From NCBI GenBank assembly GCA_950097015.1, contig CATNEN010000024.1:2480001-2544000 (forward strand): a DNA stretch of 64,000 nt. Direction: 5' to 3'. Shown piece after piece: positions 1 to 64,000 of this stretch; position 1 is the stretch's first letter, and each line of letters starts with the position of its first letter. The notes beneath the pieces are model-generated. The model had not been told where the DNA came from and did not search any database. It saw nothing but the letters and a program-made list of their open reading frames with translations. Source of the stretch: Macrostomum hystrix. Its lineage: Eukaryota; Animalia; Platyhelminthes. The translations under genes were made by a program, and so were the position numbers.

Positions 1-37
1 CAAAATAAATTCCCATGTAGTTCGTTTTTATTTAAAA

Positions 38-225
38 AAGGTTGGTTGCCCCATCGAACTAGCTGGTTGCCCCATCAAACTGGTTGGTTGCCCCATCGAA
101 CTAGTTGGTTGCCCCATCAAACTAGTTGGTTGCCCCATCGAACTAGTTGGTTGCCCCATCAAACTGGTTGGTTGCCCCATCAAACTAGTTGGTTGCTGTA
201 TCGATCGAACTAGTTGGTTGCCCAA
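38..225. repeat. 21-bp minisatellite (tggttgccccatcgaactagt-like), ~9 copies
   Basis: Direct tandem repetition at the window start; accounts for ORF 28..225. Confidence 0.9.
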
Positions 226-359
226 TCATACACTTGAACTTCGTCTGTTCTTTCTATGAAGTAATTTGCCTGTTCGAATTCCATAATAGTTCGTGGGTGA
301 TGTTACGAGCTATTTAATTTTTTCTGCGCAACTTTTACTTGAATTCTGTTTCATTACAG

Positions 360-3300
360 ATGCCACACCTGACATTATTGCTCAGCCTTCTGTCATCAAT
401 CCTAGGCTGTTGTCTTTCCGCAGTCAATATAACTGTCTATCCTACCGCTGAGCAGCTGGTCAAGCCCGGCTGTGATTGGTCCGACTGGCAGTGCTCTGAG
501 AAGCCCGGCAATCCGCCTAGCTGCACACTGTTCAAGGAATGGAACTGCTCAGGCCAGCCCTACCAACGGCTCGAGTACTATCACTATAGTCAGTTTTACA
601 AGGGCATCAGCTGCAATACCAGGGAGTCACTATCATCTTGTCTGACAGTGCCAGACTACTCAACTGGCTATTCTGAGCAGCCCCGTTGGTGCTCTTGGCA
701 GGAGTGGCAACAGTGGAGATACGTCTGCTTAGACACAGCGATACGTGACCACTCCTGGCTGCAAACTGCATTGTACAAGTATGGAAGTGAGTTCCGTGTT
801 CAGTGGACATGTTTATCCAAGCGTACCTGGTAGCTCCAGCTCAGAGGACATGTTTATCCAAGCGAACCAGTAGCTCTCGCTGCGGTAAGGTATCGCTTGT
901 CCAAACGAATCCCTTGTAGCTGAGTTCGAGCTTGTCTTAACTCAAGACTTTGACTCACAAGAGTTTTATCACAGACTAGTTCTGTTTATCACTGGCTAGT
1001 TCTGTTTATCACAGGCCAGTTCTGTTTATCACAGACTAGTTCTGTTTATCACTGGCTAGTTCCATTTAGCACAGGCTAGTTCCATTTAGCACAGGCTAGT
1101 TCTGCTTATCACTGGCTAGTTCTGTTTATCACAGGCCAGTTCTGTTTATCACAGACTAGTTCTGTTTATCACTGGCTAGTTCTGTTTATCACAGACTAGT
1201 TCTGTTTATCACAGACTAGTTCTGTTTATCACAGACTAGTTCTGTTTATCACTGGCTAGTTCTCTTTATCACTGGCTAGTTCTGTTTATCACTGGCTAGT
1301 TCTGTTTATCACTGGCTAGTTCTGTTTATCACAGACTAGTTCTGTTTATCACAGACTAGTTCTGTTTATCACAGGCCAGTTCTGTTTATCACAGGCCAGT
1401 TCTGTTTATCACAGGCCAGTTCTGTTTATCACAGGCTAGTTCCATTTATCACAGGCTAGTTCTGTTTATCACAGACTAGTTCTGTTTATCACAGGCCAGT
1501 TCTGTTTATCACTAGCTAGTTCTGTTTATCACAGGCTAGTTCCATTTATCACAGGCTAGTTATGTTTATCACTGGCTAGTTCTGTTTATCACTGGCTAGT
1601 TCTGTTTATCACAGGCTAGTTCTGTTTATCACTGGCTAGTTCCATTTATCACAGGCCAGTTCTGTTTATCACAGGCCAGTTCTGTTTATCACAGGCTAGT
1701 TCTGCTTATCACAGGCTAGTTCCATTTATCACAGGCTAGTTCCTTTTATCACAGGCCAGTTCTGTTTATCACAGGCTAGTTCTGTTTATCACCGGCTAGT
1801 TCTGTTTATCACAGACTAGTTCTGTTTATCACAGGCTAGTTCTGTTTATCACTGGCTAGTTATTTTTATCACTGGCTAGTTCTGTTTATCACTGGCTAGT
1901 TCTGTTTATCACTGGCTAGTTCTGTTTATCACAGGCTAGTTCTGTTTATCACAGGCTAGTTCTGTTTATCACAGGCTAGTTCCATTTATCACAGGCCAGT
2001 TCTGTTTATCACAGGCCAGTTCTGTTTATCACAGGCTAGTTCTGTTTATCACAGGCCAGTTCTGTTTATCACAGGCTAGTTCCATTTATCACAGGCTAGT
2101 TCCATTTATCACAGGCCAGTTCTGTTTATCACAGGCTAGTTCTGTTTATCACAGGCTAGTTCTGTTTATCACAGGCTAGTTCCATTTATCACAGGCTAGT
2201 TCTGTTTATCACAGAACTATTCTGTTTTATCACAAACTAGTTCTGTTTATCATAGGCCAGTTCTTTTTATCACAGGCCAGTTCTGTTTATCACAGGCTAG
2301 TTCTGTTTATCACAGGCTAGTTCCATTTATCACAGGCTAGTTCCATTTATCACAGGCTAGTTCCATTTATCACAGGCCAGTTCTGTTTATCACAGAACTA
2401 TTCTGTTTTATCACAAACTAGTTCTGTTTATCATAGGCCAGTTCTGTTTATCACAGGCCAGTTCTGTTCATCACAGGCTAGTTCTGTTTATCACAGGCCA
2501 GTTCCATTTATCACAGGCAAGTTCCATTTATCACAGGCTAGTTCCATTTATCACAGGCTAGTTCCATTTATCACAGGCTAGTTCCATTTATCACAGGCTA
2601 GTTCCATTTAGCACAGGCTAGTTCCATTTAGCACAGGCTAGTTCTGCTTATCACTGGCTAGTTCTGTTTATCACAGGCCAGTTCTGTTTATCACAGACTA
2701 GTTCTGTTTATCACTGGCTAGTTCTGTTTATCACAGACTAGTTCTGTTTATCACAGACTAGTTCTGTTTATCACAGGGCAGTTCTGTTTATCACAGGCCA
2801 TACGCGTATATTTTCTGCGTCCCCAGACAATCAGCGGGCCGACGGTCTGTGGCTGCAGCTGCGCAGCCGAGCCTGCCGATGTCCGGGCAGCCAGTTTGGA
2901 GTCGGTTGCTCAGGGTTCGACCAGCAGGCAGCTTACACGGCACAGATTGAGGAGTTGGAGGCTCACAGACTATCAGCCAGTCGGCAGTCGGACTGGTGTC
3001 CCTGGTCAGACTGGTCCAGCGTCTGCAGCTGCGTCACGCCATACTCGGGCGTGTCAAACCGCAGCCGCCTCTGCTGTGCCTGGACGCCTGGAGCACAATG
3101 TGCCGGTTTAGACAGGGACTCGAGGCCCTGCCACTGCAGGTTCACACAGACTTGGCCACCGCCTAAATCTGCCAATGAGTCGGCTTCGGCATTCTCTCGG
3201 TATTCGGTCATAGTGACGGTGGTTCTTCCACTAATCCTTGTGCTGCTGCTAATTGGCGTCTGCTTTGCTGGTTATCGATGGTAATAATAATAATTGCAGA

Positions 3301-4204
3301 AGGGCTGTGGGCCATAGCACATCATTTGGTGACAATAGACCTTCAGCCAGCGAGGAGGCAATTTTGCCCATTTCGCTGACTCCTGAGCACACACGCACAC
3401 AGATACTGTACGCAGGCACACGCTCTGCGTACAGTACAGTGACCATTCCACGGGTCATTGCAGTGTCACTCTATGATCATTTCACGGGTCATTGCAGTGT
3501 TACCCTGGGATCATTTCACGGGTCATGGCAGTGTTACCCTGGGATCATTTCATCAGGTCATTGCAGTGTTACCCTGTGATCATTCCACGGGTCATTGCAG
3601 TGTCACTCTATGATCATTTCACGGGTCATTGCAGTGTTACCCTGGGATCATTTCACGGGTCATGGCAGTGTTACCCTGGGATCATTTCATCAGGTCATTG
3701 CAGTGTTACCCTGTGATCATTCCACGGGTCATTGCAGTGTTACCCTGTGATCATTCCACGGGTCATTGCAATGTCACCCTGTGATCATTTCATGGGTCAT
3801 TGCAGTGTCACCCTAGGATCATTTCACGGGTCATTGCAGTGTCACCCTGTGATCATTTCACGGGTCATTGCAGTGTCACCCTGTGATCATTCCACGGGTC
3901 ATTGTAGTGTTATCCTGGTATCATTTCACGGGTCATTGTAGTGTTATCCTGGGATCATTTCACGGTCATTTCAGTGTTATCCTGTAATCACTTTTGTGTT
4001 TTTCATTCGCATCGCAGCCAAAAAGGTCAGCAGCAGCAACAGCAGCAGTCACATCAGCAGTCTGAGCTGTTGCCAGCGGCGTCAACAGTTGTTAGTCAGC
4101 AGCCGGTCATTCAAGTCACACCGACGGCACCCACCGTCGCCGACAGCTCCTCGAACGAGCCGCCGCTTCCTTCGTACGAGGAGGCTGTAAAACTGATGGT
4201 CTAG
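360..4204 (+). CDS. TSP1/TSR-like type-I membrane protein with PY tail, copy 1 (exon 1 carries a 41-nt duplication: either frameshifted or a micro-intron)
   Basis: Exons 360-884 (ATG directly after ttcattacag; donor G|gtaagg, phase 1), 2827-3280 (ccccag|; donor TG|gtaata, phase 2), 4018-4204 (cgcag|; TAG). Signal peptide MPHLTLLLSLLSSILGCCLSA, WSDWQC/WCSWQEW/WCPWSDWSSVC..RSRLC motifs, TM VIVTVVLPLILVLLLIGVCFAGY, tail PPLPSYEEAV. 374 aa if 830-870 is spliced out; otherwise stops at 833. Confidence 0.75.
968..2800. repeat. 20-bp intronic minisatellite (acaggctagttctgtttatc), ~1.8 kb
   Basis: Fills intron 1 of copy 1; variant units (agact/tggct/aggcc, 21-bp agaactattctgttttatc). Confidence 0.95.
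3430..3985. repeat. 34-bp intronic minisatellite (cacgggtcattgcagtgttaccctgtgatcatt.)
   Basis: Intron 2 of copy 1; source of the HFTGHCSVTL/RVIAV ORFs. Confidence 0.95.
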
Positions 4205-4727
4205 TAAATTAGACTGAACCTTTTTATTGGCAATTCTATTTTACCAGTCTTTAGGCTAATATTATGTACTATATACTTGTATATTGTATGCTTGCCTGTT
4301 TGTTAGGTATGAAATCAGTCAATATCTTTTAACAGTTTCAGTACGCTTAACTGAACAGGTCTTTCTCACCTTTCGCTTGCTGTGTTACATTATGTAAAAA
4401 TGTTTCATTAAAAACATTAGCGCATTTTTCTTAGCTTCTTTTCATACCCGTGATTTAAAATACCTGTGCCACTTGCCTCAGGTGCGGCAATAAAAACAGT
4501 TTATTAGCTTTCTGCTGCTGCTGCTGCAGTTCTGACAGCTTTCCTGTTTTATGTTTATATTGTCAATTACGCAATTTATTAGCGACAGTAAAAATTCTAT
4601 TCAATAAACGATTTGCACTATTAACTGATATTAATCTCCCGGTTTATTTAAAGAATTGTGTCAAATGAATTTAATGCACTGCCTCATAACTCTGCGCAAC
4701 TTTGACTTGAATTCTGTTTCATTACAG

Positions 4728-7700
4728 ATGCCACACCTGACATTATTGCTCAGCCTTCTGTCATCAATCCTAGGCTGTTGTCTTTCCGCAGTCAATATAA
4801 CTGTCTATCCTACCGCTGAGCAGCTGGTCAAGCCCGGCTGTGATTGGTCCGACTGGCAGTGCTCTGAGAAGCCCGGCAATCCGCCTAGCTGCACACTGTT
4901 CAAGGAATGGAACTGCTCAGGCCAGCCCTACCAACGGCTCGAGTACTATCACTATAGTCAGTTTTACAAGGGCATCAGCTGCAATACCAGGGAGTCACTA
5001 TCATCTTGTCTGACAGTGCCAGACTACTCAACTGGCTATTCTGAGCAGCCCCGTTGGTGCTCTTGGCAGGAGTGGCAACAGTGGAGATACGTCTGCTTAG
5101 ACACAGCGATACGTGATCACTCCTGGCTGCAAACTGCATTGTACAAGTATGGAAGTGAGTTCCGTGTTCAGTGGACATGTTTATCCAAGCGTACCTGGTA
5201 GCTCCAGCTCAGAGGACATGTTTATCCAAGCGAACCAGTAGCTCTCGCTGCGGTAAGGTATCGCTTGTCCAAACGAATCCCTTGTAGCTGAGTTCGAGCT
5301 TGTCTTAACTCAAGACTTTGACTCACAAGAGTTTTATCACAGACTAGTTCTGTTTATCACTGGCTAGTTCTGTTTATCACAGGCCAGTTCTGTTTATCAC
5401 AGACTAGTTCTGTTTATCACAGACTAGTTCTGTTTATCACAGACTAGTTCTGTTTATCACAGGCCAGTTCTGTTTATCATAGACTAGTTCTGTTTATCAC
5501 TGGCTAGTTCTGTTTATCACTGGCTAGTTCTGTTTATCACAGGCCAGTTCTGTTTATCACAGACTAGTTCTGTTTATCACAGACTAGTTCTGTTTATCAC
5601 AGACTAGTTCTGTTTATCACTGGCTAGTTCTGTTTATCACTGGCTAGTTCCATTTATCACTGGCTAGTTCTGTTTATCACTGGCTAGTTCTGTTTATCAC
5701 AGGCCAGTTCTGTTTATCACAGACTAGTTCTGTTTATCACTGGCTAGTTCTGTTTATCACAGGCTAGTTCCATTTATCACAGGCTAGTTCTGTTTATCAC
5801 AGGCCAGTTCTGTTTATCACAGACTAGTTCTGTTTATCACTGGCTAGTTCTGTTTATCACAGGCCAGTTCTGTTTATCACAGACTAGTTCTGTTTATCAC
5901 TGGCTAGTTCTGTTTATCACAGGCTAGTTCCATTTATCACAGGCTAGTTCTGTTTATCACTGGCTAGTTCTGTTTATCACAGGCCAGTTCTGTTTATCAC
6001 AGACTAGTTCTGTTTATCACTGGCTAGTTCTGTTTATCACAGGCTAGTTCTGTTTATCACAGACTAGTTCTGTTTATCACTGGCTAGTTCTGTTTATCAC
6101 AGGCCAGTTCTGTTTATCACAGACTAGTTCTGTTTATCACTGGCTAGTTCTGTTTATCACAGGCCAGTTCTGTTTATCACAGACTAGTTCTGTTTATCAC
6201 TGGCTAGTTCTGTTTATCACAGGCTAGTTCCATTTATCACAGGCTAGTTCTGTTTATCACTGGCTAGTTCTGTTTATCACAGACTAGTTCTGTTTATCAC
6301 TGGCTAGTTCTGTTTATCACAGACTAGTTCTGTTTATCACAGACTAGTTCTGTTTATCACTGGCTAGTTCTGTTTATCACAGGCCAGTTCTGTTTATCAC
6401 ATACTAGTTCTGTTTATCACTGGCTAGTTCTGTTTATCACAGGCTAGTTCCATTTATCACAGGCTAGTTCTGTTTATCACTGGCTAGTTCTGTTTATCAC
6501 AGGCTAGTTCTGTTTATCACAGACTAGTTCTGTTTATCACAGGCTAGTTCTGTTTATCACAGGCTAGTTCTGTTTATCACAGGCCAGTTCTGTTTATCAC
6601 AGAACTATTCTGTTTTATCACAGGCTAGTTCTGTTTATCACAGGCTAGTTCTGTTTATCACAGGCTAGTTCTGTTTATCACAGACTAGTTCTGTTTATCA
6701 CAGGCTAGTTCTGTTTATCACAGGCTAGTTCTGTTTATCACAGGCTAGTTCTGTTTATCACAGGCTAGTTCTGTTTATCACAGGCTAGTTCTGTTTATCA
6801 CAGAACTATTCTGTTTTATCTCAGACTAGTTCTGTTTATCACAGGCCAGTTCTGTTTATCACAGAACTATTCTGTTTTATCACAGACTAGTTCTGTTTAT
6901 CACAGGCCAGTTCTGTTTATCACAGAACTATTCTGTTTTATCACAGACTAGTTCTGTTTATCACAGGCCAGTTCTGTTTATCACAGGCCAGTTCTGTTTA
7001 TCACAGAACTATTATGTTTTATCACAGACTAGTTCTGTTTATCACAGACTAGTTCTGTTTATCACAGGCTAGTTCTGTTTATCACAGGCTAGTTCTGTTT
7101 ATCACAGGCCAGTTCTGTTTATCACAGATCTATTCTGTTTTTTCACAGGCTAGTTCTGTTTATCACAGGCTAGTTCTGTTTATCACAGGCTAGTTCTGTT
7201 TATCACAGACTAGTTCTGTTTATCACAGGCTAGTTCTGTTTATCACAGGCTAGTTCTGTTTATCACAGGCCAGTTCTGTTTATCACAGAACTATTCTGTT
7301 TTATCACAGGCTAGTTCTGTTTATCACAGGCTAGTTCTGTTTATCACAGGCTAGTTCTGTTTATCACAGACTAGTTCTGTTTATCACAGGCTAGTTCTGT
7401 TTATCACAGGCTAGTTCTGTTTTTCACAGGCCAGTTCTGTTTATCACAGGCTAGTTCTGTTTATCACAGGCTAGTTCTGTTTATCAAAGAACTATTCTGT
7501 TTTATCTCAGACTAGTTCTGTTTATCACAGGCCAGTTCTGTTTATCACAGAACTATTCTGTTTTATCACAGACTAGTTCTGTTTATCACAGGCCAGTTCT
7601 GTTTATCACAGAACTATTCTGTTTTATCACAGACTAGTTCTGTTTATCACAGGCCAGTTCTGTTTATCACAGGCCAGTTCTGTTTATCACAGAACTATTA

Positions 7701-10439
7701 TGTTTTATCACAGACTAGTTCTGTTTATCACAGACTAGTTCTGTTTATCACAGGCTAGTTCTGTTTATCACAGGCTAGTTCTGTTTATCACAGGCCAGTT
7801 CTGTTTATCACAGATCTATTCTGTTTTATCACAGGCTAGTTCTGTTTATCACAGGCTAGTTCTGTTTATCACAGACTAGTTCTGTTTATCACAGGCTAGT
7901 TCTGTTTATCACAGGCTAGTTCTGTTTATCACAGGCCAGTTCTGTTTATCACAGGCTAGTTCTGTTTATCACAGGCTAGTTCTGTTTATCACAGAACTAT
8001 TCTGTTTTATCTCAGACTAGTTCTGTTTATCACCGGCCAGTTCTGTTTATCACAGAACTATTCTGTTTTATCACAGACTAGTTCTGTTTATCACAGGCCA
8101 GTTCTGTTTATCACAGGCCAGTTCTGTTTATCACAAACTAGTTCTGTTTTATCACAGAACTATTCTGTTTTATCACAGACTAGTTCTGTTTATCACAGGC
8201 CAGTTCTGTTTATCACAGGCCAGTTCTGTTTGTCACAGAACTAATATGTTTTATCACAGACTAGTTCTGTTTATCACAGGCTAGTTCTGTTTATCACAGG
8301 CTAGTTCTGTTTATCACTGGCTAGTTCCATTTATCACAGGCTAGTTCCATTTATCACAGGCCAGTTCTGTTTATCACAGAACTATTCTTTTTTATCACAA
8401 ACTAGTTCTGTTTATCACAGGCCAGTTCTGTTTATCACAGGCCATACTCGTATATTTTCTGCGTCCCCAGACAATCAGCGGGCCGACGGTCTGTGGCTGC
8501 AGCTGCGCAGCCGAGCCTGCCGCTGTCCGGGCAGCCAGTTTGGAGGCGGTTGCTCAGGGTTCGACCAGCAGGCAGCTTACACGGCACAGATTGAGGAGTT
8601 GGAGGCTCACAGACTATCAGCCAGTCGGCAGTCGGACTGGTGTCCCTGGTCAGACTGGTCCAGCGTCTGCAGCTGCGTCACGCCATACTCGGGCGTGTCA
8701 AACCGCAGCCGCCTATGCCGCGCCTGGACGCCTGGAGCACAATGCGCCGGTTTAGACAGGGACTCGAGGCCCTGCCGCTGCAGGTTCACGCAGACTTGGC
8801 CACCGCCTAAATCTGCCAATGAGTCGGCTTCGGCATTCTCTCGTTATTCGGTCATAGTGACGGTGGTTCTTCCACTAATCCTTGTGCTGCTGCTAATTGG
8901 CGTCTGCTTTGCTGGTTATCGATGGTAATAATAATAATTGCAGATGGGCTGTGGGCAATAGCACATCATTTGGTGACAATAGACCTTCAGCCAGCGAGGA
9001 GGCAATTTTGCCCATTTCGCTGACTCCTGAGCACACACGCACACGCTCTGCGTACAGTACAGTGACCATTCCACGGGTCATTGCAGTGTCATCCTGGGAT
9101 CATTTCACGGGTCATTGCAGTGTCACCCTGTGATCATTTCACGGGTCATTGCAGTGTTACCCTGGGATCATTCCACGAGTCATTGCAGTGTCACCCTGTG
9201 ATCATTTCACGGGTCATTGCAGTGTTACCCTGGGATCATTCCACGAGTCATTGCAGTGTCACCTTGTGATCATTTCACGGGTCATTGCAGTGTTACCCTG
9301 GGATCATTTCATCAGGTCATTGCAGTGTTACCCTGTGATCATTCCACGGGTCATTGCAGTGTCACCCTGTGATCATTCCACGGGTCATTGCAGTGTCACC
9401 CTATGATCATTCCACGGGTCATTGCAGTGTCACCCTGTGATCATTCCACGGGTCATTGCAGTGTCACCCTGTGATCATTTCACGGGTCATTGCAGTGTCA
9501 CCCTGTGATCATTTCACGGGTCATTGCAGTGTCACCCTGTGATCATTTCACGGGTCATTGCAGTGTTACCCTGTGATCATTCCACGGGTCATTGCAATGT
9601 CACCCTGTGATCATTTCATGGGTCATTGCAGTGTAATCCTGGGATCATTTCACGGGTCATTGCAGTGTCATCCTGGGATCATTTCACGGGTCATTGCAGT
9701 GTTACCCTGGGATCATTCCACGGGTCATTGCAGTGTCACCCTGTGATCATTTCACGGGTCATTGCAGTGTTACCCTGTGATCATTTCACGGGTCATTGCA
9801 GTGTTACCCTGGGATCATTCCACGGGTCATTGCAGTGTCACCCTGTGATCATTCCACGGGTCATTGTTGTGTTATCCTGGTATCATTTCACGGGTCATTG
9901 TAGTGTTATCCTGGGATCATTTCACGGGTCATTGCAGTGTCATCCTGGGATCATTTCACGGGTCATTGCAGTGTTACCCTGGGATCATTTCATCAGGTCA
10001 TTGCAGTGTTACCCTGTGATCATTCCACGGGTCATTGCAGTGTCACCCTAGGATCATTTCACGGGTCATTGCAGTGTCACCCTGTGATCATTTCACGGGT
10101 CATTGCAGTGTCACCCTGTGATCATTCCACGGGTCATTGTAGTGTTATCCTGGTATCATTTCACGGGTCATTGTAGTGTTATCCTGGGATCATTTCACGG
10201 TCATTTCAGTGTTATCCTGTAATCACTTTTGTGTTTTTCATTCGCATCGCAGCCAAAAAGGTCAGCAGCAGCAACAGCAGCAGTCACATCAGCAGTCTGA
10301 GCTGTTGCCAGCGGCGTCAACAGTTGTTAGTCAGCAGCCGGTCATTCAAGTCACACCGACGGCACCCACCGTCGCCGACAGCTCCTCGAACGAGCCGCCG
10401 CTTCCTTCGTACGAGGAGGCTGTAAAACTGATGGTCTAG
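4728..10439 (+). CDS. TSP1/TSR-like type-I membrane protein with PY tail, copy 2 (same 41-nt duplication)
   Basis: Exons 4728-5252, 8471-8924, 10253-10439, near-identical to copy 1 with the same junctions; TAG at 5199-5201 lies inside candidate micro-intron 5198-5238. Confidence 0.75.
5336..8442. repeat. 20-bp intronic minisatellite, ~3.1 kb (expanded in copy 2)
   Basis: Same unit as 968-2800, with visible higher-order 60/80-bp periodicity. Confidence 0.95.
9060..10220. repeat. 34-bp intronic minisatellite, ~1.15 kb
   Basis: Same unit as 3430-3985, about twice as long. Confidence 0.95.
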
Positions 10440-10962
10440 AAAATTAGACTGAACCTTTTTATTGGCAATTCTATTTTACCAGTCTTTAAGCTAATATTAT
10501 GTACTATATACTTGTATATTGTATGCTTGCCTGTTTGTTAGGTATGAAATCAGTCAATATCTTTTAACAGTTTCAGTACGCTTAACTGAACAGGTCTTTC
10601 TCACCTTTCGCTTGCTGTGTTACATTATGTAAAAATGTTTCATTAAAAACATTAGCGCATTTTTCTTAGCTTCTTTTCATACCCGTGATTTAAAATACCT
10701 GTGCCACTTGCCTCAGGTGCGGCAATAAAAACAGTTTATTAGCTTTCTGCTGCTGCTGCTGCAGTTCTGACAGCTTTCCTGTTTTATGTTTATATTGTCA
10801 ATTACGCAATTTATTAGCGACAGTAAAAATTCTATTCAATAAACGATTTGCACTATTAACTGATATTAATCTCCCGGTTTATTTAAAGAATTGTGTCAAA
10901 TGAATTTAATGCACTGCCTCACAACTCTGCGCAACTTTTACTTGAATTCTGTTTCATTACAG

Positions 10963-13620
10963 ATGCCACACCTGACATTATTGCTCAGCCTTCTGTCATC
11001 AATCCTAGGCTGTTGTCTTTCCGCAGTCAATATAACTGTCTATCCTACCGCTGAGCAGCTGGTCAAGCCCGGCTGTGATTGGTCCGACTGGCAGTGCTCT
11101 GAGAAGCCCGGCAATCCGCCTAGCTGCACACTGTTCAAGGAATGGAACTGCTCAGGCCAGCCCTACCAACGGCTCGAGTACTATCACTATAGTCAGTTTT
11201 ACAAGGGCATCAGCTGCAATACCAGGGAGTCACTATCATCTTGTCTGACAGTGCCAGACTACTCAACTGGCTATTCTGAGCAGCCCCGTTGGTGCTCTTG
11301 GCAGGAGTGGCAACAGTGGAGATACGTCTGCTTAGACACAGCGATACGTGACCACTCCTGGCTGCAAACTGCATTGTACAAGTATGGAAGTGAGTTCCGT
11401 GTTCAGTGGACATGTTTATCCAAGCGAACCAGTAGCTCTCGCTGCGGTAAGGTATCGCTTGTCCAAACGAATCCCTTGTAGCTGAGTTCGAGCTTGTCTT
11501 AACTCAAGACTTTGACTCACAAGAGTTTTATCACAGACTAGTTCTGTTTATCACTGGCTAGTTCTGTTTATCACAGGCCAGTTCTGTTTATCACAGACTA
11601 GTTCCATTTATCACAGGCTAGTTCCATTTATCACAGGCTAGTTCCATTTATCACAGGCTAGTTCCATTTATCACAGGCTAGTTCCATTTAGCACAGGCTA
11701 GTTCCATTTAGCACAGGCTAGTTCCATTTATCACAGGCTAGTTCTGCTTATCACTGGCTAGTTCCATTTATCACTGGCTAGTTCCATTTATCACAGGCTA
11801 GTTCCATTTATCACAGGCTAGTTCCATTTATCACAGGCTAGTTCCATTTATCACTGGCTAGTTCCATTTATCACAGGCTAGTTCCATTTATCACAGGCCA
11901 GTTCTGTTTATCACAGGCCACTTCTGTTTATCACAGGCTAGTTCTGTTTATCACAGGCTAGTTCCATTTATCACAGGCTAGTTCCTTTTATCACAGGCCA
12001 GTTCTGTTTATCACAGGCTAGTTCTGTTTATCACAGGCTAGTTCTGTTTATCACTGGCTAGTTCTGTTTATCTCTGGCTAGTTCTGTTTATCACTGGCTA
12101 GTTCTGTCTATCACAGACTAGTTCTGTTTATCACAGGCTAGTTCTGTTAATCACAGGCCAATTCTGTTTATCACAGAACTATTCTGTTTTATCACAGACT
12201 AGTTCTGTTTATCACAGGACAGTTCTGTTTATCACAGGCCAGTTCTGTTTATCACAGACTAGTTCTGTTTATCACAGGCTAGTTCTGTTTATCACAGGCT
12301 AGTTCTGTTTATCACAGGCTAGTTCTGTTTATCACAGACTAGTTCTGTTTATCACAGGCTAGTTCTGTTTATCACCGGCAAGTTCTGTTTATCACAGGCC
12401 AGTTCTGTTTATCACAGAACTATTCTGTTTTATCACAGGCTAGTTCTGTTTATCACAGGCTAGTTCTGTTCTTCACAGGCTAGTTCTGTTTATCACAGGC
12501 TAGTTCTGTTTATCACACGCCAGTTCTGTTTATCACAGAACTTTTCTGTTTTATCACAGGCTAGTTCTGTTTATCACAGGCCAGTTCTGTTTATCACAGG
12601 CTAGTTCTGTTTATCACAGGCTAGTTCTGTTTATCACAGGCTAGTTCTGTTTTAACACAGAACTATTCTGTTTTATCACAGACTAGTTCTGTTTATCACA
12701 GGCTAGTTCTGTTTATCACAGGCTAGTTCTGTTTATCACTGGCCAGTTCTGTTTATCACAGAACTATTCTGTTTTATCACAGACTAGTTCCATTTATCAC
12801 AGGCCAGTTCTGTTTATCACAGGCTAGTTCTGTTTATCACAGGCTAGTTCTGTTTATCACAGGCTAGTTCCATTTATCACAGGCTAGTTCCATTTATCAC
12901 AGGCCAGTTCTGTTTATCACAGAACTATTCTGTTTTATCAAAAACTAGTTCTGTTTATCACAGGCCAGTTCTGTTTATCACAGGCCATACTCGTATATTT
13001 TCTGCGTCCCCAGACAATCAGCGGGCCGACGGTCTGTGGCTGCAGCTGCGCAGCCGAGCCTGCCGCTGTCCGGGCAGCCAGTTTGGAGGCGGTTGCTCAG
13101 GGTTCGACCAGCAGGCAGCTTACACGGCACAGATTGAGGAGTTGGAGGCTCACAGACTATCAGCCAGTCGGCAGTCGGACTGGTGTCCCTGGTCAGACTG
13201 GTCCAGCGTCTGCAGCTGCGTCACGCCATACTCGGGCGTGTCAAACCGCAGCCGCCTCTGCCGCGCCTGGACGCCTGGAGCACAATGCGCCGGTTTAGAC
13301 AGGGACTCGAGGCCCTGCCGTTGCAGGTTCACGCAGACTTGGCCACCGCCTAAATCTGATACCGAATCGCGATTGTCTTTTGTGAAATATTTCGGCGCAA
13401 TTGTTTTGTTTTTTTTAGGCACCGTGCTGCTATTGTTAATTTTCGTGTTCTTCGCTGTAAGGTGAGTTATTTTATTATATTTTTCTTTATTTTCCGTTGC
13501 AAAAGGGTATTATTAATTGGAAAGCTGTGTGTGAGCTTGTTCATTTTATTTCTAACCATTTCTGTTTATTTCAAGTTTTGCAGTAAATAAAACCTATTTT
13601 GCAGCCTGAGACATCAATGA
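10963..13620 (+). CDS. TSP1/TSR-like type-I membrane protein, copy 3: intact ectodomain, different TM, very short tail without PY
   Basis: Exons 10963-11446 (484 nt, no duplication), 13014-13461 (diverges from copies 1/2 after ccgcctaaatctg; TM FGAIVLFFLGTVLLLLIFVFFAV; donor AG|gtgagt), putative last exon 13605-13620 (ttttgcag|C CTG AGA CAT CAA TGA). About 315 aa; last exon choice uncertain. Confidence 0.65.
11530..12985. repeat. 20-bp intronic minisatellite, ~1.45 kb
   Basis: Intron 1 of copy 3; same unit family, enriched in gttccatttatc variants. Confidence 0.95.
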
Positions 13621-13644
13621 CAACTGAGACAAAAAACATAAGCG

Positions 13645-13770
13645 TTACCACAGCAGCGGCAGCAGCAGCCTGAGCTGTTACAGCGGTATCAACACTTGTT
13701 ATCCAGTAGCCGGCCGTTCGAGTAGCCGCTGCCTTTGTACCGTAGTAGGCTCTAAAACTGATAGCCTGAC
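13645..13770 (+). pseudogene. Degenerate homolog of the PY-tail exon
   Basis: cagcagcggcagcagcagcctgagctgtta...ccgctgcctttgtaccgtagtaggctctaaaactgat aligns with exon 3 of copies 1/2 (cagcagtctgagctgttg...ccgcttccttcgtacgaggaggctgtaaaactgat) but has indels, stops and an LPSY-to-LPLY change. Confidence 0.7.
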
Positions 13771-14440
13771 TAGCTGGGCAAAACTTATTTGTGTGCCACA
13801 CAACAGGCTTTTTTTACCTTTAAGCCAACTTGTTACTAATCGTTTGTTTCTTTTTTTCTTGCATGCTTCTACGCATGGCATGAGTTTTTTTGCGCATGCT
13901 AAGTGGCTGCATAATGCCAAGTATTATTTATCAGTTCTCACGGACTAAGCTATTTTACTTCGCTTATTTTTCTAGTTATTATATTTACAAGAAAAGTTTT
14001 TAAGACAATAAACTAGTTTTTTTACTGCTGCTTGAGAAAGAATTTCAGAATTTCTACTTATTTCTAGTTTGTCCTCTTCGTCTATTTCGTTATACTCGTA
14101 AAAGACAAGGTCGGATTTATTCTGAGAAACACATTTGCCCCACCTTTCAAACAGTAGAAAGAACACACTATTTTTCCTCCTGGGTAAATACCACAAGGTT
14201 ATTTCAAATACCGTTCCGCTCTTTACGATTAACTAACTTTCAAAGTGTTGTCCTCAACCAAGTGATCCTTTCAACCAAGGACCAAGGCCCTCTTGGTCCG
14301 CTTTAAAAGATTTAAAGCTATGAGTAAAATGTGTCAAAATGGACAGAAGGTTTTTAAATGCGTATTTTACAGAGGGCACCTCAGTGCTATCAGCGCTGAT
14401 TCAACACAGACATCTTCAGCATCACAGCCAATTACCTGGA

Positions 14441-15997
14441 ATGTCATCACTGTCTCTACAGTGGCTTCAGCTAGTGCTGCTGCTTTTGCTGCTGCAGATA
14501 GTCTTAGGCGCTGACGCCTCTCGTTTGCCATTGTTGTCTAATCCGGCAGAACAGAACTTGTCCAGCTGCCAACTGGGACCGTGGCGCTGTTCGGACAATC
14601 TCTTCACGGGCGGTGCGTCAACAGAGAGAAGTCACTGCAATCTGACCCGCAAAGTTGAATGCGACCATGGTGAAGCCGGGCTGTCTCGTTGGCAGGAATC
14701 GGTCTCAAGTCCATCGGAGCAGGCAGCTCTGGGTATCTCCTGTCCCATGGTCAAACTAGGCAGCTTTAGATGGCCAATGTACGTGTGTCATGCCCAGCCA
14801 GTGTACAATCTGACCGTGTACAGCATAGCCGACTGGTGTCCTTGGAGTTTCTGGACTAGTTGGTCGTTTAAGTGCAAAGATCTGGTTGGCGAGCGGATGA
14901 CGGACGTTCCCGAAGATGCTTCTGGTTAGTGAAAAGCTTTGTGTTTGGGATTCTCTGAATGATCTAAAACTAGACGATTTGGCATAGCAGACGTGAAAAT
15001 CTACTTTTATGATAGTTATAATAGTAGCGTGGTGGTTGCCTAGTGATTAGAGCGTCGAACCCACGACCTCAAGGTCCCATCGCAAGACCCTTACTTAACT
15101 CTGCATTGCTTCAGTTCACCCAGCTGTTGAATGGGTACCATGCAGCATTAGCTGTGTACAACTGTTGAGTCCGTGGACAGGGGGTCCATATTCCATCTCA
15201 ACCTGTCACTCCCAGGAGTCTGGCTGTCAACTAGAGAACGGAGTTGTAAGTGTCCCAGCGGTCCCGGGTCTTGTCCAGCCGGCGACACAGTCGAGAGGCG
15301 CCTTCGCCCGGCCTGGCGATCCGACGGCGGCGCCCTGGTCTGCAGCTGGTGCGCCTGGCTGTCGTGGAATAGCGACTGTCCCTGTTCCAGCTTTTCCATA
15401 AAGCCTCGGATGCGTCAGAGGCCCTGCGCCTGCAGCAACGGCAGCATTGAGCAGCCTGGCCGTCGCGAAGGTCGGAGTCACTTATTTTTGCCCAACACTC
15501 AGTTGAGCTGCTTCGGCTTTCCTATGGAAATCGAAACCTGTCCAACTTGCGTCGATACTTCCAAAGCGGCCAAGCCGAACTATCCCAGCGACTCGTCCGC
15601 CGGCGGTTGGCACAATCGGCCCTACGACGCCGGCGTCTCCAGGCGATCCAGCAGCGCCGGGGGACTTGTCGGCGGTCTGATAGGTGTAATCATTTCCATT
15701 TCAGCGCTGATCTGGTATCTCAAGCGTATCTGCAAAGGGTTAGTAATGCTCTGAAACTAAATACAGACTCCATTTATGATGATCTGCTCTAAACTAATCT
15801 TATAAGTGTCCTTTTTCAGAGCCTCTGGTAACACCGATAACAGCGTAGAGCAGCCGGTGGCTATTCCTTTAATTACCACTTCGACAGTACCTTCAGCGCC
15901 GCCGCCGGAACCTCGGCCCCAGCCCGACTTGGCTTTGCTACCACCGAGCTACGAGGAGGCCATCAAGCAAAAAATGTCGCAACCTAAAGCGTGTTGA
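14441..15997 (+). CDS. Diverged paralog: TSP1/TSR-like type-I membrane protein with PPSY tail (~394 aa)
   Basis: Exons 14441-14924 (484 nt, donor G|gttagt, phase 1), 15216-15738 (ctcccag|GA GTC TGG; donor GG|gttagt, phase 2), 15820-15997. Signal peptide, WCPWSFWTSW..GVWLSTRERSCKCP, WCAWLSW..RQRPC, TM GLVGGLIGVIISISALIWYL, LLPPSYEEAI. Same phases and exon-1 length as copy 3. Confidence 0.8.
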
Positions 15998-16029
15998 CGT
16001 GTTCTGTTTAGTCGAGAACGATGTGATTG

Positions 16030-16530
16030 TCAGAGAGGTGTTCGATGAGCGCCACGGAGTAAGGTGTGTGTCAGAGAGATATGTGATAAGCGCTATGGAG
16101 TGAGGTGGGTGTCAGAGAGATATTTGATAAGCGCCACGGAGTGAGGTGGGTGTCAGAGAGATATTTGATTAGCGCCACGAAGTGAGGTGGGTGTCAGAGA
16201 GATATTCGATGAGCGCCACGGAGTGAGGTGGGTATCAGAGAGATATTTGATAAGCGCCACGGAGTGAGGTGGGTGTCAGAGAGATATTTGATGAGCGCCA
16301 CGGAGTGAGGTGGGTGTCAGAGAGATATTTGATAAGCGCCACGGAGTGAGGTGGGTGTCAGAGAGATATTTGATAAGTGCCACGGAGTAAGGTGGGTATC
16401 AGAGAGATATTTGATGAGCGCCACGGAGTGAGGTGGGTGTCAGAGAGATATGTGATAAGCGCGATGAAGTGAGGTGGGTGTCACAGATGTTTGATAAGCG
16501 TGATGGAGTGAGGTTGGTGTCAGAGAGGTC
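16030..16530. repeat. 41-bp minisatellite (aagcgccacggagtgaggtgggtgtcagagagatatttgat)
   Basis: About 12 tandem copies just after the stop codon of the diverged paralog. Confidence 0.9.
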
Positions 16531-19500
16531 GACTGTGTTTAAATCGAATTTTCGCACTTGGTCGTGCTAGAAGATCTACAATTTCGATTCTAGTTAAACG
16601 AGTTTTGCTTGCAAAACCATTTCTGTATTGTATAAGTAGTTGCAATGCAGTATCTATGTATTTTATCTGAGTTTGCAAAGCTGGTCACACTTATTCTAAA
16701 TTCATTCTACAAAGCTAAGCATGTTTTAGCAACTTTTGTGATACCCGTGTTAATACAATCTAGAATTTTTATTTTTCGTTGTAGTTAGCCTACGTGTGTT
16801 GAAACGAGGTAGAAACGAGGTGATGTAGAACAGCTTATAACTCGGTATTTCTCTACTATAAATGCTCAATGCATCAGATCTATTATGGACAGATCTAGTG
16901 CACTATTTTTTTCCAATGTCCATGCTGCTTATTATTCTAGTCTGTTGATTATTGACACGTGTAGGTGCACTATGATCATCAGTTTATCATTATATTAACT
17001 AAATGTTAACCTACTTAACTGACTGTTGTTATGTGTTATAAATGCATGAAGCTTTGTCTACCAAAATTTTTCTAGTCAGATTTTTGCTTGTCACTTTACC
17101 GCCAGCTTGCTAGTCTACTGTTTAAATATTTAAATATTTAAATATATTCCATAACGCGATATTTGTCCGATTTTTAGATAACTCAAAAACAAAAGATCTG
17201 CTTAGCGGTGCCTCTTTGAAAGTTGATTTTTTTCCATGAATCACATTTTACAACTAATGAAAATCCCTGTGGAAATTTCGAGTCTTGACTGTATTTGCAA
17301 CCCGCCAGAACAGGGGTGGTGTCAAACCGTGCGCCTTAGAGCAAGTTTGCAAAATGCCTCATCCAGTCAGCTTTGATCAGTGCTGGTGCATCAGCAAAGC
17401 TCAGGTCGATGTCTGCGGAGTCCACAGCAGCTGCACGTCCTGCTGCATGCTGTGAGGGGAATTCTGCCCAGCTAGCCGCAGGCGCCGCTGACTCAGCAGG
17501 TCGGAAGGCCGCGTCTGTCTCGCTCGCTTTTTCAAGGAGTCAGTCGTCTCGCATCGGGGGCCGCATGCGTCACGTTCAGTTGCGCCTCGAGCGCCTTGGT
17601 CAGCGTCCAGGTTTCCTCATTGTATGAAGCAGCACGGCCTTAAAAACTGCCTGGAAGAGCTGCGACCAGGCGCTGTCCGTCAGCACGTCTAAAAGCAGCA
17701 CGTCCGCACAAGGACCACTTTAGGAGGCTGGTTCTCGCTGAAAAATACACTAATATTGAAAAAGGAAATTTGCAACCATTTTCTGCGCAATTCTTTTTAT
17801 TGGAGCCATATGCGATAACCTTTTGATATTCGTTTCCTTTCCTTGTAGCTTCATAGATTTTTATCAAGTATTTATTATGAAAAAATCTACTTCATTTTCT
17901 TTTTTACTTTCTCAACACGCCTTTCTGTGCCAAGAATCCCTTTAGCCTCTGAAACAACAAAAATATTCGGAAACAACCTCCTTGTTTTCGCCATTCTCTT
18001 TCTGCAGCTGTCGAGCCAGTTTATTTGTATATTTATTCTGAAAGTACAGTTTACACTCTGGCCTTATGACTGTTTATTTATTGTATGCACATGCTCAGAC
18101 CATTTAAAGGTATTCATATAGGCCTAGTAGAGAAAATTAAGTTTGAAGATCAACTTCTCAGGAATATATAAAGTGCAGATGCAAAAAGCATAGGAAAAAT
18201 GCTTTGTTAGATTCATTGGAGCAATTGTAAGCATTTGTGAAATTCATTAAGTTGTTTATTTCAAATGTAGTGCTTTGGGTCTGTTTTATTACAAAACGAT
18301 AAAATTACACCATCCAAAAGTGAGAAAGACAATTTTTTTTCGCAAGAACAGAATACTTGAAGAGCCAATTTTGTTTTTTTTTCAAATAGGCTTTATTCAT
18401 AAATATATTATTTTCATTAAAGCTTCATTGAGATGCATACATTTTGTCATTTCTTTAATGATATTTTTATAAAATTTTGATTTACTTTATAAAAAATTAT
18501 TGTTGTAAACCACAACAAACAAATTAAACCGTTATTTTCGTAGAAAATTTCCACTTAACAGGAAACTTTAATGTGCAGCAGCTATCAGTACCTTCAATTA
18601 ACTATCCCACAGTCATTTTTGTCAGTAAATGTTACAGAATTCACCAATAGTTCTTAAATAAACTTTCGTTTTTTATTTCTTATTTTCTTATTTTTTTACT
18701 TCACTTAGTTCTTGGCAAAGAAGTAAGAACATATTACACATGAGTTTATCGTGACACCACTCAGACTGCTGTAGGTACTAGGTTGTAGGTATCAGTTAGC
18801 TATGGGCATGGATGTTGTGACTTTTAGGCCAATACCGTCAACTGACTGTGTATATATATTAAAGGTCGCATTTTCAATGACTAGGCCTAATGTGGTCGCA
18901 ATCATAATTGAAGCGATTTCTTTTTATGCCTTTAAAACAGCATGGGCTGGGACCTAGCACTAGCTAGCCTTACGCACTGCACACGAGTGAGAGTAGGGCG
19001 ATTATCCTTAGGGCGAAACAGCTAAGCTTAGACGTTGCTTATCTTTAAAATAAAAAAGTGAGCTTTTTCTTCCTGCTTGAAATCAAATTGCTCAGAATTT
19101 TTCAAGACATTCATAAATTTGCTTTTGTTTTTAGCTACTCTCTATAGCCGATTGGCATACTTTAAAGTTTGGTCAGTTCGTCATCTACTTATAACAAGCA
19201 ATCAAGCTCGTTATCAATAAAGTGAGGGTGGGGTGGTGGGGCAGAGTTGTGAACACACTTCACTTTAAATAGCCAAAAGAGGTGTCAAAACTGATTTCAT
19301 TATAAGAGTTGAAAGATAGGTGACAACATGATGTGAGGAGGTGTGGGGTGGTTCTGTTCAAAACTTTGAAAACTTTTATTTTATAGATGACAAAGTGTAC
19401 ACAAGTCTAAGTCTCGTCATCCACCCTCTGAGATATTGGACAGATTGTCATCTGGATAATGAAGTTGTAAGATGACAAAGTGTCCAGGTACCTTTAGCTA

Positions 19501-20400
19501 CAAACTTTTGGCATATAGCAAATAGTATATTTTAAAGTTTTTTGCTATTAGAAGCAATTCTTAAACTTATAACTATTACTTTTACAATGAAAATATTCAT
19601 TTGCTTTTTCATTGTATCAATAGTAAGCTGCTAGGTTTTTGTCCTATTTGGCAAAAGTATAAAATTTGGTATGCTAAATTCTAGACTTAAAGATGCTTCT
19701 TAGTGTGTAGTTTCTGCTAGTTTTAAGAATAATTAAATTGAAAAATATAACAAAAAGTTACTTGATTTCAGTGGGAACAAAGCTCAATAAAACAAAAATT
19801 TTAACTACTAATATTAAACTTATCTTTAAAAAGCCTTTTGTATGACCAGGTATCATGTGTTTGTGAATTAGATGCCAACTGCATGCTAGGCCTAACCTCT
19901 CTATATTTTTACAACTATTTTAAGTCAACTAAATACATCATATCAAGTTGAGTGATAATGTATTATTCCAAATGCTTATCACCTTTCTTCTAGAAGCTTC
20001 CATACCATAAAGTATGAAAATAGAGATCAGTTTTTTGCATGGTAAGGTAATTGTTTTCTGTTGTCTAACTAGTTCATTTATAGTAGAATAGAAGCTGCAA
20101 TTCACAATAAATCCTTCCCTATTTTGAGTATTGTTTTTTATGAACGCTTCATTGTATTTTGGAAATTTGTTAGCTTATATAGGTAAAATTAGAACGTTCA
20201 TCCTCGGACATGTTTTTACTACCTGGAAACTATTTTAAATAATGAATGTAGTTTGTTTTTATTACACAGTGCCACTTAGTTATTTTTAGTAGCTAGCTTG
20301 GTAAATTGAAATTAAATAGCTTAGACAAATTGGGCCATTATAAGATACAACTAACACCTTCAAACATTGATATCCATTTCCTAGCCTTCAATCCATAGTC

Positions 20401-21876
20401 ATGCGCCAACTGCTAAGTGCAAACTGCAGCAGACGCCTGACCCGCTGCCTGTGTACCGCCCAAATAATTGGCGGCCTCGGCCTGCTGCTCATTGACGCTG
20501 CGATTGGTTTCTACTCTATTCAAAGCATTTTCGGCCTTGGATTCGTCTGCGGCCCCCTGTTAGCCCTAGCAGGCCTAGCCGGTTGCTATCGCGTTGCTAG
20601 GCGGCGCGAATTGAAACCGACGGCCGATTCAGCGGCCTGCCTCCGGCTGGTCAGCAATGCCGCCGCCCTGCTGACCTCGCTGCCCTGCGCCCTGCTGCTT
20701 GCGCCGGCTGCTTATCCGCATTCTGCCACTCTGGCCTCCGCTGCTGGCTATTGCGGCTTCCGCTTGCCTCAGCTCCCGGACTTACAGAGGCTCAATGCCA
20801 GGTGCGAACCAGTTTTTTTATTTAACGTAATTCAATAAGAGCTCTGAACTCCATGTTGTTATACCCTATTCTGTAAAAACCCTAACATTTTGTCTCATTA
20901 TTTGAAAAAATCACCACCCTATATCCTGCCTAAGATCCCTGATCCCATATCCCGACCAGAATAATCCCTGATCTCATTTCCCAAACAAAATAGTCCCTGA
21001 TCCCTTATCCTGCCCAAAATATCCCTGATCTCATATCCTAAACAAAAATATCCCTGATCCCCATTTCGCAATCAAAATAGTCCCTGATCCTTTATCCTGC
21101 CCAAAATATCCCTGATCTTATATCCTAAACAAAATAGTCCCTGATCCTTTATCCTGCCCAATATATCCCTGATCCCATATCCTAAACAAAATAGTCCCTG
21201 ATCCCTTATCCTGCCCAAAATATCCCTGATCCCATATCCTAAACAAAATAGTCCCTGATCCCTTATCCTGCCCAAAATATCACTGATCCCATATCCTAAA
21301 CAAAATAGTCCCTGATCCCTTATCCTGCCCAAAATATCCCTGATCCCATATCCTAAACAAAATTATCCCTGATCCCTTATCCTGCCCAAAATATCCCTGA
21401 TCCCCATTTCGCAATCAAAATAGTCCCTGATCCCTTATCCTGCCCAAAATATCCCTGATCCCATATCCTAAACAAAATTATCCCTGATACCTTATCCTGT
21501 CTAACAAAATTCCATGAGGCTAATGCAATTTGCAAGTCAATTCCTAGCATTAGAAACTGTTTTCCAAATCATCAGCAGCAGCAGCGACAGCGGAGTCGTC
21601 TCCCTGGCCAGCCACCTCGATGACGCTGACGCCGACGCTCGACGTTCTCTCGCCGCCATCTCCGTTGGCTACTCGGCCGCTTTGGCCTCGTTGGCTCTGG
21701 GCGGTCTGGCCACCATTGCGCAGCTGCTGCGCTGCTCGCCAGCTCTCGCTACCAACGACGAAAATGAAAATGCGGACAAGCCAGCAGGATACGAGGATGC
21801 GGTTGCTATGACATCAGTGGGCGTTGTCAACGGTGACAAAGCGCGAGCTACTGCAGCCAAACCGTGCGCCCTTTGA
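20401..21876 (+). CDS. Four-TM membrane protein, CD20/MS4A-like (~252 aa, 2 exons)
   Basis: Exons 20401-20801 (AG|gtgcga) and 21519-21876 are phase compatible, but both splice sites are weak. Hydrophobic segments AQIIGGLGLLLI, FGLGFVCGPLLALAGLAG, NAAALLTSLPCALLLA, YSAALASLALGGLA; C-terminal PAGYEDAV. Family assignment by motif resemblance only. Confidence 0.5.
20920..21505. repeat. 57-bp intronic minisatellite built from two related ~28-bp halves
   Basis: atccctgatcccttatcctgcccaaaat / atccctgatcccatatcctaaacaaaat repeats. Confidence 0.9.
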
Positions 21877-22716
21877 AAGAGCGTTGGCTTTTGTCATCAA
21901 GAAATTCTGCCGTTTAGAGTGTACGAGAGTAAACACCTATGTTAAGATTATTTTCATACGTTAAGGAAATCATTAGTAAGATTTAGATTCTAGTAAAATA
22001 GTAGAACTAAACTATACTTCATTTAGTGAAAGTAAAAATAGTTTTATTTCTTCGCCGTCAAAAACACGCCATCAATCCGTAGATTTCTTTTACTACTCAA
22101 AATATTTGGCGCGAATTCAAAATCAATGCGTCTGTCGTATCTTATTTGTACAGTTTTCTTCATTTCTGTAGACTTTCGGCGCCGGAAAAACGATGTTTTT
22201 GTTTTAAGAGAGAAAATTGTATATTTAAGCAGCTGCAATATGTTTTATTTAATGCCATGCCTTTTGTGGTGAATGTGTTTATAGTTTTGTTTTATCGCGC
22301 GTTTAGTCTAGTCGCTTTTTTCCTATCAGGTAGCTTGAAATTCACTTTTAGATGACAACAAACGTTTCACTTCAACTTCTGATATGTAGCTAATAAAAGT
22401 GCAATACTGTTTACAAAGTTAATTTTAGCACTCGTTTTTTGTGTCTTTAAAGAATTTAAACTGCTTTACAATACTTTTCAGCTTGTCTTCTTTGTAAAAT
22501 TAAATATGTGTGCATCGATGCATTATTAATTTCATCAAACAATGCTGGCGTATTGTTACTGCTTGAATTCATAGTGGCGAAAGAAGAGAGGATCAAAAAG
22601 GGAGAATGGTGAGAGGATAATTAAAAAGGGGTGAGAGCGCTCAGACATGCCTAGTTTTTTATCTTTAAAGCCAAAACAGCTCTTTTCTAAGAAACCGCTC
22701 ATTTTCAGCCTCAACA

Positions 22717-25700
22717 ATGTCCCTAGTGCAGTCGGTGCTATCTGCCTGGAAGGGCACCAGCTTCGAGCAGGTGAAGCAGGAGCTGGACGCCACCGCGGCT
22801 GACATCGCCGGCCAGCAGGACGCAGGAGATGCCGGCCGGAAGCGCCTAGTTGAGCTGAGCCGCGAATTCAAATCCGGCACCCCGGCCGAGGTGCGGAAAG
22901 CCGTGGCGCCTCTGCTGAAGAGCTTCCAGGCCGAGGTTGACAGCCTGTCGAAGCGGTCCAAGCACGCCGAGGCGGCCTTCCTCAGCGTCTACCAGAAGCT
23001 CATCGACCTGCCAGATCCGGCGCCGGCCTTCGATCATCTGGCCGGCATGCAGAAGCGGGTGCAGAGATGCAGCGATTTGGAAATTGAAAATAAACAACTG
23101 CGCGATCGCTTAGCCGAGTACAATGCCGAGTTTGCCGAGGCGAGTTGCTACCGACTGGACATTGTTGCGTGGATCTTGCTGGACTCCAATTCTCAGAATG
23201 GGATCGAGATCTTAATTGATCGTCAGAATGAGATTAGAATCTTCTAACATATTCAATATGAATTTTGGGATCTTTAAATATCATCGAAATCAGATCGAAG
23301 TCGTCAAATATCGTGAGAATAGGATTGGGATCTTGACGGATAAGTCAGAATGAAATTGGGATCTTGACGGATAGTCAGAATGAAATTGGGATCTTGAAGG
23401 ATAGTCAGAATGAAATTGGGATCTTGACGGATAGTCAGAATGGGATTGGGATCTTGAAGGATAGTCAGAATGAAATTGGGATCTTGACGGATAGTCAGAA
23501 TGAAATCGGGATCTTGAAGGATAGTCAGAATGAAATTGGGATCTTGAAGGATAGTCAGAATGAAATTGGGATCTTGACGGATAGTCAGAATGAAATTTGG
23601 ATATTGACGGATAGTCAGAATGAAATTGGGATGATGACGGATAGTCAGAATGAAATTGGGATCTTGAAGGATAGTCAGAATGAAATTGGGATCTTGACGG
23701 ATAGTCAGAATGGGATTGGGATCTTGACGGATAGTCAGAATGAAATTGGGATGATGACGGATAGTCAGAATGAAATCGGGATCTTGACGGATAGTCAGAA
23801 TGAAATTGGGATCTTGACGGATAGTCAGAATGAAATTGGGATCTTGACGGATAGTCAGAATGAAATTTGGATATTGACGGATAGTCAGAATGAAATTGGG
23901 ATCTTGACGGATAGTCAGAATGGGATTGGGATCTTGACGGATAGTCAGAATGAAATTGGGATCTTGACGGATAGTCAGAATGGGATTGGGATCTTGACGG
24001 ATAGTCGGAATGAAATTGGGATCTTGACGGATAGTCAGAATGAAATTGGGATCTTGACGGATAGTCAGAATGGGATTGAGATCTGACGGATAGTCAGAAT
24101 GGGATTGGGATCATTAAAAATCCCTAGGATGGAGGGTCTAGGGTGTCTAAAAATATTCGCAGTATGGATTAGTATATCAAGAGAATCTTCTATGACTATA
24201 TTTCTCTTCTCCTTTTTTTCAACCGCAACACGGCACTAATACAGGTGCGCAACCAGGAGGTGACGGTCAAGCAGCTGCGCGAGCGCCTTCGCGATCTGGA
24301 AGAATCCGTGGAGTCTCGCGTAGCAAATTCCGTTCGCGATCGGGAGCGCCAACTGGCGTTAGACTACGGCGAGAAGGCGAAACAGTTGAGCTCGGCTCAG
24401 CTTGAGGCTGCTCAGCGATTGGGCGAGGCTGAGCAGCGCGCCGCTCAGCTGCAGTCGGCGCTCGACTCCACTCGCGCCGAAGCGGCCAGCCTGAGACAGG
24501 CGCTGGATGACAGGTGAATGACGAAATTCCTGATGGGATATCCTGACGCTTTGGTCCCAAATCACCGAATTCTTTGATCCCAAATCACACAATTCTTTGA
24601 TCCCATTCCAAAATCACACAATTCTTTGATCACGAATCGCCCAATGCTAGGATCTCAAATCAATGCTTAATCTGTGTTCCCATATCTCCAGTGTTTATTT
24701 AATCGCAAAAATTACATCATCCTATGATTCCATTACGCCTTTTTTGTCCCAAATTAGTCGGTCTTAAATCAGACTAAACCTGAATTTCAATCCCAAATCC
24801 TCAAACGCGCAGGCAGTCGGCTCGCACAGACGAGATGGAACTGCTGGCGCAGGACGCCGAGAGGGCCAACGAGCGAGCCGCCCAGCTTGAGAAGGAACTG
24901 CTGGCTGCTCGGGCCCGCTTGGCAGGTCAGCGGACTTCGCCAGCCGGTTACGGCTCAACTTCTGACAACGCCAACGCCGCCGCAATCGCCGCCGCTGCCG
25001 CCGACGAAGCCGGGCAGTTTCGAAGAGCGGAGCTGGAGGCTCAGCTGGCTAGCAGGGAACGCGAACTGTCACAGCTGGCCGAGGACAACAGGTGAGACTG
25101 TGCTCAGAGAGCTGTCCATTGACCATACCTAACCCACAGGTGTCCATTTAACCTACCAGGCTCAGAGAGGTGTCCATTGACCATACCTAACCCACAGGTG
25201 TCCATTTAACCTACCAGGCTCAGAGAGCTGTCCATTGACCATACCTAACCCACAGGTGTCCATTTAACCTACTAGGCTCAGAGAGCTGTCCATTGACCAT
25301 ACCTAACCCACAGGTGTCCATTTAACCTACCAGGCTCAGAGAGGTGTCCATTGACCATACCTAACCCACAGGTGTCCATTTAACCTACCAGGCTCAGAGA
25401 GCTGTCCATTGACTATACCTAACCCACAAGTGTCCATTTAACCTACCAGGCTCAGAGAGGTGTCCATTGACCATACCTTACCCACGGGGTGTCCATTGAC
25501 TCTACCTCACCCAGAGAGGTGACCATTTACCCTTTTACCCTACCTGACCCAGAGAGGTGTCCATGGACCTCTACCTCAACTACAGAGATCCATAGACCAT
25601 ACCTGGCTCAGTGATTTCTATTAACCCTTCCTAAACTACAGAGGTGTCCATTGTCCATTCCTCACCCAGAGAGGTGTCCATTGACCCTACCTGAGCAGTA

Positions 25701-27293
25701 AGGCGTGGGTTGCTAACAGAAGAAAGCATTAGCCCCCCTATTGCCCCCTCGACCAGACGCCTTCAGCGGACCGCTGACGAGTTGCGCGAATCCCGCGCCC
25801 AGACAACGGCCGCGCTGGAGTCGCAGCTGGCCGACACTGTCAGACGGTTGGCAACCGCGGAGGAGCGCCTTCGCTATCAGAGCGACTACGACGAGATTCG
25901 TCGAGAGCTTCGCGTCCTCCAGACCGTCCAGTTCACCTACTCCGAGGAGGGCGACGACGCCGAGTCTTCGACCCTCAGCCTGGAGGAGCGGCTGGTGCGC
26001 CAGAACCGCACCCTGCAGAGTGAGGCCGCTGGCCTGCGGCTGCGCGCGGACCGGCTTCAGGCTGAGGTCGGCCGGCTAAGCGGCGAGCTGAACGAGTCGC
26101 GTGCCGACTGCGCGCGGCAGTCCAGGCTGGTTGAACAGCTAGAGGAGGATCTGCGCCGGGTGAAGGCCTTCTCCGCTATGTTCCGCGGCGCCGCCGAGGT
26201 CAGTGACAGCTAATATTGCAGAATATGTTAATTCTTAAGCTATAAACCACATCCCCATTTCTAATCCCTAAATGTCCCTGTTTCTAAGCCATTATCCCAT
26301 GGCTTAAACATTATCAAAGCAATTATTACCTGAGTTCCAAATTTCTAAGTGAATCCTAAAAATCCTTATCTGTTATAAGTTATCCCCTAATATCCCTATT
26401 TCTGAGCGACAATCCCCAATGTTCCCCATTTCTAATCAATTATCCCCAAAGATCCTCATTTTTTAAAGAGACGATCCCTAAAGACAGTCTCCAATTAGAC
26501 ATTCAAAATGTCATTCCCGAATCCCGATCCTGTTAGGATTTTAGGAGCAATAGTCTTCTTTTGACCAGGAGTACAATTTTTATCCCATTACCGCACGCAG
26601 GGCGAGGAAGGTTCCACCAATCAGTTTTTGTCACAAAATCAGCAACAGCAGCAGCAGGCGCATCAGAAGCAGCCCAGCTCGGAGGCGGAGGCGCTAGCCA
26701 GTGTGCTATCTGGCGGCCAGTCGGATTCCAGCGCGGCGCCGCAGGACGCGTCACTATTGAGCATAGTGCAAAGCCAGCGAGAACGCTACCGCGCCAGAGC
26801 CCAGGAGCTGGAGGTGGCCGCGGTCGCTCAACAGCAACAGCTCGGCGTCCTGCGCACCGAGCTGGACAAAGTCCGCTCAGACAATGTGAAACTTTACGAG
26901 AAGATTCGCTTCCTGCAGTCCTACCAGGCTGGCGAGTGTCAGCAGGGCGGCGGAGCCGGCAGCGGCGGCGAATTCAGCGGCTACTCGGAGGCCTACGAGA
27001 CTAGGCTGGATCCGTTTGCTAAATTCAGCCGGCGCGAACGGGAGCGCAAGATTGCGGAACTGCGACCCCACGATAAGCTCACCCTGAGTATAGGCCGGCT
27101 GATCCTCAGCAGCCGTACAGCCAGGGCTTTCGTGTTCTGCTACACAGTCCTGCTGCACCTGCTAGTGTTCCTGGTGCTGTTTCGCATGGCCTACATGGAA
27201 ACTGACAGGCGGGATCTGTCAGCCGAGTGTCAGCACAAATTTCAGGAGCACATGCTGCGAGTACACAATGACTCCGGCCAACACCGCCACTGA
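22717..27293 (+). CDS. CASP: Protein CASP (golgin; CUX1/CUTL1 alternative-product homolog, yeast Coy1 family), 701 aa
   Basis: Exons 22717-23139 (GC donor GAG|gcgagt), 24245-24513, 24813-25091, 25757-26198, 26601-27293; total 2106 nt in frame. Recognisable motifs LLKSFQAEVDSLSKRSKHAEAAF, EYNAEFAE|VRNQEVT, LLSIVQSQRERYR, DNVKLYEKIRFLQSY, YETRLDPF, TM FCYTVLLHLLVFLVLF with the conserved Y and H. Confidence 0.93.
23325..24115. repeat. 30-bp intronic minisatellite (ttgacggatagtcagaatgaaattgggatc)
   Basis: CASP intron 1; source of ORF 23364..24086. Confidence 0.95.
25098..25700. repeat. ~58-59-bp intronic minisatellite, decaying toward its 3' end
   Basis: ctcagagagctgtccattgaccatacctaacccacaggtgtccatttaacctaccagg repeats in CASP intron 3. 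Confidence 0.9.
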
Positions 27294-27319
27294 GACTGGG
27301 GAATCGTGGGGATGGGCTA

Positions 27320-28015
27320 TGTCAGGCATTGTTATCGCAGACTGCTGACAATGTCAGGCACTGTCAGGCACTGTTACTGCAGACTGCTGACAACGTCAGG
27401 CACTGTTACTGCAGACTGCTGACAATGTCAGGCACTGTTATAGCAGACTGCTGACAATGTCAGGCACTGTTATCGCAGACTGCTGACAATGTCAGGCACT
27501 GTTATAGCAGACTGCTGACAATGTCAGGCACTGTTATAGCAGACTGCTGACAATGTCAGGCACTGTTATAGCAGACTGCTGACAATGTCAGGCACTGTTA
27601 TAGCAGACTGCTGACAATGTCAGGCACTGTTATAGCAGACTGCTGACAATGTCAGGCACTGTTATAGCAGACTGCTGACAATGTCAGGCACTGTTATAGC
27701 AGACTGCTGACAATGTCAGGAATTGTTATAGCAGACTGCTGACAGTGTCAGGAATTGTTATAGCAGACTGCTGACAATGTCAGGCACTGTTATAGCAGAC
27801 TGCTGACAATGTCAGGAATTGTTATAGCAGACTGCTGACAGTGTCAGGCACTGTTATAGCAGACTGCTGACAATGTCAGGCACTGTTATAGCAGACTGCT
27901 GACAATGTCAGGAATTGTTATAGCAGACTGCTGACAGTGTCAGGAATTGTTATAGCAGACTGCTGACAGTGTCAGGAATTGTTATAGCAGACTGCTGACA
28001 GTGTCAGGAATTGTT
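27320..28015. repeat. 32-bp minisatellite containing two palindromes
   Basis: Unit tgacaatgtcaggcactgttatagcagactgc, ~21 copies directly after the CASP stop; contains ctgaca-a-tgtcag and gcag-a-ctgc. Confidence 0.95.
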
Positions 28016-28834
28016 AAGACACATCAATAGTCTAATAGGTTGGTCGTTTTACGAATATTTGCCGAATCGTGCCAAACCTGGGATTATTTTATATATTCGA
28101 CCTAGTTCGGCAGTTGTTTGAATAACATTAGTTATAACTGAGTATCGATTTTTTGGCGTTTCAAATCAAGTTTATCCCTACAAATTAGAATAGTATTTCA
28201 AAGGGACAGTGCTTTAATTATCTGGCTGTGGATATGAAGGCTCCTTCATCAGCCTTCAATTTTGGTAAAAGGATTTTTCGTTTAAAAACTTTGTTTATAG
28301 AAAAATGTCGCTTAACGTAACTTGTGCTTTCCAAGAAACCTCTACATATGTTATGCAGAATCTTGTTGAGTCTAGTTTGTACACCGTTATTAAATATATA
28401 ATCTATAGTTATAGTAAATGAACTAGGTTTCTCAGCTATGTTGTTTGCATCGCTTGCTTATAATGAATTGCCTTTATTTATAAGAAATAAACATTGTAAT
28501 CTGTGCTGATAAACCCGATTGCGGTTGCTGCCAAGTTAAAGTTGTTGTAAATACTCGTAATACAGAATTCAATTCGGTCGAAGTAACAAAGTGGTGTCTT
28601 TTAGAATCCTTGCTTTGATCCTTGGACTAGATTGCACAGCCTGTGGCAGTCAAATGAACTGTCCCGTGGACTGGGGACCAGATAATGCGTTATATATTGT
28701 ACAGCTTGTTGAACTGGAACACTTGTTCGATGACAAAAATGGTTTCCGCTGGGTTGAGATACGAACTTCCGACATCTCGGCCAGTTAGCTAGTTAGCAGT
28801 AGAACCACCCCCTTGACGACTATTTTTTGTGCTG

Positions 28835-29228
28835 CACCCAAACGGAGCAACGCAAGCACACGAAACTCAAGAACACGGGCCAACTTATTATTTTTTGTCT
28901 CGCATCTTCTGAAACAAGAACCAAGTCGACAGCTCTTCAGACCGTCGAGATATTCAATGTTTCTGGACGAAGGTATGATTTTTCACATAAGAGCTAGTGT
29001 ATTTCATACACCCCTATACACGAATTAGCACTGCGCCTTGCCACTATAAATTGATCAGCATGTCACCCGAATGTGCCTGCATCATCTCTATCTTCAGTGG
29101 TCACCTAGCTATATCTAGACGGACTGCTGGGCCTTTAAGGGCTACAACAGGTAGAACTAGGCCACTATGACGCGAATTTGTTTAATTTCAGTGTTTAAGC
29201 CTAAATATTAGGTGCAGCTCAATCACAG
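28835..29228. mobile_element. Dispersed ~400-bp non-coding repeat, copy A
   Basis: Shares catcttctgaaacaaga..cagaccgtcgagatattcaatg..ttgatcagcatgtcacccgaatgtgcctgcatcatctc..tctagacggactgctgg..gcctaaatattagg with 32385-32790 and 48764-49200. Confidence 0.8.
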
Positions 29229-29403
29229 AAAGAAAAAATATTAATTGTAGATTAACGGCGCCACAACTTGATATGTTTAACAGATGCAAATCTATTAATA
29301 GATTGCAAAGACAGAAATGCATTAACTTTTATTAGAAATGTGCTTTCATATGATAGGCGGCCGACAATTTTAGTGTTACAAATTGGTGTGCTTTAGTAGA
29401 GTT

Positions 29404-32063
29404 TCAGTATAGCTGGTGCTGTACAAACATCTGCAACTGTCCTTTCTCATCGAACGGACCAAGAAGTGACGCGCCAGTGGCAGCGGCAGCAGCAGCAGCA
29501 GCAGCAGTCTCCTCTGAGAAGGCGACAAATTGCACAGCGGAGCGGCAGTCCGCGCAGCAACCGACAACGGCTGCGGCCGGGGCACCGGAAGCTTCGGCTG
29601 TTGAACTAGTCGAAGTTGCATTCGCAGCCGCCACTGCCTCGGCGACAATATCGACGCTGCTAACAACGTTGGAGCGCATTGAAGCGGAAACTGCGGAGAC
29701 TGCATCGTTGGTGGTTGACGCTGGCGGCCGTCGCTCCAGCACGCCGTGGCAGCGTCGGCTGCGCACCACCTGAAGGCAGCCTCGACTGACGTCCAGGCTG
29801 ACCTGACAGCAGCGGATTTGATTGGCTGATATTAGACAATAGCAATCAAAAATTGAGGTAGGTCAGATAGGCAATCACCTGTAGCCTAGGCAGCAGTGCC
29901 GGTGGCAGCTGAGACAAATAAGCCATCGTGTCAGCCAGCTGGCCAGAGTACAGGCCTGGACAGGGCCACAGTCGCATCAGCCGGTTTAGTAGTGACATCA
30001 GGGCCAGGCAGGCGTGACCATCGGCTGGCAGTCGGCCAGTCTCCAGGATCTGGTCGCCGCACTGGGCTGTGTAGACCCGCTGTTCGTCATCGGTTATGAT
30101 TAGACTGCGGCTGCTGTCCTGGGCGGACAGCCACAGGACTACCTGGCCTGCGGGTAGGCGGTGTGGCATTGGGATTACTACCAGGAATTCGTTTAGGCGA
30201 AAGGGTGATAAGTGTCTCTAGATCCCATTGATACCCACAATCCTTTAAACCAATAAAATCCAATTTTTTTATCCTAATGATCCTGACCCTGAAATCTTTT
30301 AAACACATGAAATCCCATTTCCTTTGATCCTAATGATCCTGATCCTGCAATCTTTTTTACCCATGAAATCCCATTTCCTTTGATCCTAATGATCCTGATC
30401 CTGCAATCCTTTAAACCCATGAAATCCCATTACTTTATGCTCAACTGATCTCCATGAAAAGCTATCAACGGGCACTCACCTCTGCACCCGGTCCTGCACA
30501 CCAGCCAGGGCGCCAGGTCGCGCAGGGCCATCCGACAGCCGCAGACAGTGACGCAATCGACTTTCGAGTCGGCAGATCGGCACAGGCCCAGTGGAAAGCG
30601 CTGGCCAGCAGGCGCAGTCGGCAATGCGGCGGTCGCCAAATCTCTGGACTGTCGACTCAGCTCAGCCAGGTAGCAGCATCGGCACAGAAACGGCGCCGCC
30701 ACTAATGCCGCCTTGTCGGATGTAGTGTGCAATAAAGTTAAGCTCGCAGACGCTTCGCCTAGCAGGGCGCAGCTGACCCGATAGATCTGGGAGCCCCCGA
30801 GGCGTCCGCAGTGCCCGCTGTGGCAGTGCCCACTCAGGGGCATTGAAATCAGCCAGAACTCCTTGCCGCACAGCTGGCAGCACTCGGACAGAGTTTTCAG
30901 CGACACGGAGGCAGCGACAGCGTCTGACGATGAATTACGGATGCATTTTAAAGCACAGAAAATAGAATATATTTTTTAAAATCCAGTATTTTTTCTTTCC
31001 TACTATTCGGCTTTAACAGTCACTGTCCCTCGGCAACAAGTACTTCGACCCTCTGTCATAAACATTTTTTTTCAAGTATTTTGACCACCTGCCCTTTGAT
31101 CGCCGCCACTGCCACTCATTCCTAAGTACTTTGACCCCCCTCACTGCAACCTTTCTTAAGTACTTTGACCCCCGTCACTGCCACCGATTTCTAAGTAACT
31201 TGACCTCCGTCGCTGCCACCGATTTTTAAGAAATTTGACCCCCGTCACTGCCACTCATTCCTAAGTACTTTGACCCCCGTCATTGCAACCTTTCCGAAGT
31301 ACTTTGACCCTCCTTACTGCAACCTTTCCTAAGTACTTTGACCCCCTCACTGCAACCTTTCTTAAGTACTTTGACCCCCGTCACTGCCACCGATTTCTAA
31401 GTAACTTGACCTCCGTCGCTGCCACCGATTTTTAAGAAATTTGACCCCCGTCACTGCCACTCATTCCTAAGTACTTTGACCCCCGTCATTGCAACCTTTC
31501 CGAAGTACTTTGACCCTCCTTACTGCAACCTTTCCTAAGTACTTTGACCCCCGTTACTGCCACTCATTCCTAAGTACTTTGACCCCCGTTACTGCCTCCG
31601 ATTCCTAAGTAATTTGACTCCCGTTACTGCCACTCATTCCTAAGTACTTTGACCACCGTCACTGCCACTCATTCCTAAGTAATTTGACCCCCGTTACTGC
31701 CACCGATTCCTAAATACTCTGCCACCGAGTCCTAAGTACTTTGACCCCCGTCACTGGTCCTCATTCCAGAACAGAAATCCGAATTCGCCTACCGGCACTC
31801 CCGGTGCAATCCTTAGCATGCCCATTGGCCAGAGCTCGCCAGTGCCTGTCGCAGAGTTTCGCCGCGCCTAGCCTGCGATGCCTCAGCTCTAGCAGAATCC
31901 GACAGCCGGCGCCGTCGGGCAGCTCGGCGAATCCGCGAGATCGCCGGCTGCAGAGGCGCTCGCAGCCGGCCGCAATGCAGGGAAGCCAACGCTGGGGCCT
32001 GCTAACTGGGGCTGAGTCAGCCGCGGCCTTAGCCGAACTGGGCCTTGCAGTCTCGCTGTTTGA
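29404..32063 (-). CDS. THAP-like zinc-finger / CxxC..CxxC protein, 460 codons, no in-frame ATG
   Basis: Minus exons 32063-31793, 30923-30480, 30147-29879, 29802-29404; all GT-AG, phases 1/1/0 compatible, 1383 nt. Exon 1: PCIAAGC..FAELP..AKLCDRHW (C2CH THAP-type spacing; the usual THAP Trp is not evident); exon 2: CCQLCG..FLCRCC; exons 3-4: WPCPG..VRSRRCHG. Confidence 0.7.
31080..31760. repeat. ~34-bp intronic minisatellite (aagtactttgacccccgtcactgccac...)
   Basis: Intron 1 of the THAP-like gene; includes a ~175-bp higher-order duplication. Confidence 0.9.
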
Positions 32064-32384
32064 CTGCGGAAGGTGACGTACGTTAGTGAAGTAATTGTAA
32101 AACTTTATTAAGCCATTTTCTTCAGCTATTTGCTTAATAATTATTTAGCTAAAGATTTGAGACTATTTTAAAGTTGTCAAGATTTTTTATCAATACTTTT
32201 CTGTATTTTAAAAAATTAAACGATTGTTCCCAATCTTCTAAACTGTTTGATTGATACTTTAAAATATCACTGATTCCATTTTTCCTTAATATTGGCCATT
32301 CTGTGAATCACCTATTTAAATTATCTAAACTTATAATAATATAAAATAAAACTATATCTAATTTCGGATTATGAAAGATGATTA

Positions 32385-32790
32385 ACAGGACCAAATTTTG
32401 GTTACACATCTTTTGAAACAAGAAACAAGTCGCTGAATTTTCAGACCGTCAAGATATTCAATGGTTCTGACCGAAGGTCGGATTATTCCCCTAAGCGCTA
32501 GTTTATTTCATACACCCCTATACACGAATTAGCACTACGCCTCAGTGCGGCCTAGCCAAGCCTTATAAATTGATCAGCATGTCACCCGAATGTGCCTGCA
32601 TCATCTCCGTCTTCGGTGGTCATGTACTTTTATCTAGACGGACTGCTGGACCTTCAAGGGCTACAACAGGTAGAAATAGGCCACTATCGATACCCTGACG
32701 CGAATTTCTCCCATTTCACTGATCAAGCCTAAATATTAGGCGCAGCACAGCCACAGGACACCCTCGTGTGTCAACTAATCAGTCACCAAC
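32385..32790. mobile_element. Dispersed ~400-bp non-coding repeat, copy B
   Basis: Colinear similarity to 28835-29228 and 48764-49200. Confidence 0.8.
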
Positions 32791-33319
32791 CAACGCTGTT
32801 AGCATTCGGGCGCTGCCAAAAATGTTCAGGGGGTATTGAAACTAAAAAACAGGCGGCAAAATGGCTTGGTATTCCTACTGTTAATCCAATAACTTTTATT
32901 TCTAAATAAAGTAATAATTGCAAAATTTTAACTTTTCATTGATCCTGAACTTTCATTAATAAACTAATAAATTCGATTAAATTGTAATTGGATCTTTTAT
33001 AAGCAAACAATGCTTAGTGATGCAACAAGACAATGACACAATGCTGTACAAATTCAGATTTAACTGAATTTATTTTTTTCAATTCGTCTGAAGTTTAGAA
33101 AAAGCCAAAATAAGACAAAAAACTTTTAAATGCTACTAATTTGCATTTACAAGTAGCAACGCGCGGACATAACCAATTTATTATCTGAGTGAAACCCAAA
33201 ATTTGAACATATAAAAATGGAGCAAATTTATAGACATACTAAATCAATATTATTTTTTAACAATAATAATGATCTAAAACTTTTCTGAACGGTAAAAATA
33301 TGTGTAATAAAATTAAACT

Positions 33320-33523
33320 CTAGTCTTTCTGCCTGATACCAGAGCGAAACTCTTGTACTTCACGATAGAGACCAGACAGTACAGCTACACCAGTAGGTCC
33401 GTGTACTGCAAAGAAACATATTATAAATGCGCTGCCGCCAACGTAGGCCTTTGGATGGCGCAGGAAATGAGCGTTCACTCGCGCTTTCAATCGACTGGAC
33501 CAATTGGACTGTGGCTGGGGCAT
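33320..33523 (-). CDS. Candidate small membrane protein (67 aa)
   Basis: MPQPQSNW..HPKAYVGGSAFIICFFAVHGPTGVAVLSGLYREVQEFRSG..; moderately GC-rich island in AT-rich DNA, acceptor cattcttccag just upstream of the ATG. No family recognised. Confidence 0.4.
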   Translation of the reverse strand: MPQPQSNWSSRLKARVNAHFLRHPKAYVGGSAFIICFFAVHGPTGVAVLSGLYREVQEFRSGIRQKD

Positions 33524-33929
33524 CACCGATTGGCTGGAAGAATGATATCACGCGGATAAATTATAACCCTGCTTGTCACTTACTCTGATACGACAGTCAG
33601 TTTTTTACTTGCTTTTCACCAACTCAAACAGTACAAAGAGACATTCCCAAATCCCAAAGATTCCAAGACCACATGTATCTTTATAGGAATTTGTGGGTGC
33701 TATGTCAATCAAAAATTTGTTGGAAGGATTTCACTGAATTTATACTTTTTAGACAGCCTACATTGGACAATTTTTGTTTGAGACTCGAGCCCTGAGTTTT
33801 TAATCCCTATGCACATTTTGTGACCATTCTGTGGTATATATAATTCTAAATTTACTGGCTTGGTGGTGAGTTTTCAATGCCATAATGGAGGTGGTGGTAA
33901 GGAGGCCTGCAGGCGATGGCTCATCATTT

Positions 33930-34240
33930 TCGTGACACTAGACCCGCAGCCAGCGAGGAGGCAATTCTGCCCATTTCGCTGACTCCTGAGCACACACGCA
34001 CACAAATACTGTACACAGGCATGCGCTCACACAGGTGTGTACATCTGCCCTGACTTTCTCATCGTCAGGCAGTGTACACTTCACTGTGTCTTGGAGGTTG
34101 GCCCTCAAGGGCGTCAATTGCACGACAAGCCCCAAAGCCTTCTCTCCGCGGCTGCGCCCCAAATAAATGTGGCCTCGCCGTGGAATCGAACTTAGGGACC
34201 GTGGTGCGAGAGGCAAATGCGTTAACCGCTCTGCCACTCA
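33930..34240 (-). mobile_element. tRNA-derived SINE-like element
   Basis: Minus strand begins gagTGGCAGAGCGGttaacgc...aaGTTCGATTCCacggcgaggcc (pol III A and B boxes); its 3' part recurs at 3320-3425 and 8965-9050. Confidence 0.65.
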
Positions 34241-35510
34241 CCCCCAAGTTCATTGCTTGTTCTTATAGGCTTTGGTCTATAATGTCTCGATGGTTGGCAA
34301 TGCAGCCTGTACCTGCTGCTGGATGAGAACTTTCTAGTACTAACATCTGAGCAGGTAGCTGAGCAGCCTCTTTTCTGAGCATTTAGCTTTATCTAGATCT
34401 CTTTCTGATCAGCTGCTTAGTTACAAGCATCAGTGTGCTTAAATCTGAGAGATGCTTCAACATGCTGCAGTTTTGATAAGATAAAAACCTAATGGGTTAA
34501 TAAGGCAAAGTAAAATTTTAGCAATAAGTGTTGTCCATTTCCTCAAATCATCTATAAAGGTTGTTAGCAAGGGCAACAGCAATTATTAGCAGCCAAAATG
34601 TTATAGCCAAAATTCCTGTTGGCGGTAACCTGACACCTAAGAAAATGTATAAAGCTTAGAAGATATAAAGATTTAAGAGCATAGCTAGTCTGAATTCAGT
34701 GAATAGCTACAACAGAATATAAATATGCCTGGGCCTACCTATTAGATAAGCTAAGCTTAAGCAATTAAGCTAATTTTCACTTTATCCTAACTTACCTTAC
34801 TTAGTCATGAACAATCCCAAACATCATTCCCTGACAAGACAGCTAAACAATTCCAGGCAATCCTCTAGTTTCTCACATTTACTTTTTAACTCAAATTTAG
34901 TTAATAAATTTTTTTAATACTTCTTTATACTAAAATATTTAAAATATGATTAACAACCAACAAGCTACTCAGTCACACTTGGATGGCATAATAGTGTGCC
35001 ACCCAGAAACTAATGTTGCTAACAGGTAACAAGGCCCGGCAAGCTATCAGCCAACAAGGAAAGAATTACCTCATCTTTCCCTCCTAGTCCCTCCTGCCCA
35101 TTTTCCTTATCTCTCTCTTTAGTTTTGGTCATAGACAAAGCCATGCACTGCCACATCAAACAAAAACTAGCTTGTGTTAAAGTACAAGTATTAGCTTATG
35201 GAGTGCTGAACTATAGCAAGAAAGTTATTATATTTTGTAAAAAATTAAAGGCCTGAAACTATACTTAGCAGATTGCCCACTTCGATATTATAATTTATAT
35301 TAGTAAACATAAAAGCCAAATCAGACAAGTTAATCCTAGGCTTAGTTTTGAACTTATGTAATCTATCTAAGTGAATAAAAACACTTTAAATTAGGCCTAA
35401 TTAGCTGATAAATCTCACTTGAAAATAATTATGAAAATTTATGACAAAATAGCCAGGTTATTTCTACACTAGGCCTACAGCTGTTCTTTTCCTTGAGCTC
35501 ATATATTGTT

Positions 35511-37106
35511 GGGTGCTGGTCATTTCGTCAACTGCCAGTTCGTCAACTTGGTTGATGAATTGACCAACATTTTAAGGTGGTCTCACTTGCAGTTGACGAA
35601 ATGACCAAGGTTTTAGATTGCTTCATCAGTCAGTTGACAAAATGACCTGAGAATGTTAGTTACTTCGTCAACTGGCTAGCTACAGTTTGCAAATGTCATA
35701 ACATGTACATAACATTACCTTTGTTATCATTACTTATTATCCGGAACGTTCTCAATCCATCTTTGCCACCCCCCTAAACTGACAACGTGCCCTGTCTCTG
35801 TAGCTTGAACCAGGGCCCCTCACGCTGACACCTGTTCTCTTAAGCTGACAATGTGCACCCTGTCTCTGTAACTTGAACCAGGGCCCCTCGTGCTGACACC
35901 TGTTCTCTTAAGCTGACAATGTGCACCGTCTCTTTTACTTAAACCAGCGCCCCTCACGTTGACACATGTTCTCTCAATCTCTCAATGCGAATTAGCACCT
36001 TGTCTTAATCCTCAACTATCATGTCTCAACAACCCCACCAGCCAAACCAATCTGAAATACTTTAAACCTGACACTGCAACCTCCTCAAACACTATATAAT
36101 GGAGTAGGGTTTCAGGAGGGCCACTCAGTTTTTTATGTCTTGGTAATGGACACTGATAAGTGTATTCAGTGCTCAGAGACTGTGTGGCCACATCAACAGG
36201 CCATACAGTGCGATTCGTGCCAAAAGTGGCAACATCAAACTTGTAGGACTAGAATCTCACAAGCAGAGTACAGGCAGCTTATGCAGCAGGACGTGTTTGC
36301 ATGGTCGTGTGCCACTTGTCAGGCAAGACCAGCGGCGGAGCCAGCAACAGAGCCAGCATTGGAGGTTGAGGGCTGGCACCAGAGACTCAAGCAGTGGGCC
36401 AAGAGAGTGCAGTTGACACTCTACCCACTTCTGCACCTGCTGCACATGGAGGCCAAGCTTGTGCCAGTGCATCCGGCGCTGGTGCACCAGGGTGCTTAGG
36501 AGTGCCAGCACAGAGCACGGTATGAGCATCTGCAGACGAGTGTGGAGCGGTACTGGGCACAGTACCGCACTGGTGAGTTGTCAATCCGTGCATTCCTGCT
36601 CCGGTGCTCGTGCCTTGGCCACATTCCCCAGTTTGCGTACAGACAGCGGCAACAGGTGCAGCAGTAGCAGCAGGACTAGTATGTACATAAGTGGATAAGT
36701 GTACTGTACATTCTGCGCATGTCTTCAGCTTTATATTTGATTGTGACCTTTGTGGTGGCCATTGTGATCTTTGTGATTTTGTGCAATGCATTTTTCTTTT
36801 TTTACTATACAAACTGCATCTTTGTGGCAGTAACTCCGCCATTGTCTGGTCCCAAGCCCAGAATGAGAAAGGAGGAGGGCTGCATTGAATAAACATGCAA
36901 CGGAAGGGAAAAAAATTTCATGTGGGGCATGTATTATTGGCAGTTGACGAAGTGACCAAAAGTTGACATTGTCCCATTGAACAGTTGACGAAATAACCAA
37001 GCTTTGAAAGTATCCTATTGGTTGGTTGACGAAACGACCAATACGGGGAATGGGTTGACGATGTGTCCAGTTGACGAAATGGCAGTTGACGAAATGACTA
37101 GGATCC
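35511..37106 (+). mobile_element. Internally deleted Mutator-like (MULE) DNA transposon
   Basis: TIRs: left gggtgctggtcatttcgtcaactgccagttcgtcaact; right end reverse-complemented ggatcctagtcatttcgtcaactgccatttcgtcaact. Subterminal gttgacgaa arrays; flanks atattgtt / atattgta (8-bp TSD, 1 mismatch). Confidence 0.85.
36146..36667 (+). pseudogene. PHD finger fused to a MULE transposase C-terminal remnant, in-frame stop at 36497
   Basis: C4HC3 PHD: CIQC..IQCDSCQKWQHQTC..WSCATC; then EGWHQRL..LYPLLHLLHME and, past the TAG, RYEHLQ..YWAQYRTGELSIRAFLLRCS, typical of animal MULE transposase C-termini. The DDE core is absent. Confidence 0.75.
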
Positions 37107-39069
37107 ATATTGTAACTGTTATTGTACTCACATTACTCATATATTGTAACCTAGACAGAGTCACAGAAGTGAAAAAAGGACGACTATAAATGGTTTAAAA
37201 AATAGGGAAACTTTTCTGCTTAACTAAGGCAAGGCAAGCTAGGCCATTGGTATTGTACTGTACAATTTGTACATCGTACACTAAAATTAATCGTAGAGAT
37301 TAATTTTCATTACAACTGCTGAGCATGGAATGGCAAAGAAAACATAATACATGGTGCATCGATCGCGATTCGCGATGTGCTAATTATGCAATCTTGCGCG
37401 ATAAAGAAGGCCTCTAATGTTGAAACTAATTGAAAAGAAAAACGAATTGAATTGATTCGACTAATAGTGCCTCGCACGCACCGCGCGCACGCATACATTC
37501 ATACATCCGTTTAAATTCAATCCTTTCATTTTAAAATGATGAAATACGAGACACTCCTTATTTTTTATATGTATACAAACTATATTATTCACGGTATTTA
37601 AATATATATATTCGGAAATTGTTTTACAAGAAAATTTTATATAGGAGCTGTTAATATACAGTTGTTATTATCCTGCCTTTCTGTAAACGCGTGGGTTTAA
37701 CTTCTCCTATTTACGCGAAACAGCGCGGTCATTGGGAAAAAGTTACAGCTTCATAAGCATCTTATGTGAGGCTTACTGAAGATGATGTTTCAAAGGCAAC
37801 GGAACATCATGTTTCCCGAAAATTCTCAAACTTATTGATACAGTAGAATGCCTTAATATGCGGAATGGACTACCGAATGGCGACGATTTATTTAAGGTAT
37901 TAATCTTAAGTTAGAATACCTGTGCATGTTTGGTGCAAATTCAGGTGCAGAAGAAATTTGCTAATTAAGTTTCATTATTACCCGTTTTGGCTTTTAAGGT
38001 AAATCGACTGAATAAAATAAAATTTTATTAAGAAGAGGCTTAAGCTTACTTGTTACAATGCCAGACTCACAAATTGAAAGTCATGTATTCTTTTACTGAC
38101 TGCTCTGAAACAATTATTTTCTTTTATGAATACACTTAACTCTATATTGTCTCAGTTCAACCAGCTCTTAAATGTGTACCAGAATTAACTGGGTAACTAA
38201 TCATTGTGTGGCATCCCCCAGTCCATGGACTGAACAGCCATGCAGCAGCCTTGACTGTGCTGTCGGCCGGCTTCACATCTGGCCTAATTGTGGCAGGTAT
38301 ATTCTTATATCTAGTTTGTTAAATTATTATATAGGCTTATATTAAAAAGTTATTCAAATAAAGTATACACATGGAAATCACTCTGTTGCCTCAAATTGCC
38401 TTAGGCCTAAATGCATACAATTTTTAGTCCATACAAAAAAAATAAATTTTAGTATATTTTTGCTCTATTATCATGATAGTGATACTGATAATAACTATAT
38501 CATATCAGTTAAAACATTATATTATATTTTACTATTCTACTATATACCAAACAAATTTATAGCTAGACTTTTTACACACACTGTATTATGGAGCCCTGCA
38601 TGCTTAGGAATGTCTTATAACTGTTATAAAATAAACCATAAAAATAAGAAGGAATGCTTGCCCTATCCGATTTTGTAATTTGAGTTTAGAGCCTAAGTCT
38701 ATGAATATCTATGAAGATCTAATTCTAAGCTAAATTATCTACTTTAGTGTCACTATTAATAAGGCTTGCAGAAATTTTCTATTGAGTACAAGCTTGTCCC
38801 TTAAAAAGACATAAAAGCAAATAAATATACATATAGGCCTAACATAACTTAAAAGTTCTTTCATGGAAGTCTTCTTGAAATTATTTATGAATGTATTTAT
38901 TCTATGATTTTAGAGCCTAAATTGTGGTCCTGAAATCTTATAATTGTAGTATGTTTTTATTTATATTTCATTTTAATTACCCCAATCTTATTTTTCAGCA
39001 CAGTAATTTATAAAGTCCATTTAGATTTCACTGATGCTTCAATATATGGCATGAGCATCAAGTGCAGTG

Positions 39070-42000
39070 ATGGCTTCTTTGATTGACGAGTTGGGTCGCA
39101 GGCGGGTTATTCACATTCAAGTGATTAGATTTGACTTGTCTGAGGGCTATGCTGTAAGTTTTCAGATTTGTACTTGTTACTTGTACAGACTTGTATTTTG
39201 TTAAGAATCAAATAAACTAAATAGTCTGCTATCTTTCCAACAATTTTAGAACTATGAGATCGAGATTCGCATTGCAGATGTGCATTGGCACGTTCGTCGA
39301 AGATACAGCGAATTTTTCACTCTGCATCAGATAGTGAGTCTAGAAAAATGATCCCCATTTTATTTCTCTTTTTAACGAAGATTTCTGTTAGACTACTGCC
39401 CCCAAATCCCCAGTACTCTACTGCCCCCAAATCCCCAGTACTCTACTGCCCCCAAATCCCCAGTACTCTACTGCCCCCAAATCCCCAGTACTCAACTGCC
39501 CCCAAATCCCCAGTACTCTACTGCCCCCAAATCCCCAGTACTCTACTGCCCCCAAATCTCCAGAAGCTTAGTGCCTCTCTAAATACCAAGTAGATTACTG
39601 CCTCACCGAATCCCAAGTAGATTAGTGCCTCTCTAAATCCCAAGTAGATTAGTGCTTCTCTAAATCCCAAGTAGATTAGTGCCTCTCTAAATCCCAAGTA
39701 GATTAGTGCCTCTCTAAATCCCAAGTAGATTAGTGCCTCTCTAAATCCCAAGTAGATTAGTGCCTCTCTAAATCCCAAGTAGATTAGTGCCTCTCTAAAT
39801 CCCAAGTAGATTAGTGCTTCTCTAAATCCCAAGTAGATTAGTGCCTCTCAAAATCCCAAGTAGATTAGTGCCTCTCAAAATCCCAAGTAGATTAGTGCCT
39901 CTCCAAATCCCAAGTAGATTAGTGCCTCTCTAAATCCCAAGTAGATTAGTGCTTCTCTAAATCCCAAGTAGATTAGTGCCTCTCTAAATCCCAAGTAGAT
40001 TAGTGCTTCTCTAAATCCCAAGTAGATTAGTGCCTCTCTAAATCCCAAGTAGAATTGTGCCTCTCCGAATCCCAAGTGGATTAGTGCCTCTCATAATCCC
40101 AAGTAGATTAGTGCTTCTCTAAATCCCAAGTAGATTAGTGCCTCTCTAAATCCCAAGTAGATTAGTGCTTCTCTAAATCCCAAGTAGATTAGTGCCTCTC
40201 TAAATCCCAAGTAGAATTGTGCCTCTCCGAATCCCAAGTGGATTAGTGCCTCTCATAATCCCAAGTAGATTAGTGCCTCTCTAAATCCCAAGTAGATTAG
40301 TGCCTCTCTAAATCCCAAGTAGATTAGTGCCTCTCTAAATCCCAAGTAGATTAGTGCCTCTCTAAATCCCAAGTAGATTAGTGCCTCTCCAAATCCCAAG
40401 TGGATTAGTGCCTCTCCAAATCCCAAGTAGATTAGTGCCTCTCTAAATCCCAAGTAGATTAGTGCCTCTCCGAATCCCAAGTAGATTAGTGCCTCTCTAA
40501 ATCCCAAGTAGATTAGTGCCTCTCCGAATCCCAAGTAGATTAGTGCCTCTCTAAATCCCAAGTAGATTAGTGCCTCTCTAAATCCCAAGTAGATTAGTGC
40601 CTCTCTAAATCCCAAGTAGATTAGTGCCTCTCCAAATCCCAAGTAGATTAGTGCCTCTCCAAATCCCAAGTAGATTAGTGCCTCTCTAAATCCCAAGTAG
40701 ATTAGTGCCTCTCTAAATCCCAAGTAGATTAGTGCCTCTCCAAATCCCAAGTAGATTAGTGCCTCTCCAAATCCCAAGTAGATTAGTGCCTCTCCAAATC
40801 CCAAGTAGATTAGTGCCTCTCTAAATCCCAAGTAGATTAGTGCCTCTCTAAATCCCAAGTAGATTACCGCAAAGTTTTTTATAAAAATGTTTGCAGTTAT
40901 CCAATGAGCACGCATTTGAAATGCGCCACCTGTCTGCCAAGCTGCCGGCAAAGAAAGCGTCCTTCGTCGGTGGCGCGTCAGTTCGACTGGCCGAGGCGCG
41001 ACAGAAAGCTTTGACAGCCTATCTGCAGTGCCTAGTGGGCGCGTTTGACTGTTTGCCAGCGATTCTGGCCAAGTTTTTACTGTGGGACAAATATGTAAGC
41101 CGGTGTTAGTGTGTACTGTTTTGGGGTTAACACCTACCAGACTACATAGTAATGAGAGTAGCTATAAACTTGAAATAGGTTTCGTCAAAGAAGGACCTAT
41201 TCAAACACTTACGTGCATTAATTATACAATTCGTTCAGGAAGTGCAGGGCATCACGGCTAGTCTAGCTGAGCACATATTCGAGAAGGGCTCCTATTGGCT
41301 GTCCAGTCGACACACTTTCGAGTTCTCTGTAGTGCAAATTTACGCCATCAATCGTCGACTAGAGATTGCCGTGCCTACTTGCCGTGAGTTATTGTTTCTT
41401 AAAGCTTGTTGCAAGTGTAATAATTATTTTTTGACACTAGTCTTTTTAATGCAACTTTTTAATTGTAAGATTCTCTGAAAATAGTCTAAGTACTCGTAGA
41501 TCAAAAGAAGTAATGTTCAAATTATAGATTCGAGCGGCGATAACCTCGAGTTTGGATTTTTTTTATTCTTACTGAGTGTCAATTTCTCACTACTCAGTAA
41601 AAATGAAAAAACCAACACTCAAGGCTATCGCATCTGTGCTAGAGTTCTGGGCATCTGTGATGGATGCTGGGAGTCTGTGATTGATGCTGGGAGTCTGTCA
41701 TGGATGCTGGGAGTCTGTCATGGATGCTGGGAGTCTGTGATTGATGCTGGGAGTCTGTGATGGATGCTGGGAGTCTGTCATGGATGCTGGGAGTCTGTGA
41801 TGGATGCTGGGAGTCTGTGATGGATGCTGGGAGTCTGTGATGGATGCTGGGAGTCTGTGATGGATGCTGAAAGGCTGTGATTAATGCTGGGAGTCTGTGA
41901 TGGATGCTGGGAGTCTGTGATGGATGCTGGGAGTCTGTGATGGATGCTGAAAGGCTGTGATTAATGCTGGGAGTCTGTGATGGATGCTGGGAGTCTGTGA

Positions 42001-45000
42001 TGGATGCTAGGAGTCTGTCATGGATGCTGGGAGTCTGTCATGGATGCTGGGAGTCTGTGATGGATGCTGGGAGTTTGTCATGGATGCTGGGAGTCTGTGA
42101 TTGATGCTGGGAGTCTGTGATGGATGCTGGCAGTCTGTGATGGATGCTGGGAGTCTGTGATGGATGCTGGGAGTCTGTGATTGATGCTGGGAGTCGTGAT
42201 GGATGCTGGGCGTATAGAGAGCTAAATGCTAGGTAGAGAAGCCCATGAACTAAAGCTTATATACATTTGAACAGTATTTTTTATGTTTACGTTTAATTCG
42301 TGGCTATTGATAATTGCAAAAATGAGGGGCTCATATTTGCTAGTCTACTATACTAACTAAAGCGAATTCCTGTAAAATCGCCATTCTGACAGAACCCGGC
42401 AGCAGCTTCCGGTCAGATTTTGGCCATCTATTAGAATTCGTTGCCAGATTAGAAGTGGCTGGCATATACGGCAGTCCATGCGGCCAGTACGGCAGCAGCA
42501 GCTTGCCAGTTGACAGACTGCCAGTCAATCTGTCACCATTCCGCAGTCTGCGCCGCCTCCAGCTCACCTGGATCCGGCCCGGCCAGGTGACCGGCTTAGA
42601 CCGGCTGCTCCTCACTGACCTGCTACTGCGCAGATGCTCACCTGACAGCGAATCAGAAAGCTGGACAGATGCCGAGCTGAAAATGTTATTGAATCAGCTG
42701 CCTTCAGCGTTGGAAAGATTCACTGCCGAATCCGTGGCTAGAGTCAGACTAGAACGCCTCTTGGGACCAGATCGAGCCGCTAAGTTGGAGCTCAATGGCT
42801 GTAGACCGCCAGTACATGAGAATGAACAATTATTTACTATACCAACTAGTCGGTCAAGAACGGAATTGTCGCAAACTGTTATTGACAGTCCACGTAGTCG
42901 TAAAAGTTTATCGCCAATAACCTTTTCTGCTAGCGGTGAGTCTTTTTATGTACTAAACTTTCCTTGATTTACTAGTGGACATGACAAGCGAAGCGACGGA
43001 TAAAAGTGATAAGTAGAGTGATGGATAAGAGTGACAAGTAGAGTGATGGATAAGAGTGACAAGTAGAGTGATGGATAAGAGTGACAAGTAGAGTGATGGA
43101 TAAGAGTGACAAGTATAGTGACGGATAAGAGTGACAAGTAGAGTGACGGATAAGAATGACAAGAAGAGTGACGGATAAGAGTGACAAGTAGAGTGACGGA
43201 TAAGAGATTACCCACGGAAAGAGTTTCACTCCATCAACTCCTCAGGCAGTTTGGCGGGCAATACTCCAGTCGCGAACTCGCCGGCAAACGCCACAGCGTC
43301 AGTGCCAGCAAGTGAGCATTTTCCCTCTGCCGCTGGTTTAATAGAGCCAGAACTGGCCCCGTTCGCCAGCGGTCAACACCTGACTTCAGTCGCCTTCAGC
43401 TCGGATGTCCTGTCGCTTGTCGCCTGTCGACTATTAACCGACGCCACAGCTGACCCAGTTGAAGATGAAGACGAAGCTTCCAGCCACCTGGCCAGCCTGA
43501 CCGCCTCTGGCCGACTCCATCTGGACGGCGCCGACTGCGGACCGGTCGTGAGCCTGGCACTGGGTCCCGGAGATGCCTGTCTGACTATGCGGCTCGACGA
43601 CAACTGCCGCCGGGTCCCCAGCCACCGCCACAGCTCCTGCCGTTGCCTGGTACTGGGGCCGCGCCTCGCTTGCCAGTGGGCAGCTGCTCTCCCGCATCGT
43701 CCAGCGCGTCGCCTGACCGCCAGTCGAGCGATGCGTTGCTTTGGCATCAAGGGCCGGGCCAGATTCTACTCGCTGGGGCTCCTGCTGACCGGAGTGCACC
43801 AGCTGGTTAGCCTGCTGGTTACTGACCATCTGCTGCTGCTCATTGACGAGACCGCCAGCCTGGCCGACGGTGTTGGATTGCCGCCGCTGTCTATGGCCGA
43901 AATTGGAGACGAAGTCACCAGCGTTAATGGCGAAACTAGTGAATTTCGAGGTGGTTCTACTGGTGATGTACTTTTCTCCGAAAATCGTCCAATCGGAACG
44001 GAGATGAGCGCCAATGATCAGCAAACAGGTGTTCATATTGATGGTAGTTATCTAGAAGCAGGCGGTGATATTGATGAACCACCAGCAAGTGTTGCGACTG
44101 ATGTTCAAGATCAACGCCAAGATAAAGAATGCAGTGTTAGTATTGATAGCCAGGGTCAAAAGTTGAGTAGTGAGATTGATTGTCTAGATCAAAAAGTGTA
44201 TCGCCAGATAGTTAGCACCGATCAACAGGAAGCGACCCGTGTGATTGATTGTCAAGATGAGCAACTGACTCATGCCATTGATTGCAACATTCAACAAGCA
44301 GATGGCGAGATTGATCAGAAAGCGAGTAATGAGATTGATCATCAAGCGAGTGGTGAGACTGATCATCAAGCGAGTGGTGAGATTGAACATCAAGCGAGTG
44401 GTGAGATTGAACATCAAGCGAGTGGTGAGATTGAACATCAAGCGAGTGGTGAGATTGATCATCAAGCGAGCGGTGAGATTGAACATCAAGCGAGTAATGA
44501 GATTGATCATCAAGCGAGCGGTGAGACTGATCATCAAGCGAGTAATGAGATTGATCATCAAGCGAGTGGTGAGACTGATCATCAAGCGAGTAATGAGACT
44601 GATCATCAAGCGAGTGGTGAGATTGAACATCAAGCGAGTGGTGAGACTGATCATCAAGCGAGTAATGAGATTGATCATCAAGCGAGCGGTGAGATTGAAC
44701 ATCAAGCGAGTGGTGATATTGATCATCAAGCGAGCGGTGAGATTGATCAACAAGCGAGTGGTGAGATTGATCAACAAGCGAGTGGTGAGACTGATCATCA
44801 AGCGAGTTATCAACAAGCGAGTGGTGAGATTCATCATCAAGCAAGCGGTGAGATTGATCATCAAGCGAGTGGCGAGATTGATCATCAAGCGAGTGGTGAG
44901 ATTGATCATCAAGCGAGTGGTGAGATTGATCATCAAGCGAGCGGTGAGATTGATCATCAAGCGAGTAATGAGATTGATCATCAAGCGAGCGGTGAGATTG

Positions 45001-47618
45001 ATCATCAAGCGAGTAATGAGACTGATCATCAAGCGAGTGGTGAGATTGATCATCAAGCGAGCGGTGAGATTGATCAACAAGCGAGTGGTGAGACTGATCA
45101 TCAAGCGAGTGATCAACAAGCGAGTGGTGAGACTGATCATCAAGCGAGTGATCAACAAGCGAGTGGTGAGACTGATCATCAAGCGAGTGATCAACAAGCG
45201 AGTGGTGAGACTGATCATCAAGCGAGTGATCAACAAGCGAGTGGTGAGACTGATCATCAAGTGAGTGATCATCAAGCGAGTGGTGAGACTGATCATCAAG
45301 CGAGTGGTGAGACTGATCATCAAGCGAGTGATCAACAAGCGAGTGGTGAGACTGATCATCAAGCGAGTGATCATCAAGCGAGTGGTGAGACTGATCATCA
45401 AGCGAGTGATCAACAAGCGAGTGGTGAGATTGATCATCAAGCGAGCGGTGAGATTGATCATCAAGCGAGTGGTGAGACTGATCATCAAGCGAGTGGTGAG
45501 ACTGATCATCAAGCGAGTGATCAACAAGCGAGTGGTGAGACTGATCATCAAGCGAGTGATCATCAAGCGAGTGGTGAGACTGATCATCAAGCGAGTGATC
45601 AACAAGCGAGTGGTGAGATTGATCATCAAGCGAGTGGTGAGATTGATCATCAAGCGAGTGGTGAGATTGATCATCAAGCGAGTGGTGAGACTGATCATCA
45701 AGCGAGTGATCATCAAGCGAGTGGCGAGATTGATCATCAAGCGAGTGGCGAGATTGATCATCAAGCGAGTGGTGAGACTGATCATCAAGCGAGTGATCAA
45801 CAAGCGAGTGGTGAGACTGATCATCAAGCGAGTGATCAACAAGCGAGTGGTGAGACTGATCATCAAGCGAGTGATCAACAAGCGAGTGGTGAGACTGATC
45901 ATCAAGCGAGTGATCAACAAGCGAGTGGTGAGACTGATCATCAAGCGAGTGATCAACAAGCGAGTGGTGAGACTGATCATCAAGCGAGTGATCAACAAGC
46001 GAGTGGTGAGACTGATCATCAAGCGAGTGATCAACAAGCGAGTGGTGAGACTGATCATCAAGCGAGCCATGAGATTGATCATCAAGCGAGTCGTGAGATT
46101 GATCATCAAAGTAATGATGGAATTGACAGCCAAGATCAGATAGCATGTGCTCAACCATCCTGCTCACCTGAACAAAAGCGTCAACTGGCTTCAGCACTGA
46201 TTAATGCAGAGGGTATTAGTGGGACCAATGCGGGTTCGCACTGTTCAGAATTGACGGCAAACAGAGACTCAACTGCCGTCATAAAAGACCCCAACGTGAG
46301 TGCTGATATGGTCCTATCCATGTCGTATGACATTGACCGTGGTATTCCCGAAGAGCAGGACGAAGGCAATGTCAGCGGTATCAGAGCTACGTACCGGGCC
46401 AGCCTATTGAGCAGTTTTCACCTATCTGCAATTCTTCAAGCCGAAGCTACAGACGTCGCTGAAGCGGTTGGCGGCGCGGACTGTCACGGAGTTCGGCTGC
46501 AGCTAGCCGGAGAGCTGGCCTTCCCCAGCATCCTGCTCGGCCTACCCTGTCCGCTGCTTCGGCATCGCCTTCTGGAGGCGCTCTGTGTTGCTGAGGCCGG
46601 TCTAAAAACTGAGCCAGAGACACGTGAAGGAGCAGAAGCGAATGTGCCAGCGAAGAGCAATGCTACACCACAGGCAGAAGTCGGTACAGTGCAACCAGCG
46701 GCAGTGAAATTCTCGTGTCCAGTTGTTTCCTATCATCAGCCCGGAGTACAGCAAATGGCGGATGTGGCCCTAACGCACAATGGCTCTAGAATTTTAATAC
46801 GCGCCCAATCGAGCAGTGCCGTCTTGCTGGACTGCCAACCAGTTGATCTCGACTCCGTTCACGTCGGACTTTTCGGCGCCAGTCTGAGATTCGTTGGCAG
46901 CTCGGGCGATCGCAGAGCGGAGGCCCCCGACATCACGCTGCTGACGCGCGATCTGACTGTCACGGAGAGCATTGTAGACCGCTTGCGAAACTGCCACCCG
47001 GGTGGCAACGAACAGGCAAACTCGACGCTAGACGATGATTTCGACACCGATGACCCGTCGCGATTGTTCTATTCGGCGATGCGCCGCGGCAGTTTCCGCT
47101 GTCCTGGCGGCCGGCCGGTTGTGCACTATTGGCCAGGCGAGGAACGCCTAGAACCACTGAGACTGCTCCTGACCTGCTCGGAGCTGCTGTTCTATTCGCT
47201 GCTGCCAATCACAAACGCCGAGGCGGCCGGCATCATTCAAGCCGACGAGGGCGAAGAGGCTTCGGGAGCCGTCCAGCCGCCGCTGGCCCTGGTGTTGACA
47301 GACTGCTGCGCCGCTGTGCTGTGGCACAATGTCGCTCAGTATCCGCTGCCCAGATACGCGGATCGGCCAGCGGTCTGGCCAGAATTTCGTTGCCAACGAC
47401 GCCTAGCTCTGACGGACATCTCTGGCGTATTGTTGCGCACCTTTGATCCGACTCGGCTGATGCTGCGCTGCCGCGCTGGCGGCGAAGGCCTGTCAGGAGG
47501 CGACAGCGGCGGCAGATGCGGCGAGTTGGACCTGCCACTAATCAGCTCAAAAGAGGTTGACCGATTTGTTCGGACTCTGAGCTCGCTGTTGTCTGATCTT
47601 GATGTCACTTATGTTTGA
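39070..47618 (+). CDS. NISCH: Nischarin-like PX-domain protein (~1808 aa) with a large acidic repeat
   Basis: Exons 39070-39153, 39250-39333, 40897-41094, 41239-41383, 42393-42935, 43246-47618; GT-AG, 5427 nt in frame. PX: WHVRRRYSEF..LPAKK..RQKALTAYLQ..KFL; nischarin-like EVQGITASLAEHIFEKG, QIYAI, DFGHLLEF, LSPFRSL. Confidence 0.85.
39395..40865. repeat. Intronic minisatellites: 25-bp (39395-39560) followed by 27-bp (aaatcccaagtagattagtgcctctct)
   Basis: Nischarin intron 2; source of the GFREALIYL ORFs. Confidence 0.95.
41650..42205. repeat. 20-bp intronic minisatellite (gatgctgggagtctgtgatg)
   Basis: Nischarin intron 4. Confidence 0.95.
42995..43205. repeat. 25-bp intronic minisatellite (gtgacaagtagagtgatggataaga)
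   Basis: Nischarin intron 5. Confidence 0.9.
44330..46100 (+). repeat. Coding minisatellite of 24-bp and 15-bp units (HQASGEID / HQASDQQASGETD)
   Basis: In frame within the last nischarin exon; all units are multiples of 3. Confidence 0.85.
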
Positions 47619-48473
47619 TTGCCCTACAATTATCGGGGTACCTTTATAATTAAGGCATTTTTTACTTTTTCATTTTAATGTCTAACTTTTCAATTCAGAA
47701 GAATCTGCTCAATTAAAATTAATCTCTAAAAACATTCTCAAATATCATATTCTCTCTTATAGAATAATTCAGTAGCAATGTAGCGTTTAATTTATTTTTC
47801 TTGTAAAATGATTTGTGTGATTTTTTCCGCTTAGCTACAAGGATCACTTATCAGTATGTGTACATAATTTAGTCTGTACAGAACTTGGTGAATTATTGCC
47901 TTTATTGGTAAGCTAGATTTCTATAAAAATCTTTTTTATCGGCCAAGAATTCTGCCTGAATTGCCAAACAGAAAGTTTGTTACCGTTTAGTGAATATTTT
48001 TTTCTAATCATATAATTTTGCATCCATGGAATTATATGCAATGGTTTTTACAATAGTTTTTTCTTGGATAAAGCATCCTATACTACTGGAATACTACTAC
48101 AATGCTAGTTTACGGAACTTTTCATTACTCCCATATTGCTCTAAGAAATATAATGTCTGCCTTGTTCTATTCACAATGAATTTGTAAAATTTCGATGTTT
48201 AATTAGCTTTCTTGAAACCATCTTGAATGAATTCTCAGATCATCATTCGCTAAAGTTTTCTTACCTTGTGTTTTTCACTACATATCGGCGAAAGAAACTA
48301 GTAAAATTCGAAAAAAAAATAGTACGAATTGGGCCAGTGGCGAAAGTCACTCCCCCAAAAATTGATTGCACTCTATCCTGGATTCCTGGACAAGTAAATA
48401 TTTTCAGGATATTCGAGTCCAGAAAAGTCCTTAGTCCTTATTCAGTCCTTATTTTAGTAAAAAATTATTCAAG

Positions 48474-48546
48474 CGACCACGCCAGGACTCGAACCTGGAA
48501 TCTTCTGATCCGTAGTCAGACGCGTTATCCATTGCGCCACGCGGCC
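48474..48546 (-). tRNA. trnR-ACG: tRNA-Arg (anticodon ACG)
   Basis: GGCCGCGTGGCGCAATGGATAACGCGTCTGACTACGGATCAGAAGATTCCAGGTTCGAGTCCTGGCGTGGTCG; 73 nt, paired acceptor stem, A and B boxes, T6 terminator ~10 nt downstream. Confidence 0.97.
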
Positions 48547-48763
48547 CTCGCTTGAGTTGATGCTTGAACTTGCACAATACAGTGATAAGTCGGCAAGCAA
48601 ACCATTGTTCGTTCTGCGACTTGATCATCTTGAGAAGGTTAACTGTACCTGATGGCTTGTGGTAATAGTCAAATTTCATCTGTGGTTGAGTCGCTCAGAG
48701 TACAGAAACCTGTAGTATATAATCGAACAACAAGAAGAGGGCTTTACTAAATGATAATTTCTA

Positions 48764-49200
48764 CACCCGAACGGAACAACGCGTGCACACGAAACTCAAG
48801 AACAAGGGCCAAATTTTTGTTGCGCATCTTCTGAAACAAGAATCAAGTCGCCAGCTTTTCAGACCGTCGAGATATTCAATGTTTCTGGCCGAAGGTCAGA
48901 TTTTTTCAATAAGAGCTAGTGTATTTCATACACTTCTATGCACGAATTAGCACTGCGCCTCAGTTCGGCCTTGCCAGGCCTTCAAAATCGATCAGCATGT
49001 CACCCGAATGTGCCTGCATCATCTCCGTCTTCGGTGATCATGTAACTTTATCTAGAGTCTAGACGGACTGCTGGACCTTCAAGGGCTTCAACAGGTGGAG
49101 CTTCTTCAATTCTTCAATTTCACTGATCAAGCCTAAATATTAGGCGCTGCTCAACAACAGGACACCCTCGCCTAGTCTGTCAACCAATCAGTCACCAAAA
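48764..49200. mobile_element. Dispersed ~400-bp non-coding repeat, copy C
   Basis: Colinear similarity to copies A and B. Confidence 0.8.
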
Positions 49201-49814
49201 AAATTCTGAGCGGGGAGGGGGAATTCGCCCCTGGGAATAAAAATTGACTGCAAAATGGCTTGATAGCCCTATTAATAAGATAATATTATCCGTAAAGACA
49301 AATTTATAATCCGAGTCTTATCTTGTCAGTCAAGATCATTTTAATTATATATTTTTCTACAGAAAATTATGTGTAATAATTTGATTCTGACTGCAAACGA
49401 GTTTAATAGTTTTATTCTGCAAGATATCGAGATAAGAAAATCGACGAAGAATGTCATATGAACACAAACAACAGGTACTACTTTTAGACAGTAAGTAGTA
49501 CAAACAGTTGAAAATACTGAAACCATATACTCGTACTAATAGTGTCACGTTCGATTGGAAAACAAATAAAAGAAAACGATAGACAAAACGATCATAAATA
49601 AAAATAGAGACGGAGAACAAGGATATGGTGTAAGATTAGGCTAAATTATCAGTACTTGTGTTTTTTAGAGAACAAAAGCGAAAATGCACACACAGAATGA
49701 TAACGAATGATACAAAGCACGCAATCTAACTGCTTTTAATTGTACATAAAGTATGACGGATAGAATATATTCATGTTTTAAGAGTTTACTATCTTGTATA
49801 ACAAGAGAACCACC

Positions 49815-51540
49815 TGTCTAACAGGTGAGCCATCTGTCCAACAGGTGAGCCTTCTGTCTAACAGGTGAGACATCAATCTAACAGGTGAGCCATCTATCTA
49901 AGAGGTGAGCCATCTGTCTAACAGGTGAGCCATCTATCTAAGAGGTGAACCAACTGTCTAACAGGTGAGCCATCAATCTAACAGGTGAGACATCAATCTA
50001 ACAGGTGAGCCATCTATCTAAGAGGTGAGCCATCTGTCTAACAGGTGAGCCATCTGTCTAACAGGTGAGCCATCTATCTAAGAGGTGAGCCATCTATCTA
50101 AGAGGTGAGCCATCTGTCTAACAGGTGAGCCATCTGTCTAACAGGTGAGCCATCTATCTAAGAGGTGAGCCATCTGTCTAACAGGTGAGCCATCTATCTA
50201 AGAGGTGAGCCATCTGTCTAACAGGTGAGCCATCTATCTAACAGGTGAGACATCAATCTAACAGGTGAGCCATCTATCTAAGAGGTGAGCCATCTATCTA
50301 AGAGGTGAGCCATCTGTCTAACAGGTGAGCCATCTGTCTAACAGGTGAGCCATCTGTCTAACAGGTGAGCCATCTATCTAAGAGGTGAGCCATCTGTCTA
50401 ACAGGTGAGCCATCTATCTAAGAGGTGAGCCATCTGTCTAACAGGTGAGCCATCTATCTAAGAGGTGAGCCATCTGTCTAACAGGTGAGCCATCTGTCTA
50501 ACAGGTGAGCCATCTGTCTAACAGCTGAGCCATCTGTCTAACAGGTGAGCCTTCTGTCTAACAGGTGAGCCATCAATCTAAGAGGTGAGCCATCTGTCTA
50601 ACAGGTGAGCCATCTATCTAAGAGGTGAGCCATCTGTCTAACAGGTGAGCCATCTGTCTAACAGCTGAGCCATCTGTCTAAGAGGTGAGCCATCTGTCTA
50701 ACAGGTGAGCCATCTGTCTAACAGGTGAGCCTTCTGTCTAACAGGTGAGCCTAACCTGTCTAACAGGTGAGCCATCTGTCTAACAGGTGAGCCATCTGTC
50801 TAACAGGTGAGCCATCTGTCTAACAGGTGAGCCTTCTGTCTAACAGGTGAGCCTAACCTGTCTAACAGGTGAGCCATCTGTCTAACAGGTGAGCCATCTG
50901 TCTAACAGGTGAGCCTTCTGTCTAACAGGTGAGCCTAACCTGTCTAACAGGTGAGCCATCTGTCTAACAGGTGAGCCATCTATCTAACAGGTGAGCCATC
51001 TATCTAACAGGTGAGACATCAATCTAAGAGGTGAGCCATTTGTCTAACAGGTGAGCCATCTGTCTAACAGGTGAGCCATCTGTCTAAGAGGTGAGCCTAC
51101 TGTCTAACAGGTGAGCCATCTGTCTAACAGGTGAGCCATCTGTCTAACAGGTGAGCCTTCTGTCTAACAGGTGAGCCTAACCTGTCTAACAGGTGAGCCA
51201 TCTGTCTAACAGGTGAGCCATCTGTCTAACAGGTGAGCCTTCTGTCTAACAGGTGAGCCTAACCTGTCTAACAGGTGAGCCATCTGTCTAACAGGTGAGC
51301 CATCTATCTAACAGGTGAGCCATCTATCTAACAGGTGAGACATCAATCTAAGAGGTGAGCCATTTGTCTAACAGGTGAGCCATCTGTCTAACAGGTGAGC
51401 CATCTGTCTAAGAGGTGAGCCTACTGTCTAACAGGTGAGCCTTCTGTCTAACAGGTGAGCCTAACCTGTCTAACAGATGAGCCATCTGTCTAACAGGTGA
51501 GCCTAACCTGTCTAACAGGTGAGCCATCTTGTCTGACAGG
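49815..51540. repeat. 20-bp minisatellite (acaggtgagccatctgtcta), ~1.7 kb
   Basis: Intergenic, downstream of SHANK; contains higher-order duplicated blocks (~50700-51480). Confidence 0.95.
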
Positions 51541-52002
51541 TAAGCTATCGGTCCAACTAGTAAATCGTCTCTTTCACAGCAAATATGAAACTAGCTAGAC
51601 TTTTATTTGAATTGTTTGGATGCGATAAAATATAATCCATATGCGATAACTTAATTTAAAATGAAACATGAAAGTATGAAGTCATGCTTGCCGGTAAAGT
51701 ACACAACAGAGAAAAAAACTGAGCTAATATTACGCTCGTAACAATAAACTTTCGGGTTCCTTTTCAACGGGAAAAATGTAAATTTAAGCGTCCTTGCATT
51801 CATTTCTACAAAGATGATCATATCAGTACAAATAATAACACTGAAGTAATTAATTTGACGTTGTCAACACACTTACAACCTTACTGACTTCAGTATTACA
51901 GAATACATGAGGAAACAGTAATAGATGATAAAATACCAAGAGTTGTCTAAAAGTATTTGCTAATATAAGTGAGGGGCAAATGATTATGACTTTTATAATC
52001 TA

Positions 52003-52092
52003 TTAATTCTGTCCATCAAGTGCCTCCCTGCTGCGCGACTTCTGCTTCAGAATTTCCTGTCTAAATTTTTCGGCTAGAATTTTAAACGACTC

Positions 52093-52132
<40 letters not shown>

Positions 52133-55100
52133 GGCTGCATTACTTGCTGCTGAATTGCCAAAGGCGGCTGATGAGGCGACTGAACTACCGGCTTCGCCAT
52201 CGTTGGCGGAGGAGGCAGCTTACGCGGCGAAGTCTGCAGCTCCGCTGGCGGCACGGCGACTTGGACTGAGGCAGCGGCCGAAGATGAGGCATCGATGCGA
52301 GCCACCAGGCCGCCGCTACGTCGAACAAGCTGAGCTTCAATCTGGCCGCTGGGATTTAGACCGGCCTCGAGCCGCTCCCTGCGCTTAGCGATCAGGGCTT
52401 TGAGCTCGCGCTCGTGATCTGAGGCCTGCTGCGGTGCTGCCGCCGGCTGCTGCTGCTGCTGCTGCTGCTGCTGGTTATTTATTGTTGACTTCTTTTGTAG
52501 AATGAGAGGCGCGACTGGCGGCGGCGGCGGCGGGGGTGGCGGCGGCGGTGGCGGCGGCGGCGGTGGCGGTGGTGGCGGAGGCGCTGAAATAGTTTGAGGC
52601 GGCTGCAACGGAGGCGGCGGTGGCGTCAACGGCAACGGCGTTGGGGGCGGAGTCACAGTAGGCGATGACGGAGACTCATCGGCCCCTTGATCTGCAAAGT
52701 TAGCAGCCTGTGGTGAATTTTGCTGCGGTGATTCAATGCTCGGCGAAGGCAAAGACTCCGGAGGCGGCGAGGGCGATGGCATTTCAGTTGCGACGATCGC
52801 GAGGGCATTCGCAGTTGGCGGCGCTTCGACAGCATGCTGCGACACAGTAAAAAAATCTGCTTCGCCGTCAGAATAGTCAGCCGATGGATCAGGGTTTTCC
52901 TCTGTGAAAGAAACGCCGTTCTCATTCTCGTTATTGTCGTCTAGTACGCTGAAGCGGCCTTCAAGGCCGGCAGGCAGCATCTTGACCGTCTCCGCATGGG
53001 TGACCAGCAGGTTCGTGCCCGGCCGCTCATACATGTACTCGGCCGACTGGCTGTAGATGTCGGATGTAGGCACCGAGGCCGGGAGCCGAGGCGGATGTGA
53101 TGGCGGCGGCGGCTGCGGCGGCTGCGGCGGCTGCGGCTGCGGCGGCGGCGGCTGTTGTGCCAAGGTCCTAGGCGGCTGTGACGGCGGAGGCGGCTGTGAC
53201 GGCGGAGGCGGCTGTGACGGCGGTGGCGCCGGCGCCGGAGGCTTTGGCGCCTGACGCTGCGGTGGCTGATGTGGCAGCTGCTGCTTTGAAAGTGGAGCGG
53301 CGAATGTTGAATCGCCAGCGGTAGCGCCGTGTTGCTTAGAGGTCGCTGTTGCCGTAATCGGCTCGGCCCAGTCAGTGCGGTCTGTCGGGATTGACAGGGG
53401 TTTAGGGGACTTCTACTTTTGTGTCTTTATCCTTCCCACTGTCTTCTAATTGTGTGTCTTTATCCTTCCCACTGTCTTCTAATTGTGCGTCTTTATCCTT
53501 CCCACTGTCTTCTTATTGTGCGTCTTTATCCTTCCCACTGTCTTCTAATTGTGCGTCTTTATCCATCCCACTGTCTTCTAATTGCGTGTCTTTATCCTTC
53601 CCACTGTCTTCTTATTGTGTGTCTTTATCCTTCCCACTGTCTTCTAATTGTGTGTCTTTATCCTTCCCACTGTCTTCTAATTGTGTGTCTTTATCCTTCC
53701 CACTGTCTTCTAATTGTGCGTCTTTATCCTTCCCACTGTCTTCTAATTGTGTGTCTTTATCCTTCCCACTGTCTTCTAATTGTGTGTCTTTATCCTTCCC
53801 ACTGTCTTCTAATTGCGTGTCTTTATCCTTCCCACTGTCTTCTTATTGTGTGTCTTTATCCTTCCCACTGTCTTCTAATTGTGTGTCTTTATCCTTCCCA
53901 CTGTCTTCTAATTGTGTGTCTTTATCCTTCCCACTGTCTTCTAATTGTGTGTCTTTATCCTTCCCACTGTCTTCTAATTGTGTGTCTTTATCCTTCCCAC
54001 TGTCTTCTAATTGTGTGTCTTTATCCTTCCCACTGTCTTCTAATTGTGTGTCTTTATCCTTCCCACTGTCTTCTAATTGTGTGTCTTTATCCTTCCCACT
54101 GGCTTCTAATTGTGTGTCTTTATCCTTCCCACTGGCTTCTAATTGTGTGTCTTTATCCTTCCCACTGTCTTCTAATTGTGTGTCTTTATCCTTCCCACTG
54201 GCTTCTAATTGTGTGTCTTTATCCTTCCCACTGGCTTCTAATTGTGTTTCTTCATCCTTCCCACTGTCTTCTTGTTTGTTGGTCATTTAACTTCCCTATA
54301 GTTTTCAGTTTTTATCAGAGTATCATGATGCCAACTATTGAATTTCGATGCATTTTTACTGTACCATAATGACTTAGTATTGGCTATTGGTGTAAATTGG
54401 TTCTCTTCTATAACGGAAACAATAGTAATAAACAAAGCATAGTAATATAGGCTTCGACGAAATCTATGCATCAATTGTAAGTGGATTGTGCTTAGTGGGC
54501 ACAAAAAATTAAAAGGGAAAGAGTAATTATCTTTGAATAAAATACTTACGCTTGATTTAAAAGACTAAAATAGCTCGACCAAATAATAATTAATCAAGAA
54601 AGCAACGTCACCAAAAGTCCAAACGCAAATAATGCTACTCACAAGTAGTAAACAAAGCCACAGATAATAAATAGTAATATCCTTAAAAACTGACTTTAGC
54701 CACCAATAAAAACTGGATAGCCGTTCAAGCGAGGGGCGGAAGAAGTAAAAAAATGAGTAAAATCTGGAATATTTGCGATCTCATTGGAAGATCAAAGATC
54801 TGGCGATCTGATGATCTGAGGATTGAGGATCTGAGGACCTGAGGACCTGATGATCTGAGGATCTGAGGATCTGAGGATCTGAGGACCTGAGGATCTGAGG
54901 ACCTGAGGATCTGGGGACCTGAGGACCTGAGGATCTGAGGACCTAAGGATCTGAGGACCTAAGGATCTGAAGACCTGATTATCTGAGGACCTAAGGATCT
55001 GAGGACCTGAGGATCTGAGGACCTGAGGATCTGAGGACATGAGGATCTGAGGACCTGAGGATCTGAGGACATGAGGATCTGAGGATCTGAGGACCTGAGG

Positions 55101-58100
55101 AACTGAGGATCTGAGGACCTAAGGATCTGAGGACCTAAGGATCTGAAGACCTGATTATCTGAGGACCTAAGGATCTGAGGACCTGAGGATCTGAGGACAT
55201 GAGGATCTGAGGACCTGAGGATCTGAGGACCTGAGGATCTGAGGACCTGAGGATCTGAGGACCTGAGGATCTGAGGACCTGAGGATCTGAGGACCTGAGG
55301 ATCTGAGGGATGTAAAGAAGCTTCACTATAATCGATAACTAGCTGATAAGTCAGCTAAAAGCTCATGGCGAAAGCTCCCTCCATGAAAGAAACAGTAATT
55401 GATACATCAAATATGCATAGTAAATCAGTGGTTTTCCAGCACAGCTGGTTGGACTAAAGCATTAAAGAATGGAATGAAAATAAGTTAGCGTGCCTTGCAG
55501 TCAGGCGGCATCGGTGCAATTCTACAAATGAGGATAGTGGCACAAAAAGATGGACTTTCAGAACTGCAGAAAAAAAATACATTTTTTATTAATAAACTAC
55601 ACAGAAAACAATCAGAAAACTTTATTTTCTAAATCGACGAATTTTCTAAATAGACGAATTTCCTAAATAGACGAATTTCCAAATAGACGAATTTCCAAAA
55701 AGACGAATTTTCTAAATAGACGAATTTCCTAAATCGACGAATTTTCTAAATAGACGAATTTCCAAATGGACGAATTTCCAAATAGACGAATTTCCAAATA
55801 GACGAATTTCCAAAAAGACGAATTTTCTAAATAGACGAATTTCCTAAATCGACGAATTTTCTAAATAGACGAATTTCCAAATGGACGAATTTCCAAATAG
55901 ATGAATTTCCAAATAGATGAATTTCCAAATAGATGAATTTCCAAATAGATGAATTTCCAAATAGACGAATTTCCAAATAGATGAATTTCCAAAAAGACGA
56001 ATTTTCTAAATCGATGAATTTCTAAATCGACGAATTTCCAAAACAGAAGAATTTCCAAATAGACGAATTTTCAAATAGATGAAATTCCAAATAGATAAAT
56101 TTCCTAAATAGACGAATTTCCAAATAGACGAATTTCCAAATAGACGAATTTCCAAATAGACGAATTTTCTGAATAGATGAATTTCCAAATCGATGAATTT
56201 CTAAATAGACGAGTTTCTAAATAGACGAATTTCCAAATCTATGAATTTCCAAATAGACGAATTACCAAATAGACGAATTTTCTAAATAGACGAATTTCCA
56301 AATAGACGAATTTCCATATAGACGAATTTTCTAAATAAAGGCTATTTTAATTCCATCATTTTACCACAGTAAAAAATCGACATTTTCTACAACAAATAAA
56401 ATCAAAGGCAAGTAGAAACGTCGCCAAAAAGTACATCTAAGAAGTTTAAAGCAGAAATACTGAAAACTAACCCGGCAGCTGCTGTTTGACCACCTGTCGC
56501 CTAGTAACAGTGAGCACCTGCATTGCCAGGGTCTCGCCAGACTCTTTAATCAGTCGGACGCACATTTCGTGACTGGCGGCGCGCACGTCAACATCACCGA
56601 TGGCTACAATGAAGTCGCCGCGGCGCAGGCCGGCCCGACATGCCGGACTGCCGGTCTCGACATCGTCCAGGTACTGCAGGCCCGGAATCTCCTTGGTTGG
56701 CTGGAATTCGGCCAGGCGAAGCTGTTCGCCGGCTTTAGCGCCGCGCAGCACAAAACCGAAGCCCCGGCCGCCTCTCTGAAGCACCACAGTCCGATTCGTG
56801 TGCTGCACCTCATCCTGGCTACTGTCAGTAGGCAAGTAGGTGAATTTCGCAATTTTTATTTTCGGAGCTTCCAAGAGTTCAGAGATGCCAGGAATTCGGA
56901 GATTTCAGGAATTTGGAGATTCCAGAAATTCGGAGATTCCAGAAATTCAGAGATTTCAGAAATGAGGAGATTCTACGAATTCAGAGATTCCAGGAATTCG
57001 GAGATTCCGGGAATTCGGAGATTCCAGGAATTCGGAGATTCCAGGAATTAGAAGATTCCAGGAATTAGAAGATTCCAGGAATTAGGAGATTACAGGAATT
57101 AGGAGATTTCAGGAATTAGGAGATTTCAGGAATTAGGAGATTTCAGGAATTAGGAGATTCCAGGAATTAGGAGATTCCAGGAATTAGGAGATTCCAGGAA
57201 TTCTGAGATTCCAGGAATTGGAGCTTCTACGAATTCAGAGATTCCGAGAATTAAGGAAGTAGATTTTTTCTTAAACAGATTATGACATTGTCTTTACGAC
57301 TTTAATCGTAGCGGACAATTTTAATTATCCTATGATTAAAATTTGATTAAATGTGATCTTATAAACTACGAATCACAAGTGTGATTGACAGGGGCCAAGA
57401 ATTGGCTACTCACACAATGGGTAGCAGCGAAGTTGGCACGTGGTACTCTTCAAATGTCTGCTGCGACACTGCAAGGTAAAGACGGATCGGAAAATGAAAT
57501 CCAACGCGAGGATTTTTTTAGTTAAGATAGGGGAACTAAAAAAAGAAATCAGCAGATTAAGAACATTTTAACCGCTTTTTAATTTTAATAAATGTTAGTT
57601 TCTTGTTTAAAAATACCCTAAGAGCCATACTACGCTCGTATATGAAAGTTCTTTAATTTAAGAAAACGCGTTTCAGATGACCTAATATTTGTACTTTCGG
57701 GCCCGATTGTCGCACGTACTTAGTTTGTTGCGGGGACTTGTGAAATCGAACCCGGGACGTAGCGAAACGAAGCGCTTGACCAGTCAGCTCTATGGCTCTC
57801 CGGTGTTCGCTTGGCATATTTAATTTATTTTCGTTTTTATCTACTTTACAGCAGATTCGAACCTGGGACCTACCGAAACGAAGTCTAAAGCGATAGCACT
57901 TGACCTGTCAGACCCTCTGACTCTCCAGTGTTCGCTTGGGATAAGCAACTTAATTTTCTATTTATCGACTATACTGCAGATTCGAACCTGGTACCTACCG
58001 AAACGAAGTCGGAAGCGATACGGACGCGCTACGCTGGCCCTGAACTAACAAGTATTCGTTTTCAAAGTGACTCACCCATGCTGCGCCTTGGCAATTGGTT

Positions 58101-60820
58101 GCCATCTGTCATGGCGCCAGGCAAATGGCTGACAGATCTTGATAAGCCACCGTTCACTGCAACTGCCGCAGCTGCTGAAACGGCCGCAGGTCCGCCGGCG
58201 GCGTGTCCATAGGTGGCCGGCACAGAGGCCTGGCTGGACAGCTCGGCGAGCTGCTGCCTCTCCAGCCGGCCCAGGTTGGACAGCGAGCCCCAGCGCTGCT
58301 GATTGCGCAGAGTTGGAATGCTGGTCCGCCGGCCGGCATTGAAATACGGCGCATCTCGCATCGGCACAATGTCTTCGTCGCGAAATGTGCGAATTAGTTC
58401 GGCCACCTCGGAGTGATTAGACACCACGGCCACCTGGTAGGCTGTCTGGTCCTGCTGGTTGCGCAGGCTGCGGTTGGCTCCGCAGAACAGCAGCTGCTTG
58501 GCGCACTCCGTCTGGCGTGCGAGGATACGATGTTAGGATAGTATTTGGTGTGGAAATTTATCCCCTTGGAAGCCTAATATAGAGGGGAGATTTATCGCCT
58601 TGGTAGCCAAGTATAGAGGGAAGATTCATCCCGTTGGTAGCTGGGTGTATAGGGGAGATTTATCCTCTTGGTAGCTGAGTATATAGGGAAGATTTATCCC
58701 CTTGGTAGCTGAGTATATAGGGAAGATTCATCCCCTTAGTAGCTGAGTATATAGGGGAGATTTATCCCCTTGGTAGCTGAGTATATAGGGGAGATTCATC
58801 CCCTTGGTAGCTGAGTATATAGGGAAGATTCATCCCCTTAGTAGCTGAGTATATAGGGGAGATTTATCCCCTTGGTAGCTGAGTATATAGGGGAGATTCA
58901 TCCCCTTGGTAGCTGAGTATATAGGGAAGATTCATCCCCTTGGTAGCTGAGTATATAGGGGAGATTCATCCCCTTGGTAGCTGAGTATATAGGGAAGATT
59001 CATCCCCTTAGTAGCTGAGTATATAGGGGAGATTTATCCCCTTGGTAGCTGAGTATATAGGGGAGATTTATCCCTTTGGTAACTGAGTGTAGAGGGAAGA
59101 TTTATCCCACAATAGTGAAGGAGTGGATAAGAAATCTATGTTCTATAGCAACCTCTTCACAAGCTATTTCACAAACCCCGTAGAAATAAATCCAGTGTTT
59201 ATAAATCAAACAAAAGCTCATCATTCTAACCTGGTTCATGTAGCCGCAGATGTGCAGCGGTGAATTGCCATTTTTAGTTAGCGCATTAACATCCGCCCCG
59301 TAGTTAATTAGGTACTGCAGGTGCTGCACTTTGCCAAACTTGCAAGCCTAGAATTAAATTTCATCAAATATTTGAATATCTAATGCGTTTGGGAAAATTT
59401 ACTTAATGATGACCATTGGCCAAAAAAATAATAATTCATTACAAACTTTGAATTTCACAAATGGCACTTTTGAACTCGGAATGTCAAATATGGCACTTTT
59501 GAACTCGGAATGTTCTAAAATGGCACTTTTGAACTCGGAATGTCAAAAATGGCACTTTTGAACTCGGAATGTTCTAAAATGGCACTTTTGAACTCTGAAT
59601 GTCAAAAATGGCACTTTTGAACTCTGAATGTTATAAAATGGCACTTTTGAACTAGGAATGTCAAAAATGGCACTTTTGAACTCGGAATGTCAAAAATGGC
59701 ACTTTTGAACCCGGAATGTCAAAAATGGCACTTTTGAACTCGGAATGTCAAAAATGGCACTTTTGAACCCGGAATGTCAAAAATGGCACTTTTGAACTCG
59801 GAATGTCAAAAATGGCACTTTTGAACTCAGAATGTTTTTCAAGTTCCCGGATCGAATGAATAAGGTCAAGCAGTAATTACCTGGTGAATCTCCTGCAGGC
59901 CCTGATCGTCTCGAATGCCCAGCACGCTGTGATCGAACAGTAGGCGCTCGGCGCAGTTCGGCCTGGTGTCGTGCAGCATGGTGTAGTACAGTGGGGTCAG
60001 GCCGCGAAGATCCACGCAGTTGGGCGACTGGCCCAGGTCCAGCAGGGTCTGAGCGGCCGAGTTAAGCGGGCTGACATTAATCTGACTGGCACTAATCTGA
60101 CTGGCATTGATCTGACTGGCATTGATCTGACTGGCACTGATCTGACTGGCACTAATCTGACTGGCACTAATCTGACTGGCATTGACCTGACTGGCATTGA
60201 TCTGACTGGCACTGATCTGACTGGCACTAATCTGACTGGCACTAATCTGACTGGCACTAATCTGACTGGCACTGATCTGACTCTTACTGATCTGACTGAC
60301 ACTGATCTGACTGACACTGATCTGACTGGCACTAATCTGACTGGCACTGCTCTGACTGGCACTGATCTGACTGACATTGATCTGACTGGCACTGATCTGA
60401 CTGGCACTGCTCTGACTGGCATTGATCTGACTGGCACTGATCTGACTCTTACTGATCTGACTGACATTGATCTGACTGGCACTAATCTGACTGACACTGA
60501 TCTGACTGGCACTGCTCTGACTGGCACTGCTCTGACTGGCACTGATCTGACTGACATTGATCTGACTGGCATTGATCTGACTGGCACTGATCTGACTGAC
60601 ATTGATCTGACTGGCATTGATCTGACTGGCACTAATCTGACTGGCACTAATCTGTATGCACTCACATTAATAGCCTCAAGATTGCCGTGCACTGCCGCCT
60701 TATGCAGCGGTGTCATTGAGTCCTTTGAGTCGCGAAAGTCCATATGAGCACCCCCGGAGCATAGGGCCATGATCATAGCTCGCGGCTTTGGCAGGGTCAC
60801 CGCAATCGTCAGGGGAGTGT
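52003..60820 (-). CDS. SHANK: SHANK family scaffold (ankyrin repeats, PDZ, Pro/Gln-rich tail); 5' exons not located
   Basis: Minus exons 60820-60666, 60048-59881, 59347-59231, 58511-58076, 57468-57414, 56821-56472, 53381-52003, all phase compatible. GGAHMDFR..LHKAA, TLLDLGQSP..GLTPLY, QEIHQ|ACKFGKVQHL..YGAD..GNSPLHIC, IVPMRDAPY; PDZ RTVVLQRGGRGFGFVLRGAK..LQYLDDVE..AGLRRGDF. Confidence 0.93.
53419..54275. repeat. 33-bp intronic minisatellite (tgtgtctttatccttcccactgtcttctaattg)
   Basis: Last SHANK intron; source of the CLYPSHCLLIV and SLSFPLSSNCV ORFs. Confidence 0.95.
54810..55308. repeat. 8/16-bp satellite (gaggacct/gaggatct)
   Basis: Last SHANK intron. Confidence 0.9.
55625..56335. repeat. 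~16-bp satellite (aaatagacgaatttcc)
   Basis: Last SHANK intron. Confidence 0.9.
56880..57250. repeat. 17-bp satellite (ggagattccaggaatta)
   Basis: SHANK intron upstream of the PDZ exon. Confidence 0.85.
58560..59105. repeat. 34-bp minisatellite (gatttatccccttggtagctgagtatatagggga)
   Basis: SHANK intron; the unit has tcccct..agggga inverted arms. Confidence 0.9.
59460..59835. repeat. 29-bp minisatellite (aatggcacttttgaactcggaatgtcaaa)
   Basis: SHANK intron. Confidence 0.9.
60072..60655. repeat. 15-bp minisatellite (ctgactggcactgat)
   Basis: Fills the SHANK intron 60665-60049. Confidence 0.95.
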
Positions 60821-61649
60821 CTGCGGTTATTGTAAGACCTGCTTGTAAGACCTTTGTGTACTTCCTCTGCAGAATTTAGTGACAACACTAAAATGGCAAT
60901 CTCTAAAAACCACGAATGACCTAGTGAAGAATAGTATTAAGGTCCTAAGCATGGATATTATAGCTTATTAATAATCTATGAATGACCGAATGGCGATATA
61001 AAAATGGTCAACGATTTCAAACTACCTATTCTAGTCAATAATGCTGCGTTAAGCTCAAATAAAAATCGTGACATTTTTTAAAGATTCTGTTAATATTTTT
61101 CGCACATATAATGACAGTTTATACACTTCTTATCGGACCTTCAAGTCGTGAGTCCGATGCTCTAACCACTTGGCTACAAGGCTAAAAGACTAATAAACTT
61201 GGCAAATAATAAAAGAAACACAAAATCATTATTTGTACCAACGCCCATTTTTTGTCTCAGATTTTGGACAAAAGAAAATGAGACATCACACACTTGATAC
61301 ACACACAGACAAACACAGCCCATTAGAAGAAGCAATTCAGGCAGTAGTGACTCACTCAACTCTCACAGTGAGACTTATGTTGGGTGTGTGACTCAACTGA
61401 CTCAACTGGCGCAAAAGCAGAAAAATGAACAGAATTTATAGACTCAGATATGCTTGCTTCTCTCCAAGGCATTTTTATGACTATAGCCATTTTTGTAGTA
61501 AAACTATTCATAAATTTTATATATATATCGTTTCTCTCTCATTTTTTCGGATAAGACGGGCAATTTCTAATAATAAATACAACTATTAGTGTTGAATTTT
61601 CCTTAAATTTGATTCTCTAATTATCTGTCAATGTTTCTCACAGTTTATA

Positions 61650-62180
61650 ATAGCTTTATCTCACCCTCTCATTGTTCGTCTCACCCTCTCATAGTTTATT
61701 TCATCCTCTCATTGTTTATCTCACCCTCTCATAGTTTATCTCACCCTCTCATTGTTTATCTCACCCTCTCATTGTTTATCTCACCCTCTTATAGTTTATC
61801 TCACCCTCTCATAGTTTATCTCACCCTCTTATAGTTTATCTCACCCTCTTATAGTTTATCTCACCCTATCATTGTTTATCTCACCCTCTCATTGTTTATC
61901 TCACCCTCTCATTGTTTATCTCACGCTCTCATTGTTTATCTCACCCTCTCATTGTTTATCTCACGCTCTCATTGTTTATCTCACCCTCTCATTGTTTATC
62001 TCACCCTATCATTGTTTTTCTCATCCTCTCATTTTTTATCTCACCCTCTCATTGTTTATCTCACCCTCTCATTGTTTACCTCACGCTCTCATTGTTTATC
62101 TCACCCTCTCATTGTTTATCTCACCCTATCATTGTTTTTCTCACCCTCTCATTTTTTATATCACCCTCTCATTGTTTATC
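61650..62180. repeat. 20-bp minisatellite (tcaccctctcattgtttatc)
   Basis: Direct tandem repetition. Confidence 0.9.
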
Positions 62181-62694
62181 TGTTTATTTGTTTATCTCAA
62201 CAATATTTACGTTCTCTAAAGATTTTACGGTATGTCTGCTAACTCGTATGTTAAACCAAAACGCCCTCCGTTATCCAGTTGGAATATTCCAAATAAAGCG
62301 AATGTACTTTTCAGACACCGCAGCAAAACCAAACCAAGCAGGCCGATCGATTTTTTCTTCTCCTCTTAACGCGAAGAAACTATTGTCGATATTTTTCTGA
62401 CCACCCCACTGCTAGAACTTTCTCTCTGCCCTACCCAAACCCCCCCCCGGCTACACCTTCGAGTCCCACCACGCTGGAGCAGCTTTTTTTATTGCAACTC
62501 ACTAATTTGATCTCGAGTTTCATCTCACAGTCTCTACCCTGTCCCTTACTTCTGCCTGACATCGAATTCTGCTCCTAAGCGGTCACTGACGAGCTCTCTA
62601 TACTATTATAGATTAGTTTTATTCCCTTAACACCCTACTTCGGCTAATGCTACGCTCGTAGTTAGAATTTGAATCTACCACTGAATCTGTCGAC

Positions 62695-62759
62695 AGCAGC
62701 AGCAGCAACGGCAGCAGCAGCAGCAGCAACAGCAGTAACAGCAGCAACAACAACGATAG

Positions 62760-62800
<41 letters not shown>

Positions 62801-62942
62801 ACAGCAACGATAGCAACAGCAGCAGCAGCAGCAGCAACAGCAGTAACAGCAGTAACAGCAGCAACAACAACGATAGCATCAGCAGCAGCAGCAGCAGCAA
62901 CAGCAACAGCAGCAGCAGCAACAGCAACGATAGCAACAGCAG

Positions 62943-62977
<35 letters not shown>

Positions 62978-63335
62978 ACAGCAGCAGCAGCAACAGCAAA
63001 GATAGCAACAGCAGCAGCAGCAGCAACGGCAGCAGCTGCAGCAACAGCAACAGCAGCAACAGCAACAGTAGCAGCAGCAACAGCAGCAGCAGCAGCAACG
63101 GCAGCAGCTGCAGCAGCAGGAACAGCAGCGGTAGCAACAGCAGCAGCAGCAACAGCAGCAGCAGCAACAGCAGCAGCAGCAACAGCAAAGATAGCAACAG
63201 CAGCAGCAGCAGCAACGGCAGCAGCTGCAGCAACAGCAACAGCAGCAACAGCAACAGTAGCAGCAGCAACAGCAGCAGCAGCAGCAACGGCAGCAGCTGC
63301 AGCAGCAGCAACAGCAGCGGTAGCAACAGCAGCAA
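62695..63335. repeat. Interrupted (GCA/ACA)n trinucleotide repeat, ~640 bp
   Basis: cagcagcaa triplets with internal block duplications. Confidence 0.9.
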
Positions 63336-64000
63336 AAAAACTGTTAGAAATAAAATCAAGAGTTCTATCTGTATGAAAAATGGGAACTAATATAATTTAC
63401 AATTTTAATGCTGCTCATAAATGGACTATAAACCCCATAAAAGTACACGGCCGCACGAAACAAACAACACGAAATGCGACAGTGCATAGCTCGTATAGCA
63501 CTGACCTGACACTGACACACCCAAAGTCGCTCACACAGTGATAGTGCAAAATAATGGCTTTGTAATTCTCAAAAGACTCTAAACTGCCTCATCCGAGTCA
63601 TCCCATCGCTTCCTCATTAGTGATAAAAATCCACCGATTGCTAGGCAGAATGTTGAGCAATTCGATTTTTTGTCAGTGAATAGGTAATCAATATGACCAT
63701 GCCAGTAATTGCATGAAGCTGTGATTCCGCCTTATTGGGTTAGGAACTTCAAGTATTGGATTTATCCAGTTGAAACGAAAACATTTGATCAAAATTTGAT
63801 ACATGTTCAGACAGAAAAGTTTCTTCTTGTCACATCTAAAGCCGTATAATAAAATTATTTACTAAAATGGCTACTAAATATCACAGTGACGTAACGAGGA
63901 CGGAATAAAAGTACATTCAGGTAGCCAGGAGGCAATAAAGTACAGAAGCCCTGGCTATGACCCAAAAAAGTACACATGGGTAGCCATGCCTCACTAAAGT

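What the first reader, a model, noticed from the sequence alone, without database searches (positions are those of the whole stretch)
320..15997. Tandem array of four TSR-like PY-tail receptor genes at different stages of diversification
Seen: four head-to-tail 3-exon genes with identical intron phases (1, 2). Each has a signal peptide, a Trp/Cys-rich TSP1-like ectodomain and one TM helix; copies 1, 2 and the diverged paralog end in L/PPSYEEA. Copies 1-3 are nearly identical in the ectodomain, whereas the fourth gene is highly diverged but keeps a 484-nt first exon, exactly as in copy 3. Known: L/PPxY motifs bind WW domains of Nedd4-family ligases and YAP, and TSR ectodomains mediate adhesion and recognition. 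Inference: an uncharacterised, actively recombining cell-surface receptor family resembling paired immune or allorecognition receptor clusters. I recognise no named family.
Basis: partly seen in the sequence, partly recalled or inferred. Interest (0 to 1): 0.85.

Follow-up and report, generated by a model that had tools for sequence, protein, structure and literature searches.

The report
Flatworm thrombospondin-repeat membrane protein array
Four neighbouring genes of a Macrostomum flatworm encode unstudied cell-surface proteins with thrombospondin-type repeats outside and a ubiquitin-ligase docking motif inside; one gene was recently triplicated and one copy lost its inner tail, but nothing points to immune-style diversification.

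Summary
The array is real: four head-to-tail three-exon genes (intron phases 1, 2) for type-I membrane proteins. Macrostomum lignano has one syntenic orthologue of copies 1-3 (gene A) and one of gene 4 (gene B), each about 42% identical; no relatives were found outside Macrostomum. One correction: the orthologue fixes the exon-1 donor of copies 1-3 at 427 nt, so the '484 nt as in copy 3' match is a coincidence. The membrane-proximal module matches solved thrombospondin repeats (profile E 3e-9). The tail motif (L/PPSYEEA) is conserved across species and resembles Commissureless. Copies 1-3 are a recent triplication with mosaic exchange, and their differences are mostly synonymous (7:3, dN/dS 0.14). 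That argues against an assembly error and against diversifying selection. Copy 3 is a chimera: same ectodomain, an older paralog's intact TM helix, decayed PY exon. No ITIM/ITAM or charged TM residue was found, so the allorecognition reading is unsupported; population polymorphism is untested. Best reading: a Macrostomum-restricted TSR receptor or adaptor regulated by Nedd4-family ligases, with a possibly tail-less variant. The scan noted similar genes just upstream (unchecked).

The parts
360..4204 (+). Copy 1 (A-type), 355 aa: exons 360-786, 2827-3280, 4018-4204
   Evidence: donor and acceptor positions homologous to M. lignano BOX15_Mlig018523g2
4728..10439 (+). Copy 2 (A-type), 355 aa: exons 4728-5154, 8471-8924, 10253-10439
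10963..13620 (+). Copy 3 (chimeric A/A'), 296 aa: exons 10963-11389, 13014-13461, 13605-13620; tail of about 5 aa with any plausible acceptor
14441..15997 (+). Gene 4 (B-type), 394 aa: exons 14441-14924, 15216-15738, 15820-15997; orthologue of M. lignano BOX15_Mlig034364g2
323..4690 (+). Unit of the recent tandem duplication; begins only 37 nt upstream of the ATG. Repeated at 4691-10925 and, up to 13358, from 10926
354..359 (+). 3' splice-acceptor motif TTACAG directly before the ATG (also before 4728 and 10963; gene 4 and both M. lignano genes have the motif 10-21 nt upstream): candidate spliced-leader trans-splice site
   Evidence: background 7% of positions; motif [T/C]TNCAG from PMC8629364
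471..641 (+). Module 1 (aa 38-94), six conserved Cys; fold not assigned
687..786 (+). Module 2, N-half: WxxWxxWxxW strand (continues in exon 2 with RxRxCxCP); degenerate TSR-like
2994..3137 (+). Module 3 (aa 199-246), thrombospondin type-1 repeat-like
3207..3272 (+). Transmembrane helix of copy 1, followed by a juxtamembrane Cys
4166..4177 (+). LPSY (PY) motif of copy 1; also 10401 (copy 2) and PPSY at 15941 (gene 4)
800..876 (+). 41-nt imperfect tandem duplication in intron 1 of copies 1 and 2 (5168-5244), absent from copy 3; blocks the alternative GTAAG donor at 884
965..2798 (.). Intron-1 20-bp minisatellite, 92 units (155 units at 5333-8442; 73 at 11527-12985); different variant maps in each copy
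3439..3990 (.). Intron-2 34-bp minisatellite, 16 units (34 units at 9062-10225)
13359..13461 (+). Copy 3 alternative TM segment: open, gap-free homologue of the copy 1/2 TM region (11/34 aa, 50% nt)
13619..13770 (+). Decayed remnant of the PY exon (78% nt identity to exon 3 of copies 1/2; at least five stops, two frameshifts, one large deletion)

Best explanation
A Macrostomum-restricted family of type-I membrane glycoproteins with two or three degenerate thrombospondin type-1 repeats outside and one L/PPxY motif inside. Shown: gene structure, orthology and synteny with an ancestral A-B pair, TSR identity of module 3, conservation of the PY motif, recent triplication of A, purifying selection, chimeric tail-less copy 3. 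Inferred mechanism: the TSR ectodomain (probably C-mannosylated on WxxW) binds another surface or matrix protein. The PY tail recruits a WW-domain Nedd4-family ligase, which sends the protein itself or its bound partner to endosomes and lysosomes, as Commissureless does for Robo. Copies 1 and 2 are dosage duplicates made by unequal crossing-over. Copy 3 would bind the same ligand but escape PY-dependent turnover. The promoterless duplicates could be expressed as downstream cistrons by spliced-leader trans-splicing.
For: Orthologues and synteny with the TM gene and CASP/CUX1 downstream. Module-3 profile hits TSP-1 (E 2.9e-9), then weakly properdin, UNC5 and BAI1; all 12 rows are TSR proteins. 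ESM features point to TSR clusters (0.81, lead only). L/PPSYEEA is kept in all four intact lineages at about 42% overall identity. TM plus tail weakly matches WBP-1 (E 3e-4, below cutoff). Comm's LPSY motif acts through Nedd4 (PMC12101832). Copy 1 vs 2: 7 synonymous, 3 non-synonymous, p 0.003; vs M. lignano dN/dS about 0.3. Spacers of 523 and 820 nt are under the 1-kb operon criterion and the acceptor motif precedes each start.
Against: No binding, expression or localisation data. No Pfam TSP_1 hit. CSxTCG and the O-fucose consensus are absent. Modules 1 and 2 are unassigned and both structure predictions were low confidence. There is only one PY motif, whereas Comm has two. PY motifs also bind non-ligase WW proteins. 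dS to M. lignano is near saturation.
Confidence: 0.55

Rival explanations
1. Paired immune or allorecognition receptor cluster: diversified recognition ectodomains, with signalling and non-signalling partners.
For: Same ectodomain with different TM/tail in copy 3. Intergenic recombination (clustering of copy-1-private sites, Fisher p 5e-4). Fast evolution: 42% identity against 83-95% in CASP blocks. The two M. lignano B copies differ by 8 non-synonymous and 1 synonymous change (not significant, p 0.69). An unchecked scan note reports more diverged paralogs just upstream.
Against: Recent copies are under purifying selection and copies 2 and 3 have identical ectodomains. No ITIM/ITAM and no charged TM residue, unlike the Botryllus FcoR receptors (PMC12582321). 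The A-B pair is syntenic across two distant species.
Confidence: 0.12
2. Developmental guidance or adhesion co-receptors like nematode MIG-21 or UNC-5; the PY motif only sets their own turnover, and the triplication is neutral copy-number drift with copy 3 on its way to pseudogene status.
For: TSR-plus-TM architecture as in MIG-21 (PMC12445740). Decayed tail exon in copy 3. An unpaired extra Cys (C226) in copy 1. Minisatellite-rich introns favour unequal exchange.
Against: Copy 3's TM segment stayed open and gap-free while the next exon collected 5-7 disablements (rough chance 0.01-0.03), and its three ectodomain differences from copy 2 are all synonymous. No sequence homology to MIG-21 was found.
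Confidence: 0.25
3. Copies 1-3 are an assembly artefact (haplotypes or one gene laid out in tandem).
For: About 99% identity in unique sequence, long VNTR introns, a single A gene in M. lignano; no read check was possible.
Against: Three different minisatellite lengths and variant maps. Differences are biased to synonymous sites. There are two precise head-to-tail junctions with near-identical spacers. Copy 3 has its own TM, intron 2 and tail remnant.
Confidence: 0.08

Closest known systems
M. lignano BOX15_Mlig018523g2 (A) and BOX15_Mlig034364g2 / UniRef A0A1I8IH73 (B), hypothetical proteins
   Same: Orthologues: same order, intron positions and phases, Cys/Trp pattern, PPSYEEA tail, same downstream genes.
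   Different: About 42% identical. A is single there within the fetched flanks, with no triplication and no tail-less copy. Neither gene was found in any paper.
C. elegans MIG-21 / UNC-5 (TSR-containing transmembrane proteins)
   Same: Single-pass proteins with extracellular TSRs carrying WxxW C-mannosylation motifs (PMC12445740; PMC6954052 abstract).
   Different: No homology beyond the generic TSR; TSRs here are degenerate. UNC-5 has Ig, ZU5 and death domains (own knowledge). The PY tail here is a separate feature.
Drosophila Commissureless / vertebrate PRRG4, Ndfip, WBP1-VOPP1-type PY adaptors
   Same: Single TM, juxtamembrane Cys in the intact genes, short low-complexity tail with an L/PPxY motif; Comm has LPSY followed by DEAL. 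Weak WBP-1 Pfam match.
   Different: These lack a TSR ectodomain; Comm has two PY motifs. The WBP-1 score of 21.9 is below the cutoff of 28.1.
Invertebrate allorecognition and paired-receptor clusters (Botryllus FF/FcoR, Hydractinia Alr)
   Same: Tandem single-pass receptor genes, intergenic recombination, a tail-less member.
   Different: Those are Ig-superfamily, hyperpolymorphic and carry ITIM/hemITAM motifs (PMC12582321). Here the ectodomain is TSR, the tail is PY, and selection is purifying.

Membership tests
Thrombospondin type-1 repeat (TSR) domain | WxxW(xxW) strand followed by Cys and an RxRxC strand | tested here: met
   Module 3 in all four lineages, module 2 in degenerate form
Thrombospondin type-1 repeat (TSR) domain | Significant sequence match to solved TSRs | tested here: met
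   Module 3: phmmer E 1e-6 to TSP-1 (summed over repeats; single repeat 0.007), profile E 2.9e-9. Modules 1 and 2 gave no TSR hit
Thrombospondin type-1 repeat (TSR) domain | Pfam TSP_1 / TSP1_spondin / TSP1_ADAMTS above cutoff | tested here: not met
Thrombospondin type-1 repeat (TSR) domain | CSxTCG motif / O-fucosylation consensus | tested here: not met
Thrombospondin type-1 repeat (TSR) domain | Three-stranded layered fold | tested here: inconclusive
   AF2 mean pLDDT 43-44; fold searches gave nothing significant
PY-motif transmembrane Nedd4 adaptors (Comm/PRRG/Ndfip/WBP1) | Conserved cytoplasmic L/PPxY motif | tested here: met
   Copies 1, 2, gene 4 and both M. lignano genes; absent from copy 3
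PY-motif transmembrane Nedd4 adaptors (Comm/PRRG/Ndfip/WBP1) | Homology to a named family | tested here: not met
   WBP-1 21.9 bits, below the 28.1 cutoff
PY-motif transmembrane Nedd4 adaptors (Comm/PRRG/Ndfip/WBP1) | WW-domain binding and ubiquitination of self or partner | not testable with these tools
   needs experiment
Paired / allorecognition receptor cluster | ITIM or ITAM tails, or charged TM residue | tested here: not met
   inspection of the models
Paired / allorecognition receptor cluster | Diversifying selection on the ectodomain | tested here: not met
   dN/dS 0.14-0.18 among copies, about 0.3-0.35 between species; pairwise averages and few sites
Paired / allorecognition receptor cluster | Tandem organisation with intergenic recombination | tested here: met
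Paired / allorecognition receptor cluster | Extreme allelic polymorphism in populations | not testable with these tools
SL trans-spliced operon (Macrostomum) | Unpaired [T/C]TNCAG acceptor at the 5' end and intergenic distance under 1 kb | tested here: met
   an upstream non-coding exon for copy 1 is not excluded
SL trans-spliced operon (Macrostomum) | SL-containing reads at those acceptors | not testable with these tools

The most novel reading that the evidence does not exclude
Together with the upstream paralogs noted by the scan, this is a larger cluster of TSR-based recognition receptors of flatworms. A PY-tailed form is endocytosed by Nedd4 and a tail-less form with the same ectodomain is kept by selection as a stable decoy. 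Ectodomains are re-homogenised by recombination and new copies are switched on at once by trans-splicing. That would be a paired-receptor logic built on ubiquitin-dependent turnover rather than ITIM/ITAM signalling.
Probability: 0.12. Interest if true: 0.7.

Novelty: new variant of a known kind. Interest (0 to 1): 0.33.

Why it matters
The combination of degenerate TSRs, one TM helix and a PY tail was not found as a named family, and it has been kept between distant Macrostomum species. It is a tractable candidate for ubiquitin-controlled surface recognition in a model with RNAi and transgenesis. The locus also catches tandem duplication, exchange and tail loss in progress, and offers a test of whether trans-splicing lets promoterless duplicates be expressed. 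Its parts are all familiar, and unchecked scan notes suggest that arrays of divergent single-pass genes are common in this genome, which limits the surprise.

Tried and rejected
1) 'Copies 1/2 are broken by a 41-nt duplication' and 'a new 41-nt GT-AG mini-intron (830-870) rescues them': dropped. The annotated M. lignano orthologue uses the homologous upstream GTGAG donor, which puts the duplication inside intron 1. 2) My first gene-4 acceptor (15279): wrong; 15216 restores the segment matching the orthologue. 3) Pfam exon by exon: no TSR hit. 4) Homologue searches: nothing for exon 1 by the word index; only M. lignano proteins otherwise (P0003 and P0004 are repetitive chance hits); nothing in metagenome contigs. 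A blank does not exclude remote relatives. 5) AF2 twice and two fold searches: uninformative. 6) ESM Atlas on exon 1: no usable hit. 7) A weak GPR180 hit for module 1 (E 0.016) was not reproduced with the 4-sequence profile. 8) The first TM amino-acid comparison was out of frame and was redone.
Full report
Observation. The region 360-15997 holds four same-strand genes. My first models used the GTAAG donor at 884/5252/11446. This gave a 484-nt first exon only in copy 3; in copies 1 and 2 it gave 525 nt with an in-frame stop, because of a 41-nt imperfect duplication. A profile of the first exons searched against 1.84 billion representatives returned two real relatives, both hypothetical proteins of Macrostomum lignano: BOX15_Mlig018523g2 (type A) and BOX15_Mlig034364g2 (type B). 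A brute-force search for the junctions that reproduce these annotated proteins gave phases 1 and 2 in both. It placed the type-A first donor at AGC|GTGAGC, homologous to GAA|GTGAGT after window position 786. With that donor, copies 1 and 2 are intact at 355 aa, copy 3 is 296 aa, and gene 4 (acceptor 15216) is 394 aa. The '484-nt exon shared by copy 3 and gene 4' is a coincidence of the wrong donor. Both donors fit the M. lignano consensus GT[G/A]AG (PMC8629364), so minor use of the downstream one is possible: it would add 19 aa in copy 3 and a premature stop in copies 1 and 2.

Origin and synteny. M. lignano has A then B, then a 234-aa TM gene, then CASP/CUX1, the same order as the window. Identity is 41-42% for both A and B, against 83-95% in the best CASP blocks. 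The window is therefore another Macrostomum species and these are fast-evolving genes. Only one A gene lies in the 10-kb flanks fetched, so the triplication appears specific to this lineage. Three word-index searches and a metagenome scan found nothing outside Macrostomum, and no paper names the loci.

Protein anatomy. Each protein has a signal peptide and three Cys-rich modules (18 Cys in the copy-2 ectodomain, 20 in gene 4). These are followed by a stalk, one TM helix, a juxtamembrane Cys, a Q/P/T-rich tail and L/PPSYEEA. Module 3 matches human thrombospondin-1 repeats. A four-sequence profile of it retrieves only TSR proteins: TSP-1 at E 2.9e-9, then weakly properdin, UNC5A/B and BAI1. Module 2 has WxxWxxW and RxRxCxCP and resembles module 3 by profile comparison (75%). 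Module 1 is unassigned. Pfam TSR models are not reached, CSxTCG and the O-fucose consensus are missing, and structure predictions were too weak to use. ESM features place the B orthologue near TSR clusters at 0.81, a lead only. The TM plus tail weakly resembles WBP-1. Commissureless uses an LPSY motif, followed by DEAL, to recruit Nedd4 and degrade Robo (PMC12101832).

The three A copies. The duplicated unit runs 323-4690 and starts 37 nt before the ATG. The intron minisatellites differ in length and variant order between copies (92/155/73 units). Copy 1 versus 2 shows 7 synonymous and 3 non-synonymous changes (dN/dS 0.14, p 0.003). Copy 2 versus 3 in the ectodomain shows 3 and 0. Random assembly error would give mostly non-synonymous changes, and diversifying selection would give an excess of them. 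Real allelic haplotypes laid out in tandem are not excluded by this test alone. Copy-1-private sites cluster near exon 2 (8 in 379 nt versus 0 in 601; Fisher p 5e-4), which points to recombination or conversion. Copy 3 switches at 13358 to an older paralog. Its TM segment is a gap-free, open homologue (11/34 aa, p 2e-4), while its last exon has at least five stops and two frameshifts. At that rate of damage an unselected 103-nt TM segment would stay open about 1-3% of the time (rough). I infer that a tail-less, membrane-anchored form has been tolerated or favoured; the stop lies in the last exon.

Expression architecture. Each start codon is preceded within 0-21 nt by the [T/C]TNCAG motif that marks trans-splice acceptors in M. 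lignano (6 of 6 family genes, of which four are independent; background 7%). The annotated A coding sequence begins right after that AG. Stop-to-start spacers are 523 and 820 nt, with AATAAA signals, under the 1-kb operon criterion of PMC8629364. Copies 2 and 3 did not inherit copy 1's upstream region, so operon-type trans-splicing is the simplest route to their expression. This is inference; no SL reads were seen.

Mechanism and rivals. Most likely (0.55): TSR ectodomains bind a surface or matrix partner, and the PY tail recruits a Nedd4-family ligase for endocytosis and degradation of the protein or its partner; copy 3 would be the turnover-resistant version. Rival: MIG-21/UNC-5-like guidance or adhesion proteins with neutral copy drift (0.25; PMC12445740). 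The allorecognition reading (0.12) fails the tests I could run: no ITIM/ITAM, no charged TM residue, purifying selection (compare PMC12582321). Population polymorphism is untested, and the two M. lignano B copies differ by 8 non-synonymous and 1 synonymous change (not significant). Assembly artefact: 0.08.

DNA upstream of the window was not available. An earlier scan note describes an array of diverged TSP1-like PPxY genes that ends at window position 786, which agrees with my donor, but I could not check those genes. Other notes suggest that arrays of divergent single-pass genes recur in this genome.

Verdict. Real, uncharacterised, Macrostomum-restricted as far as detectable, and built from familiar parts: a new variant of a known kind, interest 0.33.

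Noticed in passing
window 20401-21876: Two-exon multi-pass TM gene with no Pfam match; syntenic 234-aa orthologue in M. lignano is intronless (L001 21455-22159). Ends near a PY-like stretch (AGYEDAV at 21787) that is not kept in the orthologue.
   Followed up: partly
window 22717-27293: CASP/CUX1 gene (CUX1_N E 5e-37), with an acceptor motif 8 nt before its ATG.
   Followed up: partly
L002 1-8580: In the second M. lignano copy of the locus, similarity to gene A begins only at 8581, early in intron 2. Upstream lies a fragmented element with family-B DNA polymerase and PLA2-like ORFs, Polinton/adintovirus-like by my own knowledge. Exons 1-2 of A are not in the fetched stretch.
   Followed up: partly
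P0008 (UniRef A0A1I8G500): An M. lignano gene model fuses exon 2 of A to exons 1-2 of B; an annotation artefact or a trace of a polycistronic transcript.
   Followed up: no
L001 4441-4830: Gene upstream of A in M. lignano looks like a neuropeptide precursor (signal peptide, dibasic sites, amidation-like G-K ends); no Pfam hit.
   Followed up: partly
window 43251-47618: 1455-aa ORF containing a long coding minisatellite (DHQASGEI-type units), perhaps part of a nischarin-like gene (own impression, untested).
   Followed up: no
window 52003-60800, minus strand: Exons with PDZ-like, ankyrin-like and proline-rich segments, probably a SHANK-like gene (own impression, untested).
   Followed up: no
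window 3075: Copy 1 carries a private Arg-to-Cys change (C226) giving an odd number of ectodomain cysteines.
   Followed up: partly
whole window: Nearly every intron holds its own unrelated minisatellite (8-58-bp units); the M. lignano orthologous introns hold different ones.
   Followed up: no
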